Shown: positions 1 to 64,000, counted from the first letter of the stretch. The stretch: 64,000 nt of DNA from Mobula hypostoma (GCF_963921235.1 NC_086097.1:121894001-121958000); one strand, 5' to 3'. Numbers and translations are program-made. The notes: generated by a model not told the origin, from the sequence alone.

Positions 1-329
1 CAACTCACCCCTTCCAACATGCACCTCCTTCTTTGTAGCATTGCAAATTCTTTTCTCACAATATAATAATCCAATTTCCCTCCAAAGGCCAGAAGAGAAC
101 CTGTCTTTCCCACACCATCAGGCATTGTATTCCAGATAACAACACAAGCGTGCATCATAGAAAAAGCTTTTCTTCACATCGCTCTTCATTCTCCTTCCTC
201 TAACTTACATCCGTGACCTTCTGTCAACAATCTTTCCAGTGAAAGGAACAGTTTCCCAGTGTTCGCTCTGCCCAATTTTCTTGACATTTTATATACTTCT
301 ATCACAAAGAAGGCATGGCATCACCTCTA

Positions 330-830
330 GTGGAACGTAGTCCATTACAGGCAAAGCCCTCCCCACCATTGATCACATATACAAGGAGTACTGCCACAAG
401 AAAGCAGAATCCATCATTAACGACCCCACCATCCAGGCAATGCTCTCTTCTCGTTGCTGCCATCAGGAAGGAGGTATAGGAGCCTTAGGTCTCACAGCAT
501 CAGGTTCAGGAAGTTATTATCATTCAACCATCAGGCTCCTGAACCAGCATTGGTAATTTCATTTGATTCAAATTTTAATGGATCCCAAAACATATGGACT
601 TAGTTTCAAGGGCTGTACAACTCATGTTTTCAATATTATTTATTTGATTTTTTAAAATATTTGCACAGATTGCCTTCTTTTGAATGTTAGTTGTTTGTTA
701 GACTTTGTTGTGTGTAGTTTTTCATTGATATTGTATTTCTCTGTTCTACTGTGAATGCCTGAAAGAAAATAAATTTCAAAGTTAATTTATGGTGACACAT
801 ATGTACTTTAATAATAAATTTACTTTGAAC
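330..830 (+). mobile_element. Rex/Babar-type LINE 3' fragment
   Basis: Decayed C-terminal reading (IYKEYCHKKAESIINDPHHPGNALFSLLPSGRRYRSL) plus AT-rich 3' UTR ending aataataaatttactttgaac. The same tail recurs many times in the window. Confidence 0.7.
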
Positions 831-953
831 ATCATCCTCTCCTCTCCAACGGAAACAGCCCCATCTTCTCCAACTTATTTATATATCTGAGGCCCTCTTC
901 CCAGCAAACATTCTTGTAAATTTCATGTGGATCCTCTCTACTGCATGCCCATC

Positions 954-1384
954 TGTCACACCTTGAACTGGCCACTGGAGGGAGGCAGAGATGAGAATGC
1001 CAACCCCTTCCTGCTCACCTGCCTATTAGGCTAACTATTAGTTCATTGTTATCACCTGTGACTTGTTTGTAGCCCTACATACATTCCAAGTTCCTAGTTC
1101 CTTGTTCCTTGTTCCTTGTTTCTTTGCTGAGTCTTGGAGTAAGTGAAGCTGTTTGTAGGTATTTCTAGTTTCTGAAATTCTAGTTAATTTTTTTGGATTT
1201 TAACTTTGCCTGTGAGTTTTTCTTTTTGGCACCTCCGTCTAGACCTTGCCTGCTAAGGAATCTAGTAAAGCTTTATTGGATTTTGTTTCCTCTAATCTTG
1301 CGTGACTTTTCCTTGCAGTTGCGTTCACCACTATTCAGCTTGAGGGAAGTTAAAACTGAAGAAGTTACCTAGTTAGTTGTGACA
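954..1384. mobile_element. Solo LTR (431 bp) inserted in an old CR1 fragment
   Basis: Begins TGTCACA, ends TGTGACA (7-bp terminal inverted repeat); perfect 5-bp TSD CCATC at 949-953 and 1385-1389. Confidence 0.85.
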
Positions 1385-3001
1385 CCATCCTTCTAAAAAT
1401 GAGCCATTCAGAGATGGACACAATTCTGTAGTTCAGACTGGACCACTGTTTAATACAAGTTCAGCATGACTATATTAATAAAATCCAGAATGTTTTACTA
1501 AATGCTGTCTTAATCTGCCCTGCCATTTTGAAAGTCTAGTACACAGATAACCTATGCCTCTCCTCTTTTACACCATTTTTAGAATAGTTTCCTTTATCTA
1601 ACATTGCCTTTTCTCATTGTTCCAACCAAAACACACCTCCACTTCTCAATATTACACTGCAACTTCCTTGCATCTGCTCCTTCCACCAAACTTTTTCATT
1701 TTATCAGCATTGTCTTTGCAGTTCACAATATTCCCAAGTTTTGTCGCATTTGAATGTTTAGAAACAATTTGGAGATTCTGAGCATGAAGCTGATCTGCCC
1801 CAGTAAATGCATTCATTGTTGGTCATCAGCCTACCCAAATGCATTTTGCTCTGAATTTGACAGGTATGATTTAAAATAGATGCACTATCAGCTCATTTTG
1901 TATTAATGGCACTGCTCTTATCTATGTCAGCACATCTCAAGAGGGGTGAAAAATCCATTAAACTTCAAAAACACTTTCTGCAGTTAATGACACAATAATT
2001 TGCAGACTATGCAAATTTTGCAAATTTGCAACAAGGCATATTCAGAGTAGAATGGTTCAGACTTAATTTTTATGTTAAATTTGCATTTTATCCAGCACAT
2101 GATCACAGTTGTCTCATATCATTCAATGGCGTTCAATAGAAGGGAATATAGAGAGAACCCCATTTTAACAGGGACTTCCAAAGACACTACAACTGCTGTT
2201 CTCAGAGCTCTTTATTTATTAATTATTATTATTTGTTTTTTTGTACATCGGTTGTTTGCCAGTCCTTGTAGTTTTTTTTTACTGATTCCATTGTTCTTTG
2301 TTCTACTTTGAATGCCTGCAAGAAAATGAAATTTCAGGACAGTGCATGGTGATATATTGTACTTTGATAATCTACTTTGAACAAAAGTGAAAGGTGAAGT
2401 ACACAAATTCGACAAAACTTTTGGATTTCAACATTTAACCTTGAATTTGAACTCACTTCATGTGATATGATATTTGTCCATGAGTAACCGCAAGCACCAT
2501 TAGCCTGACCATTAGTTTGGCAGCCAAATCTGTGTTTAGTATGCATGGAAGCTACAGTTCCAGCCACACACAATCTTGTAAAACTCTCAATGCTCATTAT
2601 GCAGCAGGGTACCCATTGCAGCAAGCTCTTAACTTTTAAATATTTTTATTCTGACAAACCTTCCAGCCAAAATAACTATTGATGTATATTCACGTAAACA
2701 CCTCCGGTATGGGCAGCACACAGATTTTCTTGTATGTTTTATCAGCAAATTTTGTACCAAAATGATAGCAATATAAGAAAGCACATTTAAAACATCTGTA
2801 CTCGGCACAATGACAATAACGTTGAATCTAATCTAATCTAATTTAGACTAGTTTGAATGGTAGAGCATTGAGATTTGTGCATGACCACAACCTCACCATC
2901 CCATTAACATGTACATGTCTCATGAAATTGTTTTGCAGCAGCAGTACAATGAAATATAGAATATACTATAAATTACAATTAAAATGTACATTAAATATGT
3001 A

Positions 3002-3495
3002 CACTCAGTAGCCATTTTATTAGGCATCCCCTGTACCTAATAAAATGGACACTAAATGTATGTTTGTGGTCTTTTGCGGTAACCCATCCAGTTCAAGGTT
3101 TGACGTGCTATGCATTCAAAGATGCTCCTCTGCACACCATTGTTGTAATGTGTGGTTATCTGAGCTACTCTCACCTTCCTGTCAGCTTGAACCAGTTTGG
3201 CCATTCTTCTCTAATTAGATTTGTTTTTGGTTTTTTTTGCATCATTTTCTGTAAATACCAGAGACTGCAGTGCATGAAAATCCCAGAAGATCAGCAGTTT
3301 CTGAGATTCTTAAGCCATCCCATCTGGCACCAACAATCATCCCACAGTCAAAGCCACTGAGATCACATACCTTCCCCATTCTGATATTTGAGCAACTACT
3401 GAATCTCTTGACCATGTCTGCATGCTTCTACGCATTGAGCTGTTGCCACATGATTGGCTGATTAGATATCTGCATTAACGAAAGGCTGTACACGT
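3002..3495. mobile_element. Tc1/mariner-type non-autonomous element with a TIR-TIR cap at its left end
   Basis: TA + CACTCAGTAGCCATTTTATTAGG TIR; body homologous to copies at 42373, 44462 and 58643. Confidence 0.75.
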
Positions 3496-4339
3496 GCATC
3501 AATTGTTGCTTCTCGTACATTTTATGTATTGCACTGAACTGCAACAAAACAATTAATCTTATGACATATGTCAATGATAATCCTGAGTCTGATTCAGATT
3601 CTATTTCTGTTTAGGCATGAGTCAATTGGCAAAATAAGAGGAAGGTGAAGGTAGTAAGAAAAGACGAACAAGCTGGTTGAATGACTGAATAAAACAATGT
3701 GGTGAAGTATAAAATAATACATGTTAACAGCAAAAAATATAAAGAGGTAACATAGACTAAATGGCACAGTCCTAAGGGGTATGAAGGAAAAGAGTGATGT
3801 GCACATGTACTGTATATTTTTCTCCTCTGTTAGTGAGGCACATGGGATATTAGGATGTGGGTTGAGAGAACATTTACTTGAGCTGTTCAAGATCATAACT
3901 TGATTTGATGGGGAGATGCAGGATCAGAAAACTGATGCCAAAAGTAAAAGGGGAGATGTAAAGGCTTTCCTTTTTAGGTGATGATCTGGAAGAATTTGCC
4001 TGTAAGCGTGGAAGAAACCAAATCATTCACTGCCTTCAGAAAAAAAATTGATAAACGTTTGAGAGAATATAATTTTTAAACTAAGAGTAAAGAGCAGGGG
4101 AACAAGAATAAATGGGATTACTCTACAAGGAGCTAGCATTGATTTGATAATCTGATGGCTTCTATGTTGAAATGACTCTACTAGGAGCTCAATGTCCATT
4201 TTACATTTCTTGACATCCTATCTCCTCTTACTTGCAGAATGCTCTGAAACATGTTGCTTCCTGACCTAGATTCTTCAATCACTCCATGCACAACACCGGG
4301 AGGTCTAGCTCACAGACTGTAGACACACCAACCTTTAAT

Positions 4340-4730
4340 TCATCATCATTATGTGTCATGTCATATGTTGTAGGTAATCATGGTGCATTGAGCATGATTG
4401 TTCTTGGCAAATTTGCCACTGCCTTCTGGGTAGTGTCTTTACAAGACTGGTGACTCCAGCCATTATCAATGAGATCAGAGATCTTCAGAGATTGTCTGCC
4501 TGGTGGTCAGTGTTTGCATAACAAAGACTTGTGATATGCTCTAGCAGCCCATACGACCATTGTCCACCTGCTTCCATGGCTTCACATGACCCTGAATGGC
4601 GGGGGGGGGAGGGAGTGGTGCAGCAGAGAGGGTAAGCATGTGCTGCACCTGTTCCAAGGGCACCCTACAGGCTAGCAGGGGGAAGGAACGCCTTGCACAT
4701 CCTTTGGTAGAGATGTACCTTCACCCTGTC
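4340..4730 (-). mobile_element. Non-autonomous RTE-related SINE-like repeat
   Basis: Short (CAT)n tail at left, ggcaaatttgccactgccttct motif typical of RTE-derived SINEs, GC-rich structured 5' part. Family assignment is from recall. Confidence 0.5.
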
Positions 4731-4824
4731 ACACATCATTTCAATTAATGTGGATTACAGGAATGGTGCAGTGGCCTGTACAGAGGCACTGTTGGTTCAA
4801 GTCCCAGTCTAGATATTTACAGTA

Positions 4825-5845
4825 TAGAACATTATAGTACAGTACAGACTCTTTGTCACACCAATATTGTGATGACCTCGTAACCATCTCTATGATCAAT
4901 CTAACCCTTTCCTTCTATACAGCCCTCCATTTTACGATCAACTATGTGCCTGTTCAAGAGTCTCAAATGTCCCTAATGTATTTGCTTCTTCGACCGCTCC
5001 AGCAGAGTGCTCCATAGACCCACCACACTCTCTGTTGGGGGGGGGAACGTGCCCTTGTCTTCCCCCTTTTCTTTCATCCAATCACCTTAAAATAATACCC
5101 CCTTGTATTAGCCATTGGTGCGGTGGAAAAACGTCTCTGGCAATGCAGTTGATCTATGCCTCATACCATCTTGACAGCTCTATCAAGTCACTTTTTATTC
5201 TCCTTCCCTCCAGAGAGAAAAAGCTTAACTTGCTAATATTCTCGTAAAACATGTCCTCTAAACCAGGCAGCATCCTGGACCATCCACTGCACCAACTCTA
5301 AAGCTTCCATATCCTTTCTATGATGAGGTGACAAGAAATGAACACAATATTCTTAGCAAGGTCTAACCAGGGATTTTTTTCAGATGCAATATTACTTCTT
5401 GAAGTCAATCTTTGACTAATGAAATTAAAAACACCATACAACTTCTTAACAATCCTATCAACCTGCATGTCAACTTTGAGGGATCTGTGGACATGGACCT
5501 GAAGATCCCTCTGTTCCTGCATACTGCTAAGAATCCTATCATTAACCCTGTATTCCATCTTCAAGTTTAATCTTCCAAAGTGAATCACTTCACATTTTTC
5601 CACATTGAACTCCATCTGCCTCTTCTCAGCCCTGCTCTGTATCCTGTCTATGTGCCTTTATAAACTACAACCACTTTCTACACAATTCACAAAACCACTA
5701 ACCTTCATCTACAAATTTACAAACCCAGCCTTCTACTTCCTCATCTGGGTCATTTATAAGAATCATAAAGAGCAGGAGTCCCAAAACACATCCCTGCGGA
5801 ACACCTCTGGTACCGACCTCCAGGCAGAATACACTCCATCTACAC
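4825..5845 (-). mobile_element. CR1 LINE 3' portion (decayed RT C-terminus and tail)
   Basis: ORF 5298-5615 MEFNVEKCEVIHFGR...QRDL..VHRSLKV; CR1-type 3' tail near 4825. Confidence 0.85.
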
Positions 5846-6384
5846 AAGCTACCACTCCAGCACAGACTTCAGGGAAGGATGGTTTCATAGATTAGTGATA
5901 ATCCAGACACCATAGTCTTCAAATGGAATCATAAATGAGCCATGTGCCAATCTTGTAGATGACCCATGGAGCTCCTGTTAATGTCCTGTCCAATAGATCA
6001 TAGAACATTATAACACAGTACAATCCTTTGGCCCATGACGTGTCAACCCTTAAACCTGCACTAAGATCAATTTATCCAATTTAAAAGCAACATCACAGTT
6101 GTTACCACTTTGAACTTCATGCGACTTTCCTATAATCAAATTGTTCCTGAGTGCAAGCATACTTCTGTAAACCTGCTTCGGGACACCAGTCTCTTGTTTC
6201 TTCCAACAAGTGTAAAATCTCAGATCATATGCTCATTATTCCCTGATGTGCACTGCTTAATGTAATCTGAAAGAGAATCAGATGTAAAATTTAATGCCAA
6301 TCAATATGTTCATACTGAGACAGGATTTTAACTTTCTCCTTTGAAAACCATGCATATTTCTGAACAGTCCAGAGAAAATTTGAG

Positions 6385-7923
6385 GAACACACATCAAAGT
6401 TGCTGGTGAACGCAGCAGGCCAGGCAGCATCTATAGGAAGAGGCGCAGTCGACGTTTCAGGCCGAGACCCTTCGTCAGGACTAACTGAAGGAAGAGTGAG
6501 TAAGGGATTTGAAAGCTGGAGGGGGAGGGGGAGATGCAAAATGATAGGAGAAGACAGGAGGGGGAGGGATGGAGCCGAGAGCTGGACAGGTGATAGGCAG
6601 AAGGGGATACGAGAGGATCATGGGACAGGAGGTCCGGGAAGAAAGACGGAGGGGGGGGGTGACCCAGAGGATGGGCAAGAGGTATATTCAGAGGGACAGA
6701 GGGAGAAAAAGGAGAGTGAGAGAAAGAATGTGTGCATAAAAAAGAGTAACAGATGGGGTACGAGGGGGAGGTGGGGCCTAGCGGAAGTTAGAGAAGTCAA
6801 TGTTCATGCCATCAGGTTGGAGGCTACCCATACGGAATATAAGGTGTTGTTCCTCCAACCTGAGTGTGGCTTCATCTTTACAGTAGAGGAGGCCGTGGAT
6901 AGACATGTCAGAATGGGAATGGGATGTGGAATTAAAATGTGTGGCCACTGGGAGATCCTGCTTTCTCTGGCGGACAGAGCGTAGATGTTCAGCAAAGCGA
7001 TCTCCCAGTCTGCGTCGGGTCTCACCAATATATAAAAGGCCATATCGGGAGCACCGGACGCAGTATATCACCCCAGTCGACTCACAGGTGAAGTGATGCC
7101 TCACCTGGAAGGACTGTTTGGGGCCCTGAATGGTGGTAAGGGAGGAAGTGTAAGGGCATGTGTAGCACTTGTTCCGCTTACACGGATAAGTGCCAGGAGG
7201 GAGATCAGTGGGGAGGGATGGGGGGGGGGACGAATGGACAAGGGAGTTGTGTAGGGAGCGATCCCTGCGGAATGCAGAGAGGGGGGGGAGGGAAAGATAT
7301 GCTTAGTGGTGGGATCCCGTTGGAGGTGGCGGAAGTTACGGAGAATAATATGTTGGACCCGGAGGCTAGTGGGGTGGTAGGTGAGAACCAGGGGAACCCT
7401 ATTCCTAGTGGGGTGGTGGGAGGATGGAGTGAGAGCAGATGTACGTGAAATGGGGGAGATGCGTTTAAGAGCAGAGTTGATAGTGGAGGAAGGGAAGCCC
7501 CTTTCTTTAAAAAATGAAGACATCTCCCTTGTCCTAGAATGAAAAGCCTCATCCTGAGAGCAGATGCGGCGGAGACGGAGGAATTGCGAGAAGGGGATGG
7601 CGTTTTTGCAAGAGACAGGGTGAGAAGAGGAATAGTCCAGATAGCTGTGAGGGTCAGTAGGCTTATAGTAGACATCAGTGGATAAGCTGTCTCCAGAGAC
7701 AGAGACAGAAAGATCTAGAAAGGGGAGGGAGGTGTCGGAAATGGACCAGGTAAACTTGAGGGCAGGGTGAAAGTTGGAGGCAAAGTTAATAAAGTCAACG
7801 AGTTCTGCATGCGTGCAGGAAGCAGCGCCAATGCAGTCGTCGATGTAGCGAAGGAAAAGTGGGGGACAGATACCAGAATAGGCACGGAACATAGATTGTT
7901 CCACAAACCCAACAAAAAGGCAG
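6385..7923 (-). mobile_element. 5'-truncated Penelope-like retroelement (Neptune type): RT C-terminus, Cys linker, GIY-YIG endonuclease, 3' pseudo-LTR with hammerhead
   Basis: FLRYIDDCIG RT motif; PCKRNKCYTC linker; GVIYCVRCSRYGLLYIGET GIY-YIG; stop at 6778; frameshift(s) in the G-runs near 7220-7290. Confidence 0.93.
6447..6482 (-). ncRNA. Minimal type-I hammerhead ribozyme motif (intact core)
   Basis: Minus strand AGTC-CTGACGA-AGG-GTCTCGG-CCT-GAA-ACGT-C-GACT: helix I AGUC/GACU, CUGANGA core, helix II AGG/CCU, GAAAC, palindromic helix III ACGU, GUC cleavage triplet. Confidence 0.88.
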
Positions 7924-8329
7924 CAAAAAAAAAAACCCAACAAAAATTTGAGGGTCTGGTTGACCACTTTTCCTGTAGCATGCAGAAAGACCAGAGTGGG
8001 ACTTGTGTCTTTTATGTTCCTTTTCTCTGCATCTACCATTTGAAACTCGGATGGAGGCTAACGAGAAACAGAATGAAGATAGTACCTCGTGGCAGGCTAC
8101 CTTGCTCATTCTAATCTAAAGAAGGGTGACAGTGCATGGAAACTGAAGGATTTTACAGTCAGCATGGAGGAGAGTGTACTGGGGGATGCAAACTGAATGA
8201 GCAGCTCACAGAGGAGTTGAACAAATTCTGATCTCTCGAGAGAGCAGAGATCACATATTCAGAGATGTGGAGATTTATTTGTAGCATGACTTTGTTAATT
8301 GAATGGATGTAGTTGGGGTGTTATGGAGC

Positions 8330-8820
8330 ATCCAGGGAGGGCTAGCACCTCTGGTAAAGGGACCATTGAGGGGCTGCTCAGTCACCTTTAGTCCCCACCA
8401 GGCACTGAGAGCTCAGCTGTGGCTCCAAGTAATGCAACAGCAGCCACACCCCAGTACTTCACTTCGACAGATGGCCTAAGCCAGGTGAGGGTAGTCAGCG
8501 GGCCTCGTACTCCAGTGAGATAGGGATGTGCCTGGCTTAACATGTGATATTAGCTCCAGTGGAGCTGGGCAGGTGAGATCAACAGTGAGATCCAATGATT
8601 AGGAAGGCAGTTCTGCAATGCTTTGTGGAGAACAAAGGGCACGGTCATCCACTGCAACAATGGAAGGCCCCAGGTACGATGACTACTCATTTCACTGGAT
8701 CTGGTCTTCCAAGGCTAAGGGAATAGAACTGCCCAAGTACAATGGCTTTTCCACTTTGAAGAACTCTTTTGCACAGATTTCTCTGTCATTATCTGATGCG
8801 ATGAACAATCAATTAATCAT
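8330..8820 (+). mobile_element. Probable non-autonomous RTE-related interspersed repeat
   Basis: GC-rich structured 5' segment (gggagggctagcacctctggt...), no real ORF, short repeat tail. Assignment from recall only. Confidence 0.4.
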
Positions 8821-11021
8821 CGATCTTGGTGTTAGGGAACCTTCAGTGGATGATACTCGGGGTGAGAAAATTCATTCTGTACATCTACCTTATTTTAAAC
8901 ACCAGCCTCTTTGCCATTGCCTCTATCCTCTGGCACGAAAACCACCCTCCCTCCACTGACTCTGCTTTCCTTCCCATAGCCTTGGGAAAGCAGCCCATAA
9001 TTAAAGACCCCTCTCACCCAGTCAGTCTTTCTTCACCACCATCACCCCCCCCCCCCACATTTTGTAAGAGATATAAAAAGCTTGAATACATGCACTGCCA
9101 GGCTCGAAGACAGTTTCTATCCAGCTGTTAGAAGACTCTTGTATGATGAGAATGGACTCTAGATCTCTGAATCTTATTTATCATGGGCTTTGCAAGTTAT
9201 TTATCTACCTGCACTGGAATTTCTCTGAAACTATAACACCACTTTCTACATTCTGTTATTGTTTTTTTTCCTCTTTGTACTGCCTTGATGCACGTCTGCT
9301 TGGAATGATCTGTCTAGGTGGCATGCAAGTATATCTTGGTACATATGGCAATAACAGCAGTCACTGCAATATGCCTCTCTGGTCAATAGAGCTCTTAGTT
9401 ATAATGTGCCTTGGACAGGCATGAAAAGAGCAATAGATGAAGGGTTCTCGATCTTTGCTGCCATTGCATGAGTCATTGGATTACTAAGGCAGTGTCTGAT
9501 AAGCAATAATTATGAATGAGGCCACAACATATAAAACCCAAGGACAATCTCAATTTCAAATGTCTCCTTTCGAAGCAAATCATTACCCCTTTCATGTATC
9601 ATTTGCCAAAGTATCACATTTAAGCTCTTCCTCAGAGTTGTGTGGTTATGACGATGGACACTGTCAGAATGTGACAGGCATATTACCCGTTTTAGGTAGG
9701 TGTAAAGTGAAGGTAATGGGGTGAAGACATATTCTGTAGGGCTTAGAGAAGAGCCTCCTTTGGACTGTTTTAATTCAGAGGAAGTTTCCTGATTGGGAAG
9801 TTGTAACAACAGCCAGCAGTGATTCAGCAGCTGCCACCTGAGCTGCCTTGATTTTCTCTATGGTTCAATGTGGTCAGTACCCACCACCTTTCTCAATTGG
9901 CATTTCATATTAACCGTTCACTGTTTGGGAAATTAGTGTAGAGTGCAGTGGCTCATTTGCAAAGAATGCATGGCTACTGCACAAGAAAGGGAACATATAC
10001 ACAAAAAAGGGAACCTTGGGTAGGAGGCTACATTGAATCCACGGCAGTCCCACCAGACTTAACAACAGTCACTTTTCCCAAGTATCAGGCTGATCAACAC
10101 CTCTACCCATTATCCCATCCCTCCACCACTACTGTATCATTTCCTGTCAGAGTTACCTTCTATACAGATACTCCTGTACCTAACGTTGCTTTATGTACAT
10201 ACAATCAGTCTAAGTATATAAGGTAAGATTATGTATTTATATTTGTGTTATTTATGCTTTTTGTCTTTTTATGCTGCATTGGATCCAGAGTAATAATCAT
10301 TTCATTCTCCTTTACACTTGTGTACTGACAGATGACAACAAACAACAAAGCTGAACACTCCAAACCTAATTTTGTACCTTGTGTTCCTACTTTGCCCACT
10401 GAAGAAATATTTTATTTTGCATCTGAAAATGAGTTTTGTTTCTAATTTTGGAAAATCTTCTGCACATCTACGCCTTTTGATTTTCAATATGTTTCTATGA
10501 GACCCACCTCCCCCACCCCCACCATTTTTCTAAACTCCAGTGAGTACAGGCCCAGAGACAACAAACCCTTAATACATATTAACCAGTGCATTCCTGCGAC
10601 TGTAATGGAGGGCAGAAATGAGAACAAACCGTGATAGCAAACTGAAGTGCACTCCACATTTAATGCCAATTAACTTATCACTTCTGTGGAACTGGGCCAA
10701 CAGAAAAGGACTGTGACCTTGCATTATTTCCTGGACTCATTCTGAGCCGAGTGATCTGCCACGAACAACATCAACTAATCTCATAATTTCTGTGCTGTTT
10801 TTGACATTTTGTCAGTTCATCTTGACTAATCTTGAGCTTCTCGATGTTGCACACTGATTCATTAAGATAAGTTCTCTACGTGTGCGAGAGCAACCTCAAA
10901 TGTCACATAATTCACTATGTTCACTGCCCTCTGAGCAGTGAATGGTTCAGAAAAGGACACACTGGTATTAATTTTAATTGCGTGGAAGCTAATAAGGTGT
11001 TTGTCCCCTTGGTTCACTTGC

Positions 11022-11136
11022 CTTGTAAGCTATACAGTTCGCTGACACTGTTCTGCCTGGTAATGTGGTGCCAGTACGCACTCCGAGGAAGTGTTATCGT
11101 CATTAGTGTCATCTCATCACTCGGACTGGACTGCAG
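11022..11136 (-). CDS. DOK6: Docking protein 6, internal coding exon (115 bp): LQSSPSDEMTLMTITLPRSAYWHHITRQNSVSELYSLQ(G)
   Basis: Acceptor tttgtttctgtctttcag; starts in phase 0, matching the upstream exon. LPRSAYWHHITRQNSV matches DOK6. Donor is AG|GCAAGT. Not in the ORF track. Confidence 0.92.
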
Positions 11137-11230
11137 CTGAAAGACAGAAACAAAATTCAGTGTCAAATACCATATTCAGCCAAAAGAACATCTTTATAAG
11201 AATATATGACATCAAAAGTGAAAGGCTTAA

Positions 11231-11600
11231 ACATCAACACAAGAGATTCTGCAGATGCTGGAAACCTTTAGACGCACGCACACGCGGAAGGAGCACATGC
11301 TGGCAGGTGGCGGGTGAAACCAGGTGAAGGGGAGGTGGCTGGGGGAGGGGGAATGCAGTAAGAAGCTGGCAGGTGATAGGTGGAAGAGGAAAAGGGCTGA
11401 AGAAGGAGGAAACTGATAGGAGGGGAGAGTAGACGCTGGGAGGAGAGGAGAGTAGCCGCTGGGAGAAGGGGAAGGAGGAGGGGTACCAGCAGGAGGTGAT
11501 GGGCAGGTGAAGAGAAGGGGTAAGAGGGGAGCCAGAATGGGGAACGGAAAGAGAAAGAAAGAGGAGGGGGGAGAAATTGCCAGAAGATAGAGAAATCGAA
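11231..11600 (-). mobile_element. Degenerate Penelope 3' end (end of GIY-YIG, polypyrimidine tract, terminus)
   Basis: gagaaattgccagaagatagagaaatcga resembles the IDFSNF terminus; purine-rich tract on + strand; terminal aagagattctgcagatgctggaa. Confidence 0.7.
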
Positions 11601-11649
11601 TTTTGTGCTATCAGATCGGAAACTATCCAGGTGGAAAATGTGACCATGA

Positions 11650-12045
11650 GGCTAAGCACAGCTCCAGTGCCAAATTTAAATTTGCTGATGACACCACTGC
11701 CATGGGCCAAATCAAAGATGGTGACGAACCAGCATATAGCAGAGAGATTGAAAATCTGGCTGAGTGGTGCCACATCAACAAACTCTCATTCAATGTCACC
11801 AAGACCAAAGAGCTCTTTATGGACTTCAGGAGGAAGAAACCAGAGATTCATGCGCCAGTCCTCATTGAGGATCAGAGGTGGAGAGGGTCAGCACCTCTTA
11901 ATTCCTCAGTGTTAACATTTCAAAGGATCTGTCCTGGGCCCAGCAACTAAGTGCCATTACAAAGAAAGCGCGGCAGTGTTTCTACTTTCTTAGAAGTTTG
12001 CAAAGATTCAGAGTGACATCTAAAACTTTGACAAACTTCTATAGA
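11650..12045 (+). mobile_element. Rex/Babar LINE RT fragment
   Basis: KFADDTTAMGQIKDGDEPAYSREIENLAEWCHINKLSFNVTKTKELFMDFRR. Confidence 0.85.
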
Positions 12046-12439
12046 GAAAATTGCCATGATTCCCTTAATTATTTGGGACATTATGCCACTTAATTAGGAC
12101 AGGAGACTGTTGCTGAACATTCACTAACTAGCATCAGTTACGCACACTTACGTGGCTGTTAGATACCACACTGTGCTTAGAACAAACAGCTCTTAAATAG
12201 CATCAGTTGCATGTGTTTGTATTAAAAAAGCGGTGATTTTTGTCACTAATAGTTGGCAAGAAATAAGCAGTGAGACTATTCAGAACTGTTTTCCTCACTG
12301 GTTTCAAACATTCAGGTTTGAAGATGCCAAAAACAGCTGGGAATGAAAACAAAATTATTTTGCTACCTCAACAAGTTAGAAATTGTAAAGAATTTGAAAG
12401 TATCAACAAACATCTTCAAAACTAAGATTTGGAGGATTC

Positions 12440-12560
12440 AAGCAACACACATCAAAGTTGCTGGGGAATGCAGCAGGCCAGGCAGCATCTCTAGGAAGAG
12501 GTACAGTCGACGTTTCAGGCTGAGGCCCTTCGTCAGGACTAACTAAAGGAAGAGTTAGTA
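12440..12560 (-). mobile_element. About 120-bp Penelope 3'-terminal fragment carrying a hammerhead
   Basis: Near-identical to 6385-6500 (aacacacatcaaagttgctgg...cgtcaggactaact). Confidence 0.88.
12505..12540 (-). ncRNA. Minimal type-I hammerhead ribozyme motif (intact core)
   Basis: Minus strand AGTC-CTGACGA-AGG-GCCTCAG-CCT-GAA-ACGT-C-GACT; differs from the 6447 copy only in loop II. Confidence 0.88.
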
Positions 12561-13429
12561 AGATTCAATTGTCTGAAGCATTGTATGAAGGCAGTTCATT
12601 ATCTGCACTCGTGTCTGCACTGATTTTGCTGATTTACAGATAATAAAAGGAACAGGGCAGCATACAATGGATGAGTTCTGTTGATAATTATTAGGAACTA
12701 ATACGATTTTATTGTACGGGTAATATTGGTAGTGTTCTAATCTGTACTGTATTTCATTTAAATACATAATTTGTTACTCATTGTCTTTTCAATACCTCTT
12801 CAAACAGTTCCATGAAGCTTTGGCTAATTGGGGTAGTCGCTTAGTTGATCCAAAAGGTACTAGTCCCAATGTGTCCCAATTAACTAGATCTACTGTACAT
12901 GTCCTGAACAAATGTATATAACTTCACTCACCTCTACTCTGAACTGAATCCACAACCTACAAACTTACTTACAAATACTCTACAATTCATTTTCTCAGAA
13001 TCCTTTCTATTTTGCACAATTTGTCTTTCTCTTGCACATTGTTTACTTGACCATCTTTGTTTATTTATAGTTTTTTTCATACATACTATTGTATTTATTT
13101 ATCCTGTAAATGCCTGCAAGAAAATGAATCCCACGCTGGTACATACTAACATACAAAAAATTTACGGTGACTTCCTTGAGTGTTCTGTAATCGCACAATC
13201 CAGGAATGATAAATCCACAGCTCGGGGGGTGGGGGCTGATTGTTAGTAGGCAAAATAAACCAAACAGGCAGACAATTCAGGAGACCCTCGAGGGTATCTT
13301 GTTCTCTAACCCATGTTTACTTCTGAGTACTATGGACAGCGGCCAGTCAGAACTAGAGCATCACAGATGGTTCTGCTGTACAGGCAGAGAGGAAATGATT
13401 AGGAAACTAATAATTTCAGATGGTTCTAT

Positions 13430-16400
13430 ATTTCTTTCTGTCTTGTTTCGTCCTCAGGAGTGGTAATGGAACTATTGCTATAAGAAGTCATTTCTGTATG
13501 ACTCATGGAGAGACTTGTCACTGAGAGCCTAGAATGAACTCCAACTTCTCTGTAGCTGCACAGATACCAGAAGCCTGCCTCAAGTCCCTGCCTTCTGCTG
13601 ATGTCCTCCACATTCCACGTTTGAGTGTGTTGCATTGTGATATGCAAGGAGGAGATTGGCGAGCTTCTGATTCAGTGTCAGTGTAGAGTGTTCTGCTGAC
13701 GTTGCTCGCAGTGCATTGTTCAGACTCCGGACAAAATTCTCCACCAAGTCATTTGTGACTGGTACAGTGCAGATGTAATATGTCTTATTCCATTCATTTT
13801 CAGGAATGACTGAAAGTGTTCCACAACAAACTTGTGATCGTCAATGACTAAGTGTTCTGGAACACCAGTCCTTGAGAAGAGGCTTCTCAACACATCAACA
13901 GTGTGTGAAGATGTAGTGGAGGTTATTGGGGACACTTCTGGCCATACTGTGGCTGTATCGACTACCACCATGAAATTTGTGCCCATGAATGGTCTGACAA
14001 AATTCACATGAATCCTCTGCCGGGCAATGCAGGCCATTCCCAGGGATAGAGAGGCGCTGCTGTTGGCACTATCTGGATGTGTTGGCATCCCAAACAGTGC
14101 ATGCAAGCTTATCAATCTGCTGATCTATCCCAAGCTGCCAGACAAAGCTCCTACCCAATGCTTTCATTTTGACCATGCCTAAATAACCGGCAAGTAGATA
14201 TTCCAACATTTTAGCTGTCAGCTAAGATGGTAAATAACTCTCAATCTCCACATAAGGTAACACTCGTCAAGGGCAAATTCATGTGGGCTGTGGTAAAAAT
14301 GGGGTAACTGAGATTTCAGCTGCACATTTTAGCCATTTTGGTTTGCCATATAGACCTGAGACAATATGGCATCTTTTCTGGTTTCTCTTTAGATCATCTC
14401 TGCCATAAAAGGGAGACTTTCGCTTTGCATTAGGGAAAATGCTCATTTGTAAATCAAAAGAAGTGTTTTCATTTGTAAATTTTTCAGGTAATTCCTGATC
14501 CATGGGTAAATGGAACAATCAATCAGGATTTCCATGATTGGATGTCCTTTCGAATTTGATCTTGTAATTGTGTCCTCCAAGAAAAACAGCCCATCTCTGC
14601 ATTTGCGCTGCTGTGGTTAGTGGAACACCCTTCTGTGGATAAAAAACGGACGCTTGGGGTTGATGATCAGTAATGAGAGTAAACTCTCCCCCATACAAGT
14701 ACTGGTTGAAATGTTTTACACCCCAAACCATTGGCCAGTTACCCCAACCTCAATGGTTGGGAAAGTGTTGGATGGAGTCTATTATTAAGGATGAGGTTTT
14801 GAAGTATTTGGAGACTAATGATAAAATAAGTCAAATTCAGCATGGTTTCTGTGAAGGGAAATCATGCCTGACAAATCTTTTAGAGTTCTTCAAAATGTAA
14901 CAAACAGGATGGACAAAGGAGAGGCAATGGATATCATTTACTTGGATTTTCAGAAGGCACTTGATAAGATGCCACAGATGAGGCTGCTTAACAAGATAAA
15001 ATCCTATGGCTTTACAGAAAATATAATGGCATTGATAGTGGAAAGGCTGACAGGCAGGAGGCAGCAAATGGGAATAAAAGGGGCCTTTTCGGGTCAGTTT
15101 TCAGAGAGTAGTTGTGTTCTTGGGGGTCAGTATGGGGACCACTGTTTTTCACATTGTTTGTTAATGATTCAGATAAAGGAATTGATGACTTTGTGGCAAA
15201 GTTTGTGGATGATACAAACATAGGTAGCACTGAGGAAGCTATGCAATTGCAGTAGGACTTAGACAAATTGGAAGAATTAGAAAAAAAGTGAGAAAGAGTG
15301 AGAAAAATAGTGTTGGAAAATGCATTTTGGTGAAAGGAAAAATAATGCGGACTGTTACCTAAATGAGGAGAAGGTTCAAACGTCAGAGATGTAGAGGGAC
15401 TTAGGAGTCCTCATGCCAGACTCCCAGAAGGTTAATTTACAAGCTGAGTCTGTAGTAAAGAAGGCAAATGCAACGTTGCCATTTATTTCAAGGGGAATAA
15501 AATATAAAAACAACGAGATAATACTGAGCCTTTATAAGACACTAGTCAGGCTGCACTTGGAGTACTGTCAACAGTTTTGGGCCCCATATCTCAGAAAGGG
15601 TGTGTTGTCATTGGAGAGAGTCCAGAGGAGGTTCACGAGGGTGATTCCGGGAATGAAGAGGTTAACGTATTGAGAGTGTTTGGCAGTTTTGGGTCTGTAC
15701 TCACTGGAATTTAGAAGAATGTGGGGGGAGGGATCTCACTGAAACGTACTGAATGTTGAAAGGATGGGATAGGGTAGATGTGGAGAGGATGTTTCCTGTG
15801 GTGGGGTGTCCAGAACTAGATGGCACAGACTCCAAATTCAGGGGCGACCCTTTAGAACAGAGAGTAGTAAACCTGTGGAATGCTCTGCCACAAACTGCAG
15901 TGGAGGCCAAGTCTATGTGTATATTTAAGGTGGAAGTTGATCGTTTCCAGATCTGTCAGAGCATCAAATGATGTGGCGAGAAGACAGGTGTATCGAGTTG
16001 ATTAGGATCCGGGATCAGCCATGATGGAACACGGAAGAGACTCAATGGACTAAATGGCCTAATTCTGCTTCTATGTCTTATGGACAGGGCATCTCTATCA
16101 ACCTGTGGGTAATTTTGCTCTGCAGCAGTAAGGGACTGTGATGCAATGGTTATGAGGCATTCACTTCCATCACTCATAACATGTAACATGACAGTAACTA
16201 TATCATAAGGCGAGGTGTCTCCGACAAGCTTCACTGGCCAATGTGGATTATATTGTGTGAGCAGTGTCTGATGTCACCATGTCTTTAATCTTTTGGAAAT
16301 ATATCTCACACTGCTTTGTCCATTACTATTTCTTCCTGATCTGCGGAAATGATTTCGAACGGTAGAGCACAGTGGAGAAGTTTTGCAGGAACCTATTATA

Positions 16401-18710
16401 GTAATTGACAAATCCTAAAAAGGTCCACAACTATGGACGATTGTGTGGTCTTGGAGCATCCACCACTGTTTGAATTTTCTCAGTACACTTGTGTAAATCT
16501 TGCACATCAGTGGTGTGACTATAGTAAGTGATGCTTGCTTTGAAGACTTCACAATTGTTGAGTTGTGCTCTAATCTTTTTAATGCTGTCTTGAGATGTTA
16601 AATATGTTCTTTGTTGTCCTCACTGGTAACAATGATGTCATCCAGGTAACACTGAGTGCCTGGGCAACCTTGTAGCACTTGGTCCATTCCTTTCTGCAGG
16701 TGCAGATGCTACTCCAAAATTAAGTCTATTATGATGATAAAGCCCTTTGTGGGTGTTCATGGAGAGAAACACTTTGGACTCTTCTTCCAATTCCATCTGT
16801 AGGTAGGCCTCAGCCAAGCTCACTTTGCTGAAATGTTTCCCTCCAAGAAGGTTTGCAAATATATCTACAATCCTGGGTAGAGGGTATTGATCTAGTTTCA
16901 GTTCTGGATTCATGGTGATATTAAAATTACCACAGATCCTGATAGACCCATTCTTCTTGGCTACTGGGACCACTGGTATTGCCCACGGGCTGCACTCAAA
17001 CTTGGAAGTAATTCCCTTAGCGTCCTTGTGATCTAGCTCACTGGCTACTTATTCACAGATAGTATAAGGAACTGGATGGGCTTTGTAAAACTTGGGTGTG
17101 GCATTTTGATTTAACACTATTTTACCGCTGATATATTTGAGTTTTCCAATGCCATCCTTGAACACTGTTGTGGCATCATCCAGTACCTTCCTTAATTCAT
17201 TTTCAATTGACTCTATTGCAGGGGATGTGGCATGCAAATTCTGGATGGATATCCAATCAATTCGTAGTTGTCTCAGCCAATTGCATCCCCACAATGCTGG
17301 CCCTCCTGTTTTTACCACATACAAGCCCAATGTGGCCTGTTGGTTGTTGTATTTCACTGTTACAAATGTCATTCTCAAAAGAGCTATCTTTTTTCTTGTA
17401 TAATTTCTTCATTGAATATCTGCAGGTTTCAGTTTAGTTTCTTTGAAATGCCATTCAAGCTTATTTTGTGGAATGACTGAAACAGCTGAGCCAGTGTCCA
17501 GTTTCATTTTAATTAATTTGCCATTCACTTCTGGTGTAAGGCATGTTGCTTGTCTTTTGATAATTTTCACATTGTAAACCTCAAGACTATTCAGTCCTGT
17601 GTCACTCTCATCGTATTTTTCCTCAAAAGCATGCAGATTATTGCTCTTTTTGAAACTGCAACTTGACTTTTTATCTTTTACTTTTCCCTGTACGGTCCAT
17701 TTATCTTTGTCTGTCCAACACGCTCTTTGTACGTGTCCTAATTCATTGCATTTTCTGCAAGTTTCACCTTTAAACCTGCATTGGTCTGCTGTATGTGAAC
17801 CCCTGCCACAACAATAATATAATTTTTTTGGCCAAGCATTTGTGTTTGGACTTTCTAATTTTGTTCACACTCATTTTCATTCCTGACTGCAATTGCATCT
17901 TTGACTGCTGTTTCCATTGACACAGCGATTTCAACTGCACTTTTAATGTGAGTTGTACTTCAGTTATGAGCCATTTTGAATGCTTTCTTGTAAGATTCCA
18001 CAATCTGAAATTTCTCTCAGTGCATCATTAAGTCCATTGCTGAACTGACAATGCTCAGATGAGCTCTTCAATTCAACCACATAAACTGAAACCTACTCCC
18101 ATTCCTTTTGATTCTGCAATGAACAATGGTTTCAGTTCTAAATATTCCTATATTATATTTACAATACCAGCAAAGCTCTTTTGGCTAGTTTGGAGCAGTC
18201 AAACTTCTGAACAAACTGTATACTCTTCCACCAATTGCACTCAGAAAAACTGACACTTGTTTCTTATCAGTTATTCCACTTGCTTTAAAATACTGCTCAA
18301 TTTATTCAGTACACATCCCCCAGTTATCTGTTGTGCAATTGAATGTGCCTAGCTTTCCAACGTAGCCAGCCATTTCTGCTTTTTTATATATGATTATGAT
18401 CACCTACCTGGTGCTCACTGTTTATAAAACTTTTCCATTTTCCACCTCTATTTTCTTGGCCATCTTTCTGCTTTTGTGAAGGAAAAAATGTGCTGCGCTT
18501 TAAAAAAAAGCAAACATCTCTCTCTCCCTTCCCCCCCGCCTTTCTGAAGAGAGATGTGTTGCACTTTTTTTTAAAATGCGATGGTCTTGCTGAATTTCAA
18601 CAGGTAGGTAGCAATCTCGGTTTCATTATGAGACTACTACTTTGCTACTGTTATGTTTTGTAACTCCAAAACATAAAATTAATTGAAAGAAAAACACAGG
18701 GGCCAGGGAG
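13430..18710 (-). mobile_element. Decayed Gypsy LTR retrotransposon (gag-PR-RT-RH-IN), interrupted by a CR1
   Basis: gag start MAGYVGKLGTF near 18373; double Zn-knuckle near 17720-17815; protease LDTGSAVS near 17490; RT VPVAKKNGSIRICGNF (16638-16973); RNase H LITDHQP (14519-14731); integrase QRIHVNFVRPFMG (13720-14115); partial 5' LTR end near 18648-18710. Confidence 0.9.
14731..16083 (+). mobile_element. 5'-truncated CR1 LINE inserted into the Gypsy RNase H
   Basis: QHGFCEGKSCLTNLLEFF, YLDFQKA, LVRLHLEYCQQFW; tail ctaattctgcttctatgtcttatgg. Gypsy QVDRDAL/VWGVKHF is split across the junctions. Confidence 0.9.
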
Positions 18711-18794
18711 CTAGCTTTGCTGCTGGTGGTTTATTGCTTGTTGTGTTCTGTTTTGTTAGTAATCTGTGTTACTCTGCTGAACATCGGGGGGCTG

Positions 18795-19228
18795 CTCCTC
18801 CACACTACCAAGAATCCTGCCATTTACTTTGTACTCTGCCTTGCAGTTTGTCCTTCCAAATTGTACCACCTCACACTTCTCCGGGTTGAACTCCATCTGC
18901 CACTTCTCAGCCCACTTCTGCATACTATCAATGTGTCTCTACAATCTTCGACAATCCTCTACACTATCCACAACACCACCAACCTTTGTGTCCTTTGCAA
19001 ACTTGTCAACCCACCCTTCTACCCCCACATCCAGGTCATTAATAAAAATCACGAGAAGTACAGGTCCCAGAACCGATGCTTGTGGGACACCACTAGTCAC
19101 AATCCTCCAATTCAAATGGACTCCCTCCACCACGACCCTCTGCTTTCTGCAGGCAATCCAATTCTGAATCCACCTGGCCAAACTTCCCTGGATCCCATGC
19201 CTTCCAACTTTCTGAATAAGCCTACCGT
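18795..19228 (-). mobile_element. CR1 RT internal fragment
   Basis: SGVPQASVLGPVLLVIFINDL...KFAKDTK. Confidence 0.85.
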
Positions 19229-19234
19229 GCAGAT

Positions 19235-19530
19235 TTGGATTAGCTTTTTTTGTCACATGTACATTAATACATCAAAATGTACATTTTTTGCCTCAAAAAC
19301 AAACACAGTCTGAGGATAGTGCAGGAGGAAGCCTGTGTGTGTACTATGCTTCTGGCACCATTATAGCATGCCCATAACTCACTAATCTGTTCGTCTTGGG
19401 AAAGGCGCAGCACCAGGTGAAACCCACATGGTTACAGAGAATATGTACAAACTCCTTATAGACAGTGGCAACAGCTGATCCCCGATTGGTGATCGCTGGT
19501 ACCATAAAACAATTGCGCTAACTGCTACAA
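19235..19530 (-). mobile_element. V-SINE-like tRNA-derived SINE
   Basis: aaacccacatggttacagagaatatgtacaaactcctt V-domain motif; same family as 27900-29540. Confidence 0.6.
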
Positions 19531-20479
19531 TACATTTGTTGTTACTTAGTCTGCTTTCAAAGCATTCCAAACAATCATAAGACAACAAGACCATAAAACA
19601 TGAAAGCAGAATTATGCCATTCAGCCCATTGAGTCTGCTCTGCATTTCATCATGGCTGATTCATTTTCCTCTCAACTTCATTCTCCCCATAACCTTTCAT
19701 GAACCTATCGACTTCCATCAAATACAATGACCTGGCCTCCACAGCCGCCTGTGGCTACAAATTCTACACCTTCTGGCGAAAGAAATTCCTCCCCATCTCT
19801 GTTCTAGGTAAACGTCCCTCTCTTCTGAGGCTGAGCCCTCTGGCTATGGACTTCCCCACTATAGAAACATCCTCTCCACATCCACTCTATCTAGGCCTTT
19901 CAACATCTCCATTTCCAAAGGGATCCTTTCATTAAACATATCTTAACCTAACTCCTTCTCCATTTTCCGCAGGGAATGAAGAAGAAAAACGGAGAATACA
20001 AAAGCATTTCAAAAAGTGTGAGTGAATTAGAAGAAAAAAATTTGGAAGTAAGTTTCTGACAAGAGCAAAAAGCTCCAAGGCAGTGACAGTAAAAGAATTT
20101 CCATTACCTTAATATTAACTGAGTTAATGTGAAATATAGAGCAGACAGAGAATTTCTAAGTAAATAAATTTAAATGAAACTGCAGACGCTGGAAACTCTG
20201 AGCAAATTGGACAGTAACAGTGGAAGGAAAAGAGTAAATATTTCAAGTTCAATACAGTTTCTCTTTCCACAGATGTTGCTTTGCTGATGAGTATTTATAG
20301 GTTTAATTACACAACTCCTAAACTGTTAGAAAAACACTTTTATCCATTGTGCGGTAAGCCTACAAGAGAGGAAGGACTCCCACTATCTAGACCATGCTCT
20401 CATCTTCCAGTTGTCATTGGGAAGGAGGTATGTACAGGAACCTTAGGTCCCACATCATCAGGTTCAGAAACTATTATAC

Positions 20480-21075
20480 TTTATACTTTATTGTCGCCAA
20501 ACAATTGATACTAGAGCGTACAATCATCACAGCCATATTTGATTCTGCTCCTCTTGCTCCCTGGAGTACAAATTGATAGTAAACATAAAAAATTTAAATT
20601 ATAAATCATAAATAGAAAATAGAAAAAGGAAGGTAAGGTGCAAAAAAAATCGAGAGGCATGTCCGGATATTTGGAGGGTACGGCCCAGATCTGGGACAGG
20701 ATCCATTCAGCAGTCTTATCACAGTTGAAAAGAAGCTGTTCCCAAATCTGGCCGTACGCATCTTCAAGCTCCTGAGCCTTCTCCCGGAGGGAAGAAGGAC
20801 AAAAAGTGTGTTGGTTGGGTGGGTCGTGTCCTTGATTATCCTGGCAGCACTGTTCTGACAGCGTGCGGTGTAAAGTGAGTCCAAGGACGGAAGATTGTTT
20901 TGTGTGATGTACTGGGCAGTGTTCACGATCTTCTGCAGCTTCTTCCGGTCTTGGACAGGACAACTTCCATACCAGGTTGTGATGCACCCCAGAAGAATGC
21001 TTTCTACGGTGCATCTATAAAAATTAGTGAGAATTTTAGGGGACAGGCCAAATTTCCTTAGCTTCCTCAGGAAGG
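20480..21075 (-). mobile_element. Rex/Babar LINE 3' end nested antisense in another Rex 3' end (20370-21375, +)
   Basis: FLRKLRKFGLSPKILTNFYRCTVESILLGCITTWYG...LLPSGRRLRS; the host fragment resumes at 21075. Confidence 0.85.
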
Positions 21076-21729
21076 CTCCTGAAACACAGTGGATAACTTC
21101 ACTCACTTCAGCTCTGAACTGATTCCACAGCCTATGGACTCACTTTCAAGGACCCGACAACTCATGTTCGCAGTATTATTTATTTATTTGTCTTTTTCCC
21201 CTCATTTGCCCACTTTGCCTTTTGCACATTGGTTGTCAGTCATTGTGTGAAAATTTTCATTGATTATATTGTATTTCTTTATTCTATTGTGAATTCCTGC
21301 AAAAAAAACCTTAAGGTAGTATGTGGTGCCATGTACATACTTTGATAACATACGTGCTTTAAACTTTGAACTTTAATATGGACCACAATGTAACCATATG
21401 ACAATAAAGTTTATCTGAATTGGCCATGTCATTGTCAGTGAGTAGGAAGACATTAATCTGCTGGAAGAGTCATATAGTGCAGCCTAAATGGCAAATATAA
21501 TTTCCAGAGAAGTTAGGGACAGGGCAGGGGAGGGGTGGAGTAGCACATTTAGAGTGGTGTAACAGATCAAGGGAGTACATAATACATGTTAGAATACAGT
21601 GGATTCCAGTTGATTCTGACATATTGGGACCAGTACATTTTGGCCCAATTAAGCGGCTACTCCAATTAGCCAAAATTTCATGGAAATATTTAAAAAGGTA
21701 TAGAAGAAACAATCTGAGTAAGAAATTCA

Positions 21730-21887
21730 CACTTAGTCTGGCATCTACCCTTTAACCTGTTTGGCATGGGTGATCTTACCAAGAGCCAAAGTGTAAAGCC
21801 TTGACTCCAGCAAGCATAGCTCTCTGGGTTATTGAGTAATGCAAGCCTCCGAACCATGACAAGGTTATGGCCTTTTTGGAGGCCCAA
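21730..21887 (-). mobile_element. Fragment resembling the conserved 5' region of RTE/Expander LINEs
   Basis: Minus strand accttgtcatggttcggaggcttg...gagagctatg...ggtaagatcacccatgccaaacagg resembles Rex3/Expander 5' ends (recall). Confidence 0.5.
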
Positions 21888-22371
21888 TCGTATGACAGCA
21901 CTGTAAACCTGTGTATTAGTTCCTAATAGTTATCAACAGAGGAATTCATCCAGTGTAAACAATGACAGAATTAGTGCAGACACCTAATACGAATAGTGAC
22001 TGTCTTCATACAATGCTATCGATAATTGCATCCTCCAAATCTTCACTTTTATTGTAACATTCAAGGTGATTTCTATACCTTCAAATTCTTCATAGCATCT
22101 AATGTGTTGAAGTAGTGAAATCATTTCATTTTCACGCCTGGCCGTTTCTCTGAGCCTGAATGCTTGAAACCACAGTGAGCAAAACAGTTCTGTATTGTCT
22201 TACTGCTTATATCTCAGCAACTGTCAGTGACAAAAATCTCTGTTTTTTGAACACATACATATGCAACTGACATTATTTAAAAACTGTTCACTCTAAGCAG
22301 GATGTAGTGTGTAACGGTGACACAAGTACACACGACTGACACTAGTTAGAACCTGTTTGGCAACAATTGGT

Positions 22372-23310
22372 AAATTAGATTAGTAAGTATGCAGATGATA
22401 CTAAGATATGTGGTGTTGTGGATGATGAGGTAGGTTTACAAAACTTGCAGAGAGATTTAGGACAGTTAGAAGAGTGGGCTGAAAGATGGCAGATGGAGTT
22501 TAATGCTGAAAAATATGAGGTGCTACATTTTGGTAGAACTAATCAAAATAGGACATACATGGTAAATGGTAGGGCATTAAAGAATGCTTTAGAACAGACG
22601 GATCTAGGAATAATGGTGCATAGTTCCCTGAAGATGGAATCTCATGTGGATAGGGTGGTGAAGAAAGCTTTTGGTTTGCGGGCCTTTATTAATCAGAGCA
22701 TTGAGTATAGGAGTTGGGATGTAATGTTGAATTTGTATAAGGCATTGGTAAGGCCAAATCTGGAATATTGTGTACAGTTCTGGTCACCAAATTATAGGAA
22801 GGGTGTCAATAAAATTGAGAGAGTACAGAGGAGGTTTACTAAAATGTTGCCTGGGTTTCATCTCCTAAGTTACAGAGAAAGGTTGAACAAGTTAGGTCTT
22901 TATTCTTTGGAGTGTAGAAGGTTGAGGGGAGACTTGATAGAGGTGTTTAAAATTATGAGGGGGATTGATAGAGTTGACGTGGTTAGACTTTTTCCATTGA
23001 GAGTGGGGAAGATTCAAACAAGAGGGCATGGGTTGAGAATTAGAGGACAAAAGTTTAGGGGTAACATGAGGGGGAACTTCTTTACTCAGAGAGTGGTAGC
23101 TGTGTGGAACGAGCTTCCAGCAGAAGTGGTTGAGGCAGGTTCTATGTTGTTGTTTAAAGTTAAATTGGATAGATATATGGACAGGAATGGAATGGAGGGC
23201 TATGGGCTGAGTGCAAGTTGGTGGGAATAGGATAGGGTAAGAGTTCAGCACGGACTATAAGGGCCGAGATGGCCTGTTTCCGTGCTGTAATTGTTATATG
23301 GTTATATAAT
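22372..23310 (+). mobile_element. Young 5'-truncated CR1 LINE
   Basis: Uninterrupted 270-aa ORF 22418-23230 (YADD just upstream, LVRPNLEYCVQFWSP); tail taattgttatatggttata. Confidence 0.92.
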
Positions 23311-23509
23311 CTCCTGCTCCAATTAAGCGGAATAGTGTTCTACATAAATAATGGGAATCCCAGCAATTTTCTCAATTAGTTTGTCTTCTTTAGAGATGTC
23401 CCAAATAAGTAGCTGCCCCAATTAACCAAAGTCCCAATTAAACGAAATTGACTGTATTGAGTAGTTGAGTGGTGCAGAGGAATAAAGGGAACTTGCAGTG
23501 TACATCCAC

Positions 23510-26500
23510 ATGTAAAAACATAGATATCCTACAGCACAATACAGGCCCTTCGGCCCACAAAGCTGTGCCGAACGTGTCTTTACCTGAGAAATTATCTAGG
23601 GTTACCCATAGCCCTCTATTTTTCTAAGCTCCATGTACCTATCCAGGAGTCTCCTAAAAAACCCTATTGTATCCGCTTCCACCACCGGCACCGGCAGCCC
23701 ATTCCACACACTCACCACTCTCTGTGTAAAAAAAACTTACCCCTGACGTCTCCTCTGTACCTTCTTCCAAGCACATTAAAACCGTGCCCTCTCCTGCAAG
23801 CCATTTCAGCCCTAGGAAAAAGCCTCTGACTATGCACGCGATCAACACCTCTATCATCTTATACACCTCTGTCAGGTCATCTATCATCCTCTGTCGCTCC
23901 AAGGAGAAAAGACCGAGTTCACTCAACCTTTTCTCAGATGGCATGCTCCCCAATCCAGGCAACATCCTTGTAATTACCCTCTGCACCCTTTCTATGGTTT
24001 CCACATCCTTCCTGTAGTGAGGTGACCAGAACTGAGTACAGTACTCCAAGTGGGGTCTGACCAGGGTCCTATACAGCTGCAACATTACCTTTCGGCTCCT
24101 AAACTCAATCTCACGATTGATGAAGGCCAATGCACGGTATGCCTTCTTAACCACAGAGAACCTGTGCAGCAGTTTTGAGTGTCCTTTGGACTTGGACCCC
24201 AAGATCCCTCTGCTCCTCTACACTGCCAAGAGTCTAACCATTAATACTATATTCTGCCATCATACTTGACCTACCAAAATGAACTGCTTCACACTTATCT
24301 AGGTGGGTTGAACTCCATCCGCCACTTCTCAGCCCAGTTTTGCATCTGTTCTGGGACCCCTACTGTGTGATTTTTGTAAATGACCCGGATGAAGAAGCGG
24401 ACGGATGGGTTAGTAAATTTGTTGATGACACAAAAGTTGGGGGTGTCCTGTTGTAACCTCTGACAGCCTCCACACTATCCGCAACATCCCCAAACTTTGT
24501 GTCATCAGAAAATTTACTAACGCATCCCTCTGCTTCCTCATCCAGGTCATTTATAAAAATCACGGAGTAGGGGTCCTAGAACAGATCCCTGAGGCACACC
24601 GCTGGTCACCAACCTCCATGCAGAATATGACTCATCTACAACCACTCTTTGCCTTCTGTGGGCAAGCCAGTTCTGGATCCACAGAGCAATGTCCCCTTGG
24701 ATCCCATGCCCCCTTACTTTCTCAATAAGCCTTGCATGGGGTACCTTGTCAAATGCCTTGCTAAAATCCATGTACACTACACCTACTGCTCTACCTTCAT
24801 CAATGTGTTTAGTCACATCCTCAGAAAATTCAATCAGACTCATAAGGCACTGCCTGCCTTTGACAAAGCCATGCTGACTACACCTAATCATATTATGCCT
24901 CTCCAAATGTTAATAAATCCTGCCTCTCAGGATCTTCTCCATCAACTTACCAACCACTGAAGTAAGACTCACTTGTCTATAATTTCCTGGGCTATCTCTA
25001 CTCCCTTTCTTGAATAATGGAACAACATCCCAACCCTCCAATCATCCAGAACCTCTCCTGTCCCCATTGATGATGCAAAGATCATCGCCAGAAGCTCAGT
25101 AATCTCCTCCATCACCTCCCACAGTAGCCTGGGGTACGTCTCTTCTGGTCCCGGTGACTTATCGAACTTGATGCTTTCCAAAAGCTCCAGCACATCCTCT
25201 TTCTTAATATCTACATGCTCAAGCTTTTAAGTCCACTGCAAGTCATCCTTACAATCACCAAGATCCTTTTCTGTAGTGAATACTGAAGCAAAGTACTCAT
25301 TAACTACCTCTGCTCTTTCTTCCAGTTCCATACACACTTTTCCACTGTCACACGTGATTGGTCCTATTCTCTCACGTCTTATCCTCTTGCTCTTCACATA
25401 CTTGTAGAATGCCTTGGGGTTTTCCTGAATCCTGTCCACCAAGGCCTTCTCATGGTCTCTTCTGGCTCTCCTAATTTCATTCTTCAGCTCCTTCCTGCTA
25501 GCCTTATAATCTTCTGGATCTCTATCATTACCTAGTATTTTGAACCTTTTGTAAGCTTTTCTTTTCTTCTTGACTAGATTTACAACAGCCTTTGTACACT
25601 ACAGTTCCTGTACCTTACAATTCTTTCCCTGTCTTACTGGAACATACCTATGCAGAACTCCACGCAAATATCCCCTGAACATTTGCCACATTTTTGCCAT
25701 ACATTTCGCTGAGAACATCTGTTCCCAATTTATACTTCCAAGTTTCTGCCTGATAGCCCCGTATTTTCCCTTACTCCAATTAAATGCTTTCCTAACTTGT
25801 CTGTTCCTATCCCTCTCCAATGCTATGATAAAGGAGATAGATCACTATCTCCAGAGTGCTCTCCCACTGAGAGATCTGACACCTGACCAGGTTCATTTCC
25901 CAATACCAGATCAAGTACAGCCTTTCCTCTTGAAGGCTTATCTACATATTGTGTCAAAAAACCTTCTTGAACACACCTAACAAACTCCACTCCATCTAAA
26001 CCCCTTGCTCTAGGGAGATGCCAATTGGTATTTGGGAAATTATAATCTCCCACCACAATAACCCTGTTATTTTTACACCTTTCCAGAATCTGTCTCCCTA
26101 TCTGCTCCTTGATGTCCCTGTTACTATTGGGTGGTCTATAAAAAACATCCAGTAGAGTTATTGACCACTTCCTGTTCCTAACTTCCACCCACAGAGACTC
26201 CAGCCCTCCGTTACTTCCTCCTTTTTTGCAGGCGTGACAATATCTCTGATCAACAATGTCACACCCCACCTCTTTTGCCTCCTTCCCTGTCCTTTCTGAA
26301 ACATCTAAAGTCTGGCACTTGAAGTAGCCATTCCTGCCCCTGGGGCATCCAAGTCTCTGTAATGGCCACCACATCATAGCTCCAAGTACTGATCAATGCT
26401 CTAAGCTCATCCTCTTTGTCCATAATACGCCTTACATTAAAATAGACACATCTGAAACCAACGGTCTGAGCGTGTCCCTTCTCTATCACCTGCCAATCCT

Positions 26501-27770
26501 TCCTCTCACACTGTCTCCAAGCTTTCTCTATTTGTCAGCCAACTGCCTATTCCTCCGTCTCTCCAGTTTGGTTCCCACCCCCCAGCAATTCTTGTTTAAA
26601 CTCTCCCCAATAGCCTTAGCAAACCTCCCCACCAGGATATTGGTCCCCCTGGGATTCAAGTGCAACCCGTCCTTTTTATATAGGTCACACCTGCCCCAAA
26701 AGAGATCCCAATGATCCAGAAATCTGAATCCCTGCCCCCTGCTCCAATTCCTCAGCCACGCATTTATCCTCTATCGCATTCTATTCCTATGCTCACTGTC
26801 ACGTAGCATAGGCAGTAATCCCGAGATTACTACCTTTGTGGTCCTGCTTCTCAACTTCCTAACTCCCTGTAGTCTGCTTTCAGGACCTCCACCCTTTTCC
26901 TACCTATGTCGTTGGTACCAATACTACCTCTGGCTGTTCTCCTTCCCACCTCAGGATATCATGGACGCGATCAGAAACATCCCGGACCCTGGCACCTGGG
27001 AGGCAAACTACCATCCGTGTTTCTTTCCTGCGCCCACAGAATCGCCTATCTGACCCCCTAACTATAGGGTCCCGTATCACTGCTGCCATCGTCTTCTTTT
27101 CCCGACCCTTCTGAGCCACAGGGCCAGACTCTGTGCCAGTGGTGTGGCCACTGTTGCTTCTCCCAGTTAGGCCGTCCCCCCAACAGTACTCAAGCAGGAG
27201 TACTTATTTTTAAGGGGTACAGCCACAGGGGTGCTCTCTAGCCTCTGACTTCTGTCCTTCCCTCTCCTGACTGTTACCCACTTATCTGTCTCCCCAGGCC
27301 CCAGGGTGACTACCTGCCTATAGCTCCTCTCTATCACCTGCTCACTCTCCCTGACCAGACGAAGGTCATTGAGCTGCATCTCCAGTTCCTTAACGTGGTC
27401 CCTAAGGAGCTGCAGCATGACGCACCTGGTGCAGATGTGGCCGTCCGGGAGGCTGGGAGTCTCCAGGACTTCCCACATCTGACAGCGAGCACAGAACACC
27501 TGCCTCACACACATACTTCCTGTCTATATTCTACACAGGCAACCTACCTCGCCTCGACCCGTTATTGCCGAAACCCCATTGAACAAAAGCCCTCCTACTC
27601 TGTCTCCCTCTACCCCGTTGCCCGCTCCTCCAATGCCTGCTCTATAAAGCTGTCTCCTTTTAAACTCTTCTCGTTGTTCTAACTGGCTGATGTCCATGTT
27701 TGCGCAGTCATGCCTCGATCAAACCACTGAAGAAATAACCCTCTCCTTTCAAACTCCTCTCGCTTAAGAG
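23510..27770 (-). mobile_element. Near full-length decayed CR1 LINE (ORF1 Zn-finger plus esterase; ORF2 APE endonuclease plus RT)
   Basis: ORF1 CARCQMWE..HICTRC and VVCLPGARVRDV; EN AITETW, YRPPN, GDYN; RT QHGF, YMDFSKAFDKV, SGVPQGSVLGP; 3' tail near 23520. Confidence 0.92.
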
Positions 27771-27899
27771 CAGCAGATCAGGTTAGTAAGGTGGTTATAG
27801 AGCCATACATATTGCTTTCCTTTATTGGCCAAGGTTAAAAAAAAATGAGAGTATGGAGATTATGATAGAACAGTACATAACACTGGCTTTAGAACTACT

Positions 27900-29540
27900 T
27901 ACCATTATTTATTTATTGAGATACAGCACAGAAATGGTCCTTTGAGCCATGCCACACACTAACTTGCTGATTTAACCTTCGCCTCATCCCTGAACAATTT
28001 ACAATGACCAATTAACCTACCAACAGGGGGTGGGGGTGAAACTGGAGTACAGGTGTTCCCCGCTTTTCGAACGTCCGCTTTACGAAACCTCACTGTTATG
28101 AAAGACCTACATTTGTACCCTGTTTTCGCTTTCGGAAGGTGTTTTCACTGTTACAAAAAAAAAGCAGTGTGCGATAAAAAATCAGCGCTCGAAAAAATCA
28201 GCGTGCGATAAAAGGCAGCGCGTGCCCCGAGCAGCTGCTTTCCCCGGATGCAGAACGGCATTGCTTTAACACGTGCTGCGAGCAGCCGTTTGCAAGATGA
28301 GTTCTGAGGTATCGGAAAAGCCTGAAAGAGCTCGTAAGGGTGTTACACTTTGTGTGAAACTAGACATAATTAAGTATTTCGATCGTGGTGAATGAAGTAA
28401 GGACAAAGTGAGTTTGGCTTGTGGAAGCTGACGAACATGATGTTGAAGAGGTTTTGGCATCCCATGACCAAGAACTGACAGATGAAGAGCTGATGCAATT
28501 GTAAGAAAAAAGAATAACAATCGAAACTGAATGAGTAATGATAAAGTACGACTTTAATTTTGAAAGGGTATGTCGGTTTAGGGCATAATTGCAAGATGGT
28601 TTGAGTGCTTAAAAAGAACTGTATGATAGATAAATGCTCGAGGCTCAGCAGTCAAGCAAGCCTTCCACATCAGCCACAGCAGACGACGAACCTCCACCTT
28701 CGACAGCGAGGGGAGCAGTCATAGAAGAAGATGAGCTGCCTGCTCTAATGGAAACAGACGATGACGAGATGACACCCCAGTGTTCCACCACCCCAACCCC
28801 CAGGCCATGGACAGATACCGATTCACAGAGAATGCAACGGTAGCTGGGAGGCACACAGCACATCTTTAAGAAAAAAGCCGAAATAAACTTGCTAATTAAT
28901 TAGGTGCCATCCCACATGTAAATGTTGGCCGAGATCAGAGACGACGTAATCGGAAATCGACACTGATCTGGGCCGACAATTACGTGCCGGACAGCACCTA
29001 ATTAATTAGCTTGTTTGTTTCGGCTTTTTTCTTAAAGATGTGCTGTGTACCTTCTGGCTATCACTGAACCCCTGCGTTCTTCACAGCAATGTATCGCTCA
29101 GCGGCCTGGAGGCTGGGGGCCACTGCACCACCCAACCTGCGACAACTCGGTCTAACATACCATCATCAGTGTGCTCTGCGCTATCTTCCCGATTCCCGTA
29201 AGTGATACTGCACTATACATACGTTATTTCTATTTTATATCAGCTGTGTATTTTTACGTGTTATTTGGTATGATTTGGTAGGTTATTTTTGGGTCTGAGA
29301 ACGCTCACAAAATTTTCCCATATAAATAAATGGTAATTGCTTCTTCGCTTTACGACATTTCGGCTTATGAACCATTTCATAGGAACGCTCTACCTTCGGA
29401 TGGCGGGGGAAACCTGTACCCGGAGGAATCCCATGTGGTCACGGGGAGAACGTACAAACTCTTTACAGATAGCGGCAGGAATTGAACCTGGGTTGCCTGT
29501 ACTGTAAAGCGTTATGCTAACCATTACACTACACTACCCT
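27900..29540 (-). mobile_element. V-SINE (HE1-like) split by a Tigger derivative
   Basis: gaaactggagta|cccggaggaatcccatgtggtcacggggagaacgtacaaact rejoins across the insertion; tRNA-like head near 29470-29540. Confidence 0.75.
28050..29416 (+). mobile_element. Tigger/pogo internal-deletion derivative with a long internal palindrome
   Basis: TA TSD; TIRs CAGGTGTTCCCCGC / GCGGGGGAAACCTG; remnants of the transposase N-terminal HTH (RKGVTLCVKLDIIKYFDRGE) and acidic C-terminus. Confidence 0.88.
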
Positions 29541-30099
29541 TGTCACCCCATTTAATGAACATGTACAAGGAATATTTATGAAGTTGTTGGCAATACTTGC
29601 ATGTATAAGGGACGATTGGATAAATTAGCATGGCTCTCTTTGGAACTGAGGAGACTAAAATGGATGAATAAAACTATGAAAAGCCCACACAAGGCAAGTA
29701 GTATGAAGCTCTTTCTCTTAGTGGACGGATCAAAAACTAGGGTTACTGACTAGTGATACAGTACATGATGGAAAGATGAAAGTGGAGATGAGAAAAAGAA
29801 CAGCTACACAGAAACCCAGATCTCAGTGCTTGAAACTGCCAGCACAGTACATGAAATTCTCTTTGAAGAGCTATGACCTGCCAGTGCTTGAAGAGTGCCG
29901 AGGGAGGTTTTCACCCGGAACAAGATGATGACAGGTACTGTGTGTATTTGGACTGGCACGTGGATGGGAAAAGTTTGGAGGGATACAACACATGGGTTAA
30001 GTTTAGACGAGGATCTTGGTTGGCACAGGCAAGATGGGCTGAGGGGTTTGTTTCCATTCTGTGACTCTATGCCCTCCTATGTTGGGAATTTTCAGCCCA

Positions 30100-30630
30100 T
30101 AAGACATAGGAGCAGAATTAGGCCATTCAGCTCATTAAGTTGGCTCTACTATTCTATGATGGCTGATTTAACATCCCTCTCAACTCCTTTCTCCTGTCTT
30201 GTCACCATAACCTTTGACATCCTTACTAATCAAGAACCTACTAAACTCTGATTTAAATATATCCAATGACTTGGCCTCCAGAGCTGACTGCGGCAATGAA
30301 TTCCACAGATCCACCACACTCAGGCTAAAGAAATTCCTCCTCATCTCTGTTCTAAAAGGATGTCCATGTATTCTTAGACTGTGCCCTTTGGCTCTTGACT
30401 GCTATAGGAAACATCCTCTCCACAGGTACTCTATCTAGGCCTTTCAATATTCAATAGGTTTCAAAAAAGTTCCCCTTCATTTTTCTAAATTCCAATGAGC
30501 ACAGTCCCAGAGTTATCAAACTCCGTAGCTAGAGTCAACATATCATCATATGTTAACCTTTTAACTTCCGAGGTCCTTCTTGTGAACCTCCTCTGTACCC
30601 TCCAGCTTAGATGAGGGGCCCGAACCTACT
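30100..30630 (-). mobile_element. CR1 3' fragment
   Basis: cataagacataggagcagaattaggccattcag tail, followed by CR1 C-terminal sequence. Confidence 0.8.
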
Positions 30631-31089
30631 TACTTTTCTATGACTTCACTGGATAGACAAATTAACTACTAAAATAGATCCAAACCTCCTGCATTACTGC
30701 AAACCTATTGCACAGAATGTTGAATGTCACTGACATTTGAGAATCTACTTGTTTTTTATTCCCAGTGGTTTTCTGTAATCCCCAAATGATGAATTGAGAG
30801 TAAAGTTACCATATAGTCCAAGGACAATTTCTCAATATACCCGCAGCATAACCTCAATTACGAATTCTACAAAGGAGTTAACTACACCTGGTACATTTTG
30901 TTGTCCAAATTATTATACTAAACAATTGTGAACACCAGTTAGCCATAGATGTTCATCATGTGAGTAGCCTATTTTTAAGGTCCAAGTGTCAGGTAGTGTT
31001 ATTCCACAGATTACTCAAACCTTTCTTGGGAATTGGAAGGCAGTTGAAGTTGTAATCTGTAATTGTTTATGCTGCAGATTCTTGACAGA

Positions 31090-31645
31090 AATCTTAAACA
31101 CAACAGATTCTGCAGGTCCACAGCAACACACACAAAATGCTGGAGGAACACAGCATCTACGGAGGGAAATGAACAGGCGGCATTCTCGGCTGAGATGCTT
31201 CATCAGGACTGGGAAATAAAGGGGGGAGAAGGTGGGTGGGGGGGAGAGGATAGAGTACGCACACACACTGGCAGGTAATAGGTGAAGTGAGGTGAGGGGG
31301 AAGGTTGATGGGTGGCTGAGGGGGTTTGAAGTGTGAAGCTGGGAGGTGATAGGTGAAAAAGGTAAAGGGCTAATAGTAGAGGAAAGTGGATCCTGGGAGA
31401 AAGGGAAGTAGGTGGTGCATCGGGGGGGGGGGGTGATAGGCAGGTGAGAAGTATTAAGAGGGGAGCCTGAACTAGGAATGGAAAAGGGGAGGGGGGCAGG
31501 GTGTCTAGAAATTAACGGAAGTTAGAGAAATCAATGTACATGATTTCAAGATGGAGGCTGCACAGACAGAATATGAGTTGTTGCTCCCCCAACCCAAGAG
31601 TGGCCTCATCATGGCAGTGGAGGAGACCATGGAACTCAATAGGTG
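31090..31645 (-). mobile_element. Degenerate Penelope 3' end with decayed hammerhead (about 31175-31210)
   Basis: HGLLHCHDEATLGLGEQQLIF...YIDFSNFR; minus strand AGTCCTGATGAAGCATCTCAGCCGAGAATG. Confidence 0.8.
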
Positions 31646-32639
31646 CCGCCTGACCAGAATTTTGTGTGTGTTTCTTGTCAGAAATCTTCCTTGCCACTGA
31701 AAATAATTTCCACAACTCATCCATCATTTTGCTCCCTTAGGTCATTGGACTTCATTTCTTTAATTTGTATGTATCTTCTCTAAAGCAAAATACGAATTCT
31801 GACAGATAGCTTTATGTAATACATCCAACAGATAAGACAATTCCCTTATTTTGGGATTGATCAGTATTCATGAAGTTCCTTCATTCCAGTTTTCTAAACA
31901 AATTTATTGGTATCTTGTCCGTCAGACTTGATTAGCTCGTGGCAATTCCATTTTAAGATGGAGATCTTTCAACTTTCATTTTTTTCCAGCTGCAACCATG
32001 AGCTTCAGGCCTGATTCTCAAGCCCACAGGGTGTTATTAGCATTAGTTTGACAGCCGAAAGATTGGCAGAGTATTCTTCTATTTCTTGAAATTGTATACA
32101 CCAGTTATCAGCTTATTTTTCTTTGTTCACTCTGTGATATGTTGCAATTTTCTTGATCCACGAGATCTTTCTTCAGTGTAAATGCATTTTGTCTATTGCT
32201 TTGGCAGATGCCATTTCCATTATGATGTAGTTGCTGTTTGTCCTTATATCACAATCTTTCTTCACAGCCTGATGGTTTCCCACATAGTAATTTATATTCG
32301 ATTTCACTCTTTGAGGTTTAATTTGTTATTACTATGTTTTTTCCTAATATTGACAGCCTTTTCCTGATTTGATCCTTTCGGAAATGTTTTCTCTATAAAT
32401 ATTTCTGTCAATCTATACTTCAGCCTGTGTAACTTTGCAAATGTTCCGTTGCTCCAAACAGGTATGTTAGTGTTTATGTGTTTCACTCAGATCAGGACGC
32501 TCCTATCAGATCGTTATTCCTATCACATCCCGCTGAATCATCACTGGTGTACCACGGGTGTATTCTCTCCTCTCTCTTGTTTGCTCCATGCACCAAAGAT
32601 TGTGTGTCCGATGACCCAGCAGCTTAACTGATAAGGTTT

Positions 32640-33720
32640 GTTGATGACACGACTGGATTGGACTAGTCAGCAGAGGCAAAATATCCCAAGAACCACCAGG
32701 AAGTAAACAAGCTAGTGTGCTGGTGCTATCACAATAACTTGGAACTGAATGCCCTTTAAATCAGAGAGATTAATATCAGCTTCAGTAGAAATGTGTCTCC
32801 TCTCCACCCACTCATCATCAGCACCACTACAGTTAGTATTGTTTCAATATTCAGGTTCCTGGGTATCTTTATTTCACAGGACCTCGTGTGGGAGAACCAT
32901 ATCTCCTTCAGTAATCAAATGACTCAGCAAAGGATGTACTTCTTGTGGTAGCTGATAAATTTCTATCTTTCCCAGAACATATGGCGTGATTTTTAGACTG
33001 CACCACAGAGAGCACCTTCACATCAGTCATCACTGTCTGCTTTGGTGCAATATCCTCTCACAGTGTGCAAAAACGACTGTGAACTGTTAGGTCAGCAGTG
33101 AAGCTCACTGGCTGCAGTCTACCATCACTGCAAGACTTGGATGTGTTCAGGACAAAGAAGAAGGCAGGAAGAATCATCACAGACACTAAACACACAGCAA
33201 AATACTTGTTTGAATGTCTCCCTTCTAGAAAGCACTATATATATATATACACAAGCATCCGTTGGTCTCATGAGACCATGGATTTGCACCTTGGAAGGTT
33301 TCCAGGGCATAGGCCTGGGCAAGGTTGTATGGAAGACCAGCAGTTGCCCATGCTGCAAGTCTCCCCTCTCCATGCCACCAATGTTGTCCAAGGGAATGGC
33401 ATTAGGACCCATACAGCTTGGCACCGGTGTTGTTGCAGATCAATGTGTGGTTTAAGTGCCTTGCTCAAGAACACAACACGCTGCCTCAGCCAAGGCTCGA
33501 ACTAGCGACCTTCAGATCACTAGATGAATGCCTTAACCAGTTGGCCACACGCCAACAAGAAAGCATTATAGAGCCATTAAAACAAAAACTTCATGCCATC
33601 TTAAAAATTTCTTCCCCCAGGTAGTTAATAGGATCAATCATTCTAGTAAGACACCCCCTAGCCCCCTCCATCTATTACCTCAGTCATTGCAATGTACACT
33701 AAACACTTTAAACCACTTTT
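32640..33720 (+). mobile_element. Old Rex/Babar LINE fragment
   Basis: VDDT..., FRFLG, QQRMYFL, FECLPSRKH remnants. Confidence 0.7.
33240..33557 (-). mobile_element. tRNA-derived CORE-type SINE
   Basis: Minus-strand A-box TGGCCAACTGG, B-box GTTCGAGCC, CORE-like TTCTTGAGCAAGGCACTTAAAC; 13-bp TSD agaaagca(c/t)tata at 33227-33239 and 33558-33570. Confidence 0.85.
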
Positions 33721-33849
33721 ATAGGAGGGAGATTGAAAACCTTGCTGAGTGGATCAAGGAGCTGATTATTGACATTAGGAGGAGGAAACTAGAGGTCCAT
33801 TAGCCACTCCTCATAAGAGGATCAGCAACTTTGAATTCCTTGGTCAAAA

Positions 33850-33982
33850 ACAGGAGGAAATCTGCAGATGCTGGAAATACAAGCAACACATACAAAATGC
33901 TGGAGGAACTCAGTAGACCCAGTAGCATCTATGGAAAAGAGTAAACTGTGGACATTTCGGGCTCAGACCCTTCATCGAGACT
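33850..33982 (-). mobile_element. Short Penelope 3' fragment with degenerate hammerhead
   Basis: Minus strand AGTC-TCGATGA-AGG-GTCTGAG-CCC-GAAATGTC; terminal ccagcattttgtatgtgttgc. Confidence 0.75.
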
Positions 33983-33989
33983 CATTGAT

Positions 33990-34760
33990 ATATGAAACTG
34001 CATTAAGTATGTAGTGCAAAAAGAAAGATATACAGTAAAAAAAGTGGTGTAGTGTTCATGGGTTCAATGACCATTCAGAAATTGGATGGTGGAGGGAAGA
34101 ATCTGTTCCTGAAATGCAGAGTATGTGTCTTCAGGCACCTATACCTCCTCTTTGATGGTAGCAATGAGAAGAGGGCATGTCCAAGGTTAATGAGGGTCCT
34201 TAATGATGGATGCTGCCTTCTTCAGGCATTGTATTTTGAAGGTGCCCTCGATGTGGACATGGCTAATACTCATGACGGATGATGGAACTGACTGAGATTG
34301 CAACTTTCTACAGTTTCCAATCCTATTCAGTAGCCCCTCCATACTGGATGATGATGTAATGAAGTAGAATGCTCTCCATAGTACATCTGTAGAAATTCGC
34401 AAGAGTCTTTGGTGCCAAACCAAGTCTCCTCAAACTCCTGATGAAATATAGCCGCTGCCATGCCTTCTTTGTAATTGTATCAATATGTTGGGCCCAGGAT
34501 AGATCTTCAGAGATATCGACACCCAGGAACTTAAAATTGCCCATCCTTTCTACTGCTGATGAGATCTGGTATGTTCCCTCAACCTTCCTTTCCTGAAGTC
34601 CACAACCAATTCTTTGGTCTTACTAATGTTGAATGCAAGATTTTTGTTGCAACATTACTCGCCCAGCTGGTCTATCTCATTTCTGTACGCCTCCTCATCA
34701 CCATCTGAAATATTGCCAACAATGGTTGTATCATCGGTAAATTTATAGATGGCATTTGGG
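33990..34760 (-). mobile_element. Rex/Babar LINE RT and 3' end
   Basis: FKFLGVDISEDLSW...KAWQRLYFIRSLRRLG...NFYRCTMESIL. Confidence 0.85.
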
Positions 34761-35278
34761 GGATGGGGGAGACAGTGAGTTAGTCAGAGTCAGAGCACGG
34801 AGTCCAGTGTGGTGATCGGTAGTAAGGAAGATGGTCAGGGAACTGATGGTAGTAATTGTCATTTCAAGGTTGAAATGGAAAGCATGCTATTAGGATTATG
34901 CAAGCATTTGGTGTGTCTGAAAGGGGCAGGCTTACAAGCCATATTCAGAAACCTCTGCTCAAGAAGATCATGGGGCAGAAAGATGAAGGATTCACATGGG
35001 AAAGGGTGACCTTATTGGAAAGCTAAAGTAGGCCATTTGATTGGAAACTTCCCTTGGGAAAAGTATGCATTTAAACAAAACAGAGCACTGGAAGAACACT
35101 ATAGTCCAAGCAGCATCTGTGGAAGCCAAAGGTTTAAGATAATTCAAAGTTCAAAAGGCAAAACGGCATTAGGAATGAGAGCACAATATATTTAATTTTG
35201 TTGATATTGTTGCTGTAGTCAAACACAGCATCAGTAATAGTTGAAAACTAAATAAACATTGACTAACATAGACAGTGG

Positions 35279-36265
35279 ACACACACAAAATGCTGAAGGA
35301 ACTCAGCTCCCTATGCGACTCCCTTGTCCATTTGTCCTCCCCATCCCTTCCCTCCGATCTCCCTCCCGGCACTTATCCTTGTAAGCAGAACAAGTGATAC
35401 ACCTGCCCTTACACTTCCTCCCTCACCACCATTCAGGGCCCCAAACAGTCCTTCCAGGTGAGGTGACACTTCACCTGTGAGTCGGCTGGGGTGATATACT
35501 GTGTCCGGTGCTCCTGATGCAGCCTTCTATATATTGACGAGACCCGACGCAGACTGGGAGACTGTTTCCCTGAACACCTACGCTCTGTCTGCCAGAGAAA
35601 GCAGGATCTCCCAGTGGCCACACATTTTAATTCCACGTCCCATTCCCATTCCGATATGTCTATCCACGGCCTCCTCTACTGTCAAAATGAAGCCACACTC
35701 AGGTTGGAGGAACCAACACCTTATATTCCGTCTGGGTAGCCTCCAACCTGATGGCATGAACATCGACTTCTCTAACTTCTGTTAATGCCCCTCCTCCCCT
35801 TCTTACCCCATCCCTTATCTATCTATCTATTTACTTATTTATTTGATTTTTAAAAAAATTTTTCCCCTTTCTTTTCTCTCTCTTTTTTCTCCCTCGGTCT
35901 CTCTCACTATAACTCCTTACCTGCTCTCCATCCTGTGGGCTCCCCTCCTTTCTTTTCCCCTAGGCTTCCCGTCCCATGATCCTCTTCCTTCTCCAGCCTT
36001 GTATCCCTTTTGCCAATCAACTTTCCAGCTCTTAGCTCCATCCCTCCCCCACCCCCCTGTCTTCTCCTATCATTTCGGATCTCCCCTCCCTGCCAACTTT
36101 CAAATCTCTTACTATCTCTTCTTTCAGTTAGTCCTGACGAAGGGTCTTGGCCCAAAACATCGATTGTACCTCTTCCTATAGATGCTGCCTCGGCTGCTGC
36201 GTTCCACCAGCATTTTGTGTGTGTTGCTCGAATTTCCAGCACCTGCAGATTTCCTCGCGTTTGCA
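35279..36265 (+). mobile_element. 5'-truncated Neptune-type Penelope with inverted terminal segment at its 5' end and a mutated hammerhead (36130-36165)
   Basis: GIY-YIG remnant ending QPDGMNIDFSNFC; AGTCCTGACGAAGGGTCTTGGCCCAAAACATCGATT (GAAA changed to AAAA); highly similar to 6385-7260 in opposite orientation. Confidence 0.9.
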
Positions 36266-36284
36266 AATAAACTGTCAATCAGGA

Positions 36285-36420
36285 TTGTCCCGATGGAGGG
36301 TTTCGACCTGAAGCGTCAACTGCTTATCCCCCCCACTTATGTTGCCTGATCTTTTGAGTCCCTCCAGCATTTTGTGTATGTTGATCTGGATTTCCAGCAT
36401 CTGCAGAATCTCTTATCTCT
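36285..36420 (+). mobile_element. Tandem second Penelope 3' terminus with decayed hammerhead
   Basis: gtcccgatggagggtttcgacctgaagcgtcaact...ccagcatctgcagaatctct. Confidence 0.7.
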
Positions 36421-37233
36421 AATATAGTCAGTAATATTTTCTAGTCCTAGAACGTTGTTGGCTACACATTAGTAATGTGGCTGACTATGTTATATTAATG
36501 TATTATATTAAATGGTGGTTATTTCCTGTAACACATGCCAAAGAAATTACTGACCTTAGTATTCCATTTTTTCCAGATACATTGCATTATGAATTATTTC
36601 ATAACTCAGAGGACGGGAAGTGATTTCTAATAAGGTATTGCTCATTTCCAGTCTGTGCAGGTTAGCTACACAAGAGGAGTCCGGGTATGCAGTCATGGTG
36701 TAGTACTACTTAACCATCAGGCTGATATCAGAAACTTGCCATGCCGAGAATACTAAACTCAGTCCATGTCACCACACAAAGGTATACTCATGCTTTTCAC
36801 AGGCAGAAAGCTTCAAGAGTAACCTTTTTTAAGCTGCAGGGGTTTGTAAACTCAGCCAGCTTCATCCTGGGCACCAGCTGCCCCAGCATCGAGGATACCT
36901 TCAAAAGCCAGTGCCTCAGAAAGGAGGCGTACAACATTTATCACCTCCCACCACTCAGGACATGCCCTCTTCTCGTTGCTGCCATCAGGGAAGGAGTATA
37001 GGGACCTAAACACACAGACTCAACATCTTAGAAACAACTTATTCCCCTCCACCATCAACAGTCCATGAATCCATGAACCTTATTTCATTTTTAGTTTTGG
37101 CTCTCTTTTTGAATCGGAATCAGAATCAAGTTTGATATCACTGGCATATGCCATGAAGTTTGTTGTTTTGTGGCAGCAGTACAATGCAATTCATAATAAA
37201 AATAATAAACATAAATTACAATGAGAAGTATAC

Positions 37234-37554
37234 TGTGGTGAGCATTTGGTCCTTGATGACAGACGAGAAAAGATCGATTAACTCAACTTGTTTTTATTGC
37301 GATAAGCTCAAAAACAGACCTGCTGCAATGACCCGGGGAGAGGACATATAGACAGTGGAGGTGATTACCAAACACCCTGGTTACACAAACACACAAGCAA
37401 ATAACTGTATAACCCAAGCTAAGATGTAAAATAAATGAACGTGAACATCCCACCATAATCCCATGAATGCACTTTAAAACAAGAACAATAAGTAGTGCCA
37501 GCTGCCAGGAATAGCCCCAGCCAGCTGTCGACCACACCTCCCCCGTGTGCCACA
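37234..37554 (-). repeat. 3' LTR (321 bp)
   Basis: TGTGG...CCACA termini; homologous to 41766-42122. Confidence 0.9.
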
Positions 37555-40500
37555 CTGCCCCCACATGAGGGGTCAGCCGTCCCCAGCAATTCCAGAGTCC
37601 ACAACAAAGTCCAACAGTCCCGGTGGTGGTCAATGCTGCTGCCTGGGGCACTGGGGAGGGCACTTGTAGTCTCTCCCCCCACTAGGGGAGGCACTGTTTG
37701 ATGAGGCCAAGAGGCTGGGTCAGTGGTGACCAAGGGCAGATAGAGTGCCAGCCAATCCCTGTGCAGCATGACTGCCTCCCGCTGCTCAGACTACCACACC
37801 CAATACACAATGTCAGGGATATGGTTGAGCACCTCTCCTGGCCCCTTCCAGTGGCTTCCCAGCTTGGGGGGATAGTCACTTCTTCCAGGAGGGGCAGTAG
37901 ATCCACACTTATTACCTCACGGCAAAGTCCTGTCCCAGCTGCAGGCATCATAAGCCCGTTTTTGTCGGTCGCTGGCTACACTATGGTTCTGCCAAGCTGC
38001 ATCATGAACAGCCTGCATGTGCCTCCTGAGGTGCTGCAACTACCCCAAACCGGCCTCCCCAGGAATCTCCGGCTTGGGGGGGGGGGGCCGAACACCAGAT
38101 CCACCGGGGTATGCAGCTCCCGCCTGAACATGAGCACAGCTGGCATTTACCTGTGGAGTTCTTCAGGGGGACAGAAACAGCACGAGAACTCCTCCACAAG
38201 TCATTCAGCAGTGGTAGTGCTTTGGCTGAGTATCACGTACTCCTCTGGCCACTTTGTGAAGTAATCCATGGCCATGAGAACATTGCTAATCCCGGAGTCA
38301 GTGTGGGGGAAGGGGCCCAGGACGTCCACCCCTACGCGCTCTACTGGGGCCCCCACCAGGTACTGTTGCACTGGCGCCCTAGACCGGGGGCACGGCCCCT
38401 TCTGGGACACGCAAGCATCAAGCGTCACAGCACTGCACAAACGGCTCCACATCTTGCCTGCACCCAGGCCAATGTAAGCATTCTTGCAGCTTGCACGACG
38501 TCTTTGCAGCCCCAAAATGCCGCCCCTGCCCCATCCAGCTCTCAGAGCCCACCAAATGTCGCCACTGTCGCTGCCTCGAGTGGAGCTGGGGCAAGCGGCG
38601 GTGGAGGCACTGCAGGTGGCAGCCGGCAGTGACCTCGCCTCCATCGACCACCAGCAGCTGCGCCGTGAGGTGAGAAGTGATCCTGTGCCGGTCCGGGTGA
38701 GGGGGCGGCTGTGCACGGGACGGCGGCCAGGGTGGGGGGAGATCTCCACTCTGGATTCATACTCTCAGTGGGGCATGCTGGAGGTGCGCAACGGGCTGCT
38801 GTTCCAACATTGGCAGTCGTCCCCACGGTGACAGACACCTCCTATAGCTACCCCTAGGTAGTCCCCTAGGGGCTCCGCGTCATGGCGCTGCGGTCGGTGC
38901 ACAGCATCAGTGTTACTGTGGTGCCTTCCAGCATGGTGCTGCATCTCAAAATCGTAATCCTGAAGAGCCTTGAGCCAGCACGCCATCTGCTCCTTGGGTC
39001 CGCGGAAGCTCAACGGCCTGGTCAGAGATACATGGCGAAGCAGGAACCGTGGGCCAAAGAGGTAGGGGCGGAAGTGGCGGAGGTCCTGGACCATAGCCAA
39101 GAGCTCCCGGTGGGTTCCATTCAGTGTGGCTCAGGGTACAGCTGAAGTACGCCACAACGCACTCTCCTTGGTCCCCCTCCTGTGATAGGATGGTGCCGAG
39201 ACCATCCGTTGCTGGCATCTGTATCAACAATGAAGGGGCAGGCTGGATCGGGATAGACCAGCACCGGATCCTAAGTGAGCACAGCTCGGAGTTGATGGAA
39301 GGCTGCAGCACAGGTTCAGTCCAGGCGAAGGGCCTCCCCTTCTCAGTGAGTTGGTGCAGGGAATTGGCGATGGTGGTGAAGTCTTTAATAAACTGGTGAT
39401 AGTATCATGCCAGCCCCAGGAAGCTGTGAACCTTGGAGACATGGTGGAGGGTAGGCCATTCCCTGACAGCCGCCGCCTTCTCAGGGTCCATAACCCCTCC
39501 TGCACTCACAACGTGTCCCAGGAACTTCGTCTGGCAGTGCAGCAGGCAGCATTTAAAAGGGCTGAGGATCAGGTTCGCAGGTTCCACAGAACATTAATAA
39601 AAACGGAGGTGTGCACCAGGAGATCATCCAAAGAGAGACGCAGTGACTCTGCGGAAAGTGAGCCAGCACCCTCTCCATCAGACCGTCAGACTCTTGAATG
39701 TGGCTAGGAGATTACACAGACCAAATGGCATTACCCGAAAGTGCCACAGCCCTTGACCAGTGGTGAAGGCAGTCTTGGGACGGGACTCTGGGGCCAGATC
39801 GACCTGCCAGTAGCCACTGTGGAGACTGAGAGAGCTGAACCAGGTTGAACCAGCGATGTAGTCCAGGCTATCGTCAATTCAGGGCAGCGGGTAGGAGTCC
39901 TTCTGCGTCATGGCATTGAGATAGTGGTAGTCTACACAGAACCACCATGACCCGGCTTTCTTCCCAACCATCATCGCTGGAGCTGCCCATGGGCTGTGGA
40001 AGGGCTCAATGATGCCAACTGCTGCATCTCTTTGATCCGCTGCTCTGCTGCCTGGCGTTTGGTGAGGGCCAGGAGATGGGCCTGTGGGTGGATGGGCTGT
40101 CATCTCTGGTGTTGACGTGTTGTTGGACCAGCCCTGTGTGCCTGCCATCCTCATCCCTGGTTGCGAAGATGTCGATGTGCTGGTCCAGAAGGTCCTTCAG
40201 CTGCTGCTGCTGGTCCTGATCCAAACCCTTGCTGATCCGCAGCCACAACTCTCAGACCGCCTGGACGGTCTCACTGGAGGAAGCCATTGTCATGCTGCGC
40301 CGCTGCAGTTGCTGATGACAGGGGGACAGTGAGCTGCACTGGAGTGACTGGTGGTGGTTGTTACTGTGCCTCTCTGGTCTGCTTCCTGGAGCTGCCCTGC
40401 CGGAGAGCCACGGTTTCAGTGATGAGGCAGAGTATTGCCACCTGGCACATCCATACGATCACCGCACGTGTCCCCCCCCCCGCCCAGTGGGACGGCAGGT

Positions 40501-41746
40501 CCAGGCCAATGAAGCAGGAGTCCCGGATATCAGCTAGCCACACTTTGTGCTCCACTGTGTTTTTCCCCTCTGTGATGCATAGCCACGTCTTCCCTCTCAT
40601 CACTGCACAGTTGCCGGTGACCATGCCAGCTGGACGCCGTCATTGTCCACCCAGGCGGGATGGCTGGTCCGTGTCAGGGGGACACCGGAAAGGATGATGG
40701 TGATAGTCGACCCTATGTCCACCAACGCATGGTATCCAATGCCGTTCACCTCACAGTCCATGTATAAGCCTTGCTCCTCACCCACCCGGAGGAGTGACAA
40801 GGGAGGGATTCTGCTGTGGTCTTGAGCAGTGCCGCCCATGTGTACTGGGCTGTGACAGGGCTGGCACGGTGCTAGTCATACCCGTCTCACGGGCTCCTCC
40901 TCGTCAATTTACTCCTCCGCCTCACTGACACAAGCCCAGGCTCACAATATGCGGGGCAGCACTGGAATGCTTTGGGGGGTTAAAATTGCTTCTGCCCTCT
41001 CCTCTTCAGTCAGCGCCTCATCCAGCGATGATGGTGATGCCAGGCGAACATGCTGCCAAAGGCACTCCGGCGTCAGCACCTTTGCAAAGGTGTAGAGGGC
41101 AAGCTCTTCCTGGGCCGCAGTTGGGCACTGGGGGTAGCCATGTCGAGCACAGTGGTGGAGATCTGCTGCAAGTGCCTTCAGGCTTTCTCCCACAAGGTGC
41201 CATCTGCTGCCCATTTCTTCCCTCATTACTTCTGCCAATGGCCTCTGCTTGAAACGCCACTTCAGTGCCACTATGAGGGCCCTGCAGTCATGCTGCTCTG
41301 CAGGGCATCCCCCACCAGGGCAAGGTGCACTGCCAACTCGGTAGGGCACCACCCGTTGTGCCATGCAGCAAGTTTGACTTGCGCCAAGTGAGGCTCCAGG
41401 TGGCTGGTCCCATTGTATCTGGGGAGCTTCAAGGTGGACCTTGTGGTGTGAATTGCTGAGGCCCGTTGGCCTCCTCTTGCTCCAGTGGCATTGGAGGTGC
41501 CTGCCATGTTGCACGGTATTTTGGGTTCTCTGGTGTAGCCCACAGGGGAGGTGGTGGTGTGCTCTGCCATGTTTCCCGGGTTGGGGAGCCTGGGTACACA
41601 GTCCTTCCTCTGAGTTGGTATCTCGTCTTTGGTAACCCGGTTGGGGGGTGCAGGGGAGGCACACAACTCAGATCCTTGACTTATTCCTTGGGTCTTAAGG
41701 CACTCCATTCGATGTTGTAGCTCTTCGATCTTGCCATCAATTTCTA

Positions 41747-41764
41747 ATCCCACTCCTGACACCA
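41747..41764 (-). promoter_or_regulatory. Primer-binding site complementary to the tRNA-Leu(CAG) 3' end
   Basis: Minus strand TGGTGTCAGGAGTGGGAT, 1 nt inside the 5' LTR; equals the reverse complement of ATCCCACTCCTGACA+CCA. Confidence 0.92.
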
Positions 41765-41765
41765 G

Positions 41766-42122
41766 TGTGGTGAGCGTTCAGACCATGATGACAGATGAGA
41801 AAAGCTTGTTTAACTCGACTGTTATTTTTATTGCGATTAGCATGAAAACAGACCAGGCATGATGACTTGGAGAGAGAACTGCTCAGTCTTGTACACGTGG
41901 AGCAGGTGGTTATCACACACCACGGTTACAGTCAGGGTATCCCACAAACACACATGAGTATAACTGTATAACCCAAGCTAAGATGTAACAATAAATGACC
42001 TTGAACATCCCACCATAATCCCACTAATGCATTTTCAAACAAGAACAATAAATAGCGCTGGCCAGGAGTGCTGGGACAAGCTCTAAATCACTCCCCCCCC
42101 CGCCCCCCCCCAGGGTGCCACA
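41766..42122 (-). repeat. 5' LTR (357 bp)
   Basis: TGTGG...CCACA termini, adjacent to the PBS. Confidence 0.9.
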
Positions 42123-42372
42123 ATATATAAAAAATTAAATTAAATTAAATAAATACGTCAATACTTCAAAAAAGTAGGAAAATATAGTGAAGTCCTCATG
42201 GTTTTATTGCCATTCAGAATTGTGATGATGGAGGGGAAGAAGCTGATCCTGGAACATTGAGTGTGCATCTTCAAGGTCCTGTACTGCCTCCTTATTGCAC
42301 CACATGATCTTTTTATTTATATTTCCTATTGTAATTTATAGTATTGCATGAAACAATAACTTTCACCACATA

Positions 42373-42835
42373 CATTCAGTTGCCACTTTATTAGGCACAG
42401 GAGTGCAACTGTGTGTGGTTTTCTACTTCAAGGTTCAACATGCTGTACTTCCAAAGATGCTCTTCTGCACACCACTGTTCTAATGTTTGGCCATTTGAGT
42501 TGCTGCATCCTTTCTGTCAGCTTGAGCCAGTCTGACCTTTCTCTTTAACAAGGCATTTTCGCCCACAGAACTCTAAGAGACTGTTGTGTGTTGAAATCCC
42601 GGGATATCAGCAGTTTCTGAGATACTCAAGCCACTCCATCTGGCACCAACAAACAATCTATGATCAAAGTCATTTAGATCACATTTCTTCCCCATTCTGA
42701 TGTTTGGTTTGAACAACAACAGAACCTCCAGAATATGTCTGCATGCTTCTGATTTGCAGCCTTATGGTTGGCTGGTTAGATATTTGCATTAACATACAGG
42801 TGTACAAGTGTACCTAATGAAGTGGCCACTGAGTG
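42373..42835. mobile_element. Tc1/mariner non-autonomous element
   Basis: TA-CATTCAGTTGCCACTTTATTAGG ... CCTAATGAAGTGGCCACTGAGTG-TA. Confidence 0.85.
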
Positions 42836-43729
42836 TATTTCTCACTGTAATTTTTGATGATTCTAAACAACAAATTTCAGGGCATGCCAGTGGTAATAAT
42901 CTGGATTTTGATTCTAATTCTTTTTTTGATAGATGCCATAATCAAAATGGCTCACATCATATTTCCACAGTACTACTGTAAAATAACATCCATATAAAGT
43001 CACTAGTAGGTGAATATTGAAAGAATATCCATTGAGCTCCTGTGAATTATGATATTGTTTGTGTGCTTTTCAATTGAAAGACTGAAAACACTATATTCAT
43101 ATATCTGACAGTGAATCAGAAGTAATTGTTTAAATGGCTTTATTCTGTTACTGTAAATATATTGGAAATAAAAGCAAGCAAGTTTTTCTTTAACTGGACA
43201 ATTGACGTGTTAAGGTTTCATTATTGCTCTGTTAACAAGGCAATGCAATTTTAACTAAATGTCACAGAGAATGAAGACAGACATAGAAGGGATTTCAAAG
43301 TTACATTGCATTTTCTCTGCAAGTAATTACGCACCAGTTTCTGTCACTTGCCATTCTGAGCCGCAGCTTTGAGTTATGGAATCTAGATTCCAAAGTGATG
43401 CAACACCCATTTGAAACAGAGGCAGAAAAAGACCAATTATGGAAACAGCTTGCAGATTTATTGGCTCCATCAAGGCTACACAGGCTTTTGAAGTTTAAGC
43501 TTTTCTTTCATTCAAATAAAATGTATTCTAGCCAATTTAGTAGAAATAGAATGATGCAGAAACATCAAATACTGTGGTGGGAATAAACAGTTTTGTTTTA
43601 TAGTACTGTACACATATAGTGCACACTTTTGGAGAAAAACATTATAGCTCCTGCTAATGATGCAAATATCTGAAATGAGTCAAATTTATTGTTGAAAATA
43701 AACTCAAAGATCATTGTTTTTAGTTTATT

Positions 43730-44052
43730 GTTTCCTGTAGTGGGGGAGTCTAGGACCAGAGGGCACAGCCTCAGAATAGAAGGACCTCCCCTTAGAAAAG
43801 AGATGAGGAGGAATTTATTTCACCAGATGGTGGTGAATCTGTGGAATTAAGTGCCGCAGACTTCTGCAGAGGCCAAATCATTGGGTATATTTAAGGTGGA
43901 GACTGATATTTTCTTGATAGTAAGACTGTCAATGGTTATAGGAAGAAGGCTGCGAAATGGAGGGATAATAAATCAGCCATATTAGAAAGGCAGAGCAGGC
44001 TCAACGGGGAGAATAGGCTAATTATGTTCCTATGTCTTTTGGTCTTATGGTT
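43730..44052 (+). mobile_element. CR1 3' fragment
   Basis: ggggagtctaggaccagagggcacagcctcagaatag...cctatgtcttttggtcttatgg. Confidence 0.8.
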
Positions 44053-44461
44053 TGAACAATTTTTGATTTTATTCCTTTGGTGTTACCATTCACAGAAGAT
44101 TCCAAGTCATTTCAAAAGATGAAGAACCATACAGCTGTCAGGTAATGAAGTGATATGGTAAATCACATACTGGCAAGCTGGTATATGTTTAATTAGTCAA
44201 AACCGGTGGATATATTAAAATGTGTCCATTGAAATGGCTACCTCACATATTGACCTTTTGTTGCAGTTACAGGTTTATAAACTTTCATATTTCATATTTT
44301 GCTGTAATTCATGCTGAAACGTTGTATTTACCTTTCATCTGGTATCAGAAATAGAGACATGAAGAGGATCCAGAACTCTTAACTGTGCTTATATAGTTGG
44401 TCAATCTTTAGAGAGGCAGGTCAACCGAGAAAGGTGTTGTTTCTTTTTGCACTCTAAAATG

Positions 44462-44904
44462 CACTCAGTGGCCACTTTATTAGGCACACCTGCTCATTAA
44501 TGCAAATATCTAATCAGCCAATCATGTGGCAGCAACTCAATGCATAAAAGCATTTACGCGTGGTCAAGATGTTCAGTTGTTGTTCAGACCAAACATCAGA
44601 ATGGGGAAGAAATGTGATCGAGATACATTTGACTGTGGAAAGATTGTTGTTGCCAGACACAACTGAATATCTCAGAAACTCCTGATCTCCTGGGAATTTT
44701 TTTGCACGACAGTCTTTAGAGTTTACACAGAATGACGTGAAAAGCAGAATTATCCAGTGCGTGACAGTTCTGTAGGCTAAAACAGTGGTGTGCAGAAGAC
44801 CATCTCTGAAAGAGCAATACGTCGAATCTTTAAGTGGGTGGGTTACAGCAGCTGAAGACCACAGCAGGTGCTACACCTCTATCTAATAAAGTGGCCACTG
44901 AGTG
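44462..44904. mobile_element. Tc1/mariner non-autonomous element (opposite orientation to the 42373 copy)
   Basis: CACTCAGTGGCCACTTTATTAGG ... CTAATAAAGTGGCCACTGAGTG-TA. Confidence 0.85.
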
Positions 44905-45195
44905 TAAATTATCTTTTGTATTCACATGGAAAGACTGAAGCTATGATTGCTATGTTGTCTGACTTACCTTAACAACATTACAGAGCTTTTGGAATGTCCA
45001 ACAGGACTTTCCAACAGTGATAGATTTTCAGGCATTAATTTATCAAGCATCGATTCTCCAATGCCCCTCCTACTATTATATTAGTGGGATGTCATAAATT
45101 TATCCTTAAGTAATTTTGAAAAGCTTCTGTCAAATTACACTTCCAGAAAATGTACAAGACATAATGAATCCTTTCAAAGTCTGGCTGATACATAC

Positions 45196-45334
45196 CCGTG
45201 TTTTTTTCTCCATCTCCAGCATCAGTTGCTCGTGTTGTTCGGCTATGGCCAGAGTTGCTGAATGTACCTTCTGATAGATGTTCTCTCCTTCCCGTGTCTG
45301 AAATGTAAACAGTCCCTCTCCCGTGTCACACATT
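45196..45334 (-). CDS. DOK6: Docking protein 6, internal coding exon (139 bp; end of PTB domain): (R)[46 protein letters not shown]
   Basis: Acceptor ttgtatttgtcatttgcag, donor GG|gtatgt. Peptide is closest to DOK6 among DOK4/5/6 as recalled; ends in phase 0 and joins the 11136 exon in frame. Confidence 0.95.
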
Positions 45335-46587
45335 CTGCAAATGACAAATACAACGAATGTCATAGTTTGTATCTTTGTTCTGGCAATCTACCTAGGCACT
45401 GCTGAAGTTAAACAATAGGAAGCATATACTACCAAATTAATTGTAACTCTAAGCATTACAGAGCAGTAGTCACTTGTTGCTCAAGTTCTCATCTCTTTTG
45501 CCCATAGGGTGGTGAATCTGTGGAAATCATTGCCACAGATGGCTGTAGAGGACAAATCATTGGGACTATAACCCTCCATACTTGACCATCCATGTACCTA
45601 TCCAAATTTCTCTTAAATGTTGAAATTGACCCTGCATCAAGTTGCACTGGCAGCTCGTTTCACCACCCTGAGTGAAGAAATTCCCCTTCATGTTCCTCTG
45701 AAACATTTCATCTTTCAACCTTAACCCATGACTGCTAGTTGTAGTCTGATACAACCTCCATGGGAAAAGCCTGCTTTCATTTACCCTATGAAAACCTCTC
45801 ATAATTTTGTATACCTCTACCAAATCTCCACTCAACCTTTCACATTTCAGGGAATGAAGCCCTAGCCTATTCAATCTTTCCATATAACTCAGTTCCTCAG
45901 GTCCCAGCAACATCCTGGTAAATTTTCGCCGCACTTTTTCAATTTTATTTACATCTTTCCTGTAAGTGGGTGACCAAAACTACACACAATACTTCAAATT
46001 AGGTCTCACCAATATCTTATACAACTTCAACATAACATTTCAACTCCTGTACTCAATGCACTAATTTATAAAGGCCAATGTGCCAAAAGATTCTTCATGA
46101 GCCTATCTAATTGTGACACCACTTTCAAGGAATTACATATCTTTATTCCTCGATCCCTCTATTCTACCACACTCCTCAGTGCCCTACTGCACTCCATGTA
46201 AGACCTACCCTGGTTGGTCCTCCCAAAGTGCAACACCTCACACTTGTCTGCATTAAATTCCATCTGCCATTTTTCAGCCCATTTTTCTCTGCTGCATTTC
46301 CTCACATCAACAGACACTGTGTCCATCTTTCGAGTAAATACAGATGCAAAAAATCAATTTAAGGTATTCCCCATCTCTTGCGGCTCCACACATAGAGTAC
46401 CACTCTGATCTTCCAGAGGTCCAATTTTGTCCCTTGTTATCCTTTTGCTCTTAATATAGAAGACCTTAGAATTCTCCTTCAGCTTGTCTGCTGGAGCAAC
46501 CTCATGTCTTCTTTTAGCCTTCCTGATTTACTTAAGTGTTTTCTTGCATTTCTTATACTCCTCATTTTCTCCTGCTTGCCTATACAT

Positions 46588-47015
46588 TAGATTAGATTAG
46601 ATTAGATTCAACTTTATTGTCGTTGTGCCGAGTACAGATACAAAGCCAATGAAATGCGATTAACATCTGACCAGAAGTGCAAAAGAATAGTATTATTTAC
46701 AAAATAACTGCGAATAAAAAGTAAGTGCTACAGCATACAAATATAAAGATACTAAGACAGTACAATATGGATGCAATACTGCTTAGCGCTGTGATGTGAG
46801 ATTCAGCAGGGTCACAGCCTCAGGGAAGAAACTCTTCCTGAGCCTGCTGGTGTGGGAGCGGAGGCTCCTGTAGTGCCTACCACATGGGAGGAGAGTAAAA
46901 AGTCCATGGTTAGAGTGAGATGCATCCCTGATAATGCTTTTCGCCCTGCCCAGGCAGTGTTTATGGTAGATGTTCTCAATGGTGGGCAATTGGGTGTAGA
47001 TAATCCGCTGGGCAG
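46588..47015 (-). mobile_element. Rex/Babar 3' fragment with (AATCT)n tail
   Basis: IYHKHCLGRAKSIIRDASHSNHGLFTLLPCGRHYRSL; 5-bp TSD TACAT (46583-46587, 47016-47020). Confidence 0.85.
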
Positions 47016-47295
47016 TACATCCTTCTTTTTCTTAACCAGTATCTCAATATCTCTCGAAAGCAATGTTCCATAAACTGTTATGTTTGCCCTTTATTCTGAC
47101 AGGTACATAAAAAGGCTCGACTCGAGACTTCCGGTAGAGCTCATGGAGTGAAGTCGTGTTCTTGACTCGCTCCATTACCTCTGAGTTTTTCTTCTTATGA
47201 TCAGCTATATTTTAACTAACCATTAAGGCATCGACTTTTACAATAATTTGAAACAAATTGGGCTCTTTGATAATCGGATGCTTTTAAGGTCTGCT

Positions 47296-48873
47296 ATGTC
47301 TAAGAATGGAAAAAATGGGAAAGACGGCAAACTTCCAGTTAGACCGAAAGGTGCCGATTTTCCTCCAACTGAACCACCGGTGACTTTGAAAGCTATATCG
47401 GATCTAATTCAAAGGGAAGTTTCAACCTCTATTACGGAGCTGATTTGTGCGGAAATTTCAATTAATTTCCAGAAAATTGCCGATTCAATCAATAAAATAC
47501 AAACATCTATCACGTAACATCAGTCGGCTATATCCAATCTTCAAAAATCCACGCAACAAAATGAACTCAAGATGGGGAAAATTGAAGAAACAATTACTAT
47601 AATCAAGAAAAAACTTGACTTTCTGACCTTTAAAAACTCTGACTTAGAATCCAGAATGCAAAGGCAGAATCTTCGAATGATTGGTGTGTGTGAAGCTGTT
47701 GAATCTGACAACCCTATGTAGTTTTTTTCTCAACTTTTAAAAGATGCATTTCCTACTGTATTTCCTGACCAACCACCGTTATTGGATCGTGTTCACAGAG
47801 TTCCATCATACTCGTCTAAGTCAGATAAACCTCGACATGTCATCTTACGTTTTCCTTTTTTTTAAATTTTATTTTTATTTGGATAAGGAATTCACAATTA
47901 TCATGTACTTTTTTCACACATATAACCTTTTCCATTTTTTTATATGTACAAAACCACAATTACTTATACATTCTTAAGTAGACATTAAGATGATATAAAA
48001 GGAAAATAAACATTTAAATAGATAATTATGTACTGTGATAAATCTAACCTATTAGGCTAAGTAATGAAATTAGTTGTTAAGAAAAATGGTAATAATAGTT
48101 TCCATACAACCCTTCTGGAGCATTTCCACTGGTCCAAAATGTTGCATACAAGCCTATATACCAACCATTGTAGGTGTTTATATCCCAATTTGTTCGTGCT
48201 TGTTCCTGCCCGCAGACATAATTATCCAATCCCTATGTACTTATTTACTTAATTTTTTCATTTTTTTTATCCCTTTCCCAAATCTTTCCCTTTACTTGTG
48301 TTAATTCTCTATTTTCCAAAAAAAACAACAAACATTTAGACTAGGGGTGCTGTAATATTGCAACAATTGATCTGTGGGATCATAGCCCAGTCTCTATGTC
48401 TCTAATCCTGGAAAGGAAAATGAGGAAAACACTATGGAGGCTAAACTCACGTATTTTATCAAATCTGCAATAAATGGATTGAATATATAACCCCAATGCG
48501 AGCAGACTTTAGATGACTCTCCTAATGATTTATATTGCTCTTCTCATCAACACAGTAATATTGCTAACGTAAGCATCTTACGTTTTCATTACTTTCAAGA
48601 CAAGGAGAAACTGTTTTGATTCGTTCGATCTAAAGGTTACATTGATTTTTTGGATCTTCATTTCCGGTTCGTGGAGGATTTCAGCAAACAAATTCGGATC
48701 AACGGGTTCGTTACAGATCTGTGATGTCGGAACTCTACAAGATGGATTTAAAACCAACGTTGCTTTACCCAGCACGTTTAAGGATTCATACGTTGGATGG
48801 AGCCCTCCGTTTTTTTGAATCTCCATCGGATGCCCAGAGTTATCTGGATCAATTTTCACCTTCAACATCTTAA
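47296..48873 (+). pseudogene. L1 ORF1 (coiled-coil/RRM), with stops and a 719-bp insertion
   Basis: DLESRMQRQNLRMIGV, LDRVHRV, PRHVILRF|HYFQDKE motifs. Confidence 0.85.
47855..48573 (-). mobile_element. Antisense L1 insertion from a different family, with 5' inversion
   Basis: Perfect 14-bp TSD CATCTTACGTTTTC (47841-47854, 48574-48587); polyA/AATAAA on the minus strand; segment 48351-48573 reads as L1 on the + strand. Confidence 0.9.
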
Positions 48874-49576
48874 TCATAATTTTTAACTATCTCCGTTTGA
48901 TCGGAGGTTGTGAATCTGTCGGCCTTAATTTTTTTTGCCTTATATGGGCAGAAAAGTTTATTTTTGATCAATTAATATGGTTGCTAAACTTTCTTTCTAT
49001 CTGCGTCATTCCTTTCTTTTTCTCAGGGGATTCTGGGTGGTTATTTCCTCAGCGTCATTCTACGTATTTCCTTTGAGGCCTTAAATTTTGTAGTTTTTAA
49101 ATCTACTTTTTTTTGTAGGTTTTCATAACTAGTTTATGTTAATAATTTCATTTCTTTTTTTTGTTTATTCATAGGGTCTGGGGTTTGTCGCGTTTTTTTG
49201 TATTTTCTGGCTTTTTCTCTGTTATATTGTGTTTGTTTTAATTGATTTACTTTTTTTATTCTTTTACTGTTTTATAACTAGCTGATCTTTTTAATATTTA
49301 CATGTTTTTTTAGTGAGCGTCTATTGGAAGTCATGGGGGTAGTTTTAGTGCTTGCTTCTTTCCGGCTGGTCTGTTTTAGATTTAGCCTTGGGGTCATGGG
49401 GTGGGGGTGGTGGGAGGGGCTTCACGTTTTAGTTTTTTTCTTCTTGGGCTATTTACACTATTGAAGTATTGGTTGCGTTCTCCTCCTCGGTATCTCTTGT
49501 TTGTTCTGTTCCCTTTCCAGGTTCGTGGGTCAAGCCTATCGTCAATCCTCCTTTTTGCGGGTTGACTTTAGGGTTT

Positions 49577-52500
49577 ATGGAGTCTATTATCAATTTTGTC
49601 TCCTGGAATACTAATGGTCTTAACCATCCTATTAAAAGGAAAAAAGTTTTTAAAGTGTTCCGGAGACTTAAAGCACAAATTCTATTTTTACAAGAGACCC
49701 ATGTGCGGAGGGGGGACAGACTACGTTTTTTTAAATTCTGGAAGGATAACAGTTTAATTCGAACTCTAACGCTAAGATTCGAGGCGTCTCTATTTTTATA
49801 GACTCCTCAGTTACTTTTATACAACATGATATTATCTCTGATCCGAATGGTAGATTTATACTGGTTAGTGGTCTACTATTTAATAAAAAGGTAGTTTTGG
49901 TTAATGTTTATGCTCCCAATATGGACTGTCCAGAATTTTATAAATCATTATTTAATCAGTTCCCGAATTTGAATGAGTTTTCATTGATCTGGGGCGGAGA
50001 TCTTAATACCTGTTTATCTCCAGCTTTGGACCGTTCGGCTCCTCTACGGACCTTACCTAATAAATCTGCAACTTTGATTAAATCATTCCTCTCTGATTCT
50101 GGGTCGACGTACATTTGGCGCTTTTTGCATCCTCAGGAAAAAGATTTTTCTTTTTTTTCACATGTCCACTATTCCTATTCAAGAATTGATTATTTCTTTA
50201 TTGACTCTCGTCTTATTTCTTCAGTGATTAAATGTGATTATGACTCTATAACCATTTTGGTTCTTGCTCCACTTAAGCTTTCTATTAAAATTCTGGCCAA
50301 TACACAAACTAATAGACAATGGCGTTTTAATTCGCTGTTGCTTCAGGACTCGGACTTTGTTAACTTTATGAATGAACAGATTGATCTTTTTTTTAACAAT
50401 CAACTATACAGAGGATATTTCTGTGAACATTCTTTGGGATACTTTTAAAGCTTATATTCGTGGTCAGATTATCTCGTATTCTGCTGTTTTGAGGAAGAAG
50501 CTGAAGCAGGAAGAGTTGGTAATTGTGGACAAGATTAAGGAAATTGATAAGAAATATGTTACAGCTCCCTCTGAGGAGTTATATAAACAAAGAACTGAAC
50601 TTCAAATGGAACACAGTTTATTACTTTCGTCCTCGATTGTGAACCAGTTAAAGAAAACAAGAAGTGAATTTTATGTACACAGTGACAAAATTGGCAAACT
50701 GTTGGCTAATCAATTGAAGTCTAATTATGCTAAATCTCAAATTAATCAGATTTATAATCAAAATGATCGACTGATACTTGATCATGCAGAGATTAATCAA
50801 ACCTTTGATTTTTATTCTTCCTTATATCAATCAGAGTCTTCTCGAGACTCTAAATATATGAATGATATTTTAGATAACTTAGATTTCCCTGAGATTTCAC
50901 AGGATATGTCTTCTATGCTAGATACTCCCATTACCACTGATGAGATTAAGAATGTTATTTCCTCTATGAACCTGGGGAAAGCTCCTGGCCCTGATGGGGT
51001 TACTGCAGAATTTTATAAATGTTTTGCACCTTCATTAATCCCTTGGTTCTGTAGGGTTTTCGAGGCTTCATTAAAAGTTGGTAAACTTCCCGAATCTTTC
51101 AATAGAGCGTCAATCTCTCTAATATTAAAGAAGGATAAAGATCCTGCTCAATGTGCATCTTATAGACCAATATCTTTATTAAATGTTGACTCTAAAATTT
51201 TTTCTAAATTATTAGCAAACAGATTAGAAAAAGTACTTCCTTTTATTATTTCAGAAGACCAAACAGGTTTTATTAAAGGTCGTTACTCTTTTTATAACAT
51301 TCGCACACTGTTAAATATTGTTTATACCCCCTCACAAAATGTTCCTGAGTGTGTTATCTCTTTAGATGCTGAGAAAGCTTTTGATAGAGTAGAATGGCCT
51401 TACGTATTTAAGGTGCTTGAAATGTTTAATTTTAGCTCGAAATTTATATCCTGGATCAAACTGTTATATCATTCTCCTGTGGCCTCGGTCCGTACTAACT
51501 CTTTAAGCTCACCTTTTTTCCCTCTTTTTCAAGGTACTCAACAAGGTTGTCCTCTTAGTCCTTTATTATTTGATATTGCATTAGAACCTCTTGCAATTGC
51601 CATTCGAGAATCTCCAAATATTACTGGGATAAGTCAGGGCTTAAAATCCCATAAAATATCACTCTATGCTGATGACTTACTTTTATATATGTCTAATCCT
51701 CAAAAATCCATCCCTGCTGTTTTAGATTTATTAGCACAATTTAGTCTTTTTTCAGGTTATAAATTAAATCTTAGTAAGAGTGAACTTTTCCCGATTAATA
51801 AACAACTTCCCTTATATCATAACTTTCCGTTTAAATTGATTAATAATTATTTTTCATATCTTGGGATTAAAATTACTTGTAAACACAAAGATTTATTTAA
51901 GATTAATTTTTTACCCTTAATTGACCACATTATTCAACTTTCATCTAAATGGTTTCCATTATATTTAACTTTGGTCATATTAATGCAGTTAAGATGTTTT
52001 TTCCGCCAAAATTTTTATATATATTTCAGGCATTACCGATTTTTGTTCCAAAATCTTTTTTTGATAAAGTTGACTCAAAAATTTCTTCATTTATTTGGCA
52101 AAATAAAAACCCGAGACTGGGTAAAATACATTTACAGAAAGCTAAGAGAGATGGAGGTTTAGCATTACCTAACTTTAGATTCTATTATTGGGCAATTAAT
52201 ATTCGACATATGAAATTTTGGTTACTTGACCAGGATATATTATCCATTCCTAAATGGGTAGCAATGGAATTACAATCTGTTCAGGGCTATACACTTGGCT
52301 CTATTTTAGGTTCCTCTCTTCCTTTTGATTTGAAACGCCTCAAACAGGTCTCTAACCCGATAGTTAAATATACCTTACGTATTTGGTTTCAATTCAGAAA
52401 ATTTTTTGATCTTAACCAATTTGGGCTAGCGATTCCTATTTTAGGTAACATATTTTTTCCTCCCCCTTTCACAGATCGTGCTTTTCAAATTTGGAAGACT

Positions 52501-53345
52501 AAGGGTATTTCACGGTTTTTGGGTTTATTTTTAGATGGTTCCCTTATGTCTTTTGAACAATTATCTAATAAATATAATTTATCCAGAATACATTTTTTTA
52601 GATATCTACAAGTTAGAAATTTCCTAAGTACTATACTTTCTTCCTTTCCAATGCTTCCTCCTACATATATTTTCGATACTATAATTAACCTTAATCCATG
52701 TCAGAAAGGTGCATTGGCTATGATTTATAATATTATTATGAAACTTAGGAAAGCTCCATTTGATAAGATTAGGGTAGATTGGGAACAGGAATTGGGTTCT
52801 ATCATTTCCGTGGATGACTGGGGGCAGATTTTACAATTAGTCAATACTTCCTCTATCTGTGCTAAACGTTCCTTAATTCAATTTAAAGTTGTTCATAGAG
52901 CACATATGTCCAAAGATAAATTAGCTCGTTTTTATTCTCATATTAATCCTTTTGTGATAGATGTCCGGGGCAGATAGCCTCTTTAACTCATATGTTTTGG
53001 TCTTGTCCTACTCTGGAAACTTCTTGGAGAGACATTTTTAATATTATCTCAAAGGTATTGAATATAGATATCTCTCCTCACCCTATTACTGCTATCTTTG
53101 GATTACCTAAAATTTCCAGTAATCTTTCTCCTTCAGCCCGTAGAATGATTGCATTTCTTACTTTAATGGCGAAAAGATGTATCTTACAACATTGGAGAGA
53201 GCTTAATGCTCCAACTACCTTTTTTTGGTTTTCTCAGACAATATTATGCTTGAATTTGGAGAAAATTAGAAGCAATCTCTATGATTCCTCACTTAAATTC
53301 GAACAGACCTGGAGATTTTTTATTCAATATTTTCATTTAATATAT
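49577..53345 (+). pseudogene. L1 ORF2 (APE endonuclease, RT, C-terminal domain), frameshifted
   Basis: SWNTNGLN, LQETH, NVYAPN, GGDLN, SRIDYFF; KAPGPDG, YRPISLLN, SLDAEKAFDRVEW, QGCPLSP, YADDL; HMFWSCP. Confidence 0.95.
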
Positions 53346-53794
53346 TTTTTTTTCTTCTCTTTTTTGCTCCATATTTATATTTCCTTCTTGTTTTTTTTTA
53401 CTGTTTTTAATGGAGGTCGGGTTTGAGGACGTGATTTTAAGTTCTTTAACTCTTCTTGGTTCCAAGTTAGTCCATTGCTTTGCTTTGCTTTTAGTTTAGT
53501 TGCACGGTGGGTTTTTTTGGGGGGTTCTTTTGGGGTTTTTTTTCCTTTTCTCTATTGATTTATATGTATAAAAATTAGTATACTATTATGTTATCTTATT
53601 ATGTTATGTTTAAATTACATTGTTTGTATTATTTTTTTATCTGTATTAATATCTCCTGTAATTTTATTATATTCTAACAGTGTATTAGTGCCTATATGGC
53701 TTACCTTTTTGTATACTTATTCAATAAAAAGATCTAAAAAAGAGGCTCTACTCTCCAAATTTCACATTTGAATGCCTTCCATTTACCAAGTACC

Positions 53795-56700
53795 AGGCAC
53801 ATTTAATAGAGCTGTTAGGGAGGGTTTAAACTAATTTGGCTGGGAGATGGGAACCACAGTGATAGGGCTGAGGAAAGGGAAAACAGAAATAAATCAAAGA
53901 TAGCGTGCAACAAAGATTATAGAAAGAACAAGCAGGAGATGAGGCTTAATCAAAGCCATTGGCATGAGTTACAGGGCAATAGAGGCATGGTGCAGTTAAA
54001 ACAGAAAGCAACAAATACTGGACTGGGAGTGTTGTATTTGAATGCATGCAGCTTAAGAATTAAAATGGATGATCTTGAAATTCAGCTACAGATTGGCAAA
54101 TATGATGTTGTAGCCATTTCTGAAACATGGCTAAAGTAAAGCTGCCATTGGGAGCTGAATGGTAGTATATCAGAAGGACAGGTTAGTAGGTGGAGGGGGT
54201 TGTGTGGCTCTGTGTATAAGGAATAATATTAAATCAGTGGAAAGAGATGACATAGGAATGGAAGGTGTAGAATCTCCATGGGTTGAGTTAAGAAATGGCA
54301 AGGGTAAAAGGACCCTAATGGCAGTTGTGTACCGGCCTCCAAACAACAGCCGGGATGTGGATTACAAATTACAGCTGGAGATAGAAAAGACGTGTCAGAA
54401 AGGCAATGTCATGATAATCGTTGGGGATTTTGACATGAAAGTGGATTGGGAAAACCAGGCCAGTACTGGATCTCAAGAGAGAGAATTTGTAGAATGTCTA
54501 AGGGATGGCTGTTTAGAACAGCTTGTTGTTGAGCCCACTAAGGGATCGGCTGTGCTGGATTCGGTGTTGTGCAATGATCCGGAAGTGATAAGAGAGCTTA
54601 AGGTTAAGGAACCCTAAGGGAACGGTGATCACAATATGATTGAGTTCACATTGAAATTTGGGAGGGAAAAAATAAAATCCAATGTGTCGGTATTTCAGTG
54701 GAATAAAGGAAATTATAATGGCATGAGAACTGGCCAAAGTTGACTGGAAAAGGATATTTGCAAGAAAGATAGCAAAGCAGCAATGGCTGGAGTTTCCATG
54801 AAAAATGAGGGAAGTGCAAGACAGATATATTCGAATTAAGAAGAAATTTTCAAAGGGAAGAAGGACACTACTGTGGCTGACAAGTGAAGTCATAGCCAAA
54901 GTAAAAGCAAAAGAGAAGGCGTATAAGGAAGCTAGAGCAAGTGGGAAGATAGAGGATTGGGGAGCTTTTAAAAACTTGCATAAGAGGTCATTTGGAAGGA
55001 AAAGATAAATTATGAGAAGAAGTTGGTGACTAATATCAAAGAAGATACTAAAAGCTTTTTTAAGTATATAAAGCGTAAAAGAGAGTCGAGGGTAGATGTA
55101 GGACCAATACAAAATGATGCTGGAGATATTGCAATGAGAGATGCAGAGATGGAAGAGTAACAGAATGCGTATTTTGCATCAGTCTTCACAGTGGAAGACG
55201 TCTGCAGTACACCGGACATTCAAGAGTGTCAGGGAAGTGAAGTTTGGACAATGAAAGGTGCTTAGGAAGCTTAATGGTCTGAGGATGGATAAATATCCTG
55301 GACCTGATGAAGTGCACCCTCGGGTTCCGAAGGAAGTAGCTGGAGAGATTGCAGAGGCATTAACAATGATCTTTCAAGAATCGATAGATTCTGGCATTGT
55401 ACCAGATGACTGGAAAATTGCAAATGTTACTCCGCTATTTAAGGAGGGTGGGAGGCAGCAGAAAGGAAACTATAGACCTGTTAGCCTGACATCAGTGGTT
55501 GGGAAGTTGTTGGAATCGATTGTTAGGGATAAGATTACGGAGTACCTGGAGGCACATGACAAGATAGGCCAAAGCCAGCATGGTTTCCTGAAAGGAAAGT
55601 CCTGCCTGACTAACCTATTGCAATTCTTTGAGGAAATTACAAAGGAGATGCAGTGGACGTGGTGTACTTGGACTTTCAGAAGGCCTTTGACAAGGTGTTG
55701 CACATGAGGCTGCTTAGCAAGATAAGAGTCCGTGGAATTATAGGGAAGTTACTAGTGTGGATGGAGTATTGGCTGGTCGGCAGAGAACAGAGAGATCCTA
55801 TTCTGGCTGGCTGCCGGCTACCAGTGGAGTTCCATAGGGGTTGCTGCTTTTTACGATGTATGTCAATGATTTGGACTATGGGATTAATAGATTTGTGGCG
55901 AAATTTGCCAATGATACAAAAATAGGTGGAGTAGCTTGTAGTGTTGAGGAAACAGAGAACCTGCAGAGAGACTTAAATAGTTTAGGGGAATGGGCAAAGA
56001 AGTGGCAAATGAAATACAATGTTGGAAAGTGTATGGTCTAGCACTTTGGTGGAAGAAATAAACAGGCAGATTATTACTCAGGTGGTGAGAGAATTCAAAA
56101 TGCAGAGATGCAAAGGGACTTGGGAGTCCTTGTGCAAGATACCCTAAAGGTTAACCTCTAGGTTGAGTCAGTTGTGAAGAAGGTGAATGCAATGTTGGCA
56201 TTCATTTCTAGAGGTTTAGAATATAAAAGCAGGGATGTGATGTTGAGGCTCTGTAAGGCACTCGTGAGACCACACTTGGAGTATTGGAGTTTTGGGCTCC
56301 TTATTTTTGAAGGATATACTGACATTAGAGAGGGTTCAGAGAAGATTCACGAGGAGATTCCAGGAATGAAAGGGTTACTGTATGAGGAACGTCTGGCAGC
56401 TCTTGGGCTGTATTCCCTGGAGTTCAGGGGAATGAGAGGGGATCTCATAGAAACATTCTGAATGTTAAAAGGCTTGAACAGATTAGATATGGCAAAGTTA
56501 TTTCCCATGGTAGGGGATTCTAGGACAAGAGGATATAACTTCAGGATTGAAGGACATCCTTTTAGAACTGAGATGTGGAAAAATTACTTTAGTCAGAGGG
56601 TGGTAAATCTCTAGAATTTGTTGCCATGAGTGGCTGTGGAGGTCAAGTCATTGGGTGTATTTAAGGCAGAGATAGATAGGTTCTTGATTAGCCAGGGCAT

Positions 56701-56835
56701 CAAAGGGTATGGGGTGAAAACAGGGAAGTGGGGATGACTGGAAGAATTGGATCAGCCCATGATTGAATGGTGGAGCAGACTTGATGGGCCAAATGGCCTT
56801 CTTCTGCTCCTATATCTTATGGTCTTATGGTCTTA
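53795..56835 (+). mobile_element. CR1 LINE (ORF1 end plus decayed ORF2)
   Basis: YLNACS, AISETWL, YRPPN, YRPVSLTS, QHGFLKGKSCLTNL, KFANDTK; tail cctatatcttatggtcttatggtctta. Confidence 0.92.
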
Positions 56836-57874
56836 ATTACACCTTTATCAGAAAACACCTTCCCAATCCACACTTGCCAGATCCTTTGATACCACTAACA
56901 TTGGTCTTTCTCTAATTTAGAATCTCAAACCGAGAACCTGGTAGGTCACTACCAACCACCCCCCCCCCCCACCCCCGCAACCACCAGAAGTATCCAAAGC
57001 AGTATACTTATTATTGAGGAGAATCAGGTACCTTTCTCCTACAACTTAGGGATGACCTAAGTCCTGTAGCTCCTGTTCATTAATATAGTGTTTAAGGTGC
57101 TGCAGCATGGAGCACTTTGTGCAGATGTAGTTACAGGGAGACTGGGGGCTCTCCTGAAGTTCCCACATCTCACACAAGGAACATCCCATTAGCTCTGAAC
57201 CCATTGTCAGCACACTATTTAGGTACTAACAGAAGCAAAACCTGACCACTCTAACACTGCTCTAATCCAACATTCTAGCTGCTCCACTTACATCTCCTTT
57301 CTTTTTATTGGCTCAAACAGTGAATCTCTCCTGACGAGACTTGCAGTTTACAAATGGCTTCTGCCCTCCAAGATGTCATTCTCTCACTCGTTACTTCAAA
57401 CAGTGACTTGCTCCTAATGAGAGCTATCAGTTTTCAAATGGCTCCCACCTTGTAAGATGCTGCTCTCTCACGCACTACTTCAAACAGGTTTGTAATTTGT
57501 AAGTGTGTCAAACGTTACAGGGAGAAGACAGGAGAATGGGGTTGAGAGGGATAATAAATCAGCCATGATGGAATAGCAGAGAGGAACTGGTGAGTCAAGT
57601 GGCCTCATTTTGCTCATATGTCTTATCGCAACACTAATGATAGAAGTTTGAATGGAAATATTCGCCCAGCATTTTCATTACACAAACATGAATTTATTTT
57701 ATATTTATTATTTGATTCTACAGCTCAAGAAATGCATGTAGCAAAAATTGCTGGACAAGGTAACACCATGTTAAGGTCAAGAAGTCCTCTGAGTGGTCAG
57801 TTTGGCACCAATTGTTTTGCTCTTTAACTAATGTGAGTTAAGGATAGATAAAGGAACAGAAAAAGAAAATAAGT

Positions 57875-58452
57875 TAAGGCATTGGTGAGGCCAACTTTTG
57901 GAGTATTGTGTACAGTTTTGGTCACCGAATTATAGGAAAGATGTCAACAAATTAGAGAGAGTTCAGAGAAGGTTTACTAGAATGTTACCTGGGTTTCATC
58001 ACCTAAGTTACAGAGAAAGGTTGAACAAGTTGGGTCTTTATTCTTTGGAACGTAGAAGGTTGAGGGGGGACTTGATAAAGGTATTTAAAATTATGAAGGG
58101 GATAGATAGAGTTAATGTGGATAGGCTTTTTCCATTGAGAGTGGGGGAGATTCAAACAAGAGGACATGAGTTGAGAGTTAAAGGGCAAAAGTTTAGGGGT
58201 AACATGAGGGGGAATTTCTTTACTCAGAGAGTGGTAGCTGTGTGGAATGAGCTTCCAGCAGAAATGGTTGAGGCAGTTTCGATGTTGTCGATTAAAGTTA
58301 AATTGGACAGCTATATAGACAGGAAAGGAATGGAGGGTTATGGGCTGAGTGCAGGTCGGTGGGACTAGGTGAGAGTAAGAGTTCGGCATGGACTAGAAGG
58401 GCCGAGATGGCCTGTTTCCATGCTGTAATTGTTATATGGTATATGGTTATAT
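57875..58452 (+). mobile_element. Young CR1 3' fragment, same subfamily as 22372-23310
   Basis: EYCVQFWSPNYRKDVNKLERVQRRFTRMLPGF; same tail type. Confidence 0.9.
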
Positions 58453-58642
58453 TACATTGAATTAGTAACAGAAAAGAAAATGAACAAAGAAAGATTGGAT
58501 TTCACATTATAAGAAAAATTATCTGCTTTGCAGCACTTTATCAATTTTTATAAATCCTGCTCATAACTATGAGCACAATTTAACTTAATGCATTCTCTGG
58601 AAATCATTAGAGCATATCCACAAAAACATCTTCGTGATACTA

Positions 58643-60592
58643 CATTTAATGGTCACTTTATTTGGTACACCTATACACCCTGCTTGTTAAGGCAAATATC
58701 TTATCAGCCAATCAGGTGGCAGCAACTCAGTGCATAAAAGCATGCAGACATGGTCAAGAGGTTTAGTTTTTTTTCAGCGCAAACATCAGAATGGGAAAGA
58801 AATGTGATCTAAGTGAGAGACAGGGTGATCACAGAAACTGCTGACCTGTTGGGGTGTTCATGCACAGCAGTCACTAGGGTGTACAGAGAATGTTGCAAAG
58901 AAAAATCAACAAATAAAATCCAGAGACAGGCAATTATATGAGCAAAATAAAGCCTTGTTAATGAGATACATCAGAAGAGAATGGCCATATTAGTTCAAGC
59001 TGACAGGAAGGTGATAGTAACTCAAATAACCACACATTAAAACAGTGGTGTGCAGAGGAGCATTTCTGAACACATAACATGTTGAACCTTGAAGTGAATG
59101 GGTTACAACAGTTAAAAGACCATGAACATACACTTAGTTACCACTTTATTTGGTACAGCAAGTACAGGTGTCCCCCGCTTTTCGAACGTTCGCTTTACGA
59201 AACCTCACTGTTACGAAAGACCTACATTAGTACCCTGTTTTCGCTTTCAGAAGGTGTTTTCACTGTTAGGAAGAAAGGCAGCGCACAATAAAAAATCAGC
59301 GCACGATAAAGGGCAGCGCGCACCCCGAGCAGCCGCTCTCCCCCAGATTCGGAACGGCATTGCTTAAACATGAGCCTCTGAGCAGCTGTTTGCAAGGTGA
59401 GTTCTAAGGTGTCGGAAAAGCCTGAAAGAACTCGTAAGGGTGTTACACTTAGCATAAAACTAGACATAATTAAGCATTTTGATCGTGGTGAACGAAGCAG
59501 GGACAAAGTGAGTTTGGCTTGTGGAAACTGACGAAGTTGATGTTGAAGATGTTCTGGCATCCCATGAACAAGAACTGATAGATGAAGACCTGATACAATT
59601 GGAAGAGGAAAGGATAACAATCGAAACCGAATTCAACCGAATGCAGAAAGTGAAGCAACTGCGTGAGATTTTCGCTGCAATGACAAAGTACAACTTTAAT
59701 TTTGAAAGGGTACGTAGGTTTAGGGGATATTTTCAGGATGTTTTGAGTCCTTACAAAGAACTGTATGATATAAAAATGCTCGAGGCTCAGCAGTCAAGCA
59801 AGCCTTCCACATCAGCCACACCAGACGATGAACCTCGCCCTTTGACATCGAGGCAGGCAGTCATAGGAGAAGATGAGCTGCCTGCCCTGATCGCCGATGA
59901 GATGACACCCCAATGTCCCACCACCCCATCCCCCAGACAGATACTGTACCGACTCACGGAGAGTTCAGGGGTAGCCAGGAGGCACACAGCACATCTTTAA
60001 GAAAAAAGCCAAAATAAACATGCTAATGAATTAGGTGCCACCTAGCACGTAATTTTCGGCCCAGATCACTGCCGATGCAATTGGCAATCGCCTCTGATCT
60101 GCGCCGACATTTACGTTCCGGGCAGCACCTAATTAATTAGCATGTTTATTTCGGCTTTTTTCTTAAAGATGTGCTGTGTGCCTCCCGGCTACCCCTGCGT
60201 GCTTCGCGGCAATGTATCGGGTTGGCGGCCTGGTGGGTGGGGGCCACTGCACCACCCAGCCTGCGACGACTCAGTGTAACACACCATCATCAGTGTGCTC
60301 GGCGCTGTTTTCCCAATTCCGGTAAGTGATACTACACTGTACATACATTATTTTTACTTTATATAGGCTGTGTATTTATCATATCATTCCTGCTTTTACT
60401 ATACGTTACTGTTATTTGGCATGAAAAGGTAGGTTATTTTTGGGTCTGCGAACGCTCACAAAATTTTCCCATATAAATAAATGGTAATTGCTTCTTCACT
60501 TTACGACATTTCGGCTTACGAACCATTTCATAGGAACGCTCTGCCTTCGGATGGCGGGGGAAACCTGTACCTCATAATATGGCCACTGAGTG
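58643..60592. mobile_element. Tc1/mariner non-autonomous element whose right TIR-TIR cap is interrupted by a Tigger derivative
   Basis: TA-CATTTAATGGTCACTTTATTTGG...; internal TIR at 59131; terminal TGGCCACTGAGTG-TA at 60592. Confidence 0.8.
59165..60567 (+). mobile_element. Tigger/pogo internal-deletion derivative with a long internal palindrome (second copy)
   Basis: TA TSD; CAGGTGTCCCCCGC / GCGGGGGAAACCTG; RKGVTLSIKLDIIKHFDRGE and DVEDVLASHEQELIDEDLIQLE remnants. Confidence 0.9.
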
Positions 60593-60604
60593 TATGAATC
60601 GGAA

Positions 60605-60707
60605 ATGTCCTGAAGACAGGTCATGGCCTGAAATATCAACTGTTTGTTCATTTCCATAGATGCTGCCTGATCCTGATGAGTTCCTCCAGCATTTTGTGTG
60701 TGTTGCA
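60605..60707 (+). mobile_element. Short Penelope 3' fragment with decayed hammerhead
   Basis: GTC-CTGAAGA-CAGGTCATGGCCT-GAAA-TATC-AACT...ccagcattttgtgtgtgttgc. Confidence 0.7.
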
Positions 60708-60709
60708 GT

Positions 60710-61120
60710 CATTCACAGTAGAACAAGGAAATATAATAATGAAAAACTACACTCAAAGACTGATAAACAACTTATGTGCAAAAGAAGATAAACAGTGCAC
60801 ATACAGTAAAAAAAATACTGAGAACATGAGTTGTAGAATGTGAGAAAGTGAGTCCATAGGTTATGGGATTAGTTCAGATTTGTGGTGAATGAAGTCATTA
60901 ACTTCAGGAGCCTGTTAGCTGAAGGATAATAATAACTGTTCTTGAACCTGGTGTTGTGGGACCTAAGGCTCTTGGACCTCTTGCCCGATGGTAGTAGAAA
61001 AAAAGAGCATGTCCTGGAAGATCTGGATCTTTGATAATGGATGCTACTTTCTTGTGGCAGTGCTCCTTATAGATGTGCTCAATGGTGAGGAGGGCTTTGC
61101 TGGTGAAGGACTGGGCTGTA
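60710..61120 (-). mobile_element. Rex/Babar 3' fragment
   Basis: IEHIYKEHCHKKVASIIKDPDLPGHALF. Confidence 0.8.
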
Positions 61121-62125
61121 TTTTTGTAGAAACACTTTGTTGATTCTGTTTTCCTTGTTTCATTGATGTCTCCCTGCTGCTGGCAAAGCAAGAACCTGTT
61201 TGCAACTTTCTTTCTTCACCAATGCTGTCTGACCTATTGAGTATTTCTGACATTTTATGTTAATGTTAAGGACACTAATTTTGTAGTCATGATATTTATG
61301 AATCTTACTGAATTGGTACTTTGCATTTTAAAGTGAAGAAATTGCACATAGCCTGGCTGTTCCATACTATTCACATTACTGAATATAACCTGTAGACTGA
61401 GTGTGTGAGACCCTTGTTTTGCTTTCTAGACTGGACTAGGTACCATACATACAATAGCAGCAGAAATATTAAAATATATGGCCTCAGAATACAAGAATGT
61501 CCCTTTAGAACAGACCTCATGAGGAATTTCTTCAGCCAGATAGTGGTGAATCTATGGAATTCATTGCCACAGATGGCTGTGGAGCCCAAGTCACTGGGTT
61601 TATAAAAGCGGAGTTTGATGGATTGTGAATTAATAAGGGTATCAAAGTTCAAGAGAGAAGGTGGTTGAGAAGGATAATAAATCATCCACAATGGAATAGC
61701 AAATAGGACTTGATGGACCAAATGGCCTTATTCTGCTCCAATGTCTTATGGTCCAAAATTATATTGATCTAAATATACTGGCACCATTAATAGAATCTAT
61801 TCATGCATGTTCCCACCAGTAAAACAGATTGACAGAACCGGTAATGGATGCTACTTTCACACAATGTTCCCACACATAGTTCTGGCACTTAACTCATTTA
61901 AAAGAAATAACTGGCAAGGTTTATAAAGGGTGAGATCTGAGAGCTCAGAGCTAAGAGAATAGATGCAATAGAAGCATTTGTTTCATTAATTATTTCGATA
62001 TGGTATGCATCTAGTTCAATTTTTGTCACAAAAAAGTTCAGCAATTCATGAAAAAGTTGCACAACAGACTTTAGAGCATTACATTCAAGTAACTGTTTGC
62101 TAGCTGGATTATATTCAGTTACTTC

Positions 62126-64000
62126 TGTAAGTAATATCACAGCATGATGGCATGACTATAACAGTTTAGGCTTAAATTGTTGAGTGCATTTCTGTTCTCT
62201 GCATGTATTTAATATTTCAATAATGTTTAAGTAATATTGTGAATATATTGTTTGATTAAGCATTCTTTGAAGTTTACATAATTCATTAAGGGTTATATGT
62301 AAAAGTATGTGAATGGCATGCGTCATTATGCTACTGCATTATTCGCGTGCACCTTCCTAAAGTAAAGAACGAAGAAGACACACTTATCCCTGGGCTCGCA
62401 TGTATTTCTTTTGATCAGTTTCCTGAGTTGCAGAAGCATAAACAACAGCAACAATTAAGTCTCAAATGAACCCAGTATGACTACCTACCTGTGGTAATGC
62501 AGCACATTTATTTCATCAAAAGGGGGAGAGAGAGACGTTTATGTTTAAAAAAAAAAGTGTAACACATCTTTTATTTTGGAAGGAGGATAAAGATGGTTTA
62601 GTTTAAAAAAAAAGACAGAAAAAACATGAAATTCACAGGTTCATAAAGAATAAGTACTGGATGATAATAACATTTTTTTTAAAAAAAATAGGTATGTGTG
62701 TCTACATTGGAAATATAGATACATTCAATTGCACAACACATAATTGAGCAAACTAAGCAATATTTTGAAAATATGGCCAATGCAAAGTGAGTGCTAGTTT
62801 TTCTGAGGGTAACAGCTGGAAAAGCATACAATTTGCTTAGAAGTTTGACTGCCCCAACCCAGCCTTTGTGCTTTGTTGATATCAAGAAGGCAATGTAGGA
62901 ACACTTTGAACAAAAACCATTGTTGATTGCAGAATGCTTTAGGTTTCATAAGTGGCATCAAAAGTAAGAGGAGTCCATTTCAGTGTACATGGCTGAATTG
63001 TAGACAATTCTGAATTGTAGAATCGTCTGAGCTATGTCAGCTTAGTGATGGGCTTGGTGATGCAGAGAGATTAAGTTTGTGGAATACAAAAAAAATTCAA
63101 AAACAGCTGGAGAACATCTTATATTTATAAGAGCAGTTGAAATCACTGTATCAAAGGAAACAGCAGCCAGAGTCACAAAGGAGTTGCAGTCAAGAATAAA
63201 AATGAGCATGAACAAAATGACTGTATTAAATAGAACACTGCCTGGTAAAACAAATTGTGTTACCATTATGGCAGGGGCTTACATACACCAGAATAATAGA
63301 GATTTAAAGGCAAAACTTGCAAAAAAAGCAACAAAGTAGGACACATACAAAGAGTGTGTGGGGTAGACAAAAATAAATGGACTGCACAGAGAAGTGAAAA
63401 AGATAAGACGTCAAGTTACAGTTTCAAAAAGAGCACTCAAGCATATCAAGGGTAAAATAGCGATTAATAAAAATGCCACATCCAAGTTTTGCAAAACTCA
63501 TCCGGTTCCTTGTAGCAGCCATGATAAAATAGCCTATAGGGAGGCTGAAGGAATTCTTTCCAAAGTTGAGTGAAGCCATGGCAACATCAGTGCTCCCAGT
63601 AGCCCAGAAGATAGGTTCTCATTAATCTCCATTGATCTTAAGGTCAGCATCAACCTAGTACTGAAAGAACACACTACGAGCAATATCAGCAGAACACACT
63701 AAACTAACCCTGAACAAGAAGATTGCTACTTTTCTTGTATATCGCAAAAAGACGACAACCAATGACCCATCAGCTACACTGTTCTTGGGTTGTCCCTTGC
63801 ACTCAGGCTTGGATCTGCTCAAACCCAGTCTCAGAAGGAGTATGCAAGGCAAACATCTGAGACAAATTGAGGCCTCCTCGAACAAGGAGGTTTGATGTTT
63901 CATTCCTGGAGAAGCAGTCCTGGTGAGGGATGAGAGGTGATCAAAAGTGGGCACTTGGAAAGATTAGGGACAGAACTGGACCACTTTTCTACACAGTGGA
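62126..64000 (+). mobile_element. Internally deleted Gypsy element, same family as 13430-18710; runs off the window
   Basis: 62385-62490 is homologous to the reverse complement of 18600-18710; gag remnant 62695-63440, RT shard 63450-63660, integrase C-terminus 63665-64000. Left boundary approximate. Confidence 0.8.

Follow-up and report, generated by a model that had tools for sequence, protein, structure and literature searches.

Two hammerhead ribozyme motifs flank an exon of DOK6 on the sense strand of the gene, and the question they raise is whether they act together on the DOK6 pre-mRNA. We analysed the 64,000-nt stretch of DNA that holds them (the window), in which a preliminary description had recorded two intact minimal hammerheads on the minus (DOK6 sense) strand and proposed that they pair as a double hammerhead on one nascent transcript, with cuts after 12509 and 6451 that would free an exon-containing RNA of 6058 nt; this RNA could be circularised, or cleavage could compete with splicing. 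Both motifs, copy A and copy B, were read in the sequence, together with the predicted geometry: copy A lies 1.37 kb upstream and copy B 4.5 kb downstream of the 115-bp exon, and the predicted cut sites delimit the fragment 12508..6451, which has the proposed length of 6058 nt (Table 1).

Table 1. Coordinates of the hammerhead motifs, the elements that carry them, further family copies and the DOK6 exons in the window
Feature	Position	Strand	Remarks
Copy A minimal type-I hammerhead motif, 36 nt	12505..12540	-	C17 = base 12509
Copy B minimal type-I hammerhead motif, 36 nt	6447..6482	-	C17 = base 6451
Copy A, ~120-bp 3'-terminal Penelope-like element fragment	12442..12561	-	Extreme 5' truncation; contig loose ends at 12436
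Copy B, 5'-truncated Penelope-like element, ~1.54 kb	6386..7925	-	RT-side ORF remnant, GIY-YIG remnant, C-rich 3' UTR, hammerhead, tail
Copy B target-site duplication, 11 bp, CCTCAAATTTT	Upstream 7943..7953; downstream 6385-6375	-	Read from sequence
DOK6 exon, 115 bp	11022..11136	-	AG acceptor, GC donor (GCAAGT); encodes LQSSPSDEMTLMTITLPRSAYWHHITRQNSVSELYSLQ
Preceding DOK6 exon	45196..45338	-	Contigs join directly to 11136
C-rich PLE 3'-UTR-like piece, tail present, without hammerhead	11236..11600	-	High repeat depth, loose contig ends at 11236-11268
Copy C, tail copy 84.5% identical to A	36107..36233	+ (antisense to DOK6)	Core broken: AAAACATC instead of GAAACGTC
Copy E, older diverged tail copy, 70.9%	33886..33988	- (sense)	Core broken
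Copy D, older diverged tail copy, 73%	60607..60704	+	Motif CpG sites decayed: GAAATATC; A at position 1.1

Copy A (12540..12505) reads AGTC-CTGACGA-A-GGGC-CTCA-GCCT-GAAA-CGTC-GACT, and copy B (6482..6447) is the same except for GGGT-CTCG. In both copies, AGUC and GACU form helix I (4 bp plus a possible U-G), the core C3-U4-G5-A6-N7-G8-A9 and G12-A13-A14 is complete (CTGACGA, GAAA), and the N-U-H cleavage triplet is GUC, followed by GACU as the 3' strand of helix I. Helix III and loop 3 are absent, and the palindromic ACGU directly after GAA provides a helix III half. A 4-bp helix II, GGGY/GCCU, leaves the A that follows CUGACGA bulged and unpaired, and the U-to-C difference between the copies changes the fourth pair from U-G (copy B) to C-G (copy A); the G10.1-C11.1 closing pair of helix II is replaced in both by a pair with U at 11.1. 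A custom descriptor of minimal hammerheads (4-bp helix I, CUGANGA, a bulge allowed but not required, 3-8 bp in helix II, GAAA, palindromic 15.2/16.2, UH), run on both strands of the window, returned exactly these two matches and none in 100 simulated sequences. The core pattern CTGANGA-N13-GAAACGTC likewise matched twice, against 0.02 expected (0 of 100 shuffles reached two), and a 36-mer search allowing up to 3 mismatches found the same two, against 0.00 expected. The curated Rfam hammerhead models (types I, II, III, HH9, HH10) gave no match at the gathering score in the whole window, nor up to E 10 in 12400-12650, as expected because these models include helix III. Catalysis is not forbidden by the sequence, given that the two intact cores share one strand and the sense orientation, and these three features also speak for the proposed pairing in cis.

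Examination of the flanks revealed that both motifs lie near the 3' ends of Penelope-like elements (PLEs). In copy B, the ORF at 6778-7302 matched the GIY-YIG endonuclease domain (PF01541, E 5.2e-5; score 23.9 bits, cut-off 22.6), the domain ending approximately 300 nt upstream of the hammerhead motif; the RT part had no Pfam match and is represented only by a YIDD motif in the ORF remnant and an ESM Atlas lead pointing to clusters of PF26215 and RVT_1. Copy B is 98.4% identical over 1239 nt to another genomic locus (L008), and 30 other genomic places match it only from its repeat start, base 7925, on. Copy A is flanked by TTGAATC at 12568-12562 and 12441-12435, which represents a target-site duplication or else belongs to the tail of the element. 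The homology common to the two copies spans only approximately 122 nt (91.8% identical), and because both motifs fall within this shared repeat, their excess over chance reflects repeat copies and nothing particular to the locus. Twelve genomic loci taken at exact motif matches (11 independent places) all end at the same 3' position, and their 5' ends are spread between query bases 481 and 1623; a common 3' end with varied 5' ends is the pattern left by target-primed reverse transcription. Judged from these sequence signatures, and from the 11-bp target-site duplication that copy B has to itself, copies A and B are separate, independent insertions, which argues against their acting as a pair in cis.

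Genome-wide counts placed the pair in context. The 31-nt motif core has 43,135 exact matches in the 3.48-Gb genome (21,539 + 21,596 on the two strands; reversed control, 0 + 0), its C11.1 version has 7,689, and a 21-mer from the tail has 90,133. This genome holds an unusually large, young family of PLE minimal hammerheads, its 43,135 + 7,689 exact motifs exceeding the 4,000-9,000 quoted for coelacanth and Xenopus (PMC4209133). At this density, 0.79 intact copies are expected per 64 kb, and the probability of two or more is 0.19, or 0.06 on one given strand, so that a same-strand intact pair is mildly uncommon locally. Across the genome, chance alone should supply about 1,590-1,600 pairs that lie on one strand within 6,058 bp of each other; four at such spacing were observed among the first 100 matches listed. 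Intactness is also ordinary: among 30 copies sampled by tail alone, 14 kept the core and 8 kept the core and both helices. The older copies in the window (C, D and E) are broken, chiefly at motif CpGs, and this decay argues against selection on a copy once inserted; copies A and B are probably intact because they are young. A further piece resembling a PLE 3' UTR that carries the tail and lacks the hammerhead ends approximately 100 nt upstream of the DOK6 exon acceptor.

The earlier assignment of the motifs to the minimal, helix-III-less, dimer-type hammerheads of PLEs is borne out, copy B lying 3' of a GIY-YIG remnant and the published descriptor being matched at all positions except 11.1. 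Vertebrate genomes each hold thousands of such hammerheads, which occur in PLE terminal repeats and are for the most part dispersed singly, as remains of truncated PLEs (Cervera and De la Pena 2014, PMC4209133). The copies described here share with them the type-I form, complete CUGANGA and GAAA cores, the GUC site, the palindromic ACGU without helix III, a short helix I (4-5 bp), the location in the non-coding terminus of an RT/GIY-YIG element and the dispersal as singles in thousands per genome. They differ in U11.1, which closes helix II with a G-U or A-U pair whereas that paper describes a highly conserved G10.1-C11.1, and in a helix II of 4 bp rather than the 7-8 bp of the Schistosoma families (PMC4209133). 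We treat U11.1 as a subfamily variant, and no bar to membership of the class, because the copies are homologous by descent to PLE tails with C11.1 (copies C and E).

Other hammerhead systems are more distant. Animal non-LTR retrozymes also carry type-I hammerheads, which in vertebrates need dimers; the ends that these make are ligated into circles by tRNA ligase, and an origin from PLE terminal repeats has been proposed (Cervera and De la Pena 2020, PMC7229834; Li et al. 2026 preprint, 10.64898/2026.07.22.740005). Retrozymes are head-to-tail tandem repeats of 51-972 bp with circles of 170-400 nt, whereas the two independent insertions here are separated by 6 kb of unrelated host DNA that includes an exon; copies A and B form no head-to-tail tandem array of one hammerhead unit, their short shared segment being separated by unique intron, exon and other repeats. 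Single-copy intronic hammerheads likewise occupy the sense strand within the intron of a gene that encodes a protein, but they are ultraconserved and full, with helix III, loop contacts and Rfam models, unlike the repeat copies here, which have no Rfam match. The double hammerheads of ASBVd and newt satellite 2 transcripts resemble copies A and B in their weak or absent helix III, for which reason two copies must merge their helix III halves for activity (Forster et al. 1988, as cited in later papers); the partners there are consecutive oligomer units a few hundred nucleotides apart, and not motifs 6 kb apart in a spliced pre-mRNA.

In favour of cleavage in cis, two PLE terminal-repeat hammerheads approximately 3 kb apart in one transcript have been proposed to act as a dimer (PMC4209133), and hammerhead-type ends are substrates of the tRNA ligase RtcB in the retrozyme work (PMC7229834). 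The circles known from animal hammerheads are, in that same source, 170-400 nt long, against 6 kb here, and a literature search judged by title and abstract found no paper describing exon excision by PLE hammerheads.

Transcript data revealed that the exon is spliced normally. The product of exon 11136..11022 is 78% identical to the NCBI-named docking protein 6 of Heterodontus francisci, and contigs cover 11021-11137 with zero differences. One 1494-nt contig (run X1) joins 45338..45196 to 11136..11022 and continues for 495 nt past the GC donor, and X5 and X3 have the same junction in contigs of 1226 nt and 1113 nt, respectively. The 45196/11136 junction means that the 34,059-nt intron holding copy A was precisely removed, and since contigs both join the upstream exon and continue past the donor, both introns flanking the exon are removed normally. 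The intron with copy A should become spliceable once the exon 1.4 kb downstream is made, and copy B is transcribed 4.5 kb later; on these general kinetics the intron of copy A could be spliced before copy B exists, and the two copies need not remain on one molecule. The spliced mRNA shows only that cleavage, if any, is incomplete: the transcript runs are assembled contigs in which RNA 5' and 3' ends are not visible, so low-level cleavage is invisible here, and the predicted back-joint would have the same motif sequence as thousands of genomic copies, L040 among them, so that short contigs cannot identify a circle.

Nearest-neighbour folding, whose energies do not model hammerhead tertiary structure, disfavoured the active fold. 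In the double hammerhead, helix I and helix III must both form between the copies, as 12 bp in three short stretches, at -11.2 kcal/mol compared with -28.2 kcal/mol for an extended duplex, and in the ensemble of the dimer the helix III pairs had a probability of approximately 1e-9. The monomers formed local hairpins of -11.7 and -10.0 kcal/mol that sequester the core GACG with the cleavage-site CGUC, the minimum-energy fold being an inactive rod. Weighed together, the two unrelated insertion events, the approximately 1,600 pairs that chance supplies, the ordinary intactness (8/30), the normal splicing and an active fold 17 kcal/mol above the best dimer fold leave the proposal that this pair acts on one nascent DOK6 transcript very improbable.

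Cleavage in trans requires no partner on the same transcript: each intronic copy might occasionally pair with other nuclear PLE-tail RNAs and cut DOK6 pre-mRNA at a low rate, a small generic cost or noise common to all sense intronic copies rather than something peculiar to this pair. Partner RNAs do exist, because tail and element body sequences occur in thousands of contigs (11,357 to 19,622 records on 6300-12700 in X1, X2 and X5, nearly all on repeat parts). Dimer-dependent cutting is the published behaviour of the class, PLE minimal hammerheads having been reported to cleave as dimers in vitro (Lunse, Weinberg and Breaker 2017, as cited in later papers). The in vitro activity of metazoan minimal hammerheads is nevertheless low even as dimers, and mostly seen at non-physiological Mg2+ (PMC4209133); PMC11167929 describes no RNA-seq read ends at the PLE hammerhead site in Anolis, and reports that PLE insertion in vitro does not depend on cleavage by the hammerhead. 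With U at the otherwise highly conserved position 11.1 and a predicted local fold that masks the core, and given that slow ribozymes cutting within an intron do not prevent splicing, we consider trans cleavage of DOK6 pre-mRNA unlikely.

At the other extreme, the subfamily motif could be a catalytically dead relic, hammerhead-shaped and kept only by recent copying, inactive even for the element. The dominance of the subfamily with a G-U wobble at the helix II closing pair (43,135 against 7,689 G-C copies) and the inactive monomer fold are consistent with such a relic, as is the lack of compensatory change, 0 of 8 helix pairs being altered on both sides among 16 distinct family sequences, in a family too young to vary. 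Against it, tens of thousands of copies retain the 11 core positions in full, together with the GUC site and the palindromic ACGU. In addition, contigs of run X9, which carries a third organism label, match the 36-nt motif and diverge at its borders, 6446 and 6482 (9 and 4 contigs), a hint that across element lineages the flanks have been conserved less well than the motif. We regard a dead relic as improbable, on a par with trans cleavage.

The two motifs are thus dimer-type minimal hammerheads near the 3' ends of two separate, 5'-truncated insertions of a young, very high-copy PLE family in DOK6 introns, and likely have no part in DOK6 expression. The motif would serve, if anything, the element's own RNA, in line with the published proposal that tandem PLE transcripts are processed as dimers, and the flanking of the DOK6 exon by copies A and B is probably coincidence. 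The PLE dimer-type hammerhead is already published, and the motifs are no device specific to this locus.

A wider form of the proposal holds that, in a genome with more than 50,000 intact motifs and approximately 1,600 same-strand pairs within 6 kb, sense-oriented intronic hammerhead pairs cut nascent pre-mRNAs as cis or trans dimers and yield exon fragments with 5'-OH and cyclic-phosphate ends that tRNA ligase circularises. We give this very little credence, but if true, exon-containing circular RNAs and host-gene attenuation would have a ribozyme-driven route independent of back-splicing, and through pairing in cis transposon ribozymes would take part directly in the processing of host pre-mRNA. 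Were intact sense-strand intronic copies counter-selected genome-wide, this would be the first in vivo sign of cutting by minimal hammerheads. As things stand, the arrangement at DOK6 has little significance, being what chance predicts around a normally spliced exon; what it does illustrate is that the published dimer-type PLE hammerhead is recognisable in raw sequence.

Two hammerhead motifs lie on the DOK6 sense strand, and the preliminary description of them proved right in every particular. The core pattern matched twice in the window against 0.02 matches expected, and none of 100 shuffled sequences reached two. With up to three mismatches allowed in the 36-mer, the two motifs, copies A and B, remained the sole window matches, and they were also the only matches on either strand to our own descriptor for minimal, helix-III-less hammerheads (min-HHRs), modelled on a published one, which returned no match in 100 simulated sequences. 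The predicted cuts follow C17, which falls at base 12509 of the window for copy A and at base 6451 for copy B, so the fragment predicted to carry the DOK6 exon is 6,058 nt long, as described.

Coordinates of the hammerhead motifs, the DOK6 exon and the insertion boundaries (window positions)
Feature	Position	Strand	Remarks
Copy A motif	12540..12505	-	AGTC CTGACGA A GGGC CTCA GCCT GAAA CGTC GACT
Copy B motif	6482..6447	-	as copy A except GGGT CTCG in helix II
DOK6 exon	11136..11022, 115 bp	-	cag acceptor, GCAAGT donor
Copy B flanking repeat	7953-7943 and 6385-6375		CCTCAAATTTT
Copy A element	12561-12442		flanked by TTGAATC

In the proposed check against Rfam hammerhead models, no hammerhead family matched at the gathering score in the window, nor at E ≤ 10 around copy A. 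Weak plus-strand matches to PrrB/RsmZ and sR22 around copy A lay far under the cut-offs and were dismissed as chance. The sole gathering-level match in the window was tRNA-like (29467-29538, minus strand, within the 34-kb DOK6 intron; 30.4 bits against a gathering score of 29) and could represent a pseudogene or the head of a SINE derived from a tRNA. Terminal repeats of Penelope-like elements (PLEs) harbour min-HHRs, numbering approximately 4,000 in coelacanth and 9,000 in Xenopus, the majority being single dispersed motifs from truncated PLEs, and the family is marked by an extra nucleotide before position 10.1 and a conserved G10.1-C11.1 pair (PMC4209133). Copies A and B are genuine members of this known class with one departure: whereas the published motifs have C at 11.1, the closing position of helix II, both copies have U, as does the subfamily that dominates here.

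Upstream of its motif, copy B contains open frames in which a GIY-YIG domain was recognised (PF01541; E = 5.2e-5 and 23.9 bits, the cut-off being 22.6) and an open frame bearing YIDD. The reverse transcriptase-side frame had no Pfam match, and the ESM Atlas gave a lead only, to clusters containing PF26215, one of which has RVT_1. This combination of a reverse transcriptase-side frame with a GIY-YIG endonuclease, non-coding tail and hammerhead lacking helix III matches the published PLE anatomy (PMC4209133). Homology between sites A and B is limited to approximately 122 nt at 91.8% identity, the copy B repeat begins at base 7925, 30 other genomic places matching from that point onward and not before it, and each copy has its own boundaries and flanking repeats; A and B are therefore two separate insertion events. 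Copy B is 98.4% identical over 1,239 nt to L008, another genomic locus of the family. In all 12 loci sampled at other exact motif matches of the genome, which represent 11 independent places, the 3′ end is identical and the 5′ ends vary, from query base 481 to 1623, which is the 5′-truncation pattern of target-primed reverse transcription. Tail fragments of up to approximately 150 nt, like copy A, occupy 5 of the 11 places.

A C-rich piece resembling a PLE 3′ UTR (11236-11600, minus strand) is in DOK6 sense orientation, has a tail without a hammerhead and stops approximately 100 nt short of the acceptor of the DOK6 exon. In run contigs, further copies of this piece extend into a PLE tail (loose ends at 11264-11268). 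An open frame on the strand opposite DOK6 (11591-11950, plus) resembles a LINE-type reverse transcriptase fragment (…FADDTT…) and had no Pfam match at E up to 0.01.

The identification of the 115-bp exon as DOK6 was borne out: the surrounding frame shares 78% identity with the NCBI-named docking protein 6 of Heterodontus francisci, and tblastn with that protein located the exon before it around position 45300, again on the minus strand. To follow its splicing we drew on Logan contigs, the form of all 12 runs available, whose kind is a guess; they show bridging and not RNA ends; intronic bins without contig cover were left out as evidence. In a 1,494-nt contig of run X1, positions 496-612 correspond to 11021-11137 with no differences and positions 612-754 to 45196-45338, the loose letters ahead of 45196 being the start of the 115-bp exon. 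The identical 45196/11136 junction is present in contigs of runs X5 (1,226 nt) and X3 (1,113 nt), and the X1 contig continues for 495 nt past the GC donor without a match to 6300-11020. Because these contigs bridge both exons, the 34,059-nt intron containing copy A is precisely removed; the exon is joined onward, and the runs include spliced RNA. The GC donor itself (11020-11021, CAAG/GCAAGT) is seen spliced in X1 and X5 contigs. The contigs thus show the 115-bp exon in normal use, and a cleaved minority is compatible with them.

In a double hammerhead, helices I and III both form between the copies and helix II alone is local. Folded in this way, A with B reached a predicted -11.2 kcal/mol, against -28.2 kcal/mol for the most stable dimer fold, which is an extended and inactive duplex, and -11.7 and -10.0 kcal/mol for the monomer rods of copies A and B, in each of which the core GACG is predicted to pair with the cleavage-site CGUC. 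The predicted probability of helix III pairs in the dimer ensemble was approximately 1e-9. These values are weak evidence, because the energies ignore tertiary structure and would count against PLE hammerheads generally; the models show that C at N7 would provide a built-in inactive alternative fold in this element family. The intron containing copy A would be removable once the exon 1.4 kb downstream has been made, and copy B is transcribed 4.5 kb later. On these expected kinetics, A and B need not remain on one molecule.

Lone PLE motifs were found to lack activity, and dimers to have weak activity, for the most part when Mg2+ was non-physiological (PMC4209133); PMC6765202 and PMC6466107 describe cleavage as dimers, citing Lunse et al. 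2017. According to PMC11167929, insertion of an Anolis PLE in vitro does not need hammerhead cleavage, and RNA-seq reads neither start nor end at its hammerhead site. Animal retrozyme circles are given as 170-400 nt and RtcB-ligated in PMC7229834, and the preprint 10.64898/2026.07.22.740005 traces vertebrate retrozymes to PLE terminal repeats and reports them as under-represented in introns. Among the titles and abstracts considered, no report of exon excision by PLE hammerheads was found. A circle joint at the predicted sites would have the same sequence as ordinary genomic copies and would hence be indistinguishable from them. One other joint, 12649 to 6386 (back 6,264; X1 and X2), was rejected as a circle: it lies away from the predicted cut sites and within a repeat, its two sides are separated by 13 foreign letters, and the shorter side has only 36. 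We read it as another genomic copy.

Across the 3,475,679,493 bases of the genome, the 31-nt motif, in which two loop positions were left free, had 21,539 forward and 21,596 reverse exact matches, against 0 and 0 for the reversed-sequence control, and a 21-mer of the tail had 90,133. The most amplified subfamily has U at 11.1, giving a wobble or A-U closing pair in helix II (43,135 exact matches versus 7,689 with the canonical C); the older window copies C and E have C there. Of 30 copies picked by the tail 21-mer alone, the core is retained in 14 and, together with both helices, in 8; in the remaining 16 the core is disrupted by 5′ truncation, an inversion junction or point changes. In 16 distinct family sequences, 8 helix pairs were compared and none had changed on both sides. 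In the older window tails C, D and E the cores are broken, mostly at the motif's three CpGs; an inserted copy is therefore not maintained afterwards, and an intact motif is a sign of youth.

Exact matches often form head-to-head inverted pairs (first ~6.3 Mb of G000:C1; loci L002/L003, L018/L019 and L038/L039). The first 100 matches listed include 15 opposite-strand pairs within 6.1 kb, 12 of them minus-then-plus and 7 of those only 39-88 bp apart; the inversion junction can lie inside the hammerhead. Such pairs fit a mechanism in which both cut DNA strands prime reverse transcription, as described for an Anolis PLE in vitro (PMC11167929). Run X9, labelled with a third organism, has contigs that match the 36-nt hammerhead and diverge exactly at its borders 6446 and 6482 (9 and 4 contigs), which hints that, between element lineages or species, conservation is stronger for the motif than for its flanks.

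At the genome density, 0.79 exact motifs are expected per 64-kb window, so that two or more occur with a probability of 0.19, or of 0.06 on one given strand. Same-strand pairs no more than 6,058 bp apart are expected approximately 1,590 times genome-wide from the exact-motif density, and the four found among the first 100 listed matches (6.2 Mb) fit this expectation. With separate insertions, so many such pairs expected and the exon in normal use, the proposal that A and B act together on DOK6 is unsupported, and we consider it very improbable that the pair cuts the exon-containing RNA out of a single transcript. Their bracketing of the DOK6 exon is best read as coincidental, young copies being so abundant that they saturate this genome.
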